DNA of 64,000 bases, taken from contig CAYHEC010000006.1 in NCBI GenBank assembly GCA_964355675.1, positions 1 through 64,000 on the forward strand, given 5' to 3'. The notes under the pieces are model-generated. The model was given only the letters and a program-made list of their open reading frames with translations, made no database searches and was not told where the DNA came from. Every line of letters begins with the position of its first letter. The first letter of the stretch is position 1. This document shows positions 1 to 64,000 of the stretch, piece after piece. Position numbers and translations under genes: made by a program. Origin of the DNA: an uncultured Caldithrix sp. GTDB lineage: Bacteria > Electryoneota > AABM5-125-24 > Hatepunaeales > Hatepunaeaceae.

Positions 1-103
1 GTTTACGAGCCCGTCCGTTTACGAGCCCGTCCGTTTACGAGCCCGTCCGTTTACGAGCCCGTCCGTTTACGTGCCACCTCGCGTAGGGGCCGTTTACGAG
101 CCC
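1..103. repeat. Tandem 16-bp repeat GTTTACGAGCCCGTCC x4 followed by a GTTTACGTGCCACCTCGCGTAGGGGCC-GTTTACGAGCCC block; the array runs off the left window edge
   Basis: Read directly: units at 1-16, 17-32, 33-48 and 49-64. Nt 65-103 are identical to 4193-4231. Confidence 0.9.
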
Positions 104-112
104 ACTAAAGCG

Positions 113-1744
113 CTACCTAACCAACACCATCCTCGTCGCCGCACTGTTTTCCCCCTGCTGGAGACGGAGCCAATAGGTCCCCGCCGCCAGACCACCGGCA
201 TCGACAGTAAGGCGAAACTCGCAGGGATGAGCGACCTCTTCAGTCCACTGGCGGAGTGACCTGCCACCAATGTCGGACAGCGAGAGGTTAACCAACCCGG
301 GACCGGGAACGGTGAAAGTGACGACTGCGCTCGAATTGAAGGGCGAAGGATAGGGGTGGTTAAGAGTCAGGGTTGAGGGAAGCAACGGGATCGGATCCAC
401 TACCTTTAGTTCCCCCGCTCCAGACAAAACAACGGTGTATTGATAATCTGGATTCCACATGGTGGATCTATTCCCCCAAGCCGTGATGAGTAATGTGTCT
501 TGAAAAACACCTCCCGAGTCCGGACGAAATGTCACGAAAAAGGTTTCCTCACGATCCTTGGCAAGAAGCGCATATTGCCGAAACCCGAAGCCCGTGAAGC
601 GACCATTTTGAACACAATAGAGGATAGTGTGACCCTCGCCTTGCGGAAGCACATCCGTTGAAATCGCTTCGATAACAGTAATGGGGTTGTCGATCAGCCC
701 AAAATTCCACCTCATCGCCACATCATCGCTGATAACCAGACCTGCCCTGTCCATCAGATCCTCAACGGACGTCGGTTCTTCGTGGAATCGCTCCCGATAG
801 AGATCGACATACCTTTGAATGTCAAGCATTGCATTTTGAACACCCTCAACGCCTAAATCGTTCATGCAGAATCGGCTGGGATCGTAGTCTGGATTGTATT
901 CGTACTTGAAATCGAGGTCAAGTTGAAGATAATCACCGCTGGTATTCGTGATCCGTAGCTCCCGTCTTCCTTTCAAACCGGAAGGCACAACTCCAAAGTC
1001 CAATTCATACTCAGATATTTCAATAAACTGATTGTAATATCCTCGTCCTTTCAATGCACATCTGGTCGTCCCATTATTCCCCCGGTTCAGATTTAAGAAT
1101 CCCCCAACCTGCCCAACCTCGTCAGGTATGAAGGTCACTACCAAATCAAGCCCCTCATCGCCCGCAGGAAGACTGAAGGCGGTCCTTGGTCCGTACTCTA
1201 AGTACTCCTCTTCTTCAGCATAGAATTGATTAGTCTGAAAATCGAAAAGTATTCGATGGCCTTCTCCGCCCGGCATTTCACGAGTCGAAACAGCTTCGAT
1301 TAGTGTTATTGGGTTGTCACCTATCACGATAAAATCCCATTGCCTGAAAACACTACCCCCCATATCAAGATAATCACGCTCTGCCAATTGCATGATTCCA
1401 TTAGCATCCTCCCCGAAATCCTGCCTGAACGCGCCTACCGCATCGACGATCTCGCGAATCGCGGCTCGGGCCGCGGCGGCCTCAGGAAGCAGTAACTCAA
1501 AGTGTTTATTTTTCAGTCCCATTTGATTTTCAAAATCGAACTCACAAGTAATATCGATATCCGAGTCGCTGTGATTAACGATTCGAATCAACCGATCATG
1601 GCTTGGACGTCCGATTTCGCCGATTGCAGTTCTACCGAAGTCGAGAGAATCGGGTTCGATCATAACCTCCTGAGCGTAGGAGGCCGAGAGGAAGAGGAAC
1701 TGCGAGATAAGATTGAAGGCGATAACGGTGGTGCGACGGTTCAT
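113..1744 (-). CDS. Secreted protein with T9SS-type C-terminal sorting domain and an internal two-fold duplication
   Basis: Signal-like N-terminus (VIAFNLISQFLFLSASYAQE). The C-terminal ~80 aa (PYPSPFNSS...AAGTYWLRLQQGENSAATRMVLVR) fit the Por/T9SS CTD pattern shared with three other ORFs here. Two homologous halves: EPDSLDFGRT...GEGHRILFDFQTNQF vs SEYELDFGVV...GEGHTILYCVQNGRF. Confidence 0.6.
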   Translation of the reverse strand: MNRRTTVIAFNLISQFLFLSASYAQEVMIEPDSLDFGRTAIGEIGRPSHDRLIRIVNHSDSDIDITCEFDFENQMGLKNKHFELLLPEAAAARAAIREIVDAVGAFRQDFGEDANGIMQLAERDYLDMGGSVFRQWDFIVIGDNPITLIEAVSTREMPGGEGHRILFDFQTNQFYAEEEEYLEYGPRTAFSLPAGDEGLDLVVTFIPDEVGQVGGFLNLNRGNNGTTRCALKGRGYYNQFIEISEYELDFGVVPSGLKGRRELRITNTSGDYLQLDLDFKYEYNPDYDPSRFCMNDLGVEGVQNAMLDIQRYVDLYRERFHEEPTSVEDLMDRAGLVISDDVAMRWNFGLIDNPITVIEAISTDVLPQGEGHTILYCVQNGRFTGFGFRQYALLAKDREETFFVTFRPDSGGVFQDTLLITAWGNRSTMWNPDYQYTVVLSGAGELKVVDPIPLLPSTLTLNHPYPSPFNSSAVVTFTVPGPGLVNLSLSDIGGRSLRQWTEEVAHPCEFRLTVDAGGLAAGTYWLRLQQGENSAATRMVLVR

Positions 1745-1986
1745 TGGTCAAGTTTCCAGAAAATTAGTGTTAATTGCACATTTTGCACGGTGCGGTGCGA
1801 AGTTCAAGCGTGACAGGACGTTTGGAGCGAAAATGTCGCAATTTATGTGCCGAAAGACAAATCTTGCCGTCGGGTGTCCTCACCCGACGGACATCAAACG
1901 CGACAGGATGGCGGCGTTACGCCCTTGCGTTCGGCAAATCCTTGCGCTAAATTGTACTAATCCTTTCTATAATCTCGCTGAGTGAC

Positions 1987-2012
1987 GTAGGGCGGATTGC
2001 AATCCGCCCTAC
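1987..2012. repeat. Perfect 26-nt palindrome GTAGGGCGGATTG|CAATCCGCCCTAC (GTAGG-hairpin family)
   Basis: Read directly in the divergent intergenic region 1745-2141. Further hairpins lie at 1867-1890 and ~2061-2108. Confidence 0.85.
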
Positions 2013-2069
2013 TTAACCGCTACGGATGCTCAGCGGCTACGCGCACATCAGAACCTAAACTCTTGGAGG

Positions 2070-4094
2070 GTGGACTTCAGTCCGCCCTTGAGGGCGGGTT
2101 ATAGCCCGCACTCCAAGACTTTCAAAACTAATGGGGTCATCATGTTGCAACTCTCGCTTTATTATCTGCTTGGCGGAGCGTTCGCGTTGCTCCTCCTCAT
2201 CCTTATTGTCCCCTCCATCCATGTGATCGGGCCGACCCAGGTCGGTCTCGTCACCAAGCGCTTCTCGTTCAAGAAACTCGCCGAAGACAACCTGCTCGCC
2301 TTTCACGGCGAAGCCGGTTACCAGGCCGAACTGCTGATGCCGGGCTGGCGATGGCGGTTCTGGATCGTCTTTGCCGTCTCCAAGTTCCCTTGGGTGCAGG
2401 TTCCTGCCGGCGAAATCGGCGTCGTTATCGCCCAGATCGGCGCGCCACTGCCGATCGGCGCCAAGTCAGCTCGCTACACCCCGAAGTTAGTGAACTTCAC
2501 CAACATCGTCCAGTTTCTCGAAAACGGCGGTCAGAAAGGCGTCCAGCGCCCGGTACTGCCTCCGGGAACTCTCGCCCCGATCCACCCGGTCGGCTTCCTC
2601 GTCCTGACTAAAAATCAAATCTACGGGCTTCCGGTCGCCCCGGAACTGCAAAAGAAACTCGGCCGCGACGAGCGTCTCACTACCCTTGCCTTTGGCTTGA
2701 TGCCGGAAAGACTTGAAGTCGTGCGGATTGCACCCCAGCAGGAAAAGTCAGGCGCGATCATCGACATGGTCGGCATCGTCACCTGCTTCGAGGGCGACCC
2801 ACTACCTTCCGGCGATATCTCCAGCCGTTTGGGAGGTTTCGCAGATGTTTTGGAAGCAGAAAACTCCGGCAAAACCGATAGTGAAATCACCGAAATGATC
2901 CTCGGAAGTAAAAACTACCTTCACAACAACTATCAGGACTTCCAGAAATTCCTCGATGAAGGCGGCAAGATCGGACTCCAGCACGACGTCCTGCTCTACG
3001 GAATGTTCAACCTCAATCCGTTCCTCGTCGCTGTCGAGATGGTTCCGATGCTGGTCATCAAACAGGGCGAAGTCGGCGTTGTCAAGTCGTATGTCGGTCT
3101 GGTGACACAGGATACGTCGGGGACGATGTTCAAATACGGCTCTCTGGTCGTGCCCGGTCACCGGGGGATCTGGCGCGAACCACTGCGCACCGGCAAGTAC
3201 CCCATCAACCCGCGTTGCTATCAGGCTGAGTTAGTGCCGACGGCGATTTTGACGCTCAACTGGGCGGATACGGTCTCGGAAGCGCACAGCCTCGACCGGA
3301 TGCTCTCGCAGATCACGGCCAAGTCGTGCGAGGGGTTCGTCTTCCATATCGATCTACAGGTGCAGATTCACGTCCCCGACACCAAGGCTCCACGGGTGAT
3401 CTCGATGGTCGGGACGATGCAGGCGCTGGTGAACGAGGTCTTACAGGCGGCGGTAGGCAACCACTTCCGCGACCGTCTCCAGTCGATGCCGGCGGTGCAG
3501 TTCATCCAGACGCGGCAGTCGGTGCAGTTGGAAGCGCTCCACCACATCCGCGAACAGCTTGAGGACTACGACGTCGAGACGAAAGGCGTCTATATTCAGG
3601 ATGTTATCCTCCCCGACGCGCTGGTCAACGTATTGACCGAGCGGGAGATTGCCGCGCAGGAGGTTGCGACCTACAAACGTCAGCAGGAGGCTCAGGAACA
3701 GCGCATCCAGACCGAGCACTCGCGCGGAACGGCGGACATGCAACACGATCTGGCGCGGTCGGCGGTCAACGTTACTATCGAGACTAACAACGCCTCGGCG
3801 ATCAAAGCCAAAGCCGACGGCGAGGCGACCTACATCCGCCAGACAGGTGGCGCGAAGGGGGCTGAGGTGGAGGCGGTGGGACTTGCGCGGGCGACGGCTT
3901 ACAAGGCGCAGGTTGAGGCTCTGGGGAAGGAAGCCACCGCGGCGGTGAACATCGTGACGGCGCTTTCGGATGGCAAGGGGACGGGGAGGATTGTGCCGGA
4001 GGTGTTGGTGATGGGCGGTGAAGGCGGAGGAGCGATCAACGGCTTAGCGGCGTCTCTCATCAAGAAATTCAGCGGAAAGAAGGAGGAAGCGTAG
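2070..4094 (+). CDS. SPFH/Band-7 (flotillin-like) domain membrane protein; probable true start is the ATG at 2142
   Basis: TM helix (LSLYYLLGGAFALLLLILIV) followed by VIGPTQVGLVTKRF, typical of an SPFH N-terminus. Ala/Glu-rich coiled C-terminal region. The first 24 codons of the ORF overlap hairpin repeats. Confidence 0.7.
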   Translation: MDFSPPLRAGYSPHSKTFKTNGVIMLQLSLYYLLGGAFALLLLILIVPSIHVIGPTQVGLVTKRFSFKKLAEDNLLAFHGEAGYQAELLMPGWRWRFWIVFAVSKFPWVQVPAGEIGVVIAQIGAPLPIGAKSARYTPKLVNFTNIVQFLENGGQKGVQRPVLPPGTLAPIHPVGFLVLTKNQIYGLPVAPELQKKLGRDERLTTLAFGLMPERLEVVRIAPQQEKSGAIIDMVGIVTCFEGDPLPSGDISSRLGGFADVLEAENSGKTDSEITEMILGSKNYLHNNYQDFQKFLDEGGKIGLQHDVLLYGMFNLNPFLVAVEMVPMLVIKQGEVGVVKSYVGLVTQDTSGTMFKYGSLVVPGHRGIWREPLRTGKYPINPRCYQAELVPTAILTLNWADTVSEAHSLDRMLSQITAKSCEGFVFHIDLQVQIHVPDTKAPRVISMVGTMQALVNEVLQAAVGNHFRDRLQSMPAVQFIQTRQSVQLEALHHIREQLEDYDVETKGVYIQDVILPDALVNVLTEREIAAQEVATYKRQQEAQEQRIQTEHSRGTADMQHDLARSAVNVTIETNNASAIKAKADGEATYIRQTGGAKGAEVEAVGLARATAYKAQVEALGKEATAAVNIVTALSDGKGTGRIVPEVLVMGGEGGGAINGLAASLIKKFSGKKEEA

Positions 4095-4233
4095 GGGCCG
4101 TTTACGAGCCCGTCCGTTTACGAGCCCCGTCTGTCTGCAAGCCACCTCGCGTAGGGGCCGTTTACGAGCCCGTCCGTTTACGAGCCCCGTCTGTTTACGT
4201 GCCACCTCGCGTAGGGGCCGTTTACGAGCCCAA
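4087..4233. repeat. ~60-bp tandem repeat (about 2.5 copies) of GCCACCTCGCGTAGGGGCCGTTTACGAGCCCGTCCGTTTACGAGCCCCGTCTGT...
   Basis: Read directly. Copies at ~4087-4140, 4141-4200 and 4201-4233. Same family as 1-103 and, in reverse, 25531-25559. The stop codon of the SPFH gene (TAG 4092-4094) lies inside the GCGTAGGGG motif. Confidence 0.9.
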
Positions 4234-4240
4234 GCCAAAT

Positions 4241-4268
4241 CGCGTAGGGGCGGATTTCCAAATCCGAC
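4241..4268. repeat. CGCGTAGGGG + hairpin CGGATTT-CCA-AATCCG
   Basis: Read directly. A related hairpin GACAGATTTCCAAATCTGTC lies at 18068-18087 (reverse orientation) with compensatory G->A / C->T stem changes. Confidence 0.8.
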
Positions 4269-4357
4269 AGGAGTATGGGCGTCTCTGCCGGGTCGGTACG
4301 GTGGGGCTAAGCCTGCCCTCGTGAAAACGGGGGTACCCGCCCGCGCCGATAGGCGCG

Positions 4358-4579
4358 TCATTCCCGTGCAGACGGGAGCCGAAGGCCGCGTAGCAATCCA
4401 GTCCGGCGATTGAAATGTTCTTCAGCCTGCTCGATGGTGAAGGTGCAGTCTTCGCGGCTATCGCGGAGCCCTTCTTCGATCTTGGCTTGGTGGATGATTT
4501 CTTCGAGAATATCGTCCAGATTGGCCGTCTTGGGAAGGGACATGATTGCGTGTATGGCGAGTTCCTGCAAGTCGGACAT
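4358..4579 (-). CDS. Small hypothetical protein, antitoxin-like; C-terminus and stop codon lie in a GCGTCATTCC hairpin repeat
   Basis: 73-aa ORF. The pattern MSDLQELAIHAIMSLPKT...IEEGLRDSRED..FTIEQAEEHF resembles small antitoxin or addiction-module components. No partner toxin ORF was seen. Confidence 0.3.
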   Translation of the reverse strand: MSDLQELAIHAIMSLPKTANLDDILEEIIHQAKIEEGLRDSREDCTFTIEQAEEHFNRRTGLLRGLRLPSARE

Positions 4580-4833
4580 GGGTCTTGTTTCCGTTTGGTT
4601 TATCTACTTCAGAATAACACTCCTGCGACTGAAAATCAAGACGTGCCGGTAACGAACGCACCGGAAACCACGCAAGCAATTTTTTAGCCCGTCTTTGCGA
4701 TACCGAAGGTTCGGCAGAAGCAATCTCGGCTTGACTTTGGGGGGAAGGTTTTGCAGATTGGGAGAGGGCGCAGTTAATACCAATAACATCGCCGGTCTGT
4801 TGGTCTAAAAGTAACTTATAAGAGAAATTCACC

Positions 4834-7581
4834 ATGCCATTAAGTTGGAATGAAATCCGCGCGCGAGCGACAAAGTTCGCCAAGGACTGGGAAAATACTT
4901 CTTCGGAGAAAGCTGAAGCTCAAACCTTTTGGAATGAGTTTTTTGAAGTTTTTGGCGTATCGCGACGACGAGTAGCATCTTTTGAGCATCATGTCAGCCC
5001 TCGTCCTGAGAGTGGCGGTATCATTGACCTTCTTTGGAAAGGTATTGTTCTTATTGAGCACAAATCGCGCGGAAGGAACCTCGATCGGGCTTATGAGCAA
5101 GCTATCAGTTATTTTCCAGGAATAGAGAACCGTGACCTTCCACGTTACATCCTTGTCTCGGACTTTGCCCGACTTCGACTTTATGATTTGGAGACGTCTG
5201 AAGTACATGACATCCTGCTAATAGACTTTCCATTACATGTTGATATGTTTGGATTCATCGCTGGATATGAAACGCGCTCATTTGGGCAGGAAGACCCCGT
5301 TAACATAAAAGCTGCAATGAAGATGGGGGAGTTGCATGATGAACTCTCTGACGCTAAATACAAAGGTCACAGGTTAGAGGCACTTCTTATTCGTCTTTTG
5401 TTCTGCATGTTCGCAGATACTACTGGAATATTCCAGCGCGGTCAATTCAGAGAATACCTTGAACTCCGCACGTTAAAGGACGGGTCTGATTTAGGAAATC
5501 AACTTGGAATGGTGTTCCAAGTCTTGAACCAGCCCGAAAATGAACGCCAGTCAACCCTCGACGAGCAATTGGCTCTTTTCCCTTATGTGGATGGAAAATT
5601 ATTCGAAGAAGCGCTGCCAATTGCTGCTTTTAATAGCCAGATGCGCGAAATTCTGCTTGATTGCTGCAAACTCGATTGGGGGAAAATCAGCCCGGCGATC
5701 TTCGGGTCGATCTTTCAATCGGTCATGGATCAGGCAGAGCGACGTCGCACTGGAGGTCACTATACTTCAGAGACGAATATCTTAAAGGCTCTAAAGCCGC
5801 TCTTTCTTGATGACCTGGAGCGTGAATTTGAGCAAAAATATCATAATATAAGATCTCTCAAAGCACTTCATAAAAAAATCGCGAAGCTGAAAATACTCGA
5901 TCCCGCCTGCGGATGCGGTAATTTTCTTTCCATCGCCTATCGTGAGTTACGGTTCTTAGAGATCAAAATTCTCAGAGAGTTACACAAGAACTCGCCAGAA
6001 TTTTTCTCGCTTGAAACTTCTATCGTTCTAAACGTCAATCAATTCTATGGCATAGAGATCAATGAATTTCCTGCACAGATAGCCCAGGTATCGATGTGGC
6101 TCACCGATCACCAAATGAATATTTTCGCCTCTACTGAATTTGGACAGATGAAGGAGAGTATCCCACTTCGGTCATCCGCCAATATTATTCAGGGAAACGC
6201 CCTGCAGCTCGATTGGGCGAAACTGGTTAAGCCGAAAGACCTTTCTTATATCGTCGGTAATCCTCCGTTTATCGGGGCAAAACACCTTGATGCAGATCAG
6301 GTGAAGGAGCGGAACAGTATATTCACCGGAGTGCCGAATGCTGGAGTTCTCGACTATGTTTGTTGTTGGTACAAAAAGGCTGCCCAGATTATGAATGCGC
6401 ATCCACATGTTCGCGCTGCATTTGTATCTACGAACTCAATAACACAGGGAGAGCAGGTCGGTGTGCTCTGGAATGACCCGACGATGAGAACTGTGAACAT
6501 CAAGTTTGCCCACCGAACTTTTCAATGGATGAGCGAGTCGAGGGGGAAAGCCGCTGTTCATTGCGTGATTATCGGGCTTTCGAGCCAAAATACGAACGGC
6601 AAGATCATCTTCGAGTATGACAATGTTAAGGCTGAACCTAAGGCAATAAAGGCATCTCAGATTAATCCTTATTTGGTTGATGCGCCGACAATTCTATTGC
6701 CAAATCGGAGCACTCCTCTCTGCCAGGTCCCTTCGATTGGTATTGGGAATAAACCTATCGATGATGGAAACTATCTGTTCACGCCTGAAGAGAAGATTCG
6801 ATTTCTGTTGAAAGAACCAAATGCAGCAAAATGGTTCCGCAGGTGGATTGGAGCCGATGAATTTATCAACGGAATCGAACGCTGGTGCTTATATCTAAAG
6901 GACTGTTCCCCATCTGAATTGAAAGCAATGCCCGAGGTGCTCAAGCGGGTAGAAGCTGTAAGGCAATTCCGTTTGAAGAGCATTGCAAAAAGCACCCGTG
7001 ACTTAGCTTCAAAACCGACGCGCTTTCATGTTGAGAATACTCCTGTAGGAGTCTGCCTAATAATCCCAGAAACATCTTCCGAACACCGTGGTTATATTCC
7101 AATTGGTTTTATTACAGATGATTATATATGCAGCAATAGGGTTAAATTAATGCATGATCCAGCCATGTACCACTTTGGCGTATTAACATCTCACATGCAT
7201 ATGGCATGGGTTCGAGCTGTGACGGGCAGATTGGAAAGCCGATATAGTTATTCCATCGGAATTGTTTATAATAACTTTGTGTGGCCTGATCCAACCCCTG
7301 CACAACGTGCCGTAATCGAGAAGCTTGCAAAGGAAGTACTCAACGAGCGTGACCGTTGGCCCGCTGAGACTTTAGCCGACCTCTACAACCCAAACACAAT
7401 GCCGACGAATCTTGTGAAGGCACACAAGAAATTGGACAAAGCCGTTGATGCTGCGTATGGCAAGAAGGACTTTGCTTCTGAGGCGGAGCGAGTTGCTTTT
7501 CTCTTCCAAAAATACCAAGCATTGACAAATGGATTTCTTCCTGTCGAAAAACATGTTGGCAGACGGGTTAGTAAACGATAA
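4834..7581 (+). CDS. Type IIL restriction-modification enzyme, MmeI family (fused endonuclease, N6-adenine methyltransferase and specificity domain)
   Basis: Characteristic MmeI-family N-terminus (WNEIRARATKFAKDWENTSSEKAEAQTFWNEFFEVFGV) with D65-X9-E75-X-K77 (IDLLWKGIVLIEHK, nt 5026-5064). MTase motif I DPACGCGNF and motif IV NPPF (nt 6259-6270). 915-aa single polypeptide. Confidence 0.9.
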   Translation: MPLSWNEIRARATKFAKDWENTSSEKAEAQTFWNEFFEVFGVSRRRVASFEHHVSPRPESGGIIDLLWKGIVLIEHKSRGRNLDRAYEQAISYFPGIENRDLPRYILVSDFARLRLYDLETSEVHDILLIDFPLHVDMFGFIAGYETRSFGQEDPVNIKAAMKMGELHDELSDAKYKGHRLEALLIRLLFCMFADTTGIFQRGQFREYLELRTLKDGSDLGNQLGMVFQVLNQPENERQSTLDEQLALFPYVDGKLFEEALPIAAFNSQMREILLDCCKLDWGKISPAIFGSIFQSVMDQAERRRTGGHYTSETNILKALKPLFLDDLEREFEQKYHNIRSLKALHKKIAKLKILDPACGCGNFLSIAYRELRFLEIKILRELHKNSPEFFSLETSIVLNVNQFYGIEINEFPAQIAQVSMWLTDHQMNIFASTEFGQMKESIPLRSSANIIQGNALQLDWAKLVKPKDLSYIVGNPPFIGAKHLDADQVKERNSIFTGVPNAGVLDYVCCWYKKAAQIMNAHPHVRAAFVSTNSITQGEQVGVLWNDPTMRTVNIKFAHRTFQWMSESRGKAAVHCVIIGLSSQNTNGKIIFEYDNVKAEPKAIKASQINPYLVDAPTILLPNRSTPLCQVPSIGIGNKPIDDGNYLFTPEEKIRFLLKEPNAAKWFRRWIGADEFINGIERWCLYLKDCSPSELKAMPEVLKRVEAVRQFRLKSIAKSTRDLASKPTRFHVENTPVGVCLIIPETSSEHRGYIPIGFITDDYICSNRVKLMHDPAMYHFGVLTSHMHMAWVRAVTGRLESRYSYSIGIVYNNFVWPDPTPAQRAVIEKLAKEVLNERDRWPAETLADLYNPNTMPTNLVKAHKKLDKAVDAAYGKKDFASEAERVAFLFQKYQALTNGFLPVEKHVGRRVSKR

Positions 7582-7630
7582 GCAAAGATCGGCGCAGGCG
7601 GCTACCTGTCCGCCCCACTGTAACACAAAT

Positions 7631-7732
7631 GCGTGATCGATTCCTCTTCAGTCACCAATCGATCACGCCGGATTCCACCGTCTGACAGCCATTCCCGGCA
7701 TTCGGTGACTCTGTGATCGATTTTTTACCCCC
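7631..7732 (+). promoter_or_regulatory. Structured element with three GTGATCGATT-type arms, giving alternative hairpins 1:2 and 2:3; the second is followed by a T6 tract. Terminator or attenuator-like.
   Basis: Arms at 7631-7642 (GCGTGATCGATT), 7657-7668 (AATCGATCACGC, complementary) and 7713-7722 (GTGATCGATT), then TTTTTT. A second copy of the arm2/arm3/T-tract part lies at 25592-25670. Confidence 0.5.
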
Positions 7733-7762
7733 GCTGACTCATCGACTGTTATAAAATAATAT

Positions 7763-9061
7763 TTGGAACCTAACATGACCTCATCACACATCAGCCGCAT
7801 CTTCCTTGCGGCAACCTTGATTGCCTTCTCCCGCTTCGCCCCCGCCTGCCCCTCCGGCCATCCGGAAGCATGCCCGGACGACAACTGCGCCCCCATCCCA
7901 AAGGACAACCTCCACAGCACTCAGGAAGAAAACTGGCAGAAGTACGCCAACAACCCCGTCTTCCTCGGCGTCGAAGGCGAATGGGACGCCGGGCCGACCT
8001 GCTTCGTCGTCAGACACTTCCCCTGGGGCTACATGATGATCTACTCAGCCGGAGGAAACTTCGGCAGTGGCTTCGGGCTGGCAACCTCCGAAGACGGCAT
8101 CACTTGGGAGCGCCACCCCAACAACCCGATCATGGTTCCCGACTCAGGCGTCGTCGTCTGGGGACCAGAACTCCTCCACGACGGCGAACGCTACCACCTC
8201 TGGTACGTCTCCAGCGGCATGGACCAGTCCGGCATCTCGCACGCAACCTCGGACGACGCGGTTCACTGGACTCAATCCGAAAACAACCCCGTCATCGACC
8301 ACGGCGGTTGCCACGCAGTGATCTGGGACGGCGAGCAGTACCGCATCTTTATTCAGCACGCTTCCGGCAGACAGCACGGCTTCGAACTGCAAGTCTCGGC
8401 GGATGGAGAATCTTGGGAGACCCGCGGCTTCACCTTCCGCTCGGGATCGGTCGGTAATTGGGACGAGATCACCGCCGCGCCGTCGGTGGCGTATTACGAA
8501 AACCAGCTCCACCTCTGGTACACCGGAGCCGATACCGTTGGCAACCGACGCGGCGAGATTGCTATCGGTCATGCCGCCTCCGACAACTGGGGCGACTCCT
8601 TCAAAATCCCCGAAGTGCGCACCGACCTGCGAGCCCTCAGGCCTACTGAACAGTGGGAGGGGAGAGGGCTCTACTCATCAGGGATTGACTTCGACGGGGA
8701 TTCGGTGAAGGTCTGGTACGCGGCGACGGGAGCCAACGGCGGGTTCGGGTTTGCCTCGAGAGCAGTTAATGCAGTAGCTCCCCGGACTGATGACCGAGCT
8801 GTCGAGCGGGCTCTCTGGAGCATTTCTCCCAATCCAGCGGCGGGAGGCGCGGTGAAGATCAACTATCTGGGGCGTCTCTCTGCTCCGGCGATAGTCAGGC
8901 TGTACGACGCTGGCGGGCGGATGGCATACCAGAAGGTTTTCGGAGCTAACGAGCCGATGCGGGTTGATCCGGCGGCGCTGGGCTTGCCGGTGGGGGAGTA
9001 CATCGTGCAGATAGTGGTTGGGAGCAAGGTTGTGCATCAGCGGCTTGCGGTGGTGAAGTGA
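7763..9061 (+). CDS. Secreted beta-propeller glycoside-hydrolase-like protein (GH43/32-clan-like) with T9SS C-terminal domain; likely start is the ATG at 7775
   Basis: Repeated blade motifs (WQKYANNPVF, ITWERHPNNPIM, VHWTQSENNPVI, LHLWYTG). C-terminal LWSISPNPAAGGAVKINY...GEYIVQIVVGSKVVHQRLAVVK fits a T9SS CTD. High-GC codon usage. Confidence 0.5.
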   Translation: MEPNMTSSHISRIFLAATLIAFSRFAPACPSGHPEACPDDNCAPIPKDNLHSTQEENWQKYANNPVFLGVEGEWDAGPTCFVVRHFPWGYMMIYSAGGNFGSGFGLATSEDGITWERHPNNPIMVPDSGVVVWGPELLHDGERYHLWYVSSGMDQSGISHATSDDAVHWTQSENNPVIDHGGCHAVIWDGEQYRIFIQHASGRQHGFELQVSADGESWETRGFTFRSGSVGNWDEITAAPSVAYYENQLHLWYTGADTVGNRRGEIAIGHAASDNWGDSFKIPEVRTDLRALRPTEQWEGRGLYSSGIDFDGDSVKVWYAATGANGGFGFASRAVNAVAPRTDDRAVERALWSISPNPAAGGAVKINYLGRLSAPAIVRLYDAGGRMAYQKVFGANEPMRVDPAALGLPVGEYIVQIVVGSKVVHQRLAVVK

Positions 9062-9121
9062 GATTAGCGGTAGCGGGGTTGCGAAAGGTCGGTGCGGGGT
9101 TTATCTTAGGGTATCGGGGAG

Positions 9122-9228
9122 GATAGGCATTCCTGCCTGTCTGTCAGTACGATAGGCATTCCTGCCTGTCTGTCAGTACGATAGGCATTCCTGCCTGTCT
9201 GTCAGTACGATAGGCATTCTTGCCTGTC
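9122..9228. repeat. 29-bp tandem repeat GATAGGCATTCCTGCCTGTCTGTCAGTAC x3 plus a partial fourth copy; each unit can form a hairpin (GATAGGCA-TTCC-TGCCTGTC)
   Basis: Read directly: 9122-9150, 9151-9179, 9180-9208, 9209-9228. It is a variant of the CAGTACGACAGGC-hairpin at 9432-9458 and 20395-20421. Confidence 0.9.
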
Positions 9229-9234
9229 AATTCA

Positions 9235-9259
9235 GGAGGACGGATCTCCGCATCCGTCC
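9235..9259. repeat. Hairpin repeat GGAGGACGGATCTCCGCATCCGTCC
   Basis: The exact 25-mer is also at 15089-15113. Three inverted-orientation tandem copies lie at 34521-34630. Confidence 0.9.
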
Positions 9260-9296
9260 ACTTCGTCCACTTCGTCCACCTTGCGTCTTTGGGATG

Positions 9297-9357
9297 GCGT
9301 TCAGAGTTCACAACTTCAGTGTGTCTTGCGTTCAGAGTTCACAACTTCAGTGTGTCT
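9297..9357. repeat. Direct repeat, two copies (31-bp period) of GCGTTCAGAGTTCACAACTTCAGTGTGTCT
   Basis: Read directly: 9297-9326 and 9328-9357. Confidence 0.85.
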
Positions 9358-9431
9358 GGCGTTGATCTGGTCGCTGAACCCGACTCGCGTAGAGGCCGAT
9401 GCCGACGCTTCGGCATCGTGCCCAAATTCCC

Positions 9432-9458
9432 AGTACGACAGGCGTCCCTGCCTGTCAC
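9432..9458. repeat. Hairpin repeat AGTACGACAGGCGTCCCTGCCTGTCAC
   Basis: The exact 27-mer recurs at 20395-20421. Confidence 0.9.
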
Positions 9459-9564
9459 ATTTGATACCGGTACGGGCGAATTTATTCGCCTGTCTTTGAA
9501 GTTTTTAATTTACCTGTAAATTCTGGAAAAGAAAGAAAAACAGCACAAGAAAGGGAATCGTACC

Positions 9565-11865
9565 ATGTCTGAGTACTTAGGCAAACTTTTGGTCGATAAG
9601 ACCGAAATAACCAAAACCTTGACCAACCGAAAGAAGAAGCATATCGAGAAGTCCGTCTCAGTCACTACGAAAATGAACAAGGCTGAAACGATGGAGCTAC
9701 TTAAACAGAAAGCAGTGCTTGAAGAAGCCGATGGCTGGGCAATTCTGACAACGAATATGAAATCATTAAGATTAAAAAAGGACAAGCCTAAGGACGAACA
9801 GCTCGAAGATGAGTTATGGGTTATCATGGCTCAGATGGGCTTTAATGAGCTAAGTGATGGGCGATCTTTTACAATCCGAGAGTATCACAGCCTGAGCCCA
9901 AGGCAAATCGACGTTTTTGGGAAAGATGGAGAGACAGCTATATTAATTGAGTGCACTCACTGTAGAGTTCCCCAAAAGAAAGACATGAGCGAGTTGATAA
10001 ATAAGATCGAGAAAATGAAGGGCAATATAGGAAATTCCATTCGAACCCATTATGGAATAGAGTCTCACCTAAAGGTGGGATGGGTAATTGCAACGAAAAA
10101 TATAGAATGGGGAATCGCAGATCTCGAAAAAGCCAAAACATGTAAAATAACAGTATTACGCGAAGAAGAGATAGAATACTACCACAAATTGATTGGCCTA
10201 TTGCGAGAGGCAGCAAAGTATCAATTTCTATCACATGTATTTTCACAAGAGGAAATTAGCGGCTTGGAATTGCCGGTTGCTGCCACTCGTGGGACTATGG
10301 GAGGAAAACCGTTTTACAATTTTTTAATAAGACCTTATCAGCTCTTAAGAATCGCTTATGTGAGCCATAAGGGGAGTCATAATTCGGAGGATATTGAATC
10401 TTATCAAAGAATGCTCAGTCAAAACAGATTAAAAGCAATTGCCGCTTTTATCGACGAAGGAGGGCAATTTCCAACGAATATAGTAATTAACTTAAGAGGC
10501 AAAATTAGATTCGAAAGAGGTATCCCGATTGGTGATTCTTTTGTCGGTACGTTGTACCTACCTCAGATATACGCGTCTTGTTTGATCATAGATGGACAAC
10601 ATAGATTATATGGCTACATGCATAGTCGGAGGGCAAAGGAAGAAAACGATAAGACCACCGTATCTGTGTTGGCATATGACAATATCTCCCCAATGGATGA
10701 AGCCAATTACTTTATAGATATCAACTCTAAGCAAGTCAAGGTTACCGGAAACTTAATTGCTGAATTATACGCAAATTTGCGATGGGATTCTCCGAGGTTT
10801 GACGACAGACTGATATCCCTTTGCACTCGCACCGTCATGGCAATGAATTCAAAATACAGCTCTCCAATATGCGATAGACTTGCCACTACAAATAAGACGA
10901 AATCAAGTATCAGATGTCTTACACTGAAATCGTTTAATGACGGACTGAAGGAGAATCTATTATTTGGCGTAGAGAATAAGCCCGGACCATTATCTGATTC
11001 AAATTCGAAGGATTTATCTAAGACGTTGTCAAAAGGTGTCGAATTGTTAAGTGCGTATCTAAATCTATTCGCAACAGAATTGCCAGATCACTGGAATTTA
11101 GGTAATGACAAAGGCGGATTTCTTGCCACAAATGAGGGAATTCGGTCCTTACTTAAAGTACTGAAAGGCATTCTCTGGTATATAGAATTCAAAGATCATG
11201 TGGTTGTTGACTGCGAACCGCCTGATATAATACTTCCATATGTCAAGATTTATGTTTGGCCAGTTGTCACATTCTTCAAGAATGCTTCTATTCATGAGAT
11301 TCAAAACTATAGAGACACTTCGGGCTCTTTGAAGAATGTGACAAAAAACGCCAATCGAATGATGCAATTGATAAACAGGGAATATAAGGACTTTACCCCT
11401 TCAGGTCTGAAGGATTTCCTTGAAAATATGGACCAAGAGGGTACCCACGAAGCTCATCATTTAATAGATGACTTAGAGAGAAGATTCTATGCTTATGTAA
11501 TTGCTGTATTAAAATCGAATTATGGCGATCTGTATGAGCAGTGGTGGATGGAGGGAATACCCCTTAAAATTAGAAAAGATTGCAATGACCGATATGAGGA
11601 TGAAAAGGGGGTAAAGGCAAGAGAACAATATCTTTCGCTTGGGAATTTCAGGTCAATAGTGACTGATAAATGGGAATTATTTAATAACGAGTTTGATATT
11701 GGCGAAAAAGGTGGGAAGGATAAAAAAACAGATTGGATGTATCGGTTGAACGAAATTCGTAATATCACGCATCATTCAACAAAATGGCCAGCAACTAAAG
11801 ATCAAGTGAATTTTGTTAGGGAAATTCACTCGAAGTTGGAAGGCAGATTCATTGTTCCAAAATAA
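9565..11865 (+). CDS. DGQHR-domain (DndB/DpdB-like ParB fold) protein with a C-terminal Swt1-like HEPN domain and an N-terminal restriction-endonuclease-like region
   Basis: FPTNIVINL...LIIDGQHRLYGY (DGQHR at nt 10591-10605)...FIDINSKQ. C-terminal DLERRF..YGDLYEQWWMEGIPLKIR..YLSLGNFRSIV..KWELF..RLNEIRNITHH carries the Rx4H HEPN motif (nt 11758-11775). N-terminal QIDVFGKD...AILIECTH is PD-(D/E)xK-like but lacks the Lys. Confidence 0.75.
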   Translation: MSEYLGKLLVDKTEITKTLTNRKKKHIEKSVSVTTKMNKAETMELLKQKAVLEEADGWAILTTNMKSLRLKKDKPKDEQLEDELWVIMAQMGFNELSDGRSFTIREYHSLSPRQIDVFGKDGETAILIECTHCRVPQKKDMSELINKIEKMKGNIGNSIRTHYGIESHLKVGWVIATKNIEWGIADLEKAKTCKITVLREEEIEYYHKLIGLLREAAKYQFLSHVFSQEEISGLELPVAATRGTMGGKPFYNFLIRPYQLLRIAYVSHKGSHNSEDIESYQRMLSQNRLKAIAAFIDEGGQFPTNIVINLRGKIRFERGIPIGDSFVGTLYLPQIYASCLIIDGQHRLYGYMHSRRAKEENDKTTVSVLAYDNISPMDEANYFIDINSKQVKVTGNLIAELYANLRWDSPRFDDRLISLCTRTVMAMNSKYSSPICDRLATTNKTKSSIRCLTLKSFNDGLKENLLFGVENKPGPLSDSNSKDLSKTLSKGVELLSAYLNLFATELPDHWNLGNDKGGFLATNEGIRSLLKVLKGILWYIEFKDHVVVDCEPPDIILPYVKIYVWPVVTFFKNASIHEIQNYRDTSGSLKNVTKNANRMMQLINREYKDFTPSGLKDFLENMDQEGTHEAHHLIDDLERRFYAYVIAVLKSNYGDLYEQWWMEGIPLKIRKDCNDRYEDEKGVKAREQYLSLGNFRSIVTDKWELFNNEFDIGEKGGKDKKTDWMYRLNEIRNITHHSTKWPATKDQVNFVREIHSKLEGRFIVPK

Positions 11866-11877
11866 TAGGCGTCTTTA

Positions 11878-13317
11878 ATGGCAAATATCCTACTTATCGA
11901 ACCCGACTATCGTTCCAAATTTCCACCTCTCGGTCTACTAAAACTCAGCACATACCACAAAGACAAAGGTGATGAAGTCAAGTTCTGGAGGGGTCACAGC
12001 GAAGAATATCGAACTCAGAAGTGGGATCGCGTTTATATTGCTACATTATTCACTTGGGAGTTGCCTCGTGCGATTAAGACGATCAAGTATTATTCCGGAT
12101 CAGTCGTTAATCCTGAACGAGACATATTTGTAGGTGGTGTTGCCGCAACATTATACCCACAGTATATCAAAGATAATGCTGTATGCAACCTTATCGAAGG
12201 AACTCTCGATAAGCCTGATAGACTTGAACCTGGCGCTCCAGCAATCGCTGAACTTGTACCGGATTATGACCTCCTGAAACAGGTTGACTATCCCTATTTC
12301 CCGAATGACGCCTATTTTGTCAGAATTACAAAAGGCTGCATCCGATCATGCAAATTTTGTGCTGTCCCAAGGCTGGAAACTGAATATGGCTATCTAAATT
12401 CCGTAGGCAACCAAGTTGTAAGCGTGAAAGCACTTTATGGTGAGCGTAAAAATCTCGTGGTAATGGACAATAACATTCTCGGCATTGAGGATATTGATTA
12501 TCACATCAATGGCATTGCAGAGATTGGTTTTGAACGTGGCGCAACTTTTAAGGGGAAGCGTCGGTATGTAGATTTCAATCAAGGGTTAGATGCTCGGATT
12601 ATTGCCGAGAAACCAGAACTTGCCAAATTACTCGCGAAGATCTGCCTGTCGCCAGTTCGATTGGCATTCGATTTTAATAGCCGTCTCATGGGACGGGCTT
12701 ATAAAGAGGCCATCCATCTTTTAGCTGCGGAAGGTTTCAGGGAATTTACGAATTATCTTTTATTCAACTTCAATGATGCGCCCGAAGATTTATATAGTCG
12801 TCTAATGGTGAATTATGAGCTGAATGACAAATTAAAATTACAAATTACAGGATTCCCGATGCGGTTCATTCCGATGGATGATGTGAAAAGAAATCACATA
12901 TCACAGTTCTGGAAATGGCGTTTTTTACGTAGTATGCAGTGCGTGTTATTGGCTACGAGGGGCTTGGTAAGTCCAAATCCGAGTTTTCTATTCCGGTCGT
13001 TTGGTCAAACCTATGATGAGTTTCTTGAGATATTATCGATGCCTGATAGGTACATAATCTTCAGAAAAGATTATGAAGATAATGATGCAAGTGAGTGGCG
13101 CGATAGTTTTCGCAAGTTGTCTCCTACAGACAGAAATGAATTTTTGGATCTGTTAGGAGTTCTAAATCGTGACCGCGGTCGAGCCAAGACAATCCCAACA
13201 ATTCGAAGAGATTTTCAAAAGCTATTGTTGCATTATTACCCAGATGGTAAAAATGCTCCTCAGACTCCAAGACGAGATATTTTGGTACGACAAGGAGTAT
13301 CTGTTGGATATGATTGA
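11878..13317 (+). CDS. Radical SAM enzyme with a B12-binding-like N-terminal domain
   Basis: N-terminal NILLIEPDYRSKFPPLGLLKLSTYHKDKGDEV (Rossmann/B12-binding-like). CX3CX2C motif in ITKGCIRSCKFCAVP (Cys codons at 12337, 12349, 12358). The start lies 12 nt after the upstream stop. Confidence 0.8.
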   Translation: MANILLIEPDYRSKFPPLGLLKLSTYHKDKGDEVKFWRGHSEEYRTQKWDRVYIATLFTWELPRAIKTIKYYSGSVVNPERDIFVGGVAATLYPQYIKDNAVCNLIEGTLDKPDRLEPGAPAIAELVPDYDLLKQVDYPYFPNDAYFVRITKGCIRSCKFCAVPRLETEYGYLNSVGNQVVSVKALYGERKNLVVMDNNILGIEDIDYHINGIAEIGFERGATFKGKRRYVDFNQGLDARIIAEKPELAKLLAKICLSPVRLAFDFNSRLMGRAYKEAIHLLAAEGFREFTNYLLFNFNDAPEDLYSRLMVNYELNDKLKLQITGFPMRFIPMDDVKRNHISQFWKWRFLRSMQCVLLATRGLVSPNPSFLFRSFGQTYDEFLEILSMPDRYIIFRKDYEDNDASEWRDSFRKLSPTDRNEFLDLLGVLNRDRGRAKTIPTIRRDFQKLLLHYYPDGKNAPQTPRRDILVRQGVSVGYD

Positions 13318-13527
13318 CAACGCCTCCTCGATGCGCTAACCCCGCCCTCCGGCGCAAACTGTCAAGCGACTAATTGTTCATTAGTGATACCTATGAGTGG
13401 CGCCTCCGAATGCCCCATATTTAACTATTTCTAATTTTGCAATTTACAATTTACACTTTACACTTTCCCACTTCCCTTATTGAACATTTAACAGTCGTAC
13501 ACCTTCTAATTAAAAGACTTAAAAGGT

Positions 13528-15015
13528 ATGGATACCTTATCCCTCACCGTATTCCTCCCCGTTTTAGGGGTGTTAGTCATTGCGTTTCTGAAAGATGAAC
13601 GGGCAATCAGGACGACCGCCCTCTCATTCAGTCTCTTAGTCTTTCTCGCGTCGCTCCCCCTCTGGTTTGGCTTCGATCCAAGTCAAGGCTTATCAGCGGC
13701 TTCCCTGAAAGAACTGATCCAGTTCGAGACTAATCTCCCCTGGGTCGCCAGCCCTAACATCAACTATCACATAGGCTTGGATGGCATCAGCCTGCTCCTC
13801 GTCATGCTGACGACCTTCCTCACTCCCTTATGTATTTGGGGTTCCTGGACTTCTATCAAGTCAAGACCCAAAGGCTATTACATCTCATTCCTCCTCCTTG
13901 AGACAGGTATGCTCGGTGTATTCAGTGCCTTGGACTTGATACTGTTCTACGTTTTCTGGGAAGCCATGCTGATCCCGATGTACCTCCTGATCGGCGTCTG
14001 GGGCGGCCAAAACCGCGTCTATGCCGCTGTTAAGTTCATACTTTACACGATGGTAGGATCGCTCTTGATGCTTGTCGGCATCATCTGGATGTACTTCAAC
14101 GCTGTCCCCGGTACTAACACCTTCGATTTGCTGACGATAAGCTCCTCCGCCGCGATCCCTCATCAAGCTCAGCTTTGGCTGTTTGCCGCCTTTGCATTGG
14201 CTTTCGCCATCAAAGTCCCGATGTTCCCGTTCCATACCTGGCTTCCCGATGCCCATACCGAAGCCCCCACCGCCGGATCGGTCATCCTTGCCGGGGTGTT
14301 GCTCAAGATGGGAACTTACGGTTTCATAAGGTTTTGCATCCCGCTGTTCCCGGAGGCGGCGAATGAATTCGCCGGTACAATTAGTGTGCTGGCGCTGATC
14401 GGCATCGTCTATGGAGCGTTAGTCACGTTATTACAACCGGATATGAAGCGTCTGATTGCCTACTCGTCGGTTAGTCACTTGGGTTTTGTGATGTTAGGAT
14501 TGTTCGCTTTCAACATGCAGGGCATGCAGGGCGGAATGTTGCAAATGATCAATCACGGGCTGTCAACCGGCGCGCTATTCTTTTTAATTGGCGTGATTTA
14601 CGAGCGACGCCACACGCGGCTGATCGCCGATTACGGCGGTCTGGCGAAAGTCATGCCGAAGTATGCCACCGTGTTTCTGATCGTTGCTCTTTCGAGCATT
14701 GGCTTGCCGGGACTAAACGGCTTTGTTGGGGAATTTCTGATACTTACGGGGGCGTTTAAAGCCAACGCCGCGTTCGGGGTGATCGGAGCGACGGGGGTAA
14801 TTCTGGCGGCGGTGTACTTGCTTTGGATGTATCAGCGGGTGTTCTTCGGCGAGGTAACCAATGACAAAAACAAGGGACTGGCAGACCTGACCCGGACGGA
14901 AATGACGATTTTGGCGGCGATGCTGGTGTTAATTGTCTGGATCGGGGTGCATCCATCGACCTTTACGTCGGTCAGCGAGAACGCCGTGAAGTTCGTGATG
15001 AGCCGGGTCTCGTAA
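13528..15015 (+). CDS. nuoM: NADH-quinone oxidoreductase subunit M (NuoM / ND4-like antiporter subunit), solitary
   Basis: 495 aa, many TM helices. Hallmark segments [61 protein letters not shown] and SSVSHLGF. Confidence 0.9.
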
Positions 15016-15067
15016 AAGATCAGTAGGGCAGGGCGTCACGACCTGTCACATTAGGCTTTTCTTTTGT

Positions 15068-15113
15068 GACAGACGCGAACGTCTGTCGGGAGGACGGATC
15101 TCCGCATCCGTCC
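15068..15113. repeat. Two adjacent hairpin repeats: GACAGACG-CGAA-CGTCTGTC (15068-15087) and GGAGGACGGATCTCCGCATCCGTCC (15089-15113)
   Basis: Read directly. They belong to a hairpin cluster at 15023-15175 that also contains GTAGGGCAGGG... and GCGTCATTCC... modules. Confidence 0.85.
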
Positions 15114-15322
15114 GTTGGGGCATGAAGGCATTGCGCCCGCAGTCAATGGCGCGTCATTCCAGCGCAGGCGGGAATCCAGAAGAGTTAAAACAAAATAGTT
15201 ATTGCAAGTAGTTAATAATGTAGTGCTAACAACTCGTCGGACGGCGATAGTTAGTGCGCAATCTCGGAACTAAATTGCTGAGATCACACTCAATTCCAGT
15301 TAGGGATTTGGAAATTATGAAC

Positions 15323-15619
15323 TCACGACCTCGATTTCAATGCTGCCTGAATGGCGGAATCGCCCTTAATGTACGCTTCGATGGAGTAGATGCGAATTGC
15401 GCATGTTTTTGTGAGAAAGTTTGGTGAAGTTTCTAACACATCAAGCCATTGTCCATACCGTTCATTTTCAGGCACATCATTCACAAGGATAAAGACGTTA
15501 ATACCCTTCTTCACTCTCGCGAGGAGTCTTATCCGAAGTGATTCATTCATTCCGTGACCAGTATAAGGTGGAGGAGTGAACTTTCCTTCAGGCTTATTCA
15601 AACGTTCAACTACTAACAT
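15323..15619 (-). CDS. Hypothetical protein; possible third gene of the higBA operon
   Basis: 98-aa ORF on the same strand, 70 nt downstream of the higA-immA gene. No motif recognised. Confidence 0.3.
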   Translation of the reverse strand: MLVVERLNKPEGKFTPPPYTGHGMNESLRIRLLARVKKGINVFILVNDVPENERYGQWLDVLETSPNFLTKTCAIRIYSIEAYIKGDSAIQAALKSRS

Positions 15620-15689
15620 TTGTTCTCCTGAAATTATAAACGAACATTCTCATTGAGTTCTGGCTATACCAATATCTTAATATATCTCG

Positions 15690-16799
15690 CTATTCTTCCT
15701 CCCAGTTTAATGATTGGTGCAAATGATAGTACCAACTTTTTGGCAGAACATTCTTGCGCTGAAGTCTGCCAAGAATTATTCCTGGAGTTATGCCAATCTC
15801 TCGTGCCCAGTTTTCAATTTGAGTATCAGTGATCACTTGAGTCGCCGCTATTCGTTCAATTCTGTTATAAATTTCTGACGGAATAAGCGTGTCGGCAGCA
15901 AACGCGTCTGCCTCTGCCTCAAACGGATTCTCCTTGCTCTGGTGATCCACATCTATGAAGAGGTCACGAGGCTCGTGCAGGAGCACATGGCCAATCTCGT
16001 GGAACAGCGTGAACCAGAAAATGTCAGCGCGCTTCCCGCGCAAGGTGATCTGTACAGATGGATTATTATTCAGCCATCGCGTCACTCCGGAAACCGGAAA
16101 ACTCTCGAATTCCTTCACCATCAGGAACGCAACGCCGCATTCACGACCGATTTTCTCAAGTTTCGGTTGCCACTCTGCACGCAAATGAAGGAGCGTCAGA
16201 CTTCGAATCTCGGGAAGTCGAGCACGTAAAGCATCGGGATTGAACGGTTCGAGTACGCAAGAGTTGTGCGCCTCTTCGCCTATCCTCAACCAAGCCGCAA
16301 GCTTAATCAACGGCAGATCAAACTTCGGGCTTTTGCGGTAGGCGAAAATGCTTTGGTCGAAATAGTTTTCGAGTGCTTCATAACTCGCGACGCGAAGCCA
16401 GTTCAGTGTAGCTCGTAATCGATCAATTGGTTGCTTAAAGTCTTGCAGATAACCGCGCTTAATTAATTCCCGGTACGGGGTGTCTTTAAACTTTTCCATT
16501 TGACGAGTGAGTTGTGCAACCTCTTGGTCACGAGCGAGGGTGTCCTGATAATTCCGCTCGATATTTAGCCAAAAGTATGCTGGCAAGCCGAGAACCCGTT
16601 CAAGCTGAATCGCCGTTTCCTTGGTAATGGCTTTCTTGGCGTTGATGATCTCGCTGATCGCTTGTGGTGGTTTGCCCATTCTGCGCGATAATTCCAACTG
16701 GCTCATATCGCGAGCTTCAAGGACTTCCTTGATGGTCTCGCCGGGAGGAATTGGAATCGGGGGCAAGTATGGTTTGGGTAGCTGATGTTGCTCAGCCAT
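15690..16799 (-). CDS. higA: HigA-type HTH antitoxin fused to an ImmA/IrrE-family zinc metallopeptidase domain
   Basis: N-terminal PPGETIKEVLEARDMSQLELSRRMGKPPQAISEIINAKKAITKETAIQLERVLG (HigA/XRE HTH). C-terminal HEXXH motif (LFHEIGHVLLHE), as in ImmA/IrrE (DUF955). Overlaps higB by 8 nt. Confidence 0.85.
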   Translation of the reverse strand: MAEQHQLPKPYLPPIPIPPGETIKEVLEARDMSQLELSRRMGKPPQAISEIINAKKAITKETAIQLERVLGLPAYFWLNIERNYQDTLARDQEVAQLTRQMEKFKDTPYRELIKRGYLQDFKQPIDRLRATLNWLRVASYEALENYFDQSIFAYRKSPKFDLPLIKLAAWLRIGEEAHNSCVLEPFNPDALRARLPEIRSLTLLHLRAEWQPKLEKIGRECGVAFLMVKEFESFPVSGVTRWLNNNPSVQITLRGKRADIFWFTLFHEIGHVLLHEPRDLFIDVDHQSKENPFEAEADAFAADTLIPSEIYNRIERIAATQVITDTQIENWAREIGITPGIILGRLQRKNVLPKSWYYHLHQSLNWEEE

Positions 16800-17160
16800 G
16801 GTAGTCCCTAATATCGGTTATGCGGATGCGGTGAATTTTGCCTAAATCGTATTCCATAGAAGGAACGCCGTCCTCTGATAATGCTGAGAAGCATATTCGC
16901 CAACCGTCCTTCAGTACAACCGCCCACTCTTCTTGACGCGATCCTTGAAGTTTATGTCTTCTTAGCGGGGGCGTGACTGGAACATCTTTCAGACTGTCAA
17001 AAGATTGAAGTTCGACGATTCGCTGAAAGAGCCTTCTCATGTACAACTCGTTACGCAGCTTGCGCCTTGCAGCAGCTTCTGTGGTGCAGATTTTTTCTAA
17101 ACTGCCATTCTTGTAGCTAATATACATGAGCTTTTCCGGAAATGCAATACGCCCGTTCAC
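16792..17160 (-). CDS. higB: HigB-like (RelE-superfamily, plasmid-maintenance killer) toxin; likely start is Met12 at 17127
   Basis: SLEKICTTEAAARRKL...RLFQRIVELQSFDSLKDV...RRHKLQGSRQEEWAVVLKDGWRICF...ITDIRDYH fits the HigB family pattern. Toxin-first gene order is typical of higBA. Confidence 0.8.
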   Translation of the reverse strand: MNGRIAFPEKLMYISYKNGSLEKICTTEAAARRKLRNELYMRRLFQRIVELQSFDSLKDVPVTPPLRRHKLQGSRQEEWAVVLKDGWRICFSALSEDGVPSMEYDLGKIHRIRITDIRDYHG

Positions 17161-17244
17161 CCTATGGGCGAATTATTAAATCGAATAAATTGTTTTCGTT
17201 TCTAGTATGCAAGCCAGCCGAGGCAACAGAGGCTTTGTTTTAGT

Positions 17245-17272
17245 GACAACACGGACGGTTATCCTAAGCGAC
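17245..17272. repeat. 28-nt repeat GACAACACGGACGGTTATCCTAAGCGAC (left copy of a pair)
   Basis: 24/28 identical to 18042-18069 (GACAACCGGGACGGTCATCCTACGCGAC), same orientation. The pair brackets the DUF4160/DUF2442 genes. Confidence 0.8.
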
Positions 17273-17277
17273 GAAAG

Positions 17278-17550
17278 TTAATTTTCAATGGGCTCCCGTC
17301 CCTCTACCAACGGCCCCACCGCGAGGTCTTCGTCGATCAGCGGCCAATGAATGCCGTAGCCGGAGGGGGACATTCTTAACCCCTGTCGCTCCAAGTCCGA
17401 AGCCATGGAGAGAGACAGAGAACATTCCTCCCACTTCAGAAAGTACCGCCCAGCGCCGGTCACAATAGTCAAGCCTTCTTTGGTCGCGCTGACCTCCTTG
17501 GCAAGGATGACCTGTCTCCGGTATTCTACCGGTTGTGCAATTTCTGCCAT
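17278..17550 (-). CDS. DUF2442 domain protein (putative antitoxin-like partner of DUF4160)
   Basis: MSPSGYGIHWPLIDEDLAVGPL is the typical DUF2442 C-terminal motif. Overlaps the upstream DUF4160 gene. Confidence 0.75.
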   Translation of the reverse strand: MAEIAQPVEYRRQVILAKEVSATKEGLTIVTGAGRYFLKWEECSLSLSMASDLERQGLRMSPSGYGIHWPLIDEDLAVGPLVEGREPIEN

Positions 17551-17777
17551 GCCAGGGTAACCTCCTCTAAATTCTCAAAAATGATTTGACGCACCTCGCG
17601 TCTCAGCGCTGGCGTCATTCGCCAAGCCCAAGCTTCCTCTATCTCGAAGTCATCCACCCGAACCCAATACTTGCATTCCGCGTCGCCCTTTTCAGCGTGG
17701 ACATGCATCGGTTCGATTCCCTCGTTCGGGTAGATGATGATATGCCAGCCATGCTGATAAACGATTGTCGGGCTCAT
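17526..17777 (-). CDS. DUF4160 domain protein
   Basis: MSPTIVYQHGWHIIIYPNEGIEPMHVHAEKGDAECKYWV fits the DUF4160 N-terminal pattern. Confidence 0.75.
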   Translation of the reverse strand: MSPTIVYQHGWHIIIYPNEGIEPMHVHAEKGDAECKYWVRVDDFEIEEAWAWRMTPALRREVRQIIFENLEEVTLAWQKLHNR

Positions 17778-18041
17778 TGCGCTACTCCCCTTTTGCTGTT
17801 GATATCAAATATACCTAACGAGCAGGATTATTCCAATAGGTACTTGTTCCCTTGCTCCTTCGTAGTTAGCCATGACAGGCGGAAACTGCCAAGCCTTAAA
17901 GCCTTCACTGCGCAATGAGTTGAAGCAAGTTAATATTGCGGCACAACCTACTTGCTTGCAAGTCAGGTATCAATCGTCTAAAGTGACAAACTAAAGTCTG
18001 TCGTACCCATCCCATTCGGGCTGGAAGCCCGACCTACAAGC

Positions 18042-18069
18042 GACAACCGGGACGGTCATCCTACGCGAC
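18042..18069. repeat. 28-nt repeat (right copy), followed by hairpin GACAGATTTGGAAATCTGTC (18068-18087)
   Basis: See 17245-17272. The reverse complement reads GTAGGACAGATTTCCAAATCTGTCGCGTAGG. Confidence 0.8.
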
Positions 18070-18086
18070 AGATTTGGAAATCTGTC

Positions 18087-18407
18087 CTACCCAATCCCCT
18101 TGAATATCCCCTTCAGGAACAGCGCCACCCCCGTCAGGCAGAAAAGCGCCGAGAGTCCCATCAGCGCGTAATAGACCGGTTCCTCGAGATGGCGGCCACT
18201 CTTCAGCGCCATCGTTATCGTTTCGCCCAACCCCTCCGGCGGCCGCATCGAATAAACGATGCTCCCGCCCACTATACCAATCGCTAAAAGAATGATCCCT
18301 TTGATGGTCATGGTTTCTCCAATTTTATTTGTCCGACTTGCCAAGGAGCCTGTAATGTCGAACGGATTTGGACAGGCCGAAATGACGCGTCTTTGATTGG
18401 CACGCAA
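18087..18407 (-). CDS. Small membrane protein; likely start is Met33 at 18311
   Basis: Two predicted TM helices (IILLAIGIVGGSIVY; YYALMGLSALFCLTGVALFL). The stop TAG is embedded in a GTAGG hairpin. Confidence 0.4.
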   Translation of the reverse strand: MRANQRRVISACPNPFDITGSLASRTNKIGETMTIKGIILLAIGIVGGSIVYSMRPPEGLGETITMALKSGRHLEEPVYYALMGLSALFCLTGVALFLKGIFKGIG

Positions 18408-18464
18408 CCGACAGCGACGCCGGTGCTACCAATCCTACAATCTATCCCAAATTCTTTACTAAGT

Positions 18465-18507
18465 CAATAACAAAACAAAAGCGGCGTCGCACGAGACATG
18501 CGACGCC
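18465..18507 (-). terminator. Rho-independent terminator of hflKC
   Basis: On the minus strand: GGCGTCGCA-7 nt loop-TGCGACGCC (18483-18507) followed by GCTTTTGTTTTGTT. Confidence 0.65.
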
Positions 18508-18561
18508 ACTTTCAAGACATGCCTTACTGCCGACTACGGGGAGTCGGCAGAAGAACCAGTG

Positions 18562-19398
18562 TTACTTCAACCACTTCAGCCACTCCGTCTCGGGCGGCAA
18601 GACCAGCACCGTCGTCGAGTCGATGATCTTCTTGTACGCCTCCATGCTCCTGAAAAAGTCGTAAAATTCCGGGTCCTTGCCAAACGACTTCGCGTAGATG
18701 TCGATCGCCTTCGCCTCAGCCGCCCCGCGGACAGTTTGTGACTCACGGTACGCCTCCGCCATCAGCACCACCTTCAGCGAATCCGCCGCCGCCCGAATCT
18801 TCAACGCCTCTTCCTCGCCCTCCGAACGGTACTGGTTGGCAATCCGCTTCCGCTCAGCACGCATCCGCTCAAAGACCGACTTCTCATTCTGAGGCGGAAG
18901 ATCTGCCCGCTTGATCCGCACATCGACGACCTCGATACCGTAAGCCTTCGCCGCTTCGTTGGTTCTCGCGGTCACCTTCAGCATCAGCTCCTCCCGGTTG
19001 GTCGTCACAACTTCCTCGACGTCGTGCTTGCCAAGCTCGACCCTGAGCTCCGAATAAATGATGTCGTCGAGGCGCGCCTGAGCCCCGTTTTCATCGTGTA
19101 CACTGATGAAAAACTTCAGCGGATCGACGATGCGCCACTTGGCATAGTTGTCGAGAAGCAAGTTCTTCTTGTCCTGCGTCAGGATTTCCGTCGGGCTGGA
19201 GTCGTAGTCCAGTAGCCGTTTGTCAAAATAAGTCACCGCCTGGAACGGCCAGGGCAGTTTCAGGTGCAAGCCCGGTGTGGTGACCGTAGCAACCGGAGCG
19301 CCAAACTGCAACACAATCGCCTGATTGATCTCATCGACCTGGTAAATCGATGATAAGACAAGAATTATGGCTACCGCAATAAGAATCAGCTTATTCAT
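18562..19398 (-). CDS. hflC: FtsH protease modulator HflC (SPFH family)
   Basis: N-terminal TM helix and an SPFH core (VDVRIKRADLPPQNEKSVFERMRAERKRIA). 4-nt overlap with the upstream hflK. Confidence 0.9.
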   Translation of the reverse strand: MNKLILIAVAIILVLSSIYQVDEINQAIVLQFGAPVATVTTPGLHLKLPWPFQAVTYFDKRLLDYDSSPTEILTQDKKNLLLDNYAKWRIVDPLKFFISVHDENGAQARLDDIIYSELRVELGKHDVEEVVTTNREELMLKVTARTNEAAKAYGIEVVDVRIKRADLPPQNEKSVFERMRAERKRIANQYRSEGEEEALKIRAAADSLKVVLMAEAYRESQTVRGAAEAKAIDIYAKSFGKDPEFYDFFRSMEAYKKIIDSTTVLVLPPETEWLKWLK

Positions 19399-20381
19399 TT
19401 CCCACCTCCCTGCAGATTAAGCAGGTTGATCAGCCCGCCGTTCTTGTCACCCTTCACGATGTATTTCTTCAGCCCCGGTAGCACTTCCTCAAGCGTTTCC
19501 AAAAGCATCCGTTTGCGAGTCACTTCCTTCGCCTGACGGTATTCGTTCAAAACCTGATTGAAATTTGATGCGTCGCCTTCTGCCTTGGACACACGCTCCG
19601 AAGCGTAAGCTTCCGCACCCTTGACAAGCTGAGCCGCCTTACCGCGCACTCTTGGGATGATGTCCGAGCGGTAGGCTTCCGCTTCGTTAATCAGCTTCTC
19701 ACGGTCTTCGCGCGCCGAGGCGACGTCCTTGAACGCATCGACTACCGCATCGGGTGGGTGGACATCCTGAAGTTGCACGGCGACGATTTTAAGACCCGCG
19801 TCGTAGCTGTCCAGAATTCGTTGTAGCAGGATCATCGTCTCCTCCTGAATCTGTCCCTTGCCGCTGGTGAGGATTTCATCGATCTCGTGCTTGCCAACGA
19901 CCTGCCTCAGCGCCGCTTCGATAGGACGCGACGTGGCTTCGATGTCGCGCACCTTGAAGAGGAACTTCACCGGATCGATGATGCGATACTGGATGATGAG
20001 GTCAACCTTGACGATGTTCAGGTTGCCGGTCAGCATCTGCGACTCTTCCGGTTTATCGAGGTAGCGTGCCGGCGGACCCGGATCGACGGTGCGGAAGCCA
20101 ATCTCGGCGCGCCTGACCGACGAGACAGCGACTTTATCGACGCGCTCGACGGGCCACGGCAAGCGGTAGTGGATGCCGGGCGAAGTGACGCGGACGAAGG
20201 CTCCGAAGCGCCGGATGACGCCTTGCTGATCGGCGGCAACGACATAAACGCCAGTCGCCAGCCATACGGCGATGACGATGTAAAACAGCATTTTTTTGCC
20301 TGTCCCGAATATGGAGCTGACGTCGGGCACTTCGATGACTTCACCGTTAGGCAAAGTTACGTTTCGTGTTGGAATTTTCAT
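19395..20381 (-). CDS. hflK: FtsH protease modulator HflK
   Basis: TM helix then an SPFH domain (VVAADQQGVIRRFG...; VQLQDVHPPDAVVDAFKDV). Paired with hflC. Confidence 0.9.
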   Translation of the reverse strand: MKIPTRNVTLPNGEVIEVPDVSSIFGTGKKMLFYIVIAVWLATGVYVVAADQQGVIRRFGAFVRVTSPGIHYRLPWPVERVDKVAVSSVRRAEIGFRTVDPGPPARYLDKPEESQMLTGNLNIVKVDLIIQYRIIDPVKFLFKVRDIEATSRPIEAALRQVVGKHEIDEILTSGKGQIQEETMILLQRILDSYDAGLKIVAVQLQDVHPPDAVVDAFKDVASAREDREKLINEAEAYRSDIIPRVRGKAAQLVKGAEAYASERVSKAEGDASNFNQVLNEYRQAKEVTRKRMLLETLEEVLPGLKKYIVKGDKNGGLINLLNLQGGGK

Positions 20382-20394
20382 TTGGTTTCCTTTT

Positions 20395-20446
20395 AGTACG
20401 ACAGGCGTCCCTGCCTGTCACCTCATCATTCCGGCGAAAGCCGGAA
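20395..20446. repeat. Hairpin repeats AGTACGACAGGCGTCCCTGCCTGTCAC (20395-20421) and ATTCCGGC-GAAA-GCCGGAAT (20427-20446)
   Basis: The first is an exact copy of 9432-9458. The second belongs to the CATTCC-hairpin family (4357-4377, 15153-15175). Confidence 0.85.
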
Positions 20447-20674
20447 TCTATTCGATTCCCCCCTCCTGCTATTTGCAGGGGGGTGCAGGGGCGTGTCTTT
20501 GCGAGGAATGTAGTGACGAGGCAATCTTAGCACGATGGGTCTCTGTACCCGTCACCATATTTTACCACCCGATAGAACGACAATGTTTCATTCCGTTGTC
20601 AACTTGTTTTCCAATAATTGCAGTAACTTACTAAACATTCCCGCCAGACTGATGATGAGTATTAGGAAATCCAA

Positions 20675-21349
20675 CTAAGGCGCTTTGTAATATACTGCGG
20701 TAGGCCCCATATACTTAATACCCTCTTTTTGCTCTAAAAGTAGTCGAGCAATTTCCAGCTTGTGAGTTTCTCTTTTATGTTGCCTAACATAATCTACGGC
20801 ACTTCGCAAAAGATATAATTTCAAGTAGTCGGCGGTACTCTCGAGGCTTAACCTGCCCTGAATGAATTTGCTAAAAGTGGCAATTAAGGATTTAGTAATT
20901 ATCGCTTTTGTATTCACAGTGACAGTTCTGTTTGTACCATCAATTGGCTCAAATCCAATTTTATCAAATCCAACAAAGGCTTTTGCTCCGATCTCCATTG
21001 CTTTCATACCTAAGCTTTCGGAACCACAACTGAAACAAAACACCGCTTTATTCTTGAACAAACTTAAGTTATCTTTATTAATGATTTCGGTAGATTCTCT
21101 TGTTTCTACAGCAATGCGATCTCTGTATTCACCTCCGTAAACACAATCATCACGGCCATGTGCCATTATGATTACAAATTCTACGCTTGCTTTTTCAAGT
21201 TCGACTAAGGCTAAGTTCTGATCACACTTATCGCTGAGTCTAAAAGATTTAAATGCATGTTTTTCCAACATAGTCACAACTGGTCCTAAATATTTTGTAT
21301 CTTCTGCAACAGAGTGAATACAAATACTACGATTTGTAGATTCGGTCAT
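20675..21349 (-). CDS. Caspase-haemoglobinase-fold / CHAT-like putative cysteine protease (gene 4 of the dcm operon)
   Basis: Beta-alpha-beta order with VIIMAH64G (His codon 21158-21160) and VFCFSC108GS (Cys codon 21026-21028), followed by MEIGAKAFVGF. This matches the His-Cys dyad context of caspase/CHAT domains. 4-nt ATGA overlap with the upstream gene. Confidence 0.5.
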   Translation of the reverse strand: MTESTNRSICIHSVAEDTKYLGPVVTMLEKHAFKSFRLSDKCDQNLALVELEKASVEFVIIMAHGRDDCVYGGEYRDRIAVETRESTEIINKDNLSLFKNKAVFCFSCGSESLGMKAMEIGAKAFVGFDKIGFEPIDGTNRTVTVNTKAIITKSLIATFSKFIQGRLSLESTADYLKLYLLRSAVDYVRQHKRETHKLEIARLLLEQKEGIKYMGPTAVYYKAP

Positions 21350-22014
21350 TTATTTAAGTCAACTAAACATGCCACACCGAACTCAACAATTTCATGAGCA
21401 AGTCGCTTACCAATTTCATTTTGTTGTCTTACCGATTCTGCAAGCTCACGGAAACTTTTTCCATCTAAACCGGAGTTGGTTGTCTTCGCAAACAATCGCT
21501 CGTGTTTCATCAGAAATCTATCTGCCAACAAACACAGTGGCGGTGTCCCTAATGCCGTATAAACTTCATTCGGGAGATCGTCGCGCGAAATGAACCGATC
21601 AATCTCAGCGTCAAGTAGCTTTCTTAATAACTCTTCGGAAGTTTTCAATTTACTTGTCTTATCGTTTTCAATGACTTTTAGAAGCGTTTTACTCAGGGTT
21701 CCAGAATATAGCATCAGAATTGCTGCCCGATTCATAGCCCTAATAATTGCGATTATTTGGAGCGATAAATGAATTGCTGACGAAGGCTCGCTATTCGCAT
21801 CCAAGTTGATGTCAACTAAAACAACATCCCAGAATTCACTCGCGCGTTCTTGCACTTCCTTCAGAAAATTATCCCTGCTATGGCCTGACGAAAAGTCGAT
21901 TGGATTTATTTGATGGATATAAACCTCACCATATTCTCCCTCAATAGCACGTTTTGTCTCAGTAAATGCATTTGCATTTCTTATATCATCAATTGCGAGA
22001 ATACGGATTTTCAT
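21346..22014 (-). CDS. CheY-like receiver (REC) domain protein with an uncharacterised helical C-terminal domain (gene 3)
   Basis: MKIRILAIDD (acidic pair), FWDVVLVD68INL (putative phospho-acceptor, codon 21811-21813), AAILMLYSG (conserved Ser/Thr position). 4-nt overlaps on both sides. Confidence 0.55.
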   Translation of the reverse strand: MKIRILAIDDIRNANAFTETKRAIEGEYGEVYIHQINPIDFSSGHSRDNFLKEVQERASEFWDVVLVDINLDANSEPSSAIHLSLQIIAIIRAMNRAAILMLYSGTLSKTLLKVIENDKTSKLKTSEELLRKLLDAEIDRFISRDDLPNEVYTALGTPPLCLLADRFLMKHERLFAKTTNSGLDGKSFRELAESVRQQNEIGKRLAHEIVEFGVACLVDLNK

Positions 22015-24320
22015 GCTATAAACTCCAATACGAATTTTGCACCCCCGAGGATCGGATCATTACCTTCGAGAGAAATTTTCCCATTCATGTCTTTCATAAT
22101 ATCCCTGCACGTATATAACCCAATTCCGGATCCTCCCCGTCCACTAATTCCAAGTTCGAAAAGTGAATCAACGAGACCTTTCTTAACTGCCTCTCCATCA
22201 TTGGATATTGTGACAAGCATCCTCCCATTAGACGATGTGATACTAACAAGGAGATTTCTTGCATGTGCCTTAATAGCATTATCCACTAAGTTATCAAATA
22301 ATATTGTAATCGCCATCGGTCTGAATAGCCTTACAAATTCATTATTGTCATAAGTAATAGAGACTTTCGGTGTTGGTCTTGGTAAATCATCACCCTTTAG
22401 GTATTCGTATATAAATCGCCCTAAATCGTTCCGAATTTGTTCGACCTTTAGATTGAAATCGGCCTTAGTAACAATGCTACTTACTTTTACAGTCTCATCA
22501 ATCCATAGCTTAATTTTACTCAGAGAATCAAGTAAGCTATCTCTATCGTATTTATCGCGTTTAATATCGCTAATGAGAGAGCTTATTGTTCCACGCATTT
22601 TTTGTGCGGATAACTTGATCCAATGATCCAAATTATCACGAATCTCTTCTGGATTTCTCGCATTTGCTAACAGGAAAATATTCTTCCGTCGCTCAGTCTC
22701 ATACCTTCGTTCTGCCTGTTTACGCGACTGTTTGGCTTCTACAGCTTCCTTTTCGGCTTCTTCGCGAGCGGCTGTCAAGTCTGCATAGCGTTTTTCAATC
22801 AAGGCTATCTCTTTAAGAAGCGATTCATTGCCTGTATTCATTGCAATTCGCTTTAGATTCGATAGTGTGGACACGACACTTGCGGATTGTCGGTCGCTTA
22901 AGATATCAAGGAGTTTTTGATCGTACTCAATATCCAAAATATCTTTGGAGTCAGTCAATTTCTTGATGATCTCAAGTATATCGACTTTAACATCAATCGG
23001 TAGCAGTTCTTCATCTGTTCCTTTTGGCGGAGTACCCCATTTAATGGTTTCTATAGTATATTTTTCCAAGCGTTTCAAGGCGTAATCCCAAAAAAATTCT
23101 TGCAAATCACGCCATTCAGGTGAATCTATAAAGCCAGCATTCCTGCTTGAGGTTTCCCTGAAATGTGAGTCATCACCATACACCTCTATACGACCCGAAA
23201 GCTCTCTTGTCCCAAGATTTCGATAGTATCCTTGCTGTTTTCTTCGATCGATACCAAGCCCATCATCACCTTCATCACCAAATGGGTGTAAACGAAAGCC
23301 ATTTTTATACACAAATACAGAACCATAGGCAACATTATGCATACCTACAGCCCTATGGAAATGTAATTTTGCAGATCTATTGAGAGCAAACAGATAGATA
23401 CGGACATTGGCTAAAGAATCATACGGACATTTTTCAGTGATGCGATATATCAATGAACCGCGATCAGTTAGAGTTGTAGATACAGTTTCACATTTACTAT
23501 CTACGACACATTGTATCTGCGTAGTCCTAAGTCTCAAATCTTCAAAAAGAAAGTTTCGTATTGTACCATTTATACAATTTCTCTCGTCTTCTTCAAGCTC
23601 ATCTGAAAATTGCTCTTCCGGAACAATCAGTTCAATAGTAAATCCCTCCGCATCATTCTCCTGATTAGGGTTTATCAATTTGCGCAATGCATCGCGTAGC
23701 TTTTTAATTTTTAAACGATCCCATGTCTCGCGTAGGCCAGAAATCTCTAAAATGGTTCCTACATTGAGATTGTAAGGATTTCTTTCACTGGAGGAAATAC
23801 TCACATGAATATCGACGAATTCTTTCTTACTGTCTTCCTCAAATTCCTGCCAATCAACATCCACTCTTTCAATAAGTTCATTTGCATTAGCACGCGTGTA
23901 AAGGCTCAGAAGATTGCCTAACCTATCACATGAAAAACGCCCTATCCCCTTCGCTCCGGCAAATGTGCGCTTACCGACAATTTTATTGCGATAATCTCTT
24001 GATTGGTCAAATAGGTCGTCTTCGACTCCTTCGTGTTTTGCAGAATATGCAACAAATAGCCATTTATTTACAACATCATCAGGAGTCATGCCTTTACCAT
24101 CGTCCGCAATGATAAGTCGAGGAGCAGACGTGCGAAGTCCTTCGAATCGTATTTGTACACTACGCGCATGGGCATCGAATGAGTTCTTTACTAATTCAAA
24201 TACAGCAACAAAATCATCGGTGATTAGTTCACGCCCGATGATCTTCTTTAATGCCGAGCTGATCCGGAATGTGGCCGGGCGTTTAGGCATCTGACAACAC
24301 CTTCTTAATCGACATTCCAA
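22011..24320 (-). CDS. Dual GHKL ATPase: N-terminal HATPase_c_3/MORC-MutL-like module, coiled coil, and a C-terminal histidine-kinase-type ATPase module (gene 2); probable start is the ATG at 24290
   Basis: N-terminal N-box ELVKNSFDA (nt 24171-24197), G1 DDGKGM and G2 GAKGIGRFS. Coiled coil LTAAREEAEKEAVEAKQSRKQAERRYETERRK. C-terminal NLVDNAIKA, NDGEAV and GRGGSGIGLY (nt ~22014-22292). The ATG at 24290 overlaps the dcm stop (ATGCCTAA). Confidence 0.75.
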   Translation of the reverse strand: MECRLRRCCQMPKRPATFRISSALKKIIGRELITDDFVAVFELVKNSFDAHARSVQIRFEGLRTSAPRLIIADDGKGMTPDDVVNKWLFVAYSAKHEGVEDDLFDQSRDYRNKIVGKRTFAGAKGIGRFSCDRLGNLLSLYTRANANELIERVDVDWQEFEEDSKKEFVDIHVSISSSERNPYNLNVGTILEISGLRETWDRLKIKKLRDALRKLINPNQENDAEGFTIELIVPEEQFSDELEEDERNCINGTIRNFLFEDLRLRTTQIQCVVDSKCETVSTTLTDRGSLIYRITEKCPYDSLANVRIYLFALNRSAKLHFHRAVGMHNVAYGSVFVYKNGFRLHPFGDEGDDGLGIDRRKQQGYYRNLGTRELSGRIEVYGDDSHFRETSSRNAGFIDSPEWRDLQEFFWDYALKRLEKYTIETIKWGTPPKGTDEELLPIDVKVDILEIIKKLTDSKDILDIEYDQKLLDILSDRQSASVVSTLSNLKRIAMNTGNESLLKEIALIEKRYADLTAAREEAEKEAVEAKQSRKQAERRYETERRKNIFLLANARNPEEIRDNLDHWIKLSAQKMRGTISSLISDIKRDKYDRDSLLDSLSKIKLWIDETVKVSSIVTKADFNLKVEQIRNDLGRFIYEYLKGDDLPRPTPKVSITYDNNEFVRLFRPMAITILFDNLVDNAIKAHARNLLVSITSSNGRMLVTISNDGEAVKKGLVDSLFELGISGRGGSGIGLYTCRDIMKDMNGKISLEGNDPILGGAKFVLEFIA

Positions 24321-25584
24321 TCAATCGAGCGAATAGCGGTGGTATCGCATTCCCGACCTGTGTGTAGCGAGGAGTCTCTAACGCACGCCGATGTCCGCCA
24401 GTAGTATAAGGTCCTTTGAACTCAAACCAATCGGGAAAGGTCTGTAGTCGGGCGCACTCTCGGACGGTTAGTACTCGGGCTTCTGAGTAATGGATATTAT
24501 CGTCCGGTATCGTTGTTATAGTAGGAGCGGTTTGATCAGCGTTAAGCACCACAACGCTCCGCTTCATTAAGCCAAATTGTTCTCGATCTGTCCCCTCTAT
24601 CCTTTTATCTCTGACAGCATGAGACAGGAGTTTTTCAAATACACCTCTGTTCGCAACGGTATGGTTCACAAAACGATGACTATCGGGGATGTGTTGTTCT
24701 TGAATGTTTCTCATGTACTTCTGAACAGGAGTGCATGAATCCGCCGTTATGCCGGATTTGAACCCTCTTGAATCAGGGCATTGTGTGGATCCGTGTTGCT
24801 GTTCCAGGTCGGAGATCGCCGATTGAACGCTATTGAGGCTTGGTAACCCAAGTGTTGACAGTCGTTCAAACCTTGTTGCTTTTAAGTCATCAAAGATGGC
24901 GTTTGCGAGGTTCTCGCGTGTTGCTACTGCAATAAAGCGAACTCTGCGTTGTGGAACACCGTATTGCGACATGTCTATGAGTTCGCCTTGCGCGTCGCTA
25001 TAGCCCAATTCCTTCAGTCTATCAATGACCACTTTAGAATATGCTACGCCAGATTCAGCATTGGCCTTAAAACGCTTTGTGAAGCCGCGAACGTTCTCAA
25101 AAATGATGCAGCGAGGTTGGACTAACTCAACGAATTCCAAGTATGAATGTACAAGACGATTGCGACTGTCGCCTTCTCGTCTTCGCCCAGCAGTTGAGAA
25201 TCCTTGACAGGGTGGTCCGCCAGCTACAAGATCGACTTGCCCACAAAGCCCCTTTAGTTCATCAACCTTCTCGATGAGCAAATCCTGTATATCCCAATTT
25301 GTGACGGATAACCAATCTGGCCACTCGTAATGAGTGTGCTTATCGATCAGGTTTGTTCGAAGCGTCAAAAACGCCGATTGGCTGCGTTCAACAGCAAAAA
25401 GCCCTCTCCACCCAGATTGGTGAAGACCGGTACTCAAGCCGCCACAGCCAGCAAACAAATCGATTACTGTGAGTTCGCTATGTTCGTTCTCTTTTATCAA
25501 AATTCCTTTATTATTTGAAGGGCGAGCAAAGACGGGCTCGGTAAACCGGCCCCTACGCGACAGGGTGCGGACACCCTGTCGCAC
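24283..25584 (-). CDS. dcm: DNA (cytosine-5)-methyltransferase (gene 1); true start is probably the TTG at 25500
   Basis: Motif I DLFAGCGG (nt 25438-25455), motif IV GGPPCQGFS (PCQ 25204-25212), IIFENVRGF, VPQRRVRFIAV, TVRECARLQTFPD. The first 28 codons of the long ORF are encoded by repeat elements. Confidence 0.9.
   Translation of the reverse strand: MRQGVRTLSRRGRFTEPVFARPSNNKGILIKENEHSELTVIDLFAGCGGLSTGLHQSGWRGLFAVERSQSAFLTLRTNLIDKHTHYEWPDWLSVTNWDIQDLLIEKVDELKGLCGQVDLVAGGPPCQGFSTAGRRREGDSRNRLVHSYLEFVELVQPRCIIFENVRGFTKRFKANAESGVAYSKVVIDRLKELGYSDAQGELIDMSQYGVPQRRVRFIAVATRENLANAIFDDLKATRFERLSTLGLPSLNSVQSAISDLEQQHGSTQCPDSRGFKSGITADSCTPVQKYMRNIQEQHIPDSHRFVNHTVANRGVFEKLLSHAVRDKRIEGTDREQFGLMKRSVVVLNADQTAPTITTIPDDNIHYSEARVLTVRECARLQTFPDWFEFKGPYTTGGHRRALETPRYTQVGNAIPPLFARLIGMSIKKVLSDA
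25531..25582. repeat. Reverse copy of the CGCGTAGGGGCC-GTTTAC(C)GAGCCCGTC element (25531-25559) plus hairpin GCGACAGGGTG-CGGA-CACCCTGTCGC (25557-25582)
   Basis: Read directly: 11-bp perfect stem. Family members at 1867-1890, 29549-29578, 44611-44634 and 44660-44684. Confidence 0.85.
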
Positions 25585-25591
25585 AAGAAAA

Positions 25592-25670
25592 TCACAGATC
25601 GATCACGCCCGTAGCCCCTATCCGATAAGTCTTTTCAGCCTTCTGTGACTCAGTGATCGATTTTTGACCC
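25592..25670. repeat. Second copy of the GATCGATCAC...GTGACTCNGTGATCGATTTTT element
   Basis: Arms at 25597-25606 and 25653-25661, followed by a T-tract. The flanks match 7652-7669 and 7703-7732. Confidence 0.75.
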
Positions 25671-25673
25671 CTC

Positions 25674-26450
25674 CTACCTCGCAAACTTCTTCACCCAGCC
25701 GAAGTACTGCGTAAAGAACGTCATAGTATCATAAACAATCCGCGAATTGTAGATGTAGAACCACAAACCCGACGTTGTGACCAACTTATAGAACAAAATC
25801 CCGCAGAGGAAGATCGTTCCAATGAAAATCGCGCCGATCCTGTTGAAATACTTGACTCTACCGATCCGCATCTCTTCCATGTAGTAGCGGATTCGTTTAT
25901 CGTTCAGGTGATCTTCGGTCAAAAATATCCCCATAATCGACCACGCCAAACCAACCATCACCCCCACGATAATCGTCAGTGACGGCATCCACTCGATTAT
26001 ATTCGGGTAGCTTATTTGCCAATAAACAGTCAACCCCATCCCCAAGAAGACCATTATGTTAGTGAATTTACGGAAGTTGCGCAAGTAGGCCGGCAATTTG
26101 AAGATGAATTTATTGCGCGCGGCTGTAGCTTCGACGTTTGCCTTGGCGATGTACTCGATTATCTGCCCGCCGAACCAGGAAAAAAACAAGAAACGAAATT
26201 GATGATCACCGATGTAGTCGAACAGCCGCCCGGTGCCGAAAATCTGTTCGAAAAATGCTACAATCACAACGGTTAGCATATATACCAACGACCAGAAAAT
26301 GTAGCCCTTGTCTTCGGCGAACAAGATCGTCGTGTCGCGGACCTGATCCCAAGTCGGCACTTTTTTAAGCGCCTCTCCGCAAGCGGGGCAGGTTTTCTCG
26401 CGGAAGAAGTTATAGGCGGAAATCGATCCCTTACAGTTCGGACAATGCAT
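25674..26450 (-). CDS. Membrane protein with an N-terminal zinc-ribbon (CPNC...CPAC) and ~6 TM helices
   Basis: MHCPNCKGSISAYNFFREKTCPACGE is followed by multiple hydrophobic helices. Function unknown. Confidence 0.5.
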   Translation of the reverse strand: MHCPNCKGSISAYNFFREKTCPACGEALKKVPTWDQVRDTTILFAEDKGYIFWSLVYMLTVVIVAFFEQIFGTGRLFDYIGDHQFRFLFFSWFGGQIIEYIAKANVEATAARNKFIFKLPAYLRNFRKFTNIMVFLGMGLTVYWQISYPNIIEWMPSLTIIVGVMVGLAWSIMGIFLTEDHLNDKRIRYYMEEMRIGRVKYFNRIGAIFIGTIFLCGILFYKLVTTSGLWFYIYNSRIVYDTMTFFTQYFGWVKKFAR

Positions 26451-26701
26451 GGCGTGGCTCGTGGTTGAAGAGGAGAATTAATTCCAAACGGCGAGATTCG
26501 CCGTGAATAATGTATGTAAACAAAAATACCGCGTAAATCAAGCGATTTGAGGAAGTATTTGTGACTTTGGTCACTGAGGAGATGTCGGAAGGGCTGAAAC
26601 CGGAGCGCGCATGCTTACTCGCGTATGGTGGCAGACGTCTTCTCTGTCGCCAAATATTTTTATTTCGCCCCAAAATAAACTCCCGATTCGACCAAAAAGA
26701 C

Positions 26702-26756
26702 TTGACAAGTGATTTTTTTTTTTGCACATATTAGAGTCGGCTCGTCTGAAGCCGAC
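26702..26756 (+). promoter_or_regulatory. Putative promoter: TTGACA (26702-26707), a spacer containing a T11 homopolymer (26713-26723), CATATT (26727-32); followed by a 5'-UTR hairpin at 26736-26756
   Basis: Read directly. The spacer is 19 nt as it stands. Sigma-70-like assignment is uncertain for this lineage. Confidence 0.3.
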
Positions 26757-27218
26757 CGTCTTCCATTGGAGCGCGTTGGTTTGCGGAGCCAAGATGTTAG
26801 CAATTGGGAGAACGAAATGTCAAACAAATTACGTTTCAGAGCCCTAATCGGGCTGATTGCGGTTATTATGATTGTGGATGGAACGCTACTACCATCAGGA
26901 GAAGCCGTAGCTCAAATCACCCACACAGTCGTCGTAAAGGACCTTATTGACCCTTATCCGGTTGAGGGTCTTGATCAAACTATTCACTTCCACTTTTACT
27001 TCAATAATCAGGAAGTAGATGATGTGGTGCCTGTAGAAACCGATCCAGGAGTCTATGAGGGCGAAACATTCCTTGATGCGCCAGAATATGATTCGTGGAC
27101 GGTCGAAATTGATCCGGACGATGATTTTGATTTTCCATATTTGGATCCAAACCCAACGGCTCACAAGTCATCACTGACTTACCTGTTTAATTGGATAATT
27201 GATGACAATCGCCCTTGA
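26709..27218 (+). CDS. Small secreted acidic protein; likely start is the ATG at 26817
   Basis: MSNKLRFRALIGLIAVIMIVDG is signal-like, followed by an Asp/Pro-rich domain. No family recognised. Confidence 0.4.
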   Translation: MIFFFAHIRVGSSEADRLPLERVGLRSQDVSNWENEMSNKLRFRALIGLIAVIMIVDGTLLPSGEAVAQITHTVVVKDLIDPYPVEGLDQTIHFHFYFNNQEVDDVVPVETDPGVYEGETFLDAPEYDSWTVEIDPDDDFDFPYLDPNPTAHKSSLTYLFNWIIDDNRP

Positions 27219-29523
27219 CCAAGGCGGATTAAAGAAAGTTTGGCGGGGAGGCGCAAGTTTCCCCGCCATTATTCTTAACAGCCTCATTTCGACATTCAAT
27301 TTCTTGAGATTTAAAATTATTATTTTACTCTTTTTGCCATTCGTTTTCTTTGAGCCTTCCTTTGCTCAACCAAGAATCGAGTGGCTTCGCACCTACAATG
27401 GCCCCCTCGACAGAGGTGGCGTTCTGTATGATGTATTTGCCACAGAAGAGGGAGGTTTTGCAATGACCGGCTCGGTCAGCGGAGATGAGCGCTATTGCTG
27501 GCTACTGGTGACAAATCGCGACGGTGGGGTGATTCATCAGAGCTCACATCCTCGGGCTTTCGAAAATCCGATTTGTGAAGGTAAAACTATAATACAGGAT
27601 GTCGCGGGAGGATATCTTATCGGTGGAAGTTTGAGGAGCCGCGACCTAACTCCGGCACGATTTGGTCTAATTCGAACTGACGAGGAGGGGGAGCTGATAT
27701 GGTGGCGAGAATATGCTATAGGAATGTGTTATGCAGTGATTGAAGAGAAAGCGGGTAATTTCATCGCTTGCGGAATCGGTCGAATCGGCCAAGCCTCAGG
27801 AGCATTCGTGGTCAAGTGCGACGTCGATGGAGATACGATATGGACTAAACTGTTTGAGAATGAGACCTATTTTAAAGGCTTACGCGAGACTGAAGATGGA
27901 ATTATTCTGGTGGGATTGGGGCAGGCTCAGACACTTATCTGTCGTCTTGATGAGGATGGGGGGCTTATTGATATGCAACGCCATGGACAGGGAGTTCTCT
28001 ACTCGTTAGTGTCCTGTCCTGCTGGTTTTTTAGCCTCAGGATCTGACGCTGGCAATGTTTTGGCAATGAGGCTTGCTGAAAATGGGAATCTGAGATGGAG
28101 ACGAGTGTACGATATTTCTGGTATTGCCTACGGCGTTGCTCGGATGCCCGATGAAGGCTTCATTCTCTGTATTGCCTCCTCTGGACACCGATTGCTCCGC
28201 ATCGACCGTGGAGGGAATGAAATGTGGAGGCGCTATGATGATGATATCAGGGGTAACGGCTGGCAGTCTATAGTGACGAATGTTGATGGTGCTGCTTATG
28301 TAGTTGGCGATTTTAATGGCAGTCAAGGATGCTTAATGAAAGTCCAGCCCGATGTCAGCCCTCCGGTCATTATTGATTGGACTCCTTCCCAATCTGAATT
28401 GAAAGTACTTCTCGGTGACTCAATAGATTTTGCAATTGTCGCTGAAGATATTCAGGATGATTCATTATGGTTTCGTTGGAGCCATAATCGTGATGATCTT
28501 GGGGTCGAAAATGATCACACTACTCTCGATTTTGATGAGTTGGGGTTGGATACGGTCAAATGCTCTGTGTTTGATAGTTCCGGCTCCGATCTGGCGGAAT
28601 GGCACGTCACCGTCACTGACCTCTACATCCAATCCTTCACCCCCGACACGCTCAACCTCACCATCCGCCGTGGCAACTCCGTTGACTTTGCCATCGATTC
28701 CGTTGCCGCCGTCGGCGGTAACGACGACATGCAGTACCTCTGGACAAAGACCAATCTTGATAATCAGGGAGAACCGGAGCGCTCGGGCGAGGACGCCCAA
28801 GCTACCATCCCCTTCCTCCAATCGGGGAACTTCGCTGTCGAGGGACTGGCTTACCGCGAGCAATCGAGCGACGCGGTCGTCTGGAATGTAGCAGTGAGTG
28901 GAGCAATCTGGAGCTTTGCACCGGAAGACATTACGCTTGAAGTCTTGCCCGACAGCCTCGTGAGGTTTGAGGTTTTTCCAAATGATCCCGATTCAGTCGG
29001 GTGGTCGATTGCGTGGCTTGTCGATGGGGAGGTTGCGCGGGAGGGTGAGACGACGCTGGAGTGGCGGTTCTTCGGTGAGGCGGACAGCTGTCCGCCTCAC
29101 CTCGTGCAGGTCGTTGTGGCTGATTCGGTTGAGGCGGATACCGTGACGTGGGAGGTGGTGGCAAGAGAGTTAGGGGTTGGGGATGAAGAGGCTGGCAGGC
29201 CGGGACGTCCTGCCCTACTGGATGTTTCGCCGAATCCGTTCAATTCAATGCTGACGATAAAGTACACGACGGGCTCGGCGGCCCGTCCTACGCGGCTTGC
29301 CATCTACGACGTCTCCGGGCGGGAGGTTGTCAGGCTGGTGGATGGTGGTTCTTCCGTCAACCCCCCGTGGTTGACGGGAAGGAACTCTGCCGACCGCAGG
29401 GGGTCGGCAGAAGAAACGAGTAGCGCCACCTGGAACGCCTCTCCTTTCCCTGCTGGAGTCTATCTCGTTCGTCTCCAAACCGGACAAGAGGTTTCGACCA
29501 AGAAGGTTGTTTTGATCCGGTAG
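27199..29523 (+). CDS. Large secreted repeat protein (beta-propeller-like and Ig-like repeats) with a T9SS C-terminal domain carrying an in-frame hairpin-repeat insertion
   Basis: C-terminal LLDVSPNPFNSMLTIKYT...LAIYDVSGREVVRLVDG[GSSVNPPWLTGRNSADRRGSAEETSS]ATWNASPFPAGVYLVRLQTGQEVSTKKVVLIR. The stop TAG is the start of a 28-nt palindrome. Confidence 0.65.
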   Translation: MMTIALDQGGLKKVWRGGASFPAIILNSLISTFNFLRFKIIILLFLPFVFFEPSFAQPRIEWLRTYNGPLDRGGVLYDVFATEEGGFAMTGSVSGDERYCWLLVTNRDGGVIHQSSHPRAFENPICEGKTIIQDVAGGYLIGGSLRSRDLTPARFGLIRTDEEGELIWWREYAIGMCYAVIEEKAGNFIACGIGRIGQASGAFVVKCDVDGDTIWTKLFENETYFKGLRETEDGIILVGLGQAQTLICRLDEDGGLIDMQRHGQGVLYSLVSCPAGFLASGSDAGNVLAMRLAENGNLRWRRVYDISGIAYGVARMPDEGFILCIASSGHRLLRIDRGGNEMWRRYDDDIRGNGWQSIVTNVDGAAYVVGDFNGSQGCLMKVQPDVSPPVIIDWTPSQSELKVLLGDSIDFAIVAEDIQDDSLWFRWSHNRDDLGVENDHTTLDFDELGLDTVKCSVFDSSGSDLAEWHVTVTDLYIQSFTPDTLNLTIRRGNSVDFAIDSVAAVGGNDDMQYLWTKTNLDNQGEPERSGEDAQATIPFLQSGNFAVEGLAYREQSSDAVVWNVAVSGAIWSFAPEDITLEVLPDSLVRFEVFPNDPDSVGWSIAWLVDGEVAREGETTLEWRFFGEADSCPPHLVQVVVADSVEADTVTWEVVARELGVGDEEAGRPGRPALLDVSPNPFNSMLTIKYTTGSAARPTRLAIYDVSGREVVRLVDGGSSVNPPWLTGRNSADRRGSAEETSSATWNASPFPAGVYLVRLQTGQEVSTKKVVLIR

Positions 29524-29578
29524 GGGCGCAAGGCCTTGCGCCCCTACATTGCCGCAGGGTGCGGACACCCTGCGGCAA
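29520..29578. repeat. Perfect 28-nt palindrome GTAGGGGCGCAAGG|CCTTGCGCCCCTAC (29520-29547), then a 13-bp-stem hairpin TTGCCGCAGGGTG-CGGA-CACCCTGCGGCAA (29549-29578)
   Basis: Read directly. Confidence 0.9.
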
Positions 29579-29624
29579 AATGGACACCCTGCGACACCGA
29601 AAGGGCGGGGTTTTAACCCGCCCT

Positions 29625-29662
29625 CCAAGAGAAAAAGAGCCGCCCCGTCTTGGAGCGGCTCT
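29625..29662 (-). terminator. Rho-independent terminator of the nfnAB-like gene
   Basis: On the minus strand: AGAGCCGC-11 nt loop-GCGGCTCT (29636-29662) followed by TTTTTCTCTT. Confidence 0.6.
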
Positions 29663-29700
29663 GTCTCTCTCTTCTCTCAACTCTCTCACTCTCAACCTGC

Positions 29701-32082
29701 CTAAGCTTCCGCCCAAACGCCCTCGGTCAAATACTTGTGCATCGAACCAGCTGATTTTTTCCCGTCGCCCATCGCCAGAATGACCGTCGCCGCACCGCGA
29801 GTTATGTCACCTCCTGCCCAGACGCCTTTAATGGAAGTTCTTCCAAAATCATCAGCTACGATGTTCCCCCACTTGTTCAGCTTCAAATCAGGGCAAGTCG
29901 AAGTGAGTAGCGGGTTGGCGCGCGTTCCGACTGCAACGATTAATATATCGCAAGGGACGATAAAATCTGAACCCTCTATTGGAACCGGTCTCCGGCGACC
30001 CGAAGCATCAGGCTCACCCAACGCCATCCTCTGACATTTCATGCCACTCACCCAACCCTTGTCGTCACTTAGCACCTCAATCGGAGCGACCAGCATCTCG
30101 AAGAGAATTCCTTCTTCGGCGGCGTGATCGACCTCTTCAACTCTTGCTGGCATCTCTGCTCGTGAACGTCGATAGACAATGGTTGAGTTCTCTGCCCCGA
30201 GCCTTTTTGCAGTCCGCACCGCATCCATAGCAACATTCCCCCCACCGACAACGGCGACGTTATTAGCCTTCAAGACCGGTGTATCGGTTACAGGGAAGCT
30301 GAACGCCGTCATAAGATTAACACGGGTCAGGTATTCGTTGGCAGAGTAAACGCCTTTGAGATTTTCACCAGCAACTCCCATGAAAACCGGCAAACCGGCT
30401 CCGTTTGCAACAAAAACCGCGTCAAATTTCTCGATGAGTTCGTTCAGTGTATAGGTCTTGCCGATAACAGCATTGAATTCTATTTTTACGCCCTGCCTGA
30501 TTAGCCGATCAACTTCGTCCTGAACGATGGCTTTCGGGAGCCTGAATTCTGGAATGCCATATACTAAAACGCCTCCCGGTTTGTGGAACGCTTCGTAGAT
30601 GGTAATGTCGTGCCCAAGCTTGACGAGTTCACCAGCCGCTGTTAATCCTGCGGGACCTGAGCCAACAATAGCGACCTTCTTACCTGTCGAAACAGGGGTA
30701 TTAGGGACAAGCAACTCTTCATGACTTCTCGCCCAGTCGGCTATATAACGTTCCAGGTAACCGATGGCTACGGGGGCTCCCTTGATCCCGCGAATACAGA
30801 GCGCTTCACATTGCGTCTCCTGAGGGCAGACCCGGCCAGTGACAGCGGGCAGTGAATTATCACGCATGAGCACTTTGGCGGCAGATTCAAGATCGCCTTC
30901 AGTGATGTGCTTGATGAACAATGGAATATCAATAAAAACGGGACAGCCGGGAATGCACTGTTTCTCTTTGCATTGAATGCAACGTTGTGCTTCGAGAAGA
31001 GCAAGTCTGGCGTCAAAACCAAGATTAACTTCAGTAAAGTTCGCTCGACGCAACTCCGATTCCTGTTCGGGCATCTTTTGACGAACAATCTTCATCTTTT
31101 CTTTGTTCGAGACAGGGGTTCCGTAGGTTAAAACATCATCGGAAACCCAATTAGAAAACAACGCATGTTCTGTGAAATCAGTAGTGACAAGTTCAGCGCC
31201 AAGTCCGACGAGACAACCTTTTTCAAAGTGTTGTAACGCCTCACGTTCATAGGTTTGATAGGAAGTGAGTCGTTCTGATAATTCATTAAAATCGACCTTA
31301 TGTCCATCAAATTCCGGTCCATCGACGCAGGCGAACATGGTTTTACCACCTACTGACACCCGGCACCCTCCACACATACCGGTTCCGTCGATCATAACCG
31401 GATTCAGTGAAACAATTGTGTGAACCTTCATGGGTTCTGTCAACTTCGCCACGTTCATCATCATAGGGACAGGTCCTACTGCATATACGGCGTCGATTTT
31501 CGCATTGTCAAGAACCTCCCTAAGCGCTGTTGTAACAAAACCTTTGACTCCGTAACTTCCGTCATCGGTACATACGAAAGTCTTGCCGAGGTTCTTTAGC
31601 TCTTCCTCGAAGATGACCCACTCTTTTGAGCGACCACCGATGATGTTGATGACTTCCACGCCCTTGGCACACAGACCCTGAGCGATAGGGTGGACAACTG
31701 CTGTTCCAACGCCACCACCGACGCAGACGGCGCAACCCGACTCAATCAATTCGGTTGGTTTTCCGAGAGGACCAGCAACATCCTGAATCGATTCACCGAC
31801 ATTAAGTGAGGTGAGCTCAATCGTAGATTTTCCAACAGCCTGAATGACCAGTGTAATCGTGCCATTGGCCTTATCACCATCGGCGATAGTTAGGGGAATT
31901 CTCTCAGAGATAGGACCTTTGCGGACAATTACGAACTGTCCGGGCTGACGGATATCTGCAATGCGCGGCGCGAAAACGTCAAGGCGATAAACGTTAGGCG
32001 CAAGTTGCTGTTTATTAGTAATAATATTCATAGTGATAGGTTTGGAACTTTTGATAGAGGACAATTGTTGATAATGATACAA
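29701..32082 (-). CDS. Fused NfnA/NfnB-like oxidoreductase (PyrK-like FAD/NAD-binding domain plus glutamate-synthase small-subunit-like domain); likely start is Met18 at 32031
   Basis: N-terminal half NVYRLDVFAPRIA...GQFVIVR...CVGGGVGTA with a C-terminal Cys cluster (PyrK/sulfide-dehydrogenase-like). C-terminal half has CIQCKEKQCIPGCPV (2x[4Fe-4S]), VAIVGSGPAGLTAA and VVGGGNVAMD (GltD-like). Confidence 0.85.
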   Translation of the reverse strand: MYHYQQLSSIKSSKPITMNIITNKQQLAPNVYRLDVFAPRIADIRQPGQFVIVRKGPISERIPLTIADGDKANGTITLVIQAVGKSTIELTSLNVGESIQDVAGPLGKPTELIESGCAVCVGGGVGTAVVHPIAQGLCAKGVEVINIIGGRSKEWVIFEEELKNLGKTFVCTDDGSYGVKGFVTTALREVLDNAKIDAVYAVGPVPMMMNVAKLTEPMKVHTIVSLNPVMIDGTGMCGGCRVSVGGKTMFACVDGPEFDGHKVDFNELSERLTSYQTYEREALQHFEKGCLVGLGAELVTTDFTEHALFSNWVSDDVLTYGTPVSNKEKMKIVRQKMPEQESELRRANFTEVNLGFDARLALLEAQRCIQCKEKQCIPGCPVFIDIPLFIKHITEGDLESAAKVLMRDNSLPAVTGRVCPQETQCEALCIRGIKGAPVAIGYLERYIADWARSHEELLVPNTPVSTGKKVAIVGSGPAGLTAAGELVKLGHDITIYEAFHKPGGVLVYGIPEFRLPKAIVQDEVDRLIRQGVKIEFNAVIGKTYTLNELIEKFDAVFVANGAGLPVFMGVAGENLKGVYSANEYLTRVNLMTAFSFPVTDTPVLKANNVAVVGGGNVAMDAVRTAKRLGAENSTIVYRRSRAEMPARVEEVDHAAEEGILFEMLVAPIEVLSDDKGWVSGMKCQRMALGEPDASGRRRPVPIEGSDFIVPCDILIVAVGTRANPLLTSTCPDLKLNKWGNIVADDFGRTSIKGVWAGGDITRGAATVILAMGDGKKSAGSMHKYLTEGVWAEA

Positions 32083-32258
32083 TTACTGCGAAGATAGACT
32101 CAGTTGGAACCCTCTCTCAGCAGTTTGCGAGTACGGAACGCGCTCAGACTCGCGGAATGGAGCAATTATTACGCCAAATCAGATTAATTTGACCGAATTG
32201 TGGTTAGCTGTTTTACAATTTGTGAATTCTCTTACAGTCTTGCGAATGGTTACTTGCC

Positions 32259-33137
32259 TCAGCGTTTAAAAATCAATGCCGTTCCAACAACTGCGACGCA
32301 TGTCCCGATCCAGACTCGCGCCGAGATTTTCTCCTTAAAAATCAAATGCGCCCATGGAATTACGATGAGAGGCGTCAATCCCATCAATGTCGCCGCGACG
32401 CCGGTCTCGGTGTAACGGACGGAGACAAGCGACAACCAGACTCCTAGAAAAGGTCCGACAATAGTCCCGGCTCCGGTTAAGGCGATCGCTTTTCCATCGT
32501 CGAATGCACCAATCAAATTCTTCCATTCCCGTTTTACTGTTACCAATAGTGCAATTCCAATCCAACCAGAGACCATTCGCAATAGTGTTGCCGCTATTGG
32601 AGTTACTGTATCACCCATTCCGGATTTGGCAAGAATAAGGCCGACCGCCTGGCAAAACGCGGCCAGAAGACCGAGCAGGATTCCCTTTCGGATTTCTTCC
32701 CGTCGTTCTGATCCGGTTGAGGTGTCGTTCGCAGATCGCTCAAGGACAACCCAGCCAACGCCCGTTACGGTGATAATGATGCCTACCCAAGCGATAAAGG
32801 CAAGACGTTCTCCCAATATCAGAAAGGCCAAAAAAGAAGTGATGATTGGAACACAAGCCATTATCAGCGTTGCCCGACGAGGTCCAAAACGAATCATCGC
32901 GGCAAATAGCGCATTATCCCCCACTGCGAGTCCTATCACGCCGGAAAGTACAATGAAAATGATGTTTCCGCCTTCATACCAACTTGCGACAGGCCCTGAC
33001 AATATAAACCGCGCCGCGGAAAACAACAGGAGAACAGCGCCTGATAGCCTTAGCAGATTTACGTTGTTTAATCCTATTCTCTTGCCGGCAAGCGTGAAAA
33101 AAACGGCCGTCCATGACCAGCATAAAGCTGTCAACAA
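32259..33137 (-). CDS. EamA/DMT-family transporter
   Basis: 292 aa, ~10 TM helices in two repeated halves, typical of the DMT superfamily. Confidence 0.75.
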   Translation of the reverse strand: MLTALCWSWTAVFFTLAGKRIGLNNVNLLRLSGAVLLLFSAARFILSGPVASWYEGGNIIFIVLSGVIGLAVGDNALFAAMIRFGPRRATLIMACVPIITSFLAFLILGERLAFIAWVGIIITVTGVGWVVLERSANDTSTGSERREEIRKGILLGLLAAFCQAVGLILAKSGMGDTVTPIAATLLRMVSGWIGIALLVTVKREWKNLIGAFDDGKAIALTGAGTIVGPFLGVWLSLVSVRYTETGVAATLMGLTPLIVIPWAHLIFKEKISARVWIGTCVAVVGTALIFKR

Positions 33138-33393
33138 CGCGGCAATCTCGCCTTGATAGGGTATTAAAGTTGCGGATCCGATGCTTTATCATCCTTGAAA
33201 ATGAGTGAAAAATTCGATCTTGTAATCGAACGAAATCAATAAGCGCTCTTAATGAAGCGATTGTCAATTATATATTCCAGAATCTCCCTGCACGTTGTAA
33301 TTCGTCAAAGAAATACTTTTGGTTGAATTATATCAAGCAGACCTGACTAAAGTCGATTGACTTAGAGGACATTTTCGTATTACCTTTTGAGTT

Positions 33394-34497
33394 ATGAGTT
33401 ATTCACCTCAATTTCAGACATCATCGGCAAAGAACAAAAAGCCTCGACCGAAGGCGACAGACCGCATCCATCGGACATTATTTACTGCCGTGATTGCTGG
33501 CGCGTTATTGGGACTTCTTCTTCTTGTTATTTCCTGGGTATTGAATTCCCCGGCCCCGGATGTCGGAGGCGGAGAAGAAATTATTACCATCGAGCAGGGA
33601 ATGACCCTTGGGCAAGTCGCAAGTCTGTTAAATGAAAGAAGTTTGATCAACCACCCGATGGCCTTCAAATTAGCCGCACGGATAATGGGTGTTGACCGAA
33701 AGCTACAGCCCGGCACTTTTCTGATTGAGCGAGGCACGACCAATACCCGTGTTCTTCGACTGCTTTTGACTCCGATGATTAGAACCATGAATATTACTAT
33801 CCCAGAAGGATTGCAGGTCAGAGATATAGCTAAAATATATCACAAGGAGTTAGGGATCGATCCGGCGGAGTTTGTTGCTTTATGTGAGGATCCAGATTTT
33901 GCGATTTCACTTGGCGCTCCAGCAGACCGGTTGGAGGGATATCTTTTCCCCGACACCTACAATTTCTACCTGAACACTCCGGCTAACTCAGCTATCGAGA
34001 AAATGGTGGAACGTTTTTTTGATGTAGTAGATGACTCGCTTTTGTTAAGAATGCGTTCGAAAGGGATGGCTTTACACGAAGTTGTCACCTTGGCGTCGAT
34101 TATCGAAGGTGAAGTGCAGGTTCCATCTGAAGCCCCTCTTGTTTCTGCCGTTTATCATAACCGTTTACGAAAAAGAATGGCTTTAGAAGCCGATCCCACG
34201 ATCCAATACATCCTAAAAGACGGTCCACGCCGACTCAGGCGAAGCGACCTTTTGCGGGATAGTCCATATAATACTTATCGTCACCTAGGATTACCTCCCG
34301 GACCGATAAACAATCCAGGTATTCGAGCTATTCGAGCGGCAATTAATCCCGCTGACGTTGACTATCTTTACTTTGTCGCCCAAGGGGACGGGTATCATGC
34401 CTTCAACAAAGAATACTCAGGCCACCTCGCTTCGAAGCAGAAATTAGACAAGCTTCGTCGAGAGCTTGACCGCGAGAAGCAACAAGTTGAAGGGTAG
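33394..34497 (+). CDS. mltG: Endolytic murein transglycosylase MltG (YceG-like)
   Basis: N-terminal TM helix. YLFPDTYNF, LASIIEGE, LEADPTIQY, SPYNTYRHLGLPPGPINNPG. Confidence 0.9.
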   Translation: MSYSPQFQTSSAKNKKPRPKATDRIHRTLFTAVIAGALLGLLLLVISWVLNSPAPDVGGGEEIITIEQGMTLGQVASLLNERSLINHPMAFKLAARIMGVDRKLQPGTFLIERGTTNTRVLRLLLTPMIRTMNITIPEGLQVRDIAKIYHKELGIDPAEFVALCEDPDFAISLGAPADRLEGYLFPDTYNFYLNTPANSAIEKMVERFFDVVDDSLLLRMRSKGMALHEVVTLASIIEGEVQVPSEAPLVSAVYHNRLRKRMALEADPTIQYILKDGPRRLRRSDLLRDSPYNTYRHLGLPPGPINNPGIRAIRAAINPADVDYLYFVAQGDGYHAFNKEYSGHLASKQKLDKLRRELDREKQQVEG

Positions 34498-34520
34498 CGA
34501 AATTGAACCGCTATGCTACT

Positions 34521-34630
34521 GGAGGACGGATACGGAGATCCGTCCTCCTAAATCAAATAGACGGATTCGGAGATCCGTCCTCCTATTTCAAATAGACGGA
34601 TTCGGAGATCCGTCCTCCTATTTCAAATTT
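34521..34630. repeat. 35-bp tandem repeat x3: GACGGAT(A/T)CGGAGATCCGTCCTCCT(A/T)A(A/T)TCAAATA, each with an 8-11 bp stem hairpin
   Basis: Read directly; units start at ~34525, 34560 and 34595. Inverse orientation of the 25-mer at 9235-9259 and 15089-15113. Confidence 0.9.
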
Positions 34631-34742
34631 TCTCACCACGGAAACTCAACAACTGACCTCAAATAATTCTATTCCTCAACGCTTCGAAGCCGAATTAAAT
34701 AGCCCGCAACGAGAAGCTGTACTCCACACTGATGGACCGCTG

Positions 34743-36869
34743 TTGATCATTGCCGGAGCTGGTTCCGGTAAAACAAGAGTGCTTGCTTATCGGGCGGCGT
34801 ACCTTGTCGAAAAAGGACTTGCCAAACCCTATCAAATCCTTGCTCTTACCTTTACAAATAAATCGGCGGGCGAGTTACGTGGGCGTGCCAGCGAAATGAT
34901 CGGACAAGGCGGTGACCTTCTTCAGGCGGGTACCTTTCATTCAATCTTTTCCCGGATCATGCGCCAAGAGGGATTGAATATAGGCGTCGATCCTCGATTT
35001 ACAATCGTGGACGCTGATGATCGACGCAAAATGATCAAAGCTATTCTGAAGGAGATGGGATCGGGTGTTGATTCAGCTCGCGAAATCACCTGGCTCATCG
35101 AACGTGCAAAAAACGAAGCGCTTTCTCCCGACCAATTCTCTGCAATTGCCCAACGACCTCTCGAACTGATCGCCGCCGACGCCTATCGACACTACGAAAA
35201 TCGTCTGCGAAAAATGTCCGGTCTCGATTTTGATGATCTTCTGATAAGGCCTCTTGAAGCTTTTCGAAAGTACCCGGAGTTTCTCACACGGCTTCAACAT
35301 CGATTTCGTTATGTGATGGTGGATGAGTTTCAGGACACCAACCCGGCTCAATATAATCTTATCAAGGCAATCGCCGCTGTTCATCGTAATCTCTGTGTAG
35401 TAGGGGATGATGATCAGGCGATCTACGCTTTTCGCGGGGCTACCGTCGCGAACATACTCGAATTTAAACGCGACTGGAACGAGAGCAAGATCATCAGATT
35501 GGAACAGAACTACAGATCACACAAATATATCCTTGACCTCGCCTGGGCAGTCATCAAGAATAATCCACAACGCCATGAGAAAAAGCTATGGACAGCCAGA
35601 AAAGATGGGGAACCGGCGTTGCTGATCGAAGCACGCTCCGATGATGAAGAAGCGCTAAGATTTATTGCATATATTCAGCACGAGGTAGCCTCCAAGGGGC
35701 GATCCTTGAAAGACTTTGCGATTTTGTACAGGACGAACGCACAGAGTCTGCCTTTTGAGCGAGCCCTGCGTGGAGCGGTTCTTCCCTATCAAGTCGTGGG
35801 CGGTTTGCGCTTTTACGAACGGAAAGAAATAAAAGACATCCTCGCCTATTTGCGAGTCCTTGTCAATCCCGCTGATGATGTTAGTCTTGAAAGAATAATA
35901 AATTATCCTCCGCGTGGAATCGGAGATACTCTTCTGGCAGAGATGCATGTCCGAGCTCGTCACGAGGATAGTTCACTGCTATCAATCGTCGAGAAAACCG
36001 CCCTGAACGAAAAATTGACGCCCCGGTCAAAGAAAGCGCTTCAGCAATTTCTCGATATGTGGAATGGATTCCTTCAAGCCATGACGTCAATTCCTTTCCC
36101 AGAACTGGTCAAGCTCATCATCGTCACGACAGGTCTCCGCGAGAGGCTTCGCGAGGAGGAGAAAGACGATCCCTCAAGGGCTGACTCAAAGGTGGAGAAT
36201 GTAGAGAACTTTGTCGCGGACGTATCGAGATTCACTGAAAATCACACCGATAAAGGAATCGCTGATTTTCTTGAAGAAGTGTCACTGGTTACCGATGTCG
36301 ATAAGTACGATGAATCTCAGGATCGGGTCAACTTGATGACGATCCACACTTCAAAAGGACTGGAGTTCCCCGTAGTACTTCTTGGAGGTCTTGAGGAGGG
36401 TTTGCTTCCATTTTTTTCACCCGATGGTTCACCAACAGAGGTGGAAGAAGAACGGAGGCTTTTTTTCGTGGCAGTCACTCGAGCCAAAGATCGACTTGTT
36501 GTCGGATATGCCGTTGAGCGAGTTCGATATGGAACTCGCGTCTGGATGGGTCCATCGCGATTCCTGCGTGAGATACCACCGGAACTGCTTACTGGAGTAA
36601 AGCGTACCACCAGTGCTGTTTCACCGGTCAGGAGTATTCGTCCATTGGGGCAGGTTCCATCGATTTCCACACCATCAAGCGGTACTGGATCCGGACTTGA
36701 CGCTGATGAAATTCACAAGGGACTTCTGGTTAGACACCCAACCTTTGGTCTGGGAGTTATCTTCGATTTTCGCCGTCAGGGTCCTGACAGCCGCCTCGAC
36801 GTCGATTTTGATGATGTTGGAAAAAAGACGCTGGTACTACGATATGCAAGGTTAGAAAAGGCGGGATGA
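34743..36869 (+). CDS. uvrD: UvrD/PcrA/Rep-family ATP-dependent DNA helicase; conserved N-terminus continues upstream of the listed TTG start to at least ~34662
   Basis: AGAGSGKTRVL (Walker A), MVDEFQDTN, VVGDDDQAIYAFRGA, TIHTSKGLEFPVV, RRLFFVAVTRAKDRL. In-frame upstream codons encode ...FEAELNSPQREAVLHTDGPLL, which is the Q-motif region. Confidence 0.9.
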   Translation: MIIAGAGSGKTRVLAYRAAYLVEKGLAKPYQILALTFTNKSAGELRGRASEMIGQGGDLLQAGTFHSIFSRIMRQEGLNIGVDPRFTIVDADDRRKMIKAILKEMGSGVDSAREITWLIERAKNEALSPDQFSAIAQRPLELIAADAYRHYENRLRKMSGLDFDDLLIRPLEAFRKYPEFLTRLQHRFRYVMVDEFQDTNPAQYNLIKAIAAVHRNLCVVGDDDQAIYAFRGATVANILEFKRDWNESKIIRLEQNYRSHKYILDLAWAVIKNNPQRHEKKLWTARKDGEPALLIEARSDDEEALRFIAYIQHEVASKGRSLKDFAILYRTNAQSLPFERALRGAVLPYQVVGGLRFYERKEIKDILAYLRVLVNPADDVSLERIINYPPRGIGDTLLAEMHVRARHEDSSLLSIVEKTALNEKLTPRSKKALQQFLDMWNGFLQAMTSIPFPELVKLIIVTTGLRERLREEEKDDPSRADSKVENVENFVADVSRFTENHTDKGIADFLEEVSLVTDVDKYDESQDRVNLMTIHTSKGLEFPVVLLGGLEEGLLPFFSPDGSPTEVEEERRLFFVAVTRAKDRLVVGYAVERVRYGTRVWMGPSRFLREIPPELLTGVKRTTSAVSPVRSIRPLGQVPSISTPSSGTGSGLDADEIHKGLLVRHPTFGLGVIFDFRRQGPDSRLDVDFDDVGKKTLVLRYARLEKAG

Positions 36870-36879
36870 TTTGGGGGTG

Positions 36880-37077
36880 CTGAAAAAGTCCGAATGTGCC
36901 CAGTACGGGCGATTTAAATCGCCCGATCAAAATAATTACGCCGGTGAATAAATAGATCAAACACAGTGAATGGGCGGACGAGGGCGTCCGCCTGGACTTT
37001 GCAGGACTTTCTGTTTCCGCCAAGTTACACAGTCCATCGGATGGTTTGAATCTTGGCTCAAACAGGGACTTTTTCAG
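36880..37077. repeat. MITE-like unit: perfect 12-bp terminal inverted repeat CTGAAAAAGTCC / GGACTTTTTCAG enclosing two hairpin repeats
   Basis: TIRs at 36880-36891 and 37066-37077. Internal CAGTACG-GGCGATTTAAATCGCCC and GGCGGACGAGGGCGTCCGCCTGGAC (36973-36997, the same 25-mer as 43301-43325). Confidence 0.7.
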
Positions 37078-37229
37078 TAAACCCTAATTGGTCAACTGCC
37101 GTAATTCGCCATTTCCATAATCAGATTTGAGTCGAAACAATTTTATTTCAGTCATAACCTATTGTAAAGTGATTGTAAATTTCTTAACTTACGATTCGCT
37201 GATCATCTTAATATTATAAATCTACTTCA

Positions 37230-40200
37230 TTGAATATCAAAATCGCACGACATAGCGTACCGATGCTTTCTTCAGTGTTATTACTCCTTGTATGTCAAGG
37301 ACTTATAGCTTCTGAAAACCCCGGCACGGACGACTATCTATACGCGCGAAAACTTTTCGAAGAACGTTACTACGACTTAGCGGCAGATCAACTGGAACGT
37401 TGTCTGCGCGACTTCCCTTCTCTCACTGACGCAGACGAAGCACAGTTTATGCTGGGTGAAGCCTATCTCAGATCGGGCGACCCGGATCGAGCTCGCGCCG
37501 CTTTTCTGCGCACTGTTATCGTTTATCCAGAATCCCCTCACGCCCCGGAAGCACTTTTTAAAGTTGGCGAATCACTTGAATCTGCGGGCCGTAACCGCGA
37601 AGCCGCTCAAGCATTCGAGCGTGTACAGGGATTTTACTCCGGGTCAAACCTCGCGCCGCGTGCGATGGGCAAAGCCGCATCACTTTTTACTCTTGCCGGC
37701 GACACACTTCACGCTGATGATTTAACTAACCAACTTATTGAGAAGTATCCCGATTCTCCTTTTTCGTCTATATCCCGATTGGAACTTGCCAACAGGCTCA
37801 TCGAACAGGGTGACTATCGTGCCGCTATTCAATATCTGAACTGGGTTGCAACACGCGCCGGAATGGACAGCCTTGCGGCAGAAGCTTGGGTTAACCTCGG
37901 ACGGCTTTACAAGCGCCGTTTCGATTTATCCTCTGCGATGGAAGCCTATCAAACCTGCATTGACCGATTTCCATCTTTAATTCCTGCGGCAAAGGCAAGA
38001 CTCGAATTGGCGGGGATCGAGAATCTTCGCGGTTCCCAAGATGAAGCCCGGCGAATTGTCGCCCCGCTTCTCGCCTCAAGCATATCCGAATTCCGACTAA
38101 AAGCTTTAGTTGTTTGCGGCGATGCTGAATATTTACGCACCAATTACGAAGACGCGCTTGCTTTTTACGATACTGCGGCGGCGGGTTCTCATGAAGCTAT
38201 GCTCAAGGCCGCGTGGACTACTGAGTTGCTTGGCCGACGCAAAAGCGCCCTTGACCGCTACATTAAACTTGCCGGAGCGCCCGGTTCGATTGGAGTCAGC
38301 GCCAAAATTCGTGCGGCGATAATATCGTATGATCTTGGCCAACCGGACCGCGCCGCGGCACTTTGGGTAAGGTTGATCGAAGATCCCAATTTCAATGATT
38401 CTACTGGAAGAGCGTTTCTCGAACTCGCTCGTGCCCGTGCAGAAGCGAGATTGGATGGAGTCTCGTCAGCCGCTGACTCGATACTTCGTGAAAATCCCAC
38501 CAGTCCCTTTCTTGACGACGCTCTGTTTCTGGCGGCTCGTGCGGCGGTAAGAAAAGGCGATCATCAGGGAGCATTAAATCGGTACGAAGTTCTCCTCAAG
38601 GGATGCCCTGCTTCATTGTATTGCGATTCTGCTGAGTCAGGTATAGAGTTTATCCGGAATTTCCATATACGCGGTGAAAGATTAATCGAAAGAATGGCTG
38701 AACTTTCCAGTCTGCCACAAAACAGGACCAATCCAGTTCGCTGGGCGCTTGACTGGGGCGATTTTTACTTCGATGAATTTAAAGATCCGGTAAAGGCGGC
38801 GGATCAATACGACCGTGTGCTCGATGACATTCTTGCAACCACCGAGGACAGGCTCTACGCACTGAGACGAAGCGGAGTTGCGTACCAACTTCTTGCCGAG
38901 GCCGCTCGCCGAGAGAAAGACTCCTTCAGTTGGACGATGTACTCGGATTCCGCTCATAATCGTCTAACGGCTTTGAAAAGGCTGGACCCCTATGGTCGCC
39001 AGACACTTGAGCTATCAATCCGATTGATTGAGTTCGACGCCTCGCTGGCACGGTCGGGTCAGGCATCTCCCCCGATTATCGCCAATCGTTGTGAAGAAAT
39101 CATTTCAAAATTTGGTGAAGACTCACTTCCTGCCGCAACCACAGCAATTTATTTAGAATCAACGCTCGCTTCGGGAAGGATCGAGTCGAAAAACATCGTT
39201 TCGTTTATTGCAATTGCCGAACGTGGCTTGAAACGAGCAACTAATCCTAAGACACAAGCTCGACTTAAGTCTTGGGAAGTCGAAGCATTAAGCTCAATCG
39301 GAGATGAATATTCCGCCCTTGACACTGCTGAAAGTGTGGTAATAAACTATCCACTAACAGGTGATGGGGCGAAATTGTCGTTGTTACTCGCTTCTTCAAA
39401 GAAAGTCGCAACCGCAAAACGACTGGAATATTTGGCTCGATATCGTGAACTGTACCCTTATCGTGTCGATGAGAGTAAAATCAGTCTTCTTGAAGCTGAT
39501 CTTCTCGATGCGTTAAATCGTCCGATAGACGCGCTAACCGCTCGACAGAAGGCAGATGCCGCTTCCGGTTGGGGGCGACCCGAGTTAGATGTGCTGGAGT
39601 TGCCACCAATTGAAATTCGAATGGAGAGAGCCATTGCCTTCAGGCGAGCCAGCCAGTTTACTCAGGCCGCTGAAGAACTTGCCATAGTGCTGAATAGTGC
39701 TCCAGAAGGCGAAAATGCACCGACGGCGTTGTTAGAACTTGCTATGGTCGAAGCAGGTAGGCAAAATCCGCAGGGCGCTTTGTTATTGTTGGACAGCCTC
39801 AATCTCAGGCATGGGGATTCACCTGCAACACTAAAAAGTACATGGTTTAAACCTACATTATTGATGGAATTGGGAGACTATCGTGAAGCTGAGAATGCTT
39901 ATGCAACTCTGGCTACGCAATCTGATAATGCCGATAGTCTTTATACGTATGCCGTCAACCAGATACTCTGCCAATACCGACTCGATCTAATTGAAAATGC
40001 AAAAAAATCAGCTAATGAATTATATAAACGGTACAAGGATCGCCCCGATCTCGATCAAGCCAAAGCCCTTTTCTATCTTGAGAAAGGTTTCTCACTCGAC
40101 CGTTCCAAGAAGTTTGCCGAAGCGCGCGAGAACTATGATCTTATTCGAGATAAATTTTCGCGGACGAAATGGGCTGATGATGCGTCTTACGCCAACGGTC

Positions 40201-40910
40201 AATCACTTATTAAGGAAGGCAAGTACGAAGAAGCGGTCAAGGCGCTCGATCGGTTCATCACTGACTATGCCGACAGTTCGCTCGCGCTGGACGGCTGTTT
40301 AAGCCTTGGCTTGGCGCAATATCAGCTCGAAAGATACTCAGAAGCAGTTGTATCTTTGAAAAAAGTCTGGGACTCACGTAATGAAGCGAGACTTTGGCAG
40401 TCTTCGTTCGAAGCGCTCTCTTCCGTTTATAGAAACCTCCGCTTTTTTGACGCCGCAATCAGACTCAACAGGGATTATCTGCTTCGCTTCCCGGAAGCCC
40501 CAGATGCACTTGACCGAAAGATGGATATAGCGCAGTACTATATTGAGCTGAAAGAATGGGATGAAGCCATCCGCCAATACCGCCCGCTCCTTCCCTTCAG
40601 TGATGCCGAGCGAGAAGCCGAAATACAATATTACCTTGGTGAAGCAAGCCTTGGCAAAGGCGACTACCGTACGGCGATTCTTGAATTCTTGAAGGTGAAA
40701 GTACTTGGTCGCAAGACTAAACTTGATTGGGGAGTAACGGCAATTTATCAGGCAGGATTCTGTTACGAAAAACTTGGGGATATCGAAGGTTCTTCCAGAA
40801 TGTATCAAAAGATTATCGAGGAGACCGGCGAAACATCCAATTATGGTCGCGCCGCCCGGCAGAAACTTGATTCGCTACCCACTGCCCAAGTTCCACCAGG
40901 AACTCGCTGA
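37230..40910 (+). CDS. Large secreted tetratricopeptide-repeat (TPR) protein
   Basis: Signal-like N-terminus and many YbgF-type TPR units (YLYARKLFEERYYDLAADQLERCLRDFP..., APEALFKVGESLE...). Confidence 0.8.
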   Translation: MNIKIARHSVPMLSSVLLLLVCQGLIASENPGTDDYLYARKLFEERYYDLAADQLERCLRDFPSLTDADEAQFMLGEAYLRSGDPDRARAAFLRTVIVYPESPHAPEALFKVGESLESAGRNREAAQAFERVQGFYSGSNLAPRAMGKAASLFTLAGDTLHADDLTNQLIEKYPDSPFSSISRLELANRLIEQGDYRAAIQYLNWVATRAGMDSLAAEAWVNLGRLYKRRFDLSSAMEAYQTCIDRFPSLIPAAKARLELAGIENLRGSQDEARRIVAPLLASSISEFRLKALVVCGDAEYLRTNYEDALAFYDTAAAGSHEAMLKAAWTTELLGRRKSALDRYIKLAGAPGSIGVSAKIRAAIISYDLGQPDRAAALWVRLIEDPNFNDSTGRAFLELARARAEARLDGVSSAADSILRENPTSPFLDDALFLAARAAVRKGDHQGALNRYEVLLKGCPASLYCDSAESGIEFIRNFHIRGERLIERMAELSSLPQNRTNPVRWALDWGDFYFDEFKDPVKAADQYDRVLDDILATTEDRLYALRRSGVAYQLLAEAARREKDSFSWTMYSDSAHNRLTALKRLDPYGRQTLELSIRLIEFDASLARSGQASPPIIANRCEEIISKFGEDSLPAATTAIYLESTLASGRIESKNIVSFIAIAERGLKRATNPKTQARLKSWEVEALSSIGDEYSALDTAESVVINYPLTGDGAKLSLLLASSKKVATAKRLEYLARYRELYPYRVDESKISLLEADLLDALNRPIDALTARQKADAASGWGRPELDVLELPPIEIRMERAIAFRRASQFTQAAEELAIVLNSAPEGENAPTALLELAMVEAGRQNPQGALLLLDSLNLRHGDSPATLKSTWFKPTLLMELGDYREAENAYATLATQSDNADSLYTYAVNQILCQYRLDLIENAKKSANELYKRYKDRPDLDQAKALFYLEKGFSLDRSKKFAEARENYDLIRDKFSRTKWADDASYANGQSLIKEGKYEEAVKALDRFITDYADSSLALDGCLSLGLAQYQLERYSEAVVSLKKVWDSRNEARLWQSSFEALSSVYRNLRFFDAAIRLNRDYLLRFPEAPDALDRKMDIAQYYIELKEWDEAIRQYRPLLPFSDAEREAEIQYYLGEASLGKGDYRTAILEFLKVKVLGRKTKLDWGVTAIYQAGFCYEKLGDIEGSSRMYQKIIEETGETSNYGRAARQKLDSLPTAQVPPGTR

Positions 40911-40912
40911 GA

Positions 40913-41854
40913 TTGTTTTCTTTGGCCAAATCAGCGGCGCTGTTAGTTGATAAATTTTCAACTACCCGCCTGAGCTTCGTTTTGGTTTCGATTATCTTAT
41001 TCTTCAATTCAAGCGCCTACCCTCAAGCGCCTTCTTTCGATTCCGACCGTGCTTATTCCTTACTTCGAGCTCAATGCGCCTTCGGCCCTCGTAATCCAGG
41101 TAGCGAAGGTCATACTATGTGTGGAAAATGGTTGAGCGAGCAGTTGAAGTCGAAGGGTGGGGAAATAATCTTACAGACATTTATCGGTTATGATCCACAT
41201 GCCGGGCAGAAGCGACAGCTTACCAATATCGTAGCCCGTTTTGGAGATCAAGAAAAACAACCACTGATGCTCTGCGCCCATTGGGATAGTCGGCCCGTCG
41301 CCGATCGTGACCCTGACCCGCTAAAAACCAACCAACCTATTCCCGGCGCAAATGACGGAGCCTCCGGCGTCGCTGTTCTGCTGGAGATCGCTCGAGTCGT
41401 ATCTGAAAATCCGCCTGACAAAGCAATTTTAATCGTTCTCTTCGATGGGGAAGATCTCGGACGAGAAACTCACCCGGAGGAGTATGCCCAGGGCGCACGC
41501 TATTGGGCGCTACACCCCGTACCTGAACTGCCGAGCGAAGCAATTCTCCTCGACATGGTTGGCGACGCCGATCTCGAATTGCCCATCGAATGGTATTCTG
41601 GTAAACGAGCGCCTACCTTGCAACGAGCGCTTTGGGAAATCGCGTCAGAAATCGGGGCAACAACTTTTGTCGATCGGCAAGGTCCAGCCATAGAAGACGA
41701 CCATGTCCCGTTGCTAAAAGCTGGTATCTCTTCAGTTGACATTATCGATTTCGATTACCCATATTGGCACACTTTGGATGATACGCCGGATAAGTGCTCA
41801 GCGGCAAGCCTTGGCCAAGTAGGAAAAGTGCTCATCGAATATATTTATCGGTAA
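40913..41854 (+). CDS. M28-family peptidase / glutaminyl-peptide cyclotransferase-like protein
   Basis: LMLCAHWDSRP, PGANDGASGVAVLLEIARV, LFDGEDLG, and the HVPLLKAGI...IIDFDYPYWHTLDDT metal-ligand pattern of M28/QC enzymes. Confidence 0.75.
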   Translation: MFSLAKSAALLVDKFSTTRLSFVLVSIILFFNSSAYPQAPSFDSDRAYSLLRAQCAFGPRNPGSEGHTMCGKWLSEQLKSKGGEIILQTFIGYDPHAGQKRQLTNIVARFGDQEKQPLMLCAHWDSRPVADRDPDPLKTNQPIPGANDGASGVAVLLEIARVVSENPPDKAILIVLFDGEDLGRETHPEEYAQGARYWALHPVPELPSEAILLDMVGDADLELPIEWYSGKRAPTLQRALWEIASEIGATTFVDRQGPAIEDDHVPLLKAGISSVDIIDFDYPYWHTLDDTPDKCSAASLGQVGKVLIEYIYR

Positions 41855-41865
41855 ATCGAGTTTTA

Positions 41866-41898
41866 GGAAATTAGAGTAATTAAACCCACTCTAATTCC
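41866..41898. terminator. Hairpin between convergent genes (GGAAATTAGAGT-loop-ACTCTAATTCC); possible bidirectional terminator
   Basis: Read directly: 11-bp stem with one bulge and no clear U-tract. Confidence 0.35.
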
Positions 41899-41939
41899 TG
41901 CTCATTCCGAAGTTCTACAAATTGAATACTTTTCCGATA

Positions 41940-42785
41940 TCAGAGCACGGTCGTTTTATGTCTCGCGGAGTGGCATTGAATGTTCACAGCGCAAGGTAAG
42001 GATGCGATATGACAGGGATGCGTCTCGATAAAGACCTCAAGCGCTGTTGTCGTTCCACCCAACCCCTGCGGCCCAATGCCGAGCTTGTTTACCTTTTCCA
42101 GCAACTCTACTTCCATCGCGGCGTAAAAAGGATCAGGATTACGTTGTCCGATCTCACGAAGAAGCGCTCGTTTAGAAATCTGTGCGCACTTGTCGTATGT
42201 CCCTCCGATTCCAACCCCAACAATCATCGGCGGACAGGGATTTGACCCGGAACGCCTTACCCTGTCCACTACAAAGTCAACCACCCCCTGCCTTCCGTCG
42301 GAAGGCTTCAACATCTTTATCTCCGACATGTTCTCCGATCCGCCACCCTTCGGCTCGAAGTGCAGAGTCAGCTTGTCGCCCGGCACGATGTCGATCCAGA
42401 CCACAGGCGGAGTATTGTCGCCGGTATTGTCACGTTTCAAAGGATCGCGCACGATCGACTTGCGCATGTAACCTTCATTATAACCCTGCCTCACACCCTC
42501 GGTAATTGCTTCCTTCAAATTGCCATCAACGACAACCCTATCGCCGACGTCGGCAAAAATGATCGAAAAGCCACAATCTTGACAGAGCGGAACCTGATCC
42601 GTGGCGGAGATTTCAGCATTCAAGATTATTTGATCGAGAAGCGCTTGACCAGTCGGCGAGGCTTCGACGAGGCGGGCTTTTTTGAAGGATTCGAGAACGT
42701 CCTGGCCGAGGTAGTAATTAGCATCGATAGCCATTTTGCGTACGGCGTCGGTGATAGCAGAGGAAGGGATAATTTTGTTATTCAT
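41940..42785 (-). CDS. Class I (Fe-S) fumarate hydratase / tartrate dehydratase, alpha (N-terminal) subunit
   Basis: PLCQDCGFSIIFADVG, GGGSENMS, PPMIVGVGIGGT and IASLPCAVNIQCHSARH are the typical FumA/TtdA alpha-subunit motifs. Confidence 0.85.
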   Translation of the reverse strand: MNNKIIPSSAITDAVRKMAIDANYYLGQDVLESFKKARLVEASPTGQALLDQIILNAEISATDQVPLCQDCGFSIIFADVGDRVVVDGNLKEAITEGVRQGYNEGYMRKSIVRDPLKRDNTGDNTPPVVWIDIVPGDKLTLHFEPKGGGSENMSEIKMLKPSDGRQGVVDFVVDRVRRSGSNPCPPMIVGVGIGGTYDKCAQISKRALLREIGQRNPDPFYAAMEVELLEKVNKLGIGPQGLGGTTTALEVFIETHPCHIASLPCAVNIQCHSARHKTTVL

Positions 42786-42866
42786 TTAGATGTCCTGATA
42801 GGATGGCAATTCAGTGGATGGTATATCCCATCGAAATAATGAAACAGAGATGGGTAATCAATCGAA

Positions 42867-43106
42867 TTAAGTAATTTTTTCTGATTCTTCATAAAGTGTA
42901 TCGGGGCAGAAATCTTGTTCGTTTGGCCAAACGATAGTTCCGTTAAAAACACGTACCCTCCTGAAGTAATTCACATCGCGCAATTCCTTAAAAACACCAA
43001 TATTCAAATAAACAGAGCAATCAAAACGACCGGTTTCACCGTTAGTAAACCTTAAATGCAGGATATACTCCTCCATTGGAGTAACAGATTTTATTCGTGG
43101 ATTCAT
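42867..43106 (-). CDS. DUF2442 domain protein (orphan, no DUF4160 partner)
   Basis: IKSVTPMEEYILHLRFTNGETGRFD...IVWPNEQDFCPDTLYEE fits the DUF2442 pattern. Confidence 0.7.
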   Translation of the reverse strand: MNPRIKSVTPMEEYILHLRFTNGETGRFDCSVYLNIGVFKELRDVNYFRRVRVFNGTIVWPNEQDFCPDTLYEESEKIT

Positions 43107-43203
43107 GGATTACCTCAATGGTTCGATAGTACTGACCTGTCACGATTCTCACCCATAGCGGGCGGACACTTCTGTCCGCTGGTGTTGATGCTTGAATCTG
43201 GTA

Positions 43204-43375
43204 GAGGGCGGACTGAAAGAGTTCATTGAAATATTCTCAATTTGTATCGACTTGTCCACGCGGACGCCCTCGTCCGCGCTTGTTTTGTGCTTGAATGCTC
43301 GGCGGACGAGGGCGTCCGCCTGGACACTCTCGGCATTCTATCGAATACTTCAACGAACTCTGAAAGTCCGCCCTC
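43204..43375. repeat. Nested palindromic element: imperfect 21-bp inverted repeat GAGGGCGGACTGAAAGAGTTC / GAACTCTGAAAGTCCGCCCTC enclosing an 18-bp inverted pair GCGGACGCCCTCGTCCGC / GCGGACGAGGGCGTCCGC
   Basis: Outer arms at 43204-43224 and 43355-43375; inner arms at 43260-43277 and 43302-43319. The 25-mer at 43301-43325 is identical to 36973-36997. A further hairpin lies at 43162-43179. Confidence 0.8.
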
Positions 43376-43397
43376 CAAGAGCGGCACCCTAATAGTA

Positions 43398-44375
<978 letters not shown>

Positions 44376-44737
44376 CTATATTCTGATGTGTTGAGTGCTT
44401 AAGACATACCTTTTCAGGGTTGCCTCTTTTCCACTCATATTGACATTAGAAGATAAGACCAGATAGAGTATGTTCCAATACTTTGTGGAAAAAAGAGCAA
44501 GAGAGTTTACTCTTTGTGAAGAAAAATGCAGACAAAAAGAAGACGGGATCGAATGTAATTCGATCCCGTCCTTGGTAGAGGCGTATTTGGCAGAGAATGC
44601 GGATTCCCTGCCGCAGGGTGTCCTCACCCTGCGGAAAAGTTGCTATTTCACAATTAATTGTCGCAGGGTGAGACACCTTGCGACATCGAATATCGTATCA
44701 TCGTGCAGACTCTGCGGCTTGAGCCTATTGCACTCAC

Positions 44738-45559
44738 CTACTTTAAATAAACCGCTGGTAAGGCTGAACTCTTGCCATCGGCGTTCAGCATGATCTGATA
44801 ACGTCCCGCAGGAAGAGAACTCCCAGCAATCTGGTTCCACGAAACCTGCCCAGAAGACGCAACAGGAAGGACTCCCACCAACCGACCCATCGGATCGATC
44901 AACGATAGTCTCGCATTGCGGCTGTTGGTGTCGAAGCGGATGGTAGCATTCCCATTAAACGGATTGGGGTAGATCGAGACTAATGAATGGGATAGGGGCA
45001 ATATCTCATCAGAAGACTCAACCGATAACGGGGTTAAACCCGAAGTGGCGAAATTGTCGAGGAGCACTGATTTTGCGCTTGGTTGAGCTGATGTGTCTGA
45101 TAAAATGATTGTGACAACAAGAGAATCAAACTCGTGGACTTGGGGACTCCAATGGTTCGAATACTGCATCCAGGCATTTCCCATCGGTTCAAGCGACCCT
45201 TCGGTTCCATCAACCGCTTGGTCTTCGACATATCCGACAACCGCGATCCCGCCAAGTCCTCCAGCGGAAAGGGCTGAATAATAAAATGAAACTGCAACTT
45301 GATCTTCAGCGCGCATAGCTCCTAAATTCTGCATCAAAATACTGCCCGGAACCTGAGGAGTTGTCAACATGCGAGCAGAGAAATTTCCCTCATAATGCGA
45401 ATTAGATCGTTCAACCAACGTGAGGAATCCCGGGATATTGTACGTCAACCAGCCATCCGGATTTCCGTCAGTCCATTCTTCAAATCCGCCGTTTTGAACC
45501 TGCCCGTAAGATGCACCTGTCATCAATAGAACAATGAAAAGAACCGCGAAATGTTTCAT
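44738..45559 (-). CDS. Secreted protein with a T9SS C-terminal sorting domain
   Basis: Signal peptide MKHFAVLFIVLLMTGASYG. C-terminal LVSIYPNPFNGNATIRFD...LPAGRYQIMLNADGKSSALPAVYLK. Confidence 0.6.
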   Translation of the reverse strand: MKHFAVLFIVLLMTGASYGQVQNGGFEEWTDGNPDGWLTYNIPGFLTLVERSNSHYEGNFSARMLTTPQVPGSILMQNLGAMRAEDQVAVSFYYSALSAGGLGGIAVVGYVEDQAVDGTEGSLEPMGNAWMQYSNHWSPQVHEFDSLVVTIILSDTSAQPSAKSVLLDNFATSGLTPLSVESSDEILPLSHSLVSIYPNPFNGNATIRFDTNSRNARLSLIDPMGRLVGVLPVASSGQVSWNQIAGSSLPAGRYQIMLNADGKSSALPAVYLK

Positions 45560-45704
45560 TTCTGCTCCTTGAATTTTATTTTTAAATTATAACACCTTTC
45601 CCACAAAGGCGGGATCGGTTAGATAACAACAGAAGCGGGCGTCAAACACCCGAGTTCGACGCCCACTGCTAAACGATAAATGGCAAAGCGAATTCGAAAG
45701 GTAT

Positions 45705-45968
45705 TTAAATACCTTCTGACTCGGCTACGACATTGACAGCTTTACGTCCACGGAAAGATTTGAATAAAACTTTACCGTTCATTTTGGCAAAGATGGTATC
45801 ATCCTTGCCGATCCCGACGCCAAGTCCCGGGTGGAAATGAGTGCCACGTTGACGAAGGATAATTTCACCGGTCTTTACTCGCTGGCCGCCAGCGCGTTTG
45901 ACGCCAAGCATCTGCGGATTAGAGTCCCTGCCGTTGCGGGACGAACCGCCGCCTTTCTTATGAGCCAT
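45705..45968 (-). CDS. rpmA: 50S ribosomal protein L27
   Basis: [29 protein letters not shown]...[15 protein letters not shown]. Confidence 0.95.
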
Positions 45969-45970
45969 CT

Positions 45971-46285
45971 CTAAGCTCCCTTCTCAATTGAGGTCACACG
46001 CACCATCGAGAAATGATGCCGCCAGCCATGCTTGACGCGATGGCCGCCACGACGTGTAATTTTGTAGGTGATCCCTTTACGTCCACGACCTTGAGATAGA
46101 AGCTCAAGTGTTACGGAATACGGGAGATTCGGTCTGCCAATCTCGAAGTTTGTGCCGTCTGCGATCATCATTACGTCTTTTATAACGACAGTGCCGCCGG
46201 GTTCGGCATTGAGCCGATCAACCTTCAGCGTCTGGTTAGGAGTAATGCGATATTGTCGTCCGGCTATTTTTACAAAGGCGTACAT
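45971..46285 (-). CDS. rplU: 50S ribosomal protein L21
   Basis: [25 protein letters not shown]...[19 protein letters not shown]. Confidence 0.95.
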
Positions 46286-46340
46286 TGGAAATGTTCCTGT
46301 TCGGGTATCTAATAATTCTCAAGACAATGAATATAACTTC

Positions 46341-47930
46341 TTATTGTCCCTGAGTCAAGCTTTCTTTGCGCTCGTCTGCTGTTTTCAGTGAGCTTCCAAC
46401 TAAATGTTCGGCGGAAACATCTTTTTTGGATTTATAGGACCAGGCGCGAATTTCATCGATCTTATAGTATTCTTCGCTATTAACGGTGATGAATATTCTG
46501 TTCGCCCACATTATCTTCGCTAAGCGACTTGTCAATCCACCAGTAATGTAAGCTTTAACTCTTGGATGAACAGAAAGTTGCAGGCGATGTTCATGCGTCT
46601 GGGATGTGAATCGCTTGATCCAGCGTTCGAGAGCCGTCACCACAGTTTCAATCGATGGAACAAGCCCTGATCCGTCACATGTCGGACATGACTCACGAAG
46701 CGAGAGCATTAGCGACGGTCTGATTCGTTGCCGGGTCATTTCCAAAAGTCCAAAAGGAGTAATAGGAGCAATATCCCATTTGGATCTATCCATTTTCATA
46801 GCCCGGCGCATCTCGTCGAAGACTTTCCAGCGATTGCGCTCGTCGGACATATCGATAAAGTCGATGACGATGATCCCGCCTACGTCGCGCAGACGGAGCT
46901 GGCGGGCAATCTCACGAGCGGCTTTAAGATTGACTTTCAGTGAGTTATCTTCATGGTCTCGTTTCCCCACGAACTTGCCGCTGTTCACGTCGATGGCAAT
47001 CAACGCTTCAGTGGGATCAAAGTATAGATATCCGCCGCCACCAAGCCAAATTTTGCGGGAGAGACTGCGCTCAATCTCTGCTTCTATGCCGTATTTGTCA
47101 AAAATTGGTTGACGATCGGAATAGAGCGTAAGCTGTCCAACTAAGTTCGGAGCGACGTCCAGAAGGTACGTTTGAAGTTCTTTGAAAAGTTTTCGAGAAT
47201 CGACTACAAGACTATTCACACCGGGAGTGAATAGATCGCGAATAATCGATGAGGCCATAGTCAAGTCACGATAAGCAAGCCCCGGTCCCTTAAGATTTAG
47301 AACAGATTGCTCAATCTTCTTCCAAGTACTCGTCATCCTTTCAAGATCTTGGCGCAATTCTTCGTCAGTTTTGGATTCGGCAAGAGTTCTAATAATCAAG
47401 CCGAAGCCCTTCGGTCTCATCCGTCCACCAATCTGGCGTAGTCTCTTCTTCTCTTTAAAAGTCGAGACTTTGCGGGAAACACCGATAAACGATTCATTCG
47501 GAACGAGAACCAGAAATCTCCCGGGAAGCGAAATCTGTGTGCTTACACGGGGTCCTTTGCGACCAATAGATTCTTTAACAACCTGAACCAGTATCTCTTG
47601 ACCTACTTTTAGATCGGATCCTTCCCAGCGACGGCGGTGACCTTCCATATCATCCTCCGACTGCTCGACGCCGGTTTCCGATTGAAGTTTAATCAAGTCG
47701 TTACCGCTACCAATATCTGAAAAGTGCAGGAAGGCATCCTGAGAAAAACCTATGTCAACGAACGCGGCCGACATACCTACCAGAACCTTGCGCACGACCC
47801 CCTTGTGCAGGCTCCCAACCATTCTCTCGTTCTCTGGCCGTTCAACGAATAACTCTACCAGTTGATCGTCTTCAAGCAACGCAGTTCGAGTCTCCTCGGT
47901 GGTAGCATTGATAATGATATCTTGTTTCAT
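46341..47930 (-). CDS. rng: Ribonuclease G/E family (Rne/Rng)
   Basis: S1-like N-terminus (GSLHKGVVRKVLVGMSAAFVDIG), GGGYLYFDPTEALIAIDVNSGKF, GGIIVIDFIDM, CPTCDGSG. Confidence 0.9.
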   Translation of the reverse strand: MKQDIIINATTEETRTALLEDDQLVELFVERPENERMVGSLHKGVVRKVLVGMSAAFVDIGFSQDAFLHFSDIGSGNDLIKLQSETGVEQSEDDMEGHRRRWEGSDLKVGQEILVQVVKESIGRKGPRVSTQISLPGRFLVLVPNESFIGVSRKVSTFKEKKRLRQIGGRMRPKGFGLIIRTLAESKTDEELRQDLERMTSTWKKIEQSVLNLKGPGLAYRDLTMASSIIRDLFTPGVNSLVVDSRKLFKELQTYLLDVAPNLVGQLTLYSDRQPIFDKYGIEAEIERSLSRKIWLGGGGYLYFDPTEALIAIDVNSGKFVGKRDHEDNSLKVNLKAAREIARQLRLRDVGGIIVIDFIDMSDERNRWKVFDEMRRAMKMDRSKWDIAPITPFGLLEMTRQRIRPSLMLSLRESCPTCDGSGLVPSIETVVTALERWIKRFTSQTHEHRLQLSVHPRVKAYITGGLTSRLAKIMWANRIFITVNSEEYYKIDEIRAWSYKSKKDVSAEHLVGSSLKTADERKESLTQGQ

Positions 47931-48248
47931 TAAGCCTCAAAACAGAGCATATAGCTCCGCAAAGTATTTGAAGAACATCTCCTGTCACGACATAATCGTT
48001 AACAAAAGAAACAATATCTGTTGAGTCAGTGGAAAATTGCTCAAATCATCGGGTATCGGCGATTTAAATCGCCGACTCAAGCAAAAACCAGACGTTTGTG
48101 CAAGTTCAGCGACTAAAGTCGCCGGTACCGATTGAGTTTTTCAGCAGACTCATCTGCTTTTGAACGATATTGGGCGATCCCCCCGATTGTAGCCCATTCA
48201 TCGTTCGGACACGATAAAAACGCGCCCAAATCCCCCCACACTACCCCC

Positions 48249-48821
48249 CTAACCGATATAGCGTGCCAAAACACGATAACGGTCTATCCCTAATCTGTCT
48301 GATCGTGGTGATACTTGAAAATTATAAACTTGATCACCATCCGGACCAGAAAATCCTACTCGTAACGGCGCTTTGGTAGCGAGGCAGAAATATGCCGCAA
48401 GAGGTTCAAATTTCGGCGACAGATCTACTACAACATCGAACCCCTTTTCGTTAAATGTCCGACAGAAATTTTTCCTTGGGATACCGAAAAAGGATAAGTC
48501 ATCGCGACGTACGTTTATCAATTCCGCTTCGATTTCAGCGGGAGCTGACGCCCCAACACCGGGAAGTGCAAGAAGCGTCAGTGAAGCGTGAGGGAATCGT
48601 TCTCGAACCCGGTTGAGTACGACTCGCGCCGCAAGTAGATCCAATCCTTCGCCCGGCCAGCAGATTAAAACCTTGTGAACTCGATCCCAGATTTCAGCGA
48701 CATCAATCTCTTGTCGAGCAAGTTCTTTTGATAGCTTACGAAGTGCCAGGCGGGTAAAGCTTTTTTGCAGAGAATACCAAATTCCCTCAAACATTGTTGA
48801 AAAATACCTCCGATTTCTCAA
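48249..48821 (-). CDS. Hypothetical protein resembling the N-terminal half of GT9 heptosyltransferases; likely start is Met10 at 48794
   Basis: KVLICWPGEGLDLLAARVVLNRVRERFPHASLTLLALPG...FDVVVDLSP...PLRVGF resembles the GT9 N-terminal domain pattern. No C-terminal domain is present. Confidence 0.35.
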   Translation of the reverse strand: MRNRRYFSTMFEGIWYSLQKSFTRLALRKLSKELARQEIDVAEIWDRVHKVLICWPGEGLDLLAARVVLNRVRERFPHASLTLLALPGVGASAPAEIEAELINVRRDDLSFFGIPRKNFCRTFNEKGFDVVVDLSPKFEPLAAYFCLATKAPLRVGFSGPDGDQVYNFQVSPRSDRLGIDRYRVLARYIG

Positions 48822-50076
48822 CCCTGATCCGCGAGATTCTCCGTCCGATCAATTCTTCTACTTTGAAATTATATCCATTAAATTCGAATTCTTCGCCTCG
48901 TCGTGGGACAACTCCAAGCTGGCTATAGACAAACCCGCCGACAGTATCGTAGGCGTCCGATTCTTCGACAAGTTCATGTCCGATAACCTGATTCAGGTCA
49001 TAAATGGAAAGTCTTCCACTCGCGGTAACCGTTCGTTCGTCGATTCGCATCGATAAAGGCTGTTCTTTATCATATTCATCCTGAATTTCACCGACGATCT
49101 CCTCGATGATATCTTCAAGCGTCACAAGCCCGGCAGTTCCACCATACTCATCAAGGACGATCGCCATGTGAACCTGCTCTTTCTGGAATTCGCGCAACAG
49201 GTCGTCAACTTTCTTTTCCTCTGGAACGACATAGACTTTGCGGACCGATTTCGCAAGATTAAAAGTGTCGGGATCCTGGGCCGCTAACAACAGATCTTTA
49301 ACGTGAACAATACCAATAATATTGTCGATATTTTTATCATAAACAGGGATTCGAGAGTGACCGTATTGAGTCACTATTGTGAGTATTTCCTGCAATGATG
49401 CTTCGGAGGAAACGGAAGCCATATCGATTCGCGGCACCATCACTTCGCGAACTATAGTATCACCAAGCTCAAAGATGGAGTGAATCATCTGCCGTTCTTC
49501 CTGTTCCAGTACTCCATGCTCATGGCCAACCTCGACGAGAGCGCGAATTTCCTCCTCAGACATGCTCATGACTCGATGTTGCTCGACGCCGAAAAAGTGA
49601 CTGAGTGTTGTCGCAATTTTGGCGAGAGGCCAAGCTATTGGGAAGGTGATCCAGATTATCCCACCGACTAACCAGGCAGTATGGAGAGCCCAGGATTCCG
49701 CGTTTCTTATCGCTTGAAGTTTCGGGATCAATTCACCAAAATATAGAATCATCAATGTGATCAGAACAACTTCAACTCCCACCGCTAAACCAGAACTTAT
49801 CCCAAATGTGTCTGCCATCTGAATTACCCAAAGCGCTGATATTGCGGCAATGGTAGTATTAACGATGGTATTCCCGGTCAATATCGAAGATAATAGCAGA
49901 CGGGGATTCCGCATGAGCCGAGTAATCCGGCGAGCTCGAGGATCGGAGGATTGGGCGAGGCGATTGAGAACGCTTCTGCTGAGCGAAAAATAGGCGGATT
50001 CAATACTTGAGAAAAAGGCGGAAGCAACCAGAAGCGCCAGTAGAACCACCAGCTGTATCCATGAATCTGTATCCAA
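48787..50076 (-). CDS. CNNM/DUF21-CBS-CorC_HlyC family protein (TlyC/hemolysin-like Mg/Co efflux family)
   Basis: N-terminal 4-TM DUF21 region, tandem CBS domains (VMVPRIDM...IPVYDKNIDNIIGIVHVKDLL) and a CorC/HlyC C-terminal domain. Confidence 0.85.
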   Translation of the reverse strand: MDTDSWIQLVVLLALLVASAFFSSIESAYFSLSRSVLNRLAQSSDPRARRITRLMRNPRLLLSSILTGNTIVNTTIAAISALWVIQMADTFGISSGLAVGVEVVLITLMILYFGELIPKLQAIRNAESWALHTAWLVGGIIWITFPIAWPLAKIATTLSHFFGVEQHRVMSMSEEEIRALVEVGHEHGVLEQEERQMIHSIFELGDTIVREVMVPRIDMASVSSEASLQEILTIVTQYGHSRIPVYDKNIDNIIGIVHVKDLLLAAQDPDTFNLAKSVRKVYVVPEEKKVDDLLREFQKEQVHMAIVLDEYGGTAGLVTLEDIIEEIVGEIQDEYDKEQPLSMRIDERTVTASGRLSIYDLNQVIGHELVEESDAYDTVGGFVYSQLGVVPRRGEEFEFNGYNFKVEELIGRRISRIRVEKSEVFFNNV

Positions 50077-50568
50077 TTAACCCTCTTCCTGCAGATCGAC
50101 GATATACTTCTCACCACATTCGACCATATTCTTCAATGAGACCTCGTCATCATGATCCCATCCGCACAAGTGAAGAAAACCATGAACTGCGAGTCGAACC
50201 GTTTCTTTTGAAGTTTTCTCCCCAAATTGGGCCGCTTGAAATTCAGCGCGGTCAAGACTGATGTAAATATCGCCTTCGACCGCCGATGGATCATCGCTAA
50301 GATCGAACGCCAGAACGTCAGTAGGTTCATCGTAACCGCGAAAATCTTTGTTAAGTTGTTTAAGTAAATCATCATCGCCAAGAACTATATTCAAATTTGA
50401 CACTTTACACTTTTCACCGAGACTCGTGGCGTTCAATGATTTTTGTATTGAGTTTGCCAGCAACGGCTGAGAAATTCCTGTAACGAATTCGATGTGCAAC
50501 GCAATTTCATCGTTGTTCACAGGTTTATTATTTAGTACGCTCAACTTATAACCGACCAATTTTTGCAT
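50077..50568 (-). CDS. ybeY: rRNA maturation endoribonuclease YbeY
   Basis: TDVLAFDL and HGFLHLCGWDHDD (zinc-binding H-x-x-x-H...H motif). Confidence 0.9.
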   Translation of the reverse strand: MQKLVGYKLSVLNNKPVNNDEIALHIEFVTGISQPLLANSIQKSLNATSLGEKCKVSNLNIVLGDDDLLKQLNKDFRGYDEPTDVLAFDLSDDPSAVEGDIYISLDRAEFQAAQFGEKTSKETVRLAVHGFLHLCGWDHDDEVSLKNMVECGEKYIVDLQEEG

Positions 50569-53002
50569 TTTTAGTCTCTGGCGTATTTTCTACACCTTGA
50601 GAAGAGTCTGGATATTGAATTCGCTGATGATGCATGCCGAGCAGAACCTTCAAGAAAGCCTCTTTAATGTGGGTTATTTCTTTAAGAGTGAGAGGACATT
50701 CATCAAGATCTCCTTCCGCCAACCGTAATGAGACAAATTTGTCAACCATTTCCCTTAAATCCTGTTGAGAGGGATGATCAAGGGAACGAGTTGCCGCTTC
50801 TATCCCGTCTGCAAGCATCAGAATAGCTGTCTCGCGCGTTTGTGGTTTAGGACCGGCGTAGCGGAAACGGCTTTCATCGACTTTCTTACCTTGTTCTCGC
50901 TGAGCCTTGGAGTAGAAATACGCAAGTTTCGTTTTGCCATGATGTTCAGTTATGAACATCTTGATTTCAGGCGGCAATTTATGTTGCGAGGCGAGCTCCA
51001 TACCTCGATTCACATGTTCGATCACAATCCTCGCAGATTCGCTTGGAGCCAGCCGGTCGTGAATATTCTCGCTACCTGTCTCTTGATTTTCTATAAAATA
51101 CTCACGAATATCGATTTTTCCGATATCGTGATAATAAGCTCCGGCGCGTGTGAGCAATGAATTTGCGCCGATTACACGAGCGGCTGATTCTGCTAAACTT
51201 CCCACCATCAAGCTATGGTGGTATGTTCCCGGCGATTTCAGCGCCAGCTGTCTGAGTAGCGGTCGATTGAGATCCACCAACTCAAGCAAGGTCAGATCGG
51301 TTGTAATACCGAAAAGACTCTCAATCAGCGGAACAATACCCAAGACCAACATCGGAGATACAAACGCCATCCCCAATGCCAACCCGGTCTCCGCCCAAAA
51401 TGACCCATCACCTTCATACGTAACCAGATAAAATCCAGCAACCATTACCAATGAGACGCCGGCAAGATATATTCCGGTCTTAATGAGATCTTTGCGCGCT
51501 TGCAAAGATCGTAACGCCATGATAGCAACTCCACCATTGGCAAGAGCATAGGTCGTTGTTTGAAAATCATTGCCTTGAAGAAATCCACCCGCAAGCGCAA
51601 GTGTTACCAGACCAAGGGCGGCTATTGTCCTCCCCAACAAAATTGTGAGCAACAGTGCAGTAAATGCTGCTGGAAACAACTGTCGTGACAAACCGAAACC
51701 GATTGGAACAACTCTGAAAAATAATAATACTGAAGCTAAAACCAACAATAATAGCAACATTTTCTGCCAATTGCTCCAAACTTCAGGTTTGGATACAGAC
51801 ACGCCAAACATCATGAAAGCGGTAAGCAATGCAATTATAACTAACTGCCCGATGATGGGCAGGAGCGACGCAACTCCGCCCCGATCGACGGATAATTCTG
51901 CGCGCTTTACTGCGAGTGAATTAAGTTTGTCAAGATGATCTTCAGTTACCTTTATATGGCTGTCGATGATCAACTCATCTTGTATAACAAATCCTTTTGC
52001 AAGCGGCACACTATTTACGGCTGACTCACGCCTTCGTTCGGTTTCCTCTGGGTTATAGACCAAATTGGGAATTAAAAATTGGGAGAGGATTGCCGTTTCA
52101 ATTTTGACTGACACACTGTCGATTCCATATCTGTTCATTGAGTCAAATATATACTCATGAATTAGTAATGCATTTCTATTTGGTTTATTCAATGAGTCAA
52201 GCAGTATGACCGTTTCTACGTTGCCGTTCAAAACTGCTACAAGTTTGACGCCGTGGGGAAGATCATCATTTTGAGACGCGCACACTCCGGACCGATACAA
52301 ATGAGTCATAACATCGGGTCCGGTCTTGGAGAATAATATATTATATTTATTATGATTTGGAGCAGATAAATAGAGTTTAAAAAGAAAACTCCACTGCTCC
52401 CAGTTTAAATGTAGCCCATATTTATCACTGATATTTCGTGAGCCTTTTAAGAATGCCTCTCCACCTTTTTCATTCCACGAGTCGGTTGAATCGCTTTCAA
52501 TCTTCAACCAGCCATCCGGAAGCGATTCTATAAGACTCGCTACTTCCGAGCCAAATTCTGCAAATTTCTTTAAGGCAATTGCTTTGGTAGTATCATTTTT
52601 TATAAATAGCGGCAGAACCTCCGAAGCGGCATAATCGCGCTCTGTTTCTAACTCCTCAGAATTTTTGAGAATTTCAAAATCGAATGGGGCTATGATTTTG
52701 GCAGGTGAAATACTTCCGATTGACAAGTGAGCGAATTCAGGTGATTTTCCTCGAGGCGCGATAAGTGTCAGAAGAATGATAAAACAGATCGCAAGTGAAT
52801 AATGCCACCAGGTTACGAATTTTTCATTCTTTGGTCTCGATTCACTTTCTATTTCTGGTCCATCATCCATGCTGAATTTCACCGTTCCCATTTTGGTAGG
52901 CTCGCAGAATTTCTGCGACCAAAGGATGCCTGACAACGTCGGTATCGTTAAATTCAACGAACCCGATTCCTTCGACATTCGATAAAATCTGCTTAGCTTC
53001 AA
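50546..53002 (-). CDS. Membrane HD/HDIG-domain phosphohydrolase (PgpH/YqfF-like, 7-TM receptor plus HD); real start probably Met38 at 52891 or Met45 at 52870
   Basis: Seven central TM helices. HHSLMVGSLAE...YYHDIGK...EHHG. The long ORF overlaps phoH by 140 nt, whereas the ATG at 52870 overlaps the phoH stop by only 8 nt. Confidence 0.85.
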   Translation of the reverse strand: MKLSRFYRMSKESGSLNLTIPTLSGILWSQKFCEPTKMGTVKFSMDDGPEIESESRPKNEKFVTWWHYSLAICFIILLTLIAPRGKSPEFAHLSIGSISPAKIIAPFDFEILKNSEELETERDYAASEVLPLFIKNDTTKAIALKKFAEFGSEVASLIESLPDGWLKIESDSTDSWNEKGGEAFLKGSRNISDKYGLHLNWEQWSFLFKLYLSAPNHNKYNILFSKTGPDVMTHLYRSGVCASQNDDLPHGVKLVAVLNGNVETVILLDSLNKPNRNALLIHEYIFDSMNRYGIDSVSVKIETAILSQFLIPNLVYNPEETERRRESAVNSVPLAKGFVIQDELIIDSHIKVTEDHLDKLNSLAVKRAELSVDRGGVASLLPIIGQLVIIALLTAFMMFGVSVSKPEVWSNWQKMLLLLLVLASVLLFFRVVPIGFGLSRQLFPAAFTALLLTILLGRTIAALGLVTLALAGGFLQGNDFQTTTYALANGGVAIMALRSLQARKDLIKTGIYLAGVSLVMVAGFYLVTYEGDGSFWAETGLALGMAFVSPMLVLGIVPLIESLFGITTDLTLLELVDLNRPLLRQLALKSPGTYHHSLMVGSLAESAARVIGANSLLTRAGAYYHDIGKIDIREYFIENQETGSENIHDRLAPSESARIVIEHVNRGMELASQHKLPPEIKMFITEHHGKTKLAYFYSKAQREQGKKVDESRFRYAGPKPQTRETAILMLADGIEAATRSLDHPSQQDLREMVDKFVSLRLAEGDLDECPLTLKEITHIKEAFLKVLLGMHHQRIQYPDSSQGVENTPETKNAKIGRL

Positions 53003-53870
53003 GCAATCCCGATTTGGATGGATCGCTTAAATCAATTTGCGTCAAATCTCCGGTCAGGACTGCCCGCGATGAAATCCCTAATCGTGTCAGGAACATCTTC
53101 ATTTGGCCCGATGTGGTGTTCTGTGCTTCATCAAGAATAACAAAAGCATGATTAAGTGTTCGACCCCGCATGTAAGCCAGCGGAGCAACCTCAATTGCGC
53201 CACGTTCGATGAATCGTCTCACTCGATCCCGTGTAAGCATTTCGTCAAGGGCGTCATACAGGGGTCTGAAATAGGGATCAACCTTTTCAAGAATGTCGCC
53301 AGGGAGAAATCCAAGCGTTTCACCCGTCTCGACTACCGGCCTGACCAGTATAATCTTATCTACCAGACGACGGTGATACCAATCGACGGCCTTGGCGACT
53401 GCCAGATAGGTTTTTCCCGTCCCAGCCGGCCCAATTCCGAACACGATAGCTTTCTGTTCCATCACGGCAACGTAGCGTTCCTGATTGCTTCCTCTAGCCC
53501 TGACTGGTCCGCGAGATGAATCAAAAACGACTGCGCCTTGATCGACAGGGACAACCGAACCCGAAGCGCCCCCGTTAAATCCAGCCAAACGTAAAATCGT
53601 CCTGATATCTTTGACGGAAACATCATTGCGGCGCAAGTAGAGTGATTCAAGATCAGCAAACACTCGTCGAATGCGTTCACCTTCTTCAGATGGACCCTTG
53701 ACGATTATTCTGCTTCCGCGGGCTGTTAATTGAGAATCGAAATGTCCTTCGAGGTAACGAAGATTGGCGTCTCCTTCCCCTAATAAAATGGGGAAAATAA
53801 CATCGTTGATTTCAATATCGAACTGAATTGGTTCTGTTTTCATATCTATGACAAAAAGCAATGCCCCCAC
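52863..53870 (-). CDS. phoH: PhoH-family ATPase (YbeZ-like)
   Basis: GPAGTGKTYLAV (Walker A), FVILDEAQN (Walker B), GDLTQIDL. Confidence 0.9.
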   Translation of the reverse strand: MGALLFVIDMKTEPIQFDIEINDVIFPILLGEGDANLRYLEGHFDSQLTARGSRIIVKGPSEEGERIRRVFADLESLYLRRNDVSVKDIRTILRLAGFNGGASGSVVPVDQGAVVFDSSRGPVRARGSNQERYVAVMEQKAIVFGIGPAGTGKTYLAVAKAVDWYHRRLVDKIILVRPVVETGETLGFLPGDILEKVDPYFRPLYDALDEMLTRDRVRRFIERGAIEVAPLAYMRGRTLNHAFVILDEAQNTTSGQMKMFLTRLGISSRAVLTGDLTQIDLSDPSKSGLLEAKQILSNVEGIGFVEFNDTDVVRHPLVAEILRAYQNGNGEIQHG

Positions 53871-53971
53871 CCGCCCGAAAGGGCGGGTAAGGGCAAAGCG
53901 AGCTTGATCAAGCGCAATGCCTGACTAATTATCTCCACCGGCATCCCGGCATTCACGCTGAACTAAGTGCC

Positions 53972-54823
53972 TCAATTACGTGGAATGGTTAGTATCTGCT
54001 CTGGGTAGAGGTGAGTTGGTTCGCTTAAAAATTGTCCAGACTTATTCGCCTGATACAACTTTGTCCATTGGAAGGGATCACCGAAAACTTCCGGTCTGCC
54101 AGCGATCTTCTTCAAATTGTCGCCCTTTACAACTAAATACTCATCCTTGGAAAGTTGCCTCGGAACAGTAAACTGCTGAGCGGGGTAGATCAAATCTGGA
54201 TCCTTGATCATAGATTTGTTATAGCTCCAGATTCGCAGCCACTTCCACGGATCGCCGTAAACGTCTTTCTTCCCGGCAATCCTCCATAGACAATCTCCCC
54301 TGATGACCGCATAAAGATCGTGCTTCGGCTTCGGAAGACTCGCCTTGAGCGCTCCAACCTTTGCCGCCATTTCCACAAGACGATCATGTTGAACGGACAG
54401 TTTGGCGATGGGATCATTTTGCATTCCAGCGATAAGCCCGGCGATCTCGTCGAGCTCCCCGGCGCGGGCAAGCAATTGTTCCGGAGTCAATCTGCCTAAC
54501 TCATTCAACCTCTTCTCGAGGTCGTCAAGTTGTTTGTTAAAGGCTTCGATCTGTTCGCGGGTAACGTTCAGGAAAGCGTAAATTTCATCCCAGACCACTG
54601 ATATTTGTGCATCAAGATCAGCAAGTTGAGCCTTCAGATCAGCAATAGCAACATTTTCAGTTTCTAATGCTGTCTTTGCGGCTGTTTCACGTGCTTGAAA
54701 TGACTCAAGCTTCTTCTGGTACTCTTCGTATGTCATCCGCTCTGTAGCATGTGCTGACATTGCGGTGAACATTAAACCGGTCGCGAGCACCAATGCAACC
54801 AATATAGAAATTTGTTTGGTCAT
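53972..54823 (-). CDS. Secreted coiled-coil protein with two C-terminal LysM-like domains
   Basis: Signal peptide and a coiled coil. YAVIRGDCLWRIAGKKDVYGDPWKW...YPAQQFTVP and YLVVKGDNLKKIAGRPEVFGDPFQW...YPEQILTIP. Confidence 0.7.
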   Translation of the reverse strand: MTKQISILVALVLATGLMFTAMSAHATERMTYEEYQKKLESFQARETAAKTALETENVAIADLKAQLADLDAQISVVWDEIYAFLNVTREQIEAFNKQLDDLEKRLNELGRLTPEQLLARAGELDEIAGLIAGMQNDPIAKLSVQHDRLVEMAAKVGALKASLPKPKHDLYAVIRGDCLWRIAGKKDVYGDPWKWLRIWSYNKSMIKDPDLIYPAQQFTVPRQLSKDEYLVVKGDNLKKIAGRPEVFGDPFQWTKLYQANKSGQFLSEPTHLYPEQILTIPRN

Positions 54824-54835
54824 GATTGGCTCTCT

Positions 54836-55096
54836 CTAACGGTTTTTAACAAGTTCAAGTTCAGCTTTTGCAGCGTCAAGTTCTGCTTTCTTATTATTGA
54901 CCTGCTTCTCCAGACCGCGACGCTCTGACTTGGCTTTTTCCACGTCGCGCTCAGCCGAAACGGCTGCTTTATCTGCCGCATCGAGCTTCTTCAAGTCGTC
55001 AGGACTCGCGTACTTAGTACATCCGCCAAAGGCGAGAGTACCAGCTATAAAAGCGCACAGAACTGTGGTACGAATGGTCCTGCCGGTGCTATCCAT
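54836..55096 (-). CDS. Small coiled-coil lipoprotein (Lpp-like)
   Basis: Lipobox-like LAFGGC, then a heptad-rich Ala/Lys/Glu sequence. Confidence 0.4.
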   Translation of the reverse strand: MDSTGRTIRTTVLCAFIAGTLAFGGCTKYASPDDLKKLDAADKAAVSAERDVEKAKSERRGLEKQVNNKKAELDAAKAELELVKNR

Positions 55097-55155
55097 AGAT
55101 ACTCCTCAATTGATACAGTCCCCCAGATACTTAATTATACGTAACAATTCACCTT

Positions 55156-55173
55156 CTGTCAAGTGTTTGACAG
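55156..55173 (-). terminator. Hairpin CTGTCAA-loop-TTGACAG immediately downstream of aspS
   Basis: 7-bp stem located 3 nt after the aspS stop. No clear U-tract on the minus strand. Confidence 0.35.
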
Positions 55174-55175
55174 AT

Positions 55176-56933
55176 TTATTTCGTTAAGTGAAGCCCGAGT
55201 TCAGCAAGTTGCTCATTATCTACCCTTGATGGAGCCCCGTCCATCAGTGATGTAGCATTATTGGTTTTAGGAAATGCAATCACATCGCGAATAGAATTTT
55301 CGCCAGCAAGCATCATCACGAGACGGTCAAATCCGAGGGCAATCCCGCCGTGTGGGGGAGCGCCGAAGGAAAGAGCCTCTAAAATGAAACCAAATCGCTG
55401 GTGCGCTTGTTCCCGGTCCAGACCAATAACTCTAAATACCCGCTCTTGTAGTGATGGGTGGTGAATTCGGATCGATCCACTACCCATTTCGACTCCGTTA
55501 AGAACAAGATCATAGGCACGAGCTGTTACGCCCATCGGATCCGACTCAAGTTTTTCCTCATGTTCGGGAATCGGTGATGTAAAGGCGTGATGACAGGGTG
55601 TCAAACCCGAGCCATCCGGCAATTTCTCGAAAAGTGGCGGATCGGGAACCCAACAGAACTTAAAATCGCCAGACTTGATCAAATTCCATTGTTCTGCGAG
55701 CTTACGCCTGACCTTTCCGAGCGCTAAAAGTACCTTTTCAGCGTCTCCAGCGGCAAGCAAAAGCATGTCGCCCGTTTCGGCATCTAATTTGGCAATTAGA
55801 TCAGCTTGCGATTCAGAGTTAAGAGTTTTTCCCAATACACCACCAAGTCGAAATCCATCCTCAACCGACGCAGAGAGCAAGCCGGTCAAACCTTCTGCTC
55901 GTGCGATAATTTCAAGATCGTCGCGTTGTTTCCGAGAAAGGTTACCCTTCCCTTCTGCACGAATTGCGAAAACGCCGCCACCAGCGTTGATGACGTCATC
56001 AAACGCCTTGAACCCCTCATGGTGAAAGACCGAATCCATTCGTGCAATCCTCAATCCGTAGCGAAGATCGGGAGCATCGGATCCGTATTTGGAAATCGAT
56101 TCATCAAAAGGTATGCGGGGAAAGTTCGGCTCGATTTCCAGACCTAAGACATCCTTTACCAGACGAACCATCATTTTTTCGACATGCTGAATGACGTCCT
56201 CTTCCTCGACGAACGACATCTCAAGGTCTATCTGGGTGAACTCGGGCTGGCGATCCTTGCGCAAGTCTTCATCACGGAAGCAACGGGCAATCTGGCAGTA
56301 TTTATCGAGTCCACCGATCATCAGCGATTGTTTATAAAGTTGCGGGGACTGCGGCAGAGCATAGCAATGGCCATGGTGGATCCGGCTCGGTACCAGATAG
56401 TCACGTGCACCTTCCGGAGTGCTTCTAATCAGAAAGGGGGTTTCGATTTCCACGAATCCCTCTTCGCTGTGAAAGGTACGTACAGAGTTCAATGCTTTGT
56501 GGCGAAGCTCGAGGTTTCGTTGCATTCGCGGACGTCGTAAATCGAGGTAGCGATAACGCAGACGAAGCTCTTCGTTCGGTTCCTCTTCTTCTTCGACGCC
56601 AAGTGGAAGCGGAATACATGGTGAAAGTACCATCACCGATTCGGCCACTACTTCAATTTCACCAGTTGCCATCTTTTTGTTGACCATGCCTTCACGGCGA
56701 TGCCTGACAACGCCCTTCACCTGAACGACGAACTCGTTGCCAATTTCACGTAATTGCTCGGTAGCGACAGAGTCCTTGTCGGCAACGACTTGTGTCTTGC
56801 CATACTTGTCACGTAGATCGAGGAAGATCACTCCGCCGAGGTCGCGCACTCGTGCCGCCCAGCCTGCAAGTGTGACAGCGGCGCCAACGTTTTGCCCGTT
56901 CAGTTCACCGCATGTGTGTGTTCGATAGCTCAT
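55176..56933 (-). CDS. aspS: Aspartate--tRNA ligase
   Basis: RTHTCGEL, FLDLRDKYG, class II motifs FRDEDLRKDRQPEFTQID and GGIALGFDRLVM. Confidence 0.95.
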   Translation of the reverse strand: MSYRTHTCGELNGQNVGAAVTLAGWAARVRDLGGVIFLDLRDKYGKTQVVADKDSVATEQLREIGNEFVVQVKGVVRHRREGMVNKKMATGEIEVVAESVMVLSPCIPLPLGVEEEEEPNEELRLRYRYLDLRRPRMQRNLELRHKALNSVRTFHSEEGFVEIETPFLIRSTPEGARDYLVPSRIHHGHCYALPQSPQLYKQSLMIGGLDKYCQIARCFRDEDLRKDRQPEFTQIDLEMSFVEEEDVIQHVEKMMVRLVKDVLGLEIEPNFPRIPFDESISKYGSDAPDLRYGLRIARMDSVFHHEGFKAFDDVINAGGGVFAIRAEGKGNLSRKQRDDLEIIARAEGLTGLLSASVEDGFRLGGVLGKTLNSESQADLIAKLDAETGDMLLLAAGDAEKVLLALGKVRRKLAEQWNLIKSGDFKFCWVPDPPLFEKLPDGSGLTPCHHAFTSPIPEHEEKLESDPMGVTARAYDLVLNGVEMGSGSIRIHHPSLQERVFRVIGLDREQAHQRFGFILEALSFGAPPHGGIALGFDRLVMMLAGENSIRDVIAFPKTNNATSLMDGAPSRVDNEQLAELGLHLTK

Positions 56934-57490
56934 GAGTTAAGTTCTGCTCGTTTCTTTTCTTTAATAATTCGATACATTTTCGATCTTTGGGATAGTGTCT
57001 CGGCATTGCGACGCATCTCGCCTGAGATAACCCAGTCAAACAGAAAGAGCGCTCCAATTGCTGTCAACGCCAAAGCCTCCAGGGTAACAGAATGACCGAG
57101 TCTTCCCTCGTATTCAATAAAAGCTCCGTAACCGGGATAAGTCCTCGTGATTAGAAACGCTCCGAATATTTCTCTGCAGGTTAGCGCTATTGTCATGAAG
57201 ATCAACCCGCCGATCATCTTTCGAAACCAAGAAACCAACAGGACTCCAACGAGCATGACTGCGGGAATTGACCTGTAAATGATCCCAGTCCAATCCGGAT
57301 GCCTGTCGTATTCGCCTCCAAATCCAGACAAGGAAAGGCGAAGGATATACGCGATGAAGATTACCGCGGCAATTCTTGGCAACCACTTCATGATTGGATC
57401 CGAAATACCAAAGACGTTTCGTTTCAATACAAAACGGGGCTGCAACCGCAGCCCCGTTATCTTAGCCGCTGGTGCGGCAATCCTTAACAC
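56930..57490 (-). CDS. Hypothetical membrane protein; likely start is Met34 at 57391
   Basis: Four predicted TM helices. 4-nt overlap with the aspS start. Confidence 0.4.
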   Translation of the reverse strand: MLRIAAPAAKITGLRLQPRFVLKRNVFGISDPIMKWLPRIAAVIFIAYILRLSLSGFGGEYDRHPDWTGIIYRSIPAVMLVGVLLVSWFRKMIGGLIFMTIALTCREIFGAFLITRTYPGYGAFIEYEGRLGHSVTLEALALTAIGALFLFDWVISGEMRRNAETLSQRSKMYRIIKEKKRAELNS

Positions 57491-57500
57491 GGTTTCCCGC

Positions 57501-58604
57501 CTATTCGAAGATGTAAGTAGCTCCGGCAGTTACATTTCCTTCGCTATCGCCGATTTTATCAAATCGCCAAGAACTGATTACATTGTTAATGCAATTCTCA
57601 CAATCGGCTCCTAAGGCATTTCCGCCCCAGTTGCTCTCGCGGAAGCGGACTCGAATGACTTCGCCCGAGGTGGCAATGGTGAATTCAACCACGACCTTGC
57701 CTTTGAGACCTGAGTCCTTCCGCTTAAGCGTCCAATAGCAATATTGAACCTGATTTTTATTTTGAAGAACGATGTCGGAAATAGCGCTCTGACTGCGTTG
57801 CTTGGCTTTTGTTCCAGAACCTTTGGCAGTAATCGCACTACGACTTAATTGGATAGGGGCTTCATTAAGCATGAGATCGATATCTGAAGATGACATTGCC
57901 TTAAGCTCGGAGATATTAATGCCTCCACCGCCAGGACCTTCGCCAACTCCAGCGCCCACAACGCCACCACTGCGAAGTTTCTTAACTTTCTCAGCGGTTC
58001 CGGCTTCTCCAATCATGCCAGTCAGTTGCTTGATGTCTAACGAAGCGCTCCCGCCACCGACTCCCTGATCTGTACCAGACAAGCCGATTACATCTCTTGC
58101 GGCGGCGGCTCCGCCACGACGACGACCACCTTTAGCGGTTGGTCCTCCGAGAATCTTGACTCGTTCTGAAATGCCAGCTCTTCTGGCTTCTTGTCGTTCT
58201 GCTCTCTCAGCTCTGGCGCTTGCAGTTTTCTCGGCACGACCGCCTACGACTGCACCTCCACCGCCTCCACCGCCACCACCGCTACTTGATTCGAGCTCTT
58301 GACGGCGAGCTTCACGCTTGGCTTGACGCTCATCTTCCTTAGGAGCTTCAGACTGAACGATTTGTTTTGCTTCGGTTTTCTGAACGACCTTCTGTGCTGG
58401 TGCGGCAGCTTTTACGCGATAGATGGTTTCGGTATATTTCTTAGCTTCCTCAAGAGTGATCACTCTTACAGGTTGGCTAGCGCCCCACAATACACAGATA
58501 AGCGCGAATAGAGCTGTACCAAGAACAATACCGGCAAATTCGCGATCAAGATCCCGCCAAAAGTTTTTTTCAAACTCACGAGGAAATGCCATTACTTGAG
58601 CCAA
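57501..58604 (-). CDS. TonB-like / AgmX-PglI C-terminal-domain protein with a poly-Gly linker
   Basis: N-terminal TM anchor, a charged linker containing a Gly9 run, and C-terminal VLQNKNQVQYCYWTLKRKDSGLKGKVVVEFTIATSGEV...CENCINNVISSWRF (AgmX/PglI-type pattern). Lies next to exbBD. Confidence 0.55.
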   Translation of the reverse strand: MAQVMAFPREFEKNFWRDLDREFAGIVLGTALFALICVLWGASQPVRVITLEEAKKYTETIYRVKAAAPAQKVVQKTEAKQIVQSEAPKEDERQAKREARRQELESSSGGGGGGGGGAVVGGRAEKTASARAERAERQEARRAGISERVKILGGPTAKGGRRRGGAAAARDVIGLSGTDQGVGGGSASLDIKQLTGMIGEAGTAEKVKKLRSGGVVGAGVGEGPGGGGINISELKAMSSSDIDLMLNEAPIQLSRSAITAKGSGTKAKQRSQSAISDIVLQNKNQVQYCYWTLKRKDSGLKGKVVVEFTIATSGEVIRVRFRESNWGGNALGADCENCINNVISSWRFDKIGDSEGNVTAGATYIFE

Positions 58605-58616
58605 GTTTTCATCTCC

Positions 58617-59108
58617 TTATGCAGTTTTTTTCTTGACGACGAAATCAAGCGTTCCATATTCGGCCTGTCCACAAGTGTTGATCACCTTAAGAAGTTGATC
58701 ATAAGGTATAGACTGGTCGCATTGAATGGTAATCGACCCCTTGAAGTCTTTCCCCAAGTGTTTGTCGAACTCACGCTTTTCGGTAAGAAACGTTTCCAAA
58801 CCGTCAAGGATAACCGAATTGGGATCAAAAAGATCTTCTTTGGTCGCGAGCATTCTGGGGTTCTTCTCAATATCCTCGTAAACGCCTTCCGGATTGATCA
58901 GAATCGAAATCGATTTTGATGGTTGCATTAAACGGTCGGCGGTTGGCAACTGGACGAATGGTGATGGTTTCATCATACCACCGGTTGCGCTCGATAACTT
59001 AAGCAAAAAGAGAAGAATTACGGTCAACATGTCGAGCATCGAGCCGAGGATCAAACCCTCTTTATCTTTGCGTCGATGTTTCGCCCCTTTTGAGGGTGCA
59101 AATGCCAT
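58617..59108 (-). CDS. exbD: ExbD/TolR-family biopolymer transport protein
   Basis: N-terminal SMLDMLTVILLFLL TM helix plus a periplasmic domain, in ExbB-ExbD-ExbD gene order. Confidence 0.8.
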   Translation of the reverse strand: MAFAPSKGAKHRRKDKEGLILGSMLDMLTVILLFLLKLSSATGGMMKPSPFVQLPTADRLMQPSKSISILINPEGVYEDIEKNPRMLATKEDLFDPNSVILDGLETFLTEKREFDKHLGKDFKGSITIQCDQSIPYDQLLKVINTCGQAEYGTLDFVVKKKTA

Positions 59109-59148
59109 TTATACAAATCCTCCGGATTGCGGATGTAGAAATTCCATT

Positions 59149-59754
59149 TTATTGGAATTGCTTTAGCATAGCTACAGGGAAAAGTTCCTTGGAAAGGGTG
59201 TCGATTTTAACCTGACGACACGCATCCATCGTAGCAACAACTACTTGAAAAGGAGTCTGGCCAAGCGCAGTAATCGATACTTCACGTCCGTCTCGATACC
59301 TAAATACTTCGAAGACGTCCATCCTGCCAGTGTTCTCATTCAGGACAGAATCGATGCCGAGTGGAGCTCCGACTTCTTGCTCCTTTACTTGGGCCAATCT
59401 GTTTGAGAGGGTTTGGTAATCCGGACTTCCGGGAAGATTTGGAACTTCAAAGAAGTATGGGCCAGGTTCAGTCTTCCCGAAAAGCGATACCTGAAAACCA
59501 GTCGCTGAGATATTGACTAGCAGATCAATCGTCGCGTCGTTGTTCCATTTTGGGGCTTCAGATGGTGGCCCACCGGAGTCTTCGACTCCTGCGGCCTCAG
59601 CCGGAGGCAGATACTCGAGCATCGAGATCTCTGTCATCTGAGCAGTCCCCATCAATAAGGCAATCAAACTGCAGACGATGTTCATCATCGGCATCAGATT
59701 GACGTCGGCTTCCTCTTCCTCCCTCGTATGCTTCTGGGAAGGTTTGAACGCCAC
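59149..59754 (-). CDS. ExbD-like protein (second copy, extended periplasmic domain)
   Basis: ADVNLMPMMNIVCSLIALLM ExbD-type N-terminus. Its start abuts the exbB stop. Confidence 0.6.
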   Translation of the reverse strand: MAFKPSQKHTREEEEADVNLMPMMNIVCSLIALLMGTAQMTEISMLEYLPPAEAAGVEDSGGPPSEAPKWNNDATIDLLVNISATGFQVSLFGKTEPGPYFFEVPNLPGSPDYQTLSNRLAQVKEQEVGAPLGIDSVLNENTGRMDVFEVFRYRDGREVSITALGQTPFQVVVATMDACRQVKIDTLSKELFPVAMLKQFQ

Positions 59755-60395
59755 TATTTGCCCCCGGTCAGCAGGTGGATCAGCTTGACGGAGTGTTCGT
59801 CGATGTCATCGACGATTTCGTTGGCTTTGGTATTGAGAACTGTATATCCGAGAATATTGGGCAGTGCTACCATCAATCCGAAGAGGGTGGTGAACATTGC
59901 AACACCGATACCAGCAGAAAGAGATTCAGCACCACCGCCAGTAGCGCCAGCGGCTTCGAATGAAAGAATCAGTCCGAAGACCGTTCCAGTCAATCCGGTA
60001 AGGGTAGCAAGGTTACCTAACTGCGCCAGATAGGCGATTCGCTTCGTAAGTCTTGGCATAATTTCCAAGGTAGCCTCATCGACCGCATTCTGGACGGCTC
60101 GATAATCAACAAACTCTTTCTTGTCGGCTTCCACAAGCGCGGCAAGAACCACCGTTGGAAGTGCTTTTCCATCGGCAGCTTTACAGAGTGCAATGGCTTT
60201 CTTGAAATCGCCTGCCGAAACCAATTTGCGAATTTCTGCCATAAAAAGTCCAGCATTGACATTCGACCGGGCCCATAGAAATACGACTCGTTCGATTATG
60301 ATTGCCATACCGGCAACAAGAAAGAATAACATCACCCACATGAAAATCCAGGCTTCGAATCCCGGCATGAATGAGTGAAATAACTTTGAAAGCAC
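59754..60395 (-). CDS. exbB: MotA/TolQ/ExbB proton-channel protein
   Basis: Three TM helices and the conserved LAQLGNLATLTGLTGTVFGLILSF...AMFTTLFGLMVALP segment. Confidence 0.9.
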   Translation of the reverse strand: MLSKLFHSFMPGFEAWIFMWVMLFFLVAGMAIIIERVVFLWARSNVNAGLFMAEIRKLVSAGDFKKAIALCKAADGKALPTVVLAALVEADKKEFVDYRAVQNAVDEATLEIMPRLTKRIAYLAQLGNLATLTGLTGTVFGLILSFEAAGATGGGAESLSAGIGVAMFTTLFGLMVALPNILGYTVLNTKANEIVDDIDEHSVKLIHLLTGGK

Positions 60396-60496
60396 AGCGT
60401 TCCTCCCTTTGGGTTGTGGAAAGAATTGAATGATCGACCATTTGAATAATCTAAATTGTGATTAGAACGTATCTAATCAACTCAGCGCTTAATATA

Positions 60497-60817
60497 CTAC
60501 TGCGACCGTTTCTTTGCAAGCATTTTTTGTGGTTCTTCAAGCTTAGTAATTACCAAGTCTGAAAGCCTGGGCTTGATCGAAGTTGTATTAACTGTGATCA
60601 GGTCTTCTGGCTTCTTCTGAAGAACAACTGGGGAAATATCTGGTCGCTGACGAGGGATAGTAACCACAATGGTTGGCAACTCGGGAGCGACCTCAATTCG
60701 TATTTCTTCCAGCATCAATACTTCACCACCGGTATTATCCCTGCCCTGCTGACCGAACGAAAGCAAAGGCATGAATAGAACCAGATAGATCACAAAAACT
60801 ACCGGGAGTTTTCGCAT
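60497..60817 (-). CDS. Small secreted hypothetical protein
   Basis: Signal peptide MRKLPVVFVIYLVLFMPLLSFG. No family recognised. Confidence 0.35.
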   Translation of the reverse strand: MRKLPVVFVIYLVLFMPLLSFGQQGRDNTGGEVLMLEEIRIEVAPELPTIVVTIPRQRPDISPVVLQKKPEDLITVNTTSIKPRLSDLVITKLEEPQKMLAKKRSQ

Positions 60818-60825
60818 ATTTGTAC

Positions 60826-63800
60826 TCAGCGTAATTTGTTCTTCTCAATTATACGCATGTCGCGTAATTGTGATGGTGTTGGACCTACTATTTTCTCGGG
60901 TTCAGCAATCATTTCATTATCTTCGACGACAGTTTCAGTCAACTCTTGCGGTTCCGGCTGTTTCTCAGGCGGTAGGTTCGTTCCAAGATTTATCTGTTCC
61001 TCATCAGAGCGAAGTTTAGAGACAGCCTGAGCTTTGAGAGATTTATCTCGTTCAAGTTCTCGTTCACTCAAGGAAGCAAGTTGTTTATTCATATCGGGAA
61101 CGAACTCATAGATTAAGCCCGCTCGCAATCCCTGGCGCGTATTATTCATGTCTGATGCTTCGATAGCAACGACGTTGTTACCAACCTTCAGGAATTCAAG
61201 AACAGGAAATTCTTTTACTAGCATCCAATCAAGATTGTCATCTTTACTGTCCTCCCCAACAAATGCTCCATTAAGATAAAGACTGAAATTGTCGTCTGCA
61301 GTAAGCCAGAATTTTCCTCCACTGGGAGGTTGATAGATCGTAAATGATTTTCTGAACCAATAGGTTTTGACGCCGTTGCTGTCGGGATTCATCCAGATCC
61401 GCCAGAGTGAGTCGGCTTCTGTATCAACTAACTCAACCGGAGTAGAAGGAGTTGCAGGCGGTTCCTCAGCAAGCACTTCAGGATTTTCTTCATTAATCAG
61501 GGTCGAATCCGTTGTGACTAACGAATCTGCTGACGAGGATGTATCCTCCACTAAAGGTTCTTCGGATTGCGCCGGAATTTCGACTTGTGGGGCTACCTCT
61601 TGAATGACGGGAGCAGGCTTTTCACGGAAGTACCAAATAGCTTCTGCGCCGATACTGTCAAGAATTCCCATATTAACATCGGTGGAGAACCCAGCTTTTA
61701 AGGCGCGTTCCCATCCGCTATCGTCGAAGTCGTTGTTTTGAAACCCTTCCGTCGCCTGTGCCCATACAAGCCATTCAGTATTCGTCTCAACTGACGTTTT
61801 ATCGGATGATAATCCGACTTGACTTCCGTATTTTTCAGGATTTAACGAAACGAGTTTTGTTGTTAGTTCAATCCCGGCCATTCCTGAAAGGTTATAAGTC
61901 TGTCGCAACGAGAGCCCGCTCTCGAGCAATATCAGTGTATAGTCACGGAAGTTGTTTCCAATGTCTTCGAAAGCTACTTGCGCGTCGTCATATTGAAGCT
62001 CGCTGGTTTCATCGTACTTCGCGGAAAACTCGATTTTCTTTGCTTGAGCGTCTTCAGAATATTTCGAGAACAGTTCGGACTGTTTTAAGACAAACTGGAG
62101 TAGTTGATCATTGGCAGATTCTCCGAATCCGTAGGGAATTTGATAAACGGCGGCAGTGTCTAAAATTCCTCGATAACCTTCGAGCATATCCAAAGTAAAG
62201 TTATTTAGATAATCAACTTGATCGAGTATGATGCCGCCCATTTCATCAGAGTAGAATCCCTGGGGCGTTTTGCCATCTTCACCCTTGGGTAGAATGTTGA
62301 CAAAATCTTTTACATTCTTATCCACGCGAGCTTGAGCGAGATTTGTTTGTTCAACATATTTGCTGATGAGGGTATCGACCGTCTCCTTGTATCCCAATTC
62401 AACTGCGTCTCGCCATTTAGAGCCCAAACCTACCGATTTTGCCTCATTCCACGCCTGAAGATAAAGCCCACAAATTTCGGGTGCCATCGGAGCGATGATA
62501 TTCTTGATGACTTCCTGCCTGAAAAGCATTCTTACTTCTTCGTCTTTATCAGTCGAGCGCAGTTCAAAATTAGCATACCAAAGTTTGGCGAGATACTTTC
62601 CATTCAGAAATGCAACATAAGGCATTTTATATCGACAAGAATCTGCCCAATTTGATGCTTCTATGACAGCGGAATCAAGCTCAGTAAGCCCACGCTGCAA
62701 TGCGGACAACTTGGAGAGTGAATCAGCAAGTCCAACGGCTGTTGAGTCTTTTTGTAATTGAGCAACAACTCCTGCAAATGCGTCGTAGTCACTCTGACGA
62801 CGGGCATGTTCATCTTTAAGAGGCGTCGAGATGGCTCGCAGGTTTTCGAATCCTGATTTATACGATTGGGCGGAAACATAATTCAGAATAATGGCTTCAT
62901 CGACCACTCTGGCCAGTGTGTCGATCTTGCCTTGAAGATTTTTTACCTGCGGGACGCTCTGTTCGTAGGTAGCTAATGCGAAATCTTCGTCGAGTTTACC
63001 AATTGCATAGAAGGAACGATATGCTTCCTTCTGACCAAACCGAATTAACTGATGGTATTTCTCAACGAGTGCGTTTCGCCAGTCCTTTTTCCGCTGTTTG
63101 GCGAGTTTGATCGCCGCATCGTTCCCCGTGATGCGTAGTTTATTGTACTCTTCCTGTTCCCATTGGAGCAGGTAATTGAGTGACTGTGAAGCATAGCGAG
63201 GCGAACCGGATAATCCTCTTCCAACCAGTTTCTGATGGGCGTCAAGAGTCGAAGTGAATTCCCGTGATGCACCGGTTCGGTCACCTTTATCGAGCGAGTA
63301 TTTACCACGCTCAAAAAACGCCTGAACAGTCCGAGGGTCGTCAGGATAGCGTTGAGCAAATTGGCGATAAATCTCATTTGCTTTATCAACTTCTTCGAGC
63401 TTCATATAATGCGATGCATTCTCAAAGAGATAGACGCTCGCATCCTCAGCTTGGGGGAATATCTGCACATAAAGTTGATTGACGCGAATGGCGGATCTAT
63501 CGTCACCGATCTGATTATAATTCTGGCTAGCATTTGCGAGAGCGCCTTGACTCAGCTCCGACTTAGGATAAGCCTTGACGAGCCTCTCATAAGCTTCGGC
63601 AGATCTCTTAGGATCTTTTAATTGGCTCTGAAGATTAAATCCTAAGTTATAAAGAGCTTTATCTCCATATTCTGATTGTGGATAGCGATCCGCCAGTATA
63701 GTGAATACTTCATTTGCTTCAGAAAACGCGTTCGCCTGCATATATTCGATACCGGATTGGAAGAGCGAACGGTCAGCATATTGGTACTCTGGATTTTCGA

Positions 63801-64000
63801 GACCAACGCGTTTAAATTGATCAGCCGCCGCTTTGTGGTCGTTCCCTTCCTTCAAATTGGAGGCGGTCAAAAAGACCGATTCGGCTTTTCTGCGCTTGGA
63901 AGCGTCCTTCAAATCCTTTGAAACATGCGAATTGTTGGCAATCCTACCAGAAACAGTCTCAACCGCGGCATAATCTTTAACTTTGAAGTAACCCTCGAGA
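60826..64000 (-). CDS. Large TPR-repeat protein, 5'-truncated by the window edge (the ORF stays open upstream of the listed TTG at 63912 through nt 64000)
   Basis: TPR units (YQYADRSLFQSGIEYMQANAFSEANEVF..., YGDKALYNLGFNLQ...). Reading the minus strand from 63999 gives LEGYFKVKDYAAVETVSGRIANNSHVSKDLKDASK with no stop. Confidence 0.7.
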   Translation of the reverse strand, partial: LEGYFKVKDYAAVETVSGRIANNSHVSKDLKDASKRRKAESVFLTASNLKEGNDHKAAADQFKRVGLENPEYQYADRSLFQSGIEYMQANAFSEANEVFTILADRYPQSEYGDKALYNLGFNLQSQLKDPKRSAEAYERLVKAYPKSELSQGALANASQNYNQIGDDRSAIRVNQLYVQIFPQAEDASVYLFENASHYMKLEEVDKANEIYRQFAQRYPDDPRTVQAFFERGKYSLDKGDRTGASREFTSTLDAHQKLVGRGLSGSPRYASQSLNYLLQWEQEEYNKLRITGNDAAIKLAKQRKKDWRNALVEKYHQLIRFGQKEAYRSFYAIGKLDEDFALATYEQSVPQVKNLQGKIDTLARVVDEAIILNYVSAQSYKSGFENLRAISTPLKDEHARRQSDYDAFAGVVAQLQKDSTAVGLADSLSKLSALQRGLTELDSAVIEASNWADSCRYKMPYVAFLNGKYLAKLWYANFELRSTDKDEEVRMLFRQEVIKNIIAPMAPEICGLYLQAWNEAKSVGLGSKWRDAVELGYKETVDTLISKYVEQTNLAQARVDKNVKDFVNILPKGEDGKTPQGFYSDEMGGIILDQVDYLNNFTLDMLEGYRGILDTAAVYQIPYGFGESANDQLLQFVLKQSELFSKYSEDAQAKKIEFSAKYDETSELQYDDAQVAFEDIGNNFRDYTLILLESGLSLRQTYNLSGMAGIELTTKLVSLNPEKYGSQVGLSSDKTSVETNTEWLVWAQATEGFQNNDFDDSGWERALKAGFSTDVNMGILDSIGAEAIWYFREKPAPVIQEVAPQVEIPAQSEEPLVEDTSSSADSLVTTDSTLINEENPEVLAEEPPATPSTPVELVDTEADSLWRIWMNPDSNGVKTYWFRKSFTIYQPPSGGKFWLTADDNFSLYLNGAFVGEDSKDDNLDWMLVKEFPVLEFLKVGNNVVAIEASDMNNTRQGLRAGLIYEFVPDMNKQLASLSERELERDKSLKAQAVSKLRSDEEQINLGTNLPPEKQPEPQELTETVVEDNEMIAEPEKIVGPTPSQLRDMRIIEKNKLR

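Follow-up and report, generated by a model that had tools for sequence, protein, structure and literature searches.

A Dcm-linked operon encoding a paraMORC-histidine-kinase fusion, a receiver and a caspase-like protease: a candidate conflict module

The 64,000-nt stretch of DNA analysed here, from an uncultured Caldithrix sp. (contig CAYHEC010000006.1; hereinafter designated the window), carries four packed genes (hereinafter designated g1 to g4), which raise the question of whether a Dcm-type methylase, a dual GHKL ATPase, a receiver and a caspase-like protein form one system and what that system might do. The data are best read as a conflict module that is linked to methylation and can exchange its effectors, the one here being a protease gated by a phosphorelay; the function is inferred.

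Layout and components of the four-gene operon

A preliminary description of the sequence had recognised four minus-strand open reading frames, all of which are present. The features referred to below are as follows.

25540..25680, minus strand: hairpins upstream of dcm (MFE -52.8 kcal/mol, z = -2.8)
24283..25500, minus strand: g1, C5 cytosine DNA methylase (Dcm type; PF00145, 2.3e-54)
22011..24290, minus strand: g2, 759-aa soluble paraMORC-histidine-kinase fusion (HATPase_c_3 and HATPase_c)
23829..24209, minus strand: N-terminal MutL/MORC-type GHKL ATPase module of g2, aa 28-154 (PF13589, 2.3e-19)
22020..22685, minus strand: C-terminal histidine-kinase core of g2, aa 536-757 (DHp-like helices and CA domain)
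21346..22014, minus strand: g3, 222-aa receiver protein, with the REC fold at aa 1-156 (21547-22014)
20675..21349, minus strand: g4, 224-aa cysteine peptidase-like protein of clan CD (caspase-haemoglobinase fold), from structure prediction
20385..20500, minus strand: GC-rich hairpin cluster between g4 and hflK (MFE -50.5 kcal/mol, z = -5.4)

The dcm and g2 genes overlap by 8 nt (24283-24290, reading ATGCCTAA), and ATGA overlaps join g2 to g3 (22011-22014) and g3 to g4 (21346-21349). Because of these 4- and 8-nt overlaps, all of them already described, g1-g4 constitute one translationally coupled operon. The start first assigned to dcm, GTG 25584, gives way to the likelier TTG 25500, which yields a protein of 405 aa as in the homologue at locus L001 (70% identical); the 84-nt extension between the two starts contains a strong hairpin.

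The GC content is 0.37-0.40 in g2-g4 and 0.48 in dcm, compared with 0.56 in hflKC and 0.48 in the whole window, in line with the earlier remark that the operon is AT-richer than hflK. The hairpin repeats said to bracket it are both real as hairpins, with the z values listed above, but neither is a copy of the other; a search for direct repeats or att sites of at least 14 nt flanking the cassette found none. At the cluster between g4 and hflK the GC content climbs from 0.37 to 0.58; this cluster, probably a terminator or a REP-like element, marks the downstream border of the low-GC cassette. The upstream hairpins, among them a perfect stem of 10 bp near 25557-25583, probably terminate the upstream gene (25674-26450). 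That gene, encoding a 258-aa zinc-ribbon/TM protein, was considered as a member of the system and rejected, as it is not kept beside the cassette in L001.

The assignment of g1 as an m5C methylase of the Dcm type is secured by its PF00145 match, accompanied by matches to TIGR00675 (2.6e-42) and the PADLOC model MTase_II (1e-77). The dual GHKL architecture proposed for g2 is likewise evident: HATPase_c_3 (PF13589) lies at aa 28-154 and HATPase_c (PF02518) at aa 660-756 (1e-19), and both were found in all 34 scanned homologues. In the N-terminal module, which also gives weak profile matches to MutL and PMS1, the Bergerat residues E32, N36, D63, G65 and G67 and the stretch G112-S120 are invariant among the 34 homologues. 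The C-terminal profile aligns with the DHp and CA domains of the solved classical kinases ZraS (7e-16), ThkA, VicK and HK853, as expected from the original reading of a histidine-kinase-type module. The N, G1 and G2 boxes of the CA domain are intact, and H556, D666, N671, G699 (of the DxG motif), G720, G722 and G724 are invariant in the homologues. A nearly invariant YKNGFR motif supplies K329, a candidate transducer lysine.

H556 (codon 22623-22625) resides in the DHp-like helices, 115 aa ahead of the N-box. HMM alignments place it 7 residues N-terminal of the phospho-His in ZraS and ThkA, and the residue that follows it, usually acidic, is W in the window and H, Q, N, S, T, Y or L in 33 homologues. 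Owing to this 7-residue offset and the absence of an acidic residue after H556, its phosphorylation is not secure.

Neither g3 nor g4 matched the Pfam, NCBIfam or PADLOC HMM libraries, and their folds were therefore taken from structure prediction, for g3 with an alignment of 18 homologues. The predicted g3 structure comprises a (βα)5 REC fold followed by three C-terminal helices (aa 157-222), and bears out the receiver assignment: the acidic pair D9/D10, the phospho-acceptor D68 (codon 21811-21813), S104 and the basic R144 are all in place. D68 is invariant among g3 homologues across phyla, and the acidic pair, the Ser/Thr and the basic residue are conserved in the family; g3 is the fastest-evolving component of the cassette.

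Two methods place g4 in clan CD, in agreement with the caspase/CHAT-like fold and the H64/C108 dyad initially suggested. The catalytic His and Cys each follow successive core strands in an HG...[A/S]C signature, and H64 (21158-21160) and C108 (21026-21028) are the only invariant columns of the alignment. None of 83 g4 members matches Pfam CHAT (PF12770) or Peptidase_C14 at E ≤ 0.01, and one matches Peptidase_C25 at 2e-4; as CHAT and C14 matches are missing throughout, g4 is a separate, compact family inside clan CD. No S1 determinant is conserved in the family.

The unusual H-box suggests an alternative in which no phosphorelay operates, HATPase_c serving as a second ATPase or clamp, the receiver as a phosphorylation-independent adaptor or nucleotide-responsive switch, and g4 as a scaffold or processing protease for g2 and g3. 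The offset from known phospho-His sites favours this reading, as do kinase-free receiver domains proposed in conflict systems (PMC8195603), but it is hard to reconcile with H556 and D68 being invariant across phyla, with the intact N, G1 and G2 boxes, with the conserved REC acidic pair, Ser/Thr and basic residue, and with the invariant H64/C108 dyad. We consider it improbable, and the conflict-module reading is followed below.

A widespread core with probably exchangeable outputs

Relatives of g2 occur in at least 401 GTDB species representatives from many phyla and on 22 IMG/VR contigs. A homologous dcm is present at all 80 genome loci of g2 relatives, directly upstream and on the same strand at 76, and a receiver gene lies downstream at 79 of the 80. 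The quartet itself, whose occurrence elsewhere had been proposed as a check, was found at many diverged loci, and this co-occurrence supports its treatment as one system. The protease-bearing form, to which the window's operon belongs and in which a short receiver without HEPN motif is followed by the protease gene, was found in 9 of the 80 genomes and on 3 of the 22 viral contigs. The first three genes are thus a widespread core, and the protease-bearing form is a rare, undescribed variant.

About 60 of the long third-gene proteins contain an RNxxAH motif, and Pfam HEPN was matched twice; judged by this motif, the receiver in most loci is probably joined to a HEPN RNase, the usual effector. 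The 12 receivers linked to g4 are all short and lack RNxxAH, and g4 was found only in this operon and only beside receivers without a probable HEPN domain. Remote g4 relatives, down to E = 4e-4, still lie within the quartet on all five informative contigs, and the protein P0056 is a natural receiver-protease (g3-g4) fusion. One REC-only gene is followed by a gene for an HNH protein, and Vsr or HhH-GPD companion genes, typical of m5C systems, occur at related loci. The g3 protein of the window is tied to the long receivers through intermediates; a direct profile comparison scores weakly. The C-terminal helices of g3 were also considered as a truncated HEPN domain, an idea left unsupported by a profile built from the long type only, whose matches to the short types are confined to the REC core. 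An R-x4-H at g3 166-171, taken as a possible HEPN trace, is absent in L001, L010 and others and is probably due to chance.

The cassette is horizontally mobile, as evidenced by its low GC content, a flank in L001 that differs from that of the window, a copy at L091 carried as Tn7-like cargo, and the viral contigs. This mobility bears on two further explanations. The operon could be a two-component regulator of the ordinary kind, adjusting how strongly the methylase or adjacent R-M genes are expressed, a role on which Bellieny-Rabelo et al. 2021 speculated for the module and with which the HK-REC pairing and the R-M neighbourhood agree (PMC8011034). Against it, neither HMM libraries nor the predicted structure revealed a DNA-binding output domain in g3, the outputs of the family are of toxin type (probable HEPN, HNH, clan CD protease), the kinase lacks any membrane or small-ligand sensor and carries only a GHKL module of the DNA-enzyme type, and the cassette is transferred whole into unrelated contexts; this explanation is very unlikely.

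The second is addiction (post-segregational killing), in which the relay would watch the methylation of the host's own DNA and a lapse, or loss of the cassette, would let the protease kill the cell, thereby stabilising the element. The strict linkage to dcm, the mobile low-GC cassette with its Tn7 cargo copy and the toxin-type effectors (HEPN, HNH and protease) are compatible with such a role, and R-M systems are known to act in this way, as discussed in PMC8011034. Loss of the cassette also removes the effector genes, however, so killing would require stable proteins. Addiction and defence cannot be separated by sequence data and may coexist, as in classical R-M; addiction as the explanation is rather unlikely, and a role of the cassette in defence against foreign DNA is probable. 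The defence role is read from context, since no PADLOC model matches g2-g4.

A proposed methylation-gated phosphorelay

A literature search found no experimental work on any member of the system. We weigh the general model, an anti-foreign-DNA conflict module with a phosphorelay-gated protease output, at about an even chance of being correct. In this model, Dcm would methylate host DNA at its target motif, and the MutL/MORC-type GHKL module of g2 would engage DNA, most likely unmethylated target sites, through ATP-dependent dimerisation; the BbrUII/HgiDII restriction enzymes, which are related, have this N-terminal module too. Upon engagement, the kinase core of g2 would autophosphorylate on H556 and the phosphoryl group would pass to D68 of g3. 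Phosphorylated g3, via its C-terminal helices, may then bind or oligomerise g4 and switch on its proteolytic activity, and active g4 would cleave host or invader proteins so that infection is halted or the cell killed. In the common form, the same relay would activate the receiver's fused HEPN RNase. The more specific proposal, that the GHKL ATPase reads the Dcm methylation state and releases a minimal caspase-like protease through a His-Asp phosphorelay, is put forward tentatively.

The same anatomy would also serve an inverse logic, in which kinase activity is the default on methylated host DNA or in healthy cells, the phosphorylated receiver keeps the protease off, and infection or a perturbation of ATP or DNA frees the effector. 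Many histidine kinases double as phosphatases and Detocs has buffering logic, both of which count for it; in most response regulators, however, phosphorylation switches the output on, and we regard the inverse logic as unlikely.

The activating relay, if it operates as proposed, would bring three themes so far treated apart, epigenetic self-marking, MORC-type DNA-sensing ATPases and two-component signalling, into one immune pathway with interchangeable outputs (HEPN RNase, HNH nuclease and caspase-like protease). Prokaryotic immunity would have its first protease effector gated by phosphorylation, the phosphorylated receiver would represent a new control mode for a caspase-fold protease, clan CD would gain a new compact family, and the common form would be a phosphorelay-gated HEPN RNase in hundreds of species. 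The core of Dcm, paraMORC-kinase and receiver is present in at least 401 bacterial species of many phyla, and in predicted prophages. As a tractable bacterial system, it lends itself to work on how MORC-like GHKL ATPases turn the state of DNA into a downstream signal.

Comparison with known systems

The architecture had not been recognised as a named system, which holds for the caspase-like gene but not for the core trio: the latter corresponds in gene order and domain layout to the HEF_HK/Response_reg_2 module described in silico by Bellieny-Rabelo, Pretorius & Moleleki 2021 (PMC8011034), which is broadly spread among phyla and accompanied by C5 methylases and paraMORC ATPases. Both share the order of a C5 methylase, a soluble protein with HATPase_c_3, DHp-like and HATPase_c parts, and a receiver-like protein whose Asp is invariant, and the Vsr and HNH genes often found downstream of the published module resemble those at the loci here. 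By contrast, its core His is followed by Glu/Asp, whereas H556 is followed by W or another non-acidic residue; its receiver protein was reported without a further domain, whereas most here have a probable HEPN motif; and no caspase-like gene is mentioned there. PF19191 (HEF_HK) and PF19192 (Response_reg_2), which may be missing from the Pfam copy used, gave no match in g2, g3, 34 g2 homologues and 80 g3 homologues, nor in a pair of proteins with the same architecture from an enterobacterial plasmid. A distant DNA search of E. coli genomes found nothing, and a plasmid search returned relatives of the N-terminal half only. The operon is not described in the HEPN survey PMC3710099.

Among restriction systems, paraMORC-containing examples were described by Iyer, Abhiman & Aravind 2008 (PMC2292703). 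The type II enzymes BbrUII/HgiDII share with g2 the N-terminal MutL/MORC-type GHKL module and an m5C methylase partner, and matches to their model NF050001 span model aa 25-183 to 25-214 (E 1e-16 to 9e-23; 60-80 bits against a cut-off of 550), g2 itself scoring 1e-16 and 60 bits. In g2, the histidine-kinase core stands in place of their nuclease part. No nuclease domain was found in g2-g4 with Pfam, PADLOC and NCBIfam, consistent with the preliminary view that this is not a classical R-M system.

Detocs consists of the kinase DtcA, the buffer receiver DtcB and the receiver-PNP effector DtcC. The two systems are alike in that a cytoplasmic histidine kinase acts on a receiver controlling a toxic effector, the effector domain being swappable. 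They differ in the sensor, which is a MutL/MORC-type GHKL ATPase in the cassette rather than the Detocs sensor, in the obligatory Dcm partner and the lack of a counterpart to the buffer receiver, and in the effector, for which Detocs has a nucleosidase and the system here a clan CD protease encoded by its own gene (or a HEPN domain on the receiver); a PADLOC scan gave no Detocs match for g2 or g3. Compared with SAVED-CHAT of type III CRISPR/CBASS (8tl0) and the TPR-CHAT/Csx29 Craspase (7y83, 7zoq), g4 is a minimal single-domain protein of 224 aa with a helical C-terminal part. Those proteases respond to a cyclic oligonucleotide or to target binding guided by RNA, whereas g4 is proposed to be activated by a phosphorylated receiver.

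Cassette layout and surroundings

The cassette consists of four packed minus-strand open reading frames (ORFs) with overlapping junctions, as the preliminary description had claimed:

24283-25584 (as longest ORF), minus strand: g1, C5 cytosine methylase (dcm)
22011-24290 (from ATG), minus strand: g2, dual-GHKL protein
21346-22014, minus strand: g3, receiver protein
20675-21349, minus strand: g4, caspase-like protein

In the window sequence, the dcm stop falls within the g2 start region (ATGCCTAA) and the g2/g3 and g3/g4 junctions are formed by one ATGA overlap each, an arrangement by which the four genes are translationally coupled. As computed from the window, g2-g4 have a GC content of 0.37-0.40 and dcm one of 0.48, compared with 0.56 for the neighbouring hflK/hflC, in agreement with the AT-richness reported at first reading. 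GC-rich hairpins (z = -5.4 and -2.8) do flank the cassette on both sides as described, but they are not copies of one another, and a search for flanking direct repeats around the cassette in the window found none. The 5'-most 84 nt of the long dcm ORF contain the upstream hairpin. In L001, the locus carrying the closest relative of the cassette, the flanking genes differ and the dcm homologue is 405 aa long and 70% identical, a length that agrees with a TTG start at 25500 in the window.

Directly upstream of dcm, a minus-strand gene (25674-26450) encodes a protein of 258 aa, with a CxxC...CxxC zinc ribbon in its N-terminal part and several membrane helices predicted; the protein has no family match, and the gene is not conserved beside the L001 cassette. 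An overlapping minus-strand gene pair encoding DUF4160 (83 aa, 1e-10) and DUF2442 (90 aa, 1e-6) proteins, a small toxin-antitoxin-like module, lies ~3 kb from the cassette beyond hflKC (17278-17777). On the plus strand, 27199-29523 encodes a protein of 774 aa whose C-terminal tail resembles a T9SS sorting domain; the identical gene in locus L006 gives a faint Por_Secre_tail match. Such a tail suggests a host in the FCB group or in a phylum close to it.

Domain anatomy and conserved residues

g1 matches PF00145 at 2e-54, which identifies it as a C5 cytosine methylase, as first read. HMM searches likewise recover the two GHKL modules ascribed to g2: HATPase_c_3 at the N-terminus (aa 28-154) and HATPase_c at the C-terminus (aa 660-756). 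Across 34 aligned homologues (38-60% identity), the first module retains invariant Bergerat residues (E32, N36, D63, G65 and G67), D666, N671, G699, G720, G722 and G724 are invariant in the second, and one further invariant histidine, H556, is positioned 115 residues ahead of the N-box. Against solved kinases, a family profile places g2 aa ~536-765 over the DHp+CA core (ZraS, 7e-16; ThkA, VicK and HK853), supporting the histidine-kinase type proposed for the C-terminal module. The same profile gives weak alignments of the N-terminus to MutL and PMS1. The BbrUII/HgiDII restriction enzymes carry a module similar to the N-terminal one of g2, with a score far below the family cut-off. The solved-kinase alignments put H556 seven residues to the N-terminal side of the established phospho-histidine, and the residue after H556 is not acidic; a rival reading of the cassette involves no phosphorelay whatever.

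Window g3 has no HMM match. Its AF2 model (pLDDT 86, pTM 0.85) comprises a (βα)5 core followed by three C-terminal helices, which upholds the receiver fold first assigned to it; D68 is the sole invariant column among 80 family members. The short forms also conserve the acidic pair D9/D10, S104 and a basic residue at position 144. In close pairs, g3 (window 21346-22014) is the fastest-evolving cassette gene, with 38% identity between the window and L001 versus 60-75% for the other three genes, and 60% between L009 and L011, where g2 and g4 share 86-88% and g1 69%. This divergence fits diversifying pressure on an adaptor, or recombination.

g4 also has no HMM match. An exhaustive profile search collected 103 relatives, nearly all of 210-250 aa, and an 83-sequence alignment (mean column identity 26%) has just two invariant columns, H64 and C108, with G65, S110, G127 and F128 at least 90% conserved. 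In the very confident AF2 model (pLDDT 94.8, pTM 0.91), H64 and C108 are each placed after a core strand, which is the clan CD pattern, and SAVED-CHAT is the independent top Foldseek hit (E = 1.3e-6); the caspase/CHAT-like fold and dyad thus stand as originally read. No family member matches Pfam CHAT or Peptidase_C14 and one matches Peptidase_C25 weakly; g4 therefore represents a new compact family within clan CD.

Linkage and effector swapping across the family

Scanning one genome per species yielded at least 401 g2 relatives, of which 80 loci were kept for analysis, spanning Bacteroidota, Verrucomicrobiota, Planctomycetota, Proteobacteria, Bacillota, Acidobacteriota and other phyla. A homologous dcm is present in 80/80 loci, in 76 of which it immediately precedes g2 in the same orientation, and an iterated g3-seeded profile reaches the gene directly 3' of g2 in 79/80. 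In receiver-only loci L047 (4538-6820) and L060 (4602-6809), the best dcm match is a far longer ORF (~735-760 aa) that ends ~1.2 kb upstream of g2 rather than abutting it.

Pfam Response_reg is matched by 63/80 third-gene proteins. Most are 275-350 aa long with RNxxAH near residue 220-275, the HEPN Rx4-6H signature, and two match HEPN Pfam models (1e-5 and 4e-3), so that the long receivers probably carry a HEPN domain and the widespread trio of methylase, dual-GHKL protein and receiver may, by its motifs, constitute a phosphorelay-controlled HEPN RNase. Carriers of the motif among L012-L088 (e.g., L034:10370-11311 and L046:10311-11231) often show a second R-x5-H ~38 aa on.

The g4 family occurs in only 9/80 loci, exactly those with a short receiver (221-238 aa) without RNxxAH. 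The 22 IMG/VR contigs obey this rule as well: g4 accompanies only short motif-less receivers there, and three of the contigs have the quartet. A receiver-only third gene (130-141 aa) is present in four loci (L047, L060, L065 and L068), and its combination in L065 (10265-11538) with a following HNH endonuclease protein (PF01844, 1.5e-12) is a third effector arrangement. Given the near-constant dcm/g2/receiver linkage and the differing HEPN, g4 and HNH outputs, the system is a fixed sensor-transducer core with a variable effector.

Other genes 3' of the cassette in various loci encode Vsr, an HhH-GPD glycosylase and a PNKP-type HAD phosphatase. The last (~150 aa) follows the REC-HEPN gene at L030:11249-11692 and L062:11207-11680 (PF25109, 5e-35 and 7e-30) and could either repair the RNA ends that HEPN cleavage leaves or serve as a phospho-Asp phosphatase.

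Distant g4 relatives (E down to 4e-4) extend the co-occurrence of the quartet to L090, L091, L092 and L094, all in the same gene order. Moreover, a g3-like receiver part and a g4-like protease part are naturally fused in the 464-aa P0056 (Logan ERR5029655, 2988-nt contig), which overlaps the end of a >512-aa gene by 4 nt. The fusion and the retained order are evidence that g3 and g4 probably act together. The L091 quartet (1-8945; methylase, 676-aa dual-GHKL protein, 225-aa protein and 314-aa g4 relative) lies directly 3' of TniB, TniQ/TnsD and TnsE genes, a position that marks it as Tn7-like transposon cargo. PLSDB plasmids yielded no full-length g2 and no g4. A more distant relative of the g2-receiver design, on Enterobacter mori plasmid NZ_CP119171.1 (205844-209066), is a dcm-less pair with an 8-nt overlap, encoding a 'sensor histidine kinase' of 718 aa (HATPase_c_3 + HATPase_c) and a receiver protein of 357 aa near an AbiJ-NTD4 gene.

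Proposed mechanism and comparison with known systems

Anatomy, conserved residues, linkage and the exchange of effectors are all directly observed; for function, we infer a five-step model in which Dcm would mark host DNA and the MutL/MORC-type module of g2 would engage DNA, probably at unmethylated target sites, thereby activating the kinase core; phosphate would pass from H556 to D68, and phosphorylated g3 would switch on the g4 protease via its C-terminal helices. The same parts could serve addiction instead of defence, or operate with inverse control logic. Weakest is the reading as an ordinary regulatory two-component system, since no output domain that binds DNA turned up and the family's outputs are of toxin type.

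The core trio is already known from the computational study of Bellieny-Rabelo et al. 2021 (PMC8011034): over 644 regions, a receiver-like gene and a HATPase_c_3 + HEF_HK + HATPase_c gene showed 91.6% linkage, C5 methylases lay upstream, and Vsr or HNH occurred close by. The authors proposed a regulatory tie to restriction-modification systems. They saw no additional domain in the receiver protein, whereas most long receivers in the present loci carry RNxxAH and a probable HEPN domain. The H-box of the g2 family also differs from their description, and their families PF19191 and PF19192 have zero matches here, even for an enterobacterial plasmid pair of the same architecture. The four-gene architecture, initially taken as unrecognised, is known in its core trio, but no paper found describes a caspase-like fourth gene or HEPN motif in a Dcm/dual-GHKL/receiver system. 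PADLOC, suggested as a check, has no model for g2-g4 in v2, and public records attach no name to the window's proteins. The cassette combines a widespread core, an unusual architecture and directly testable predictions; its new part is the receiver adaptor and clan CD protease variant of a known, experimentally untouched core.
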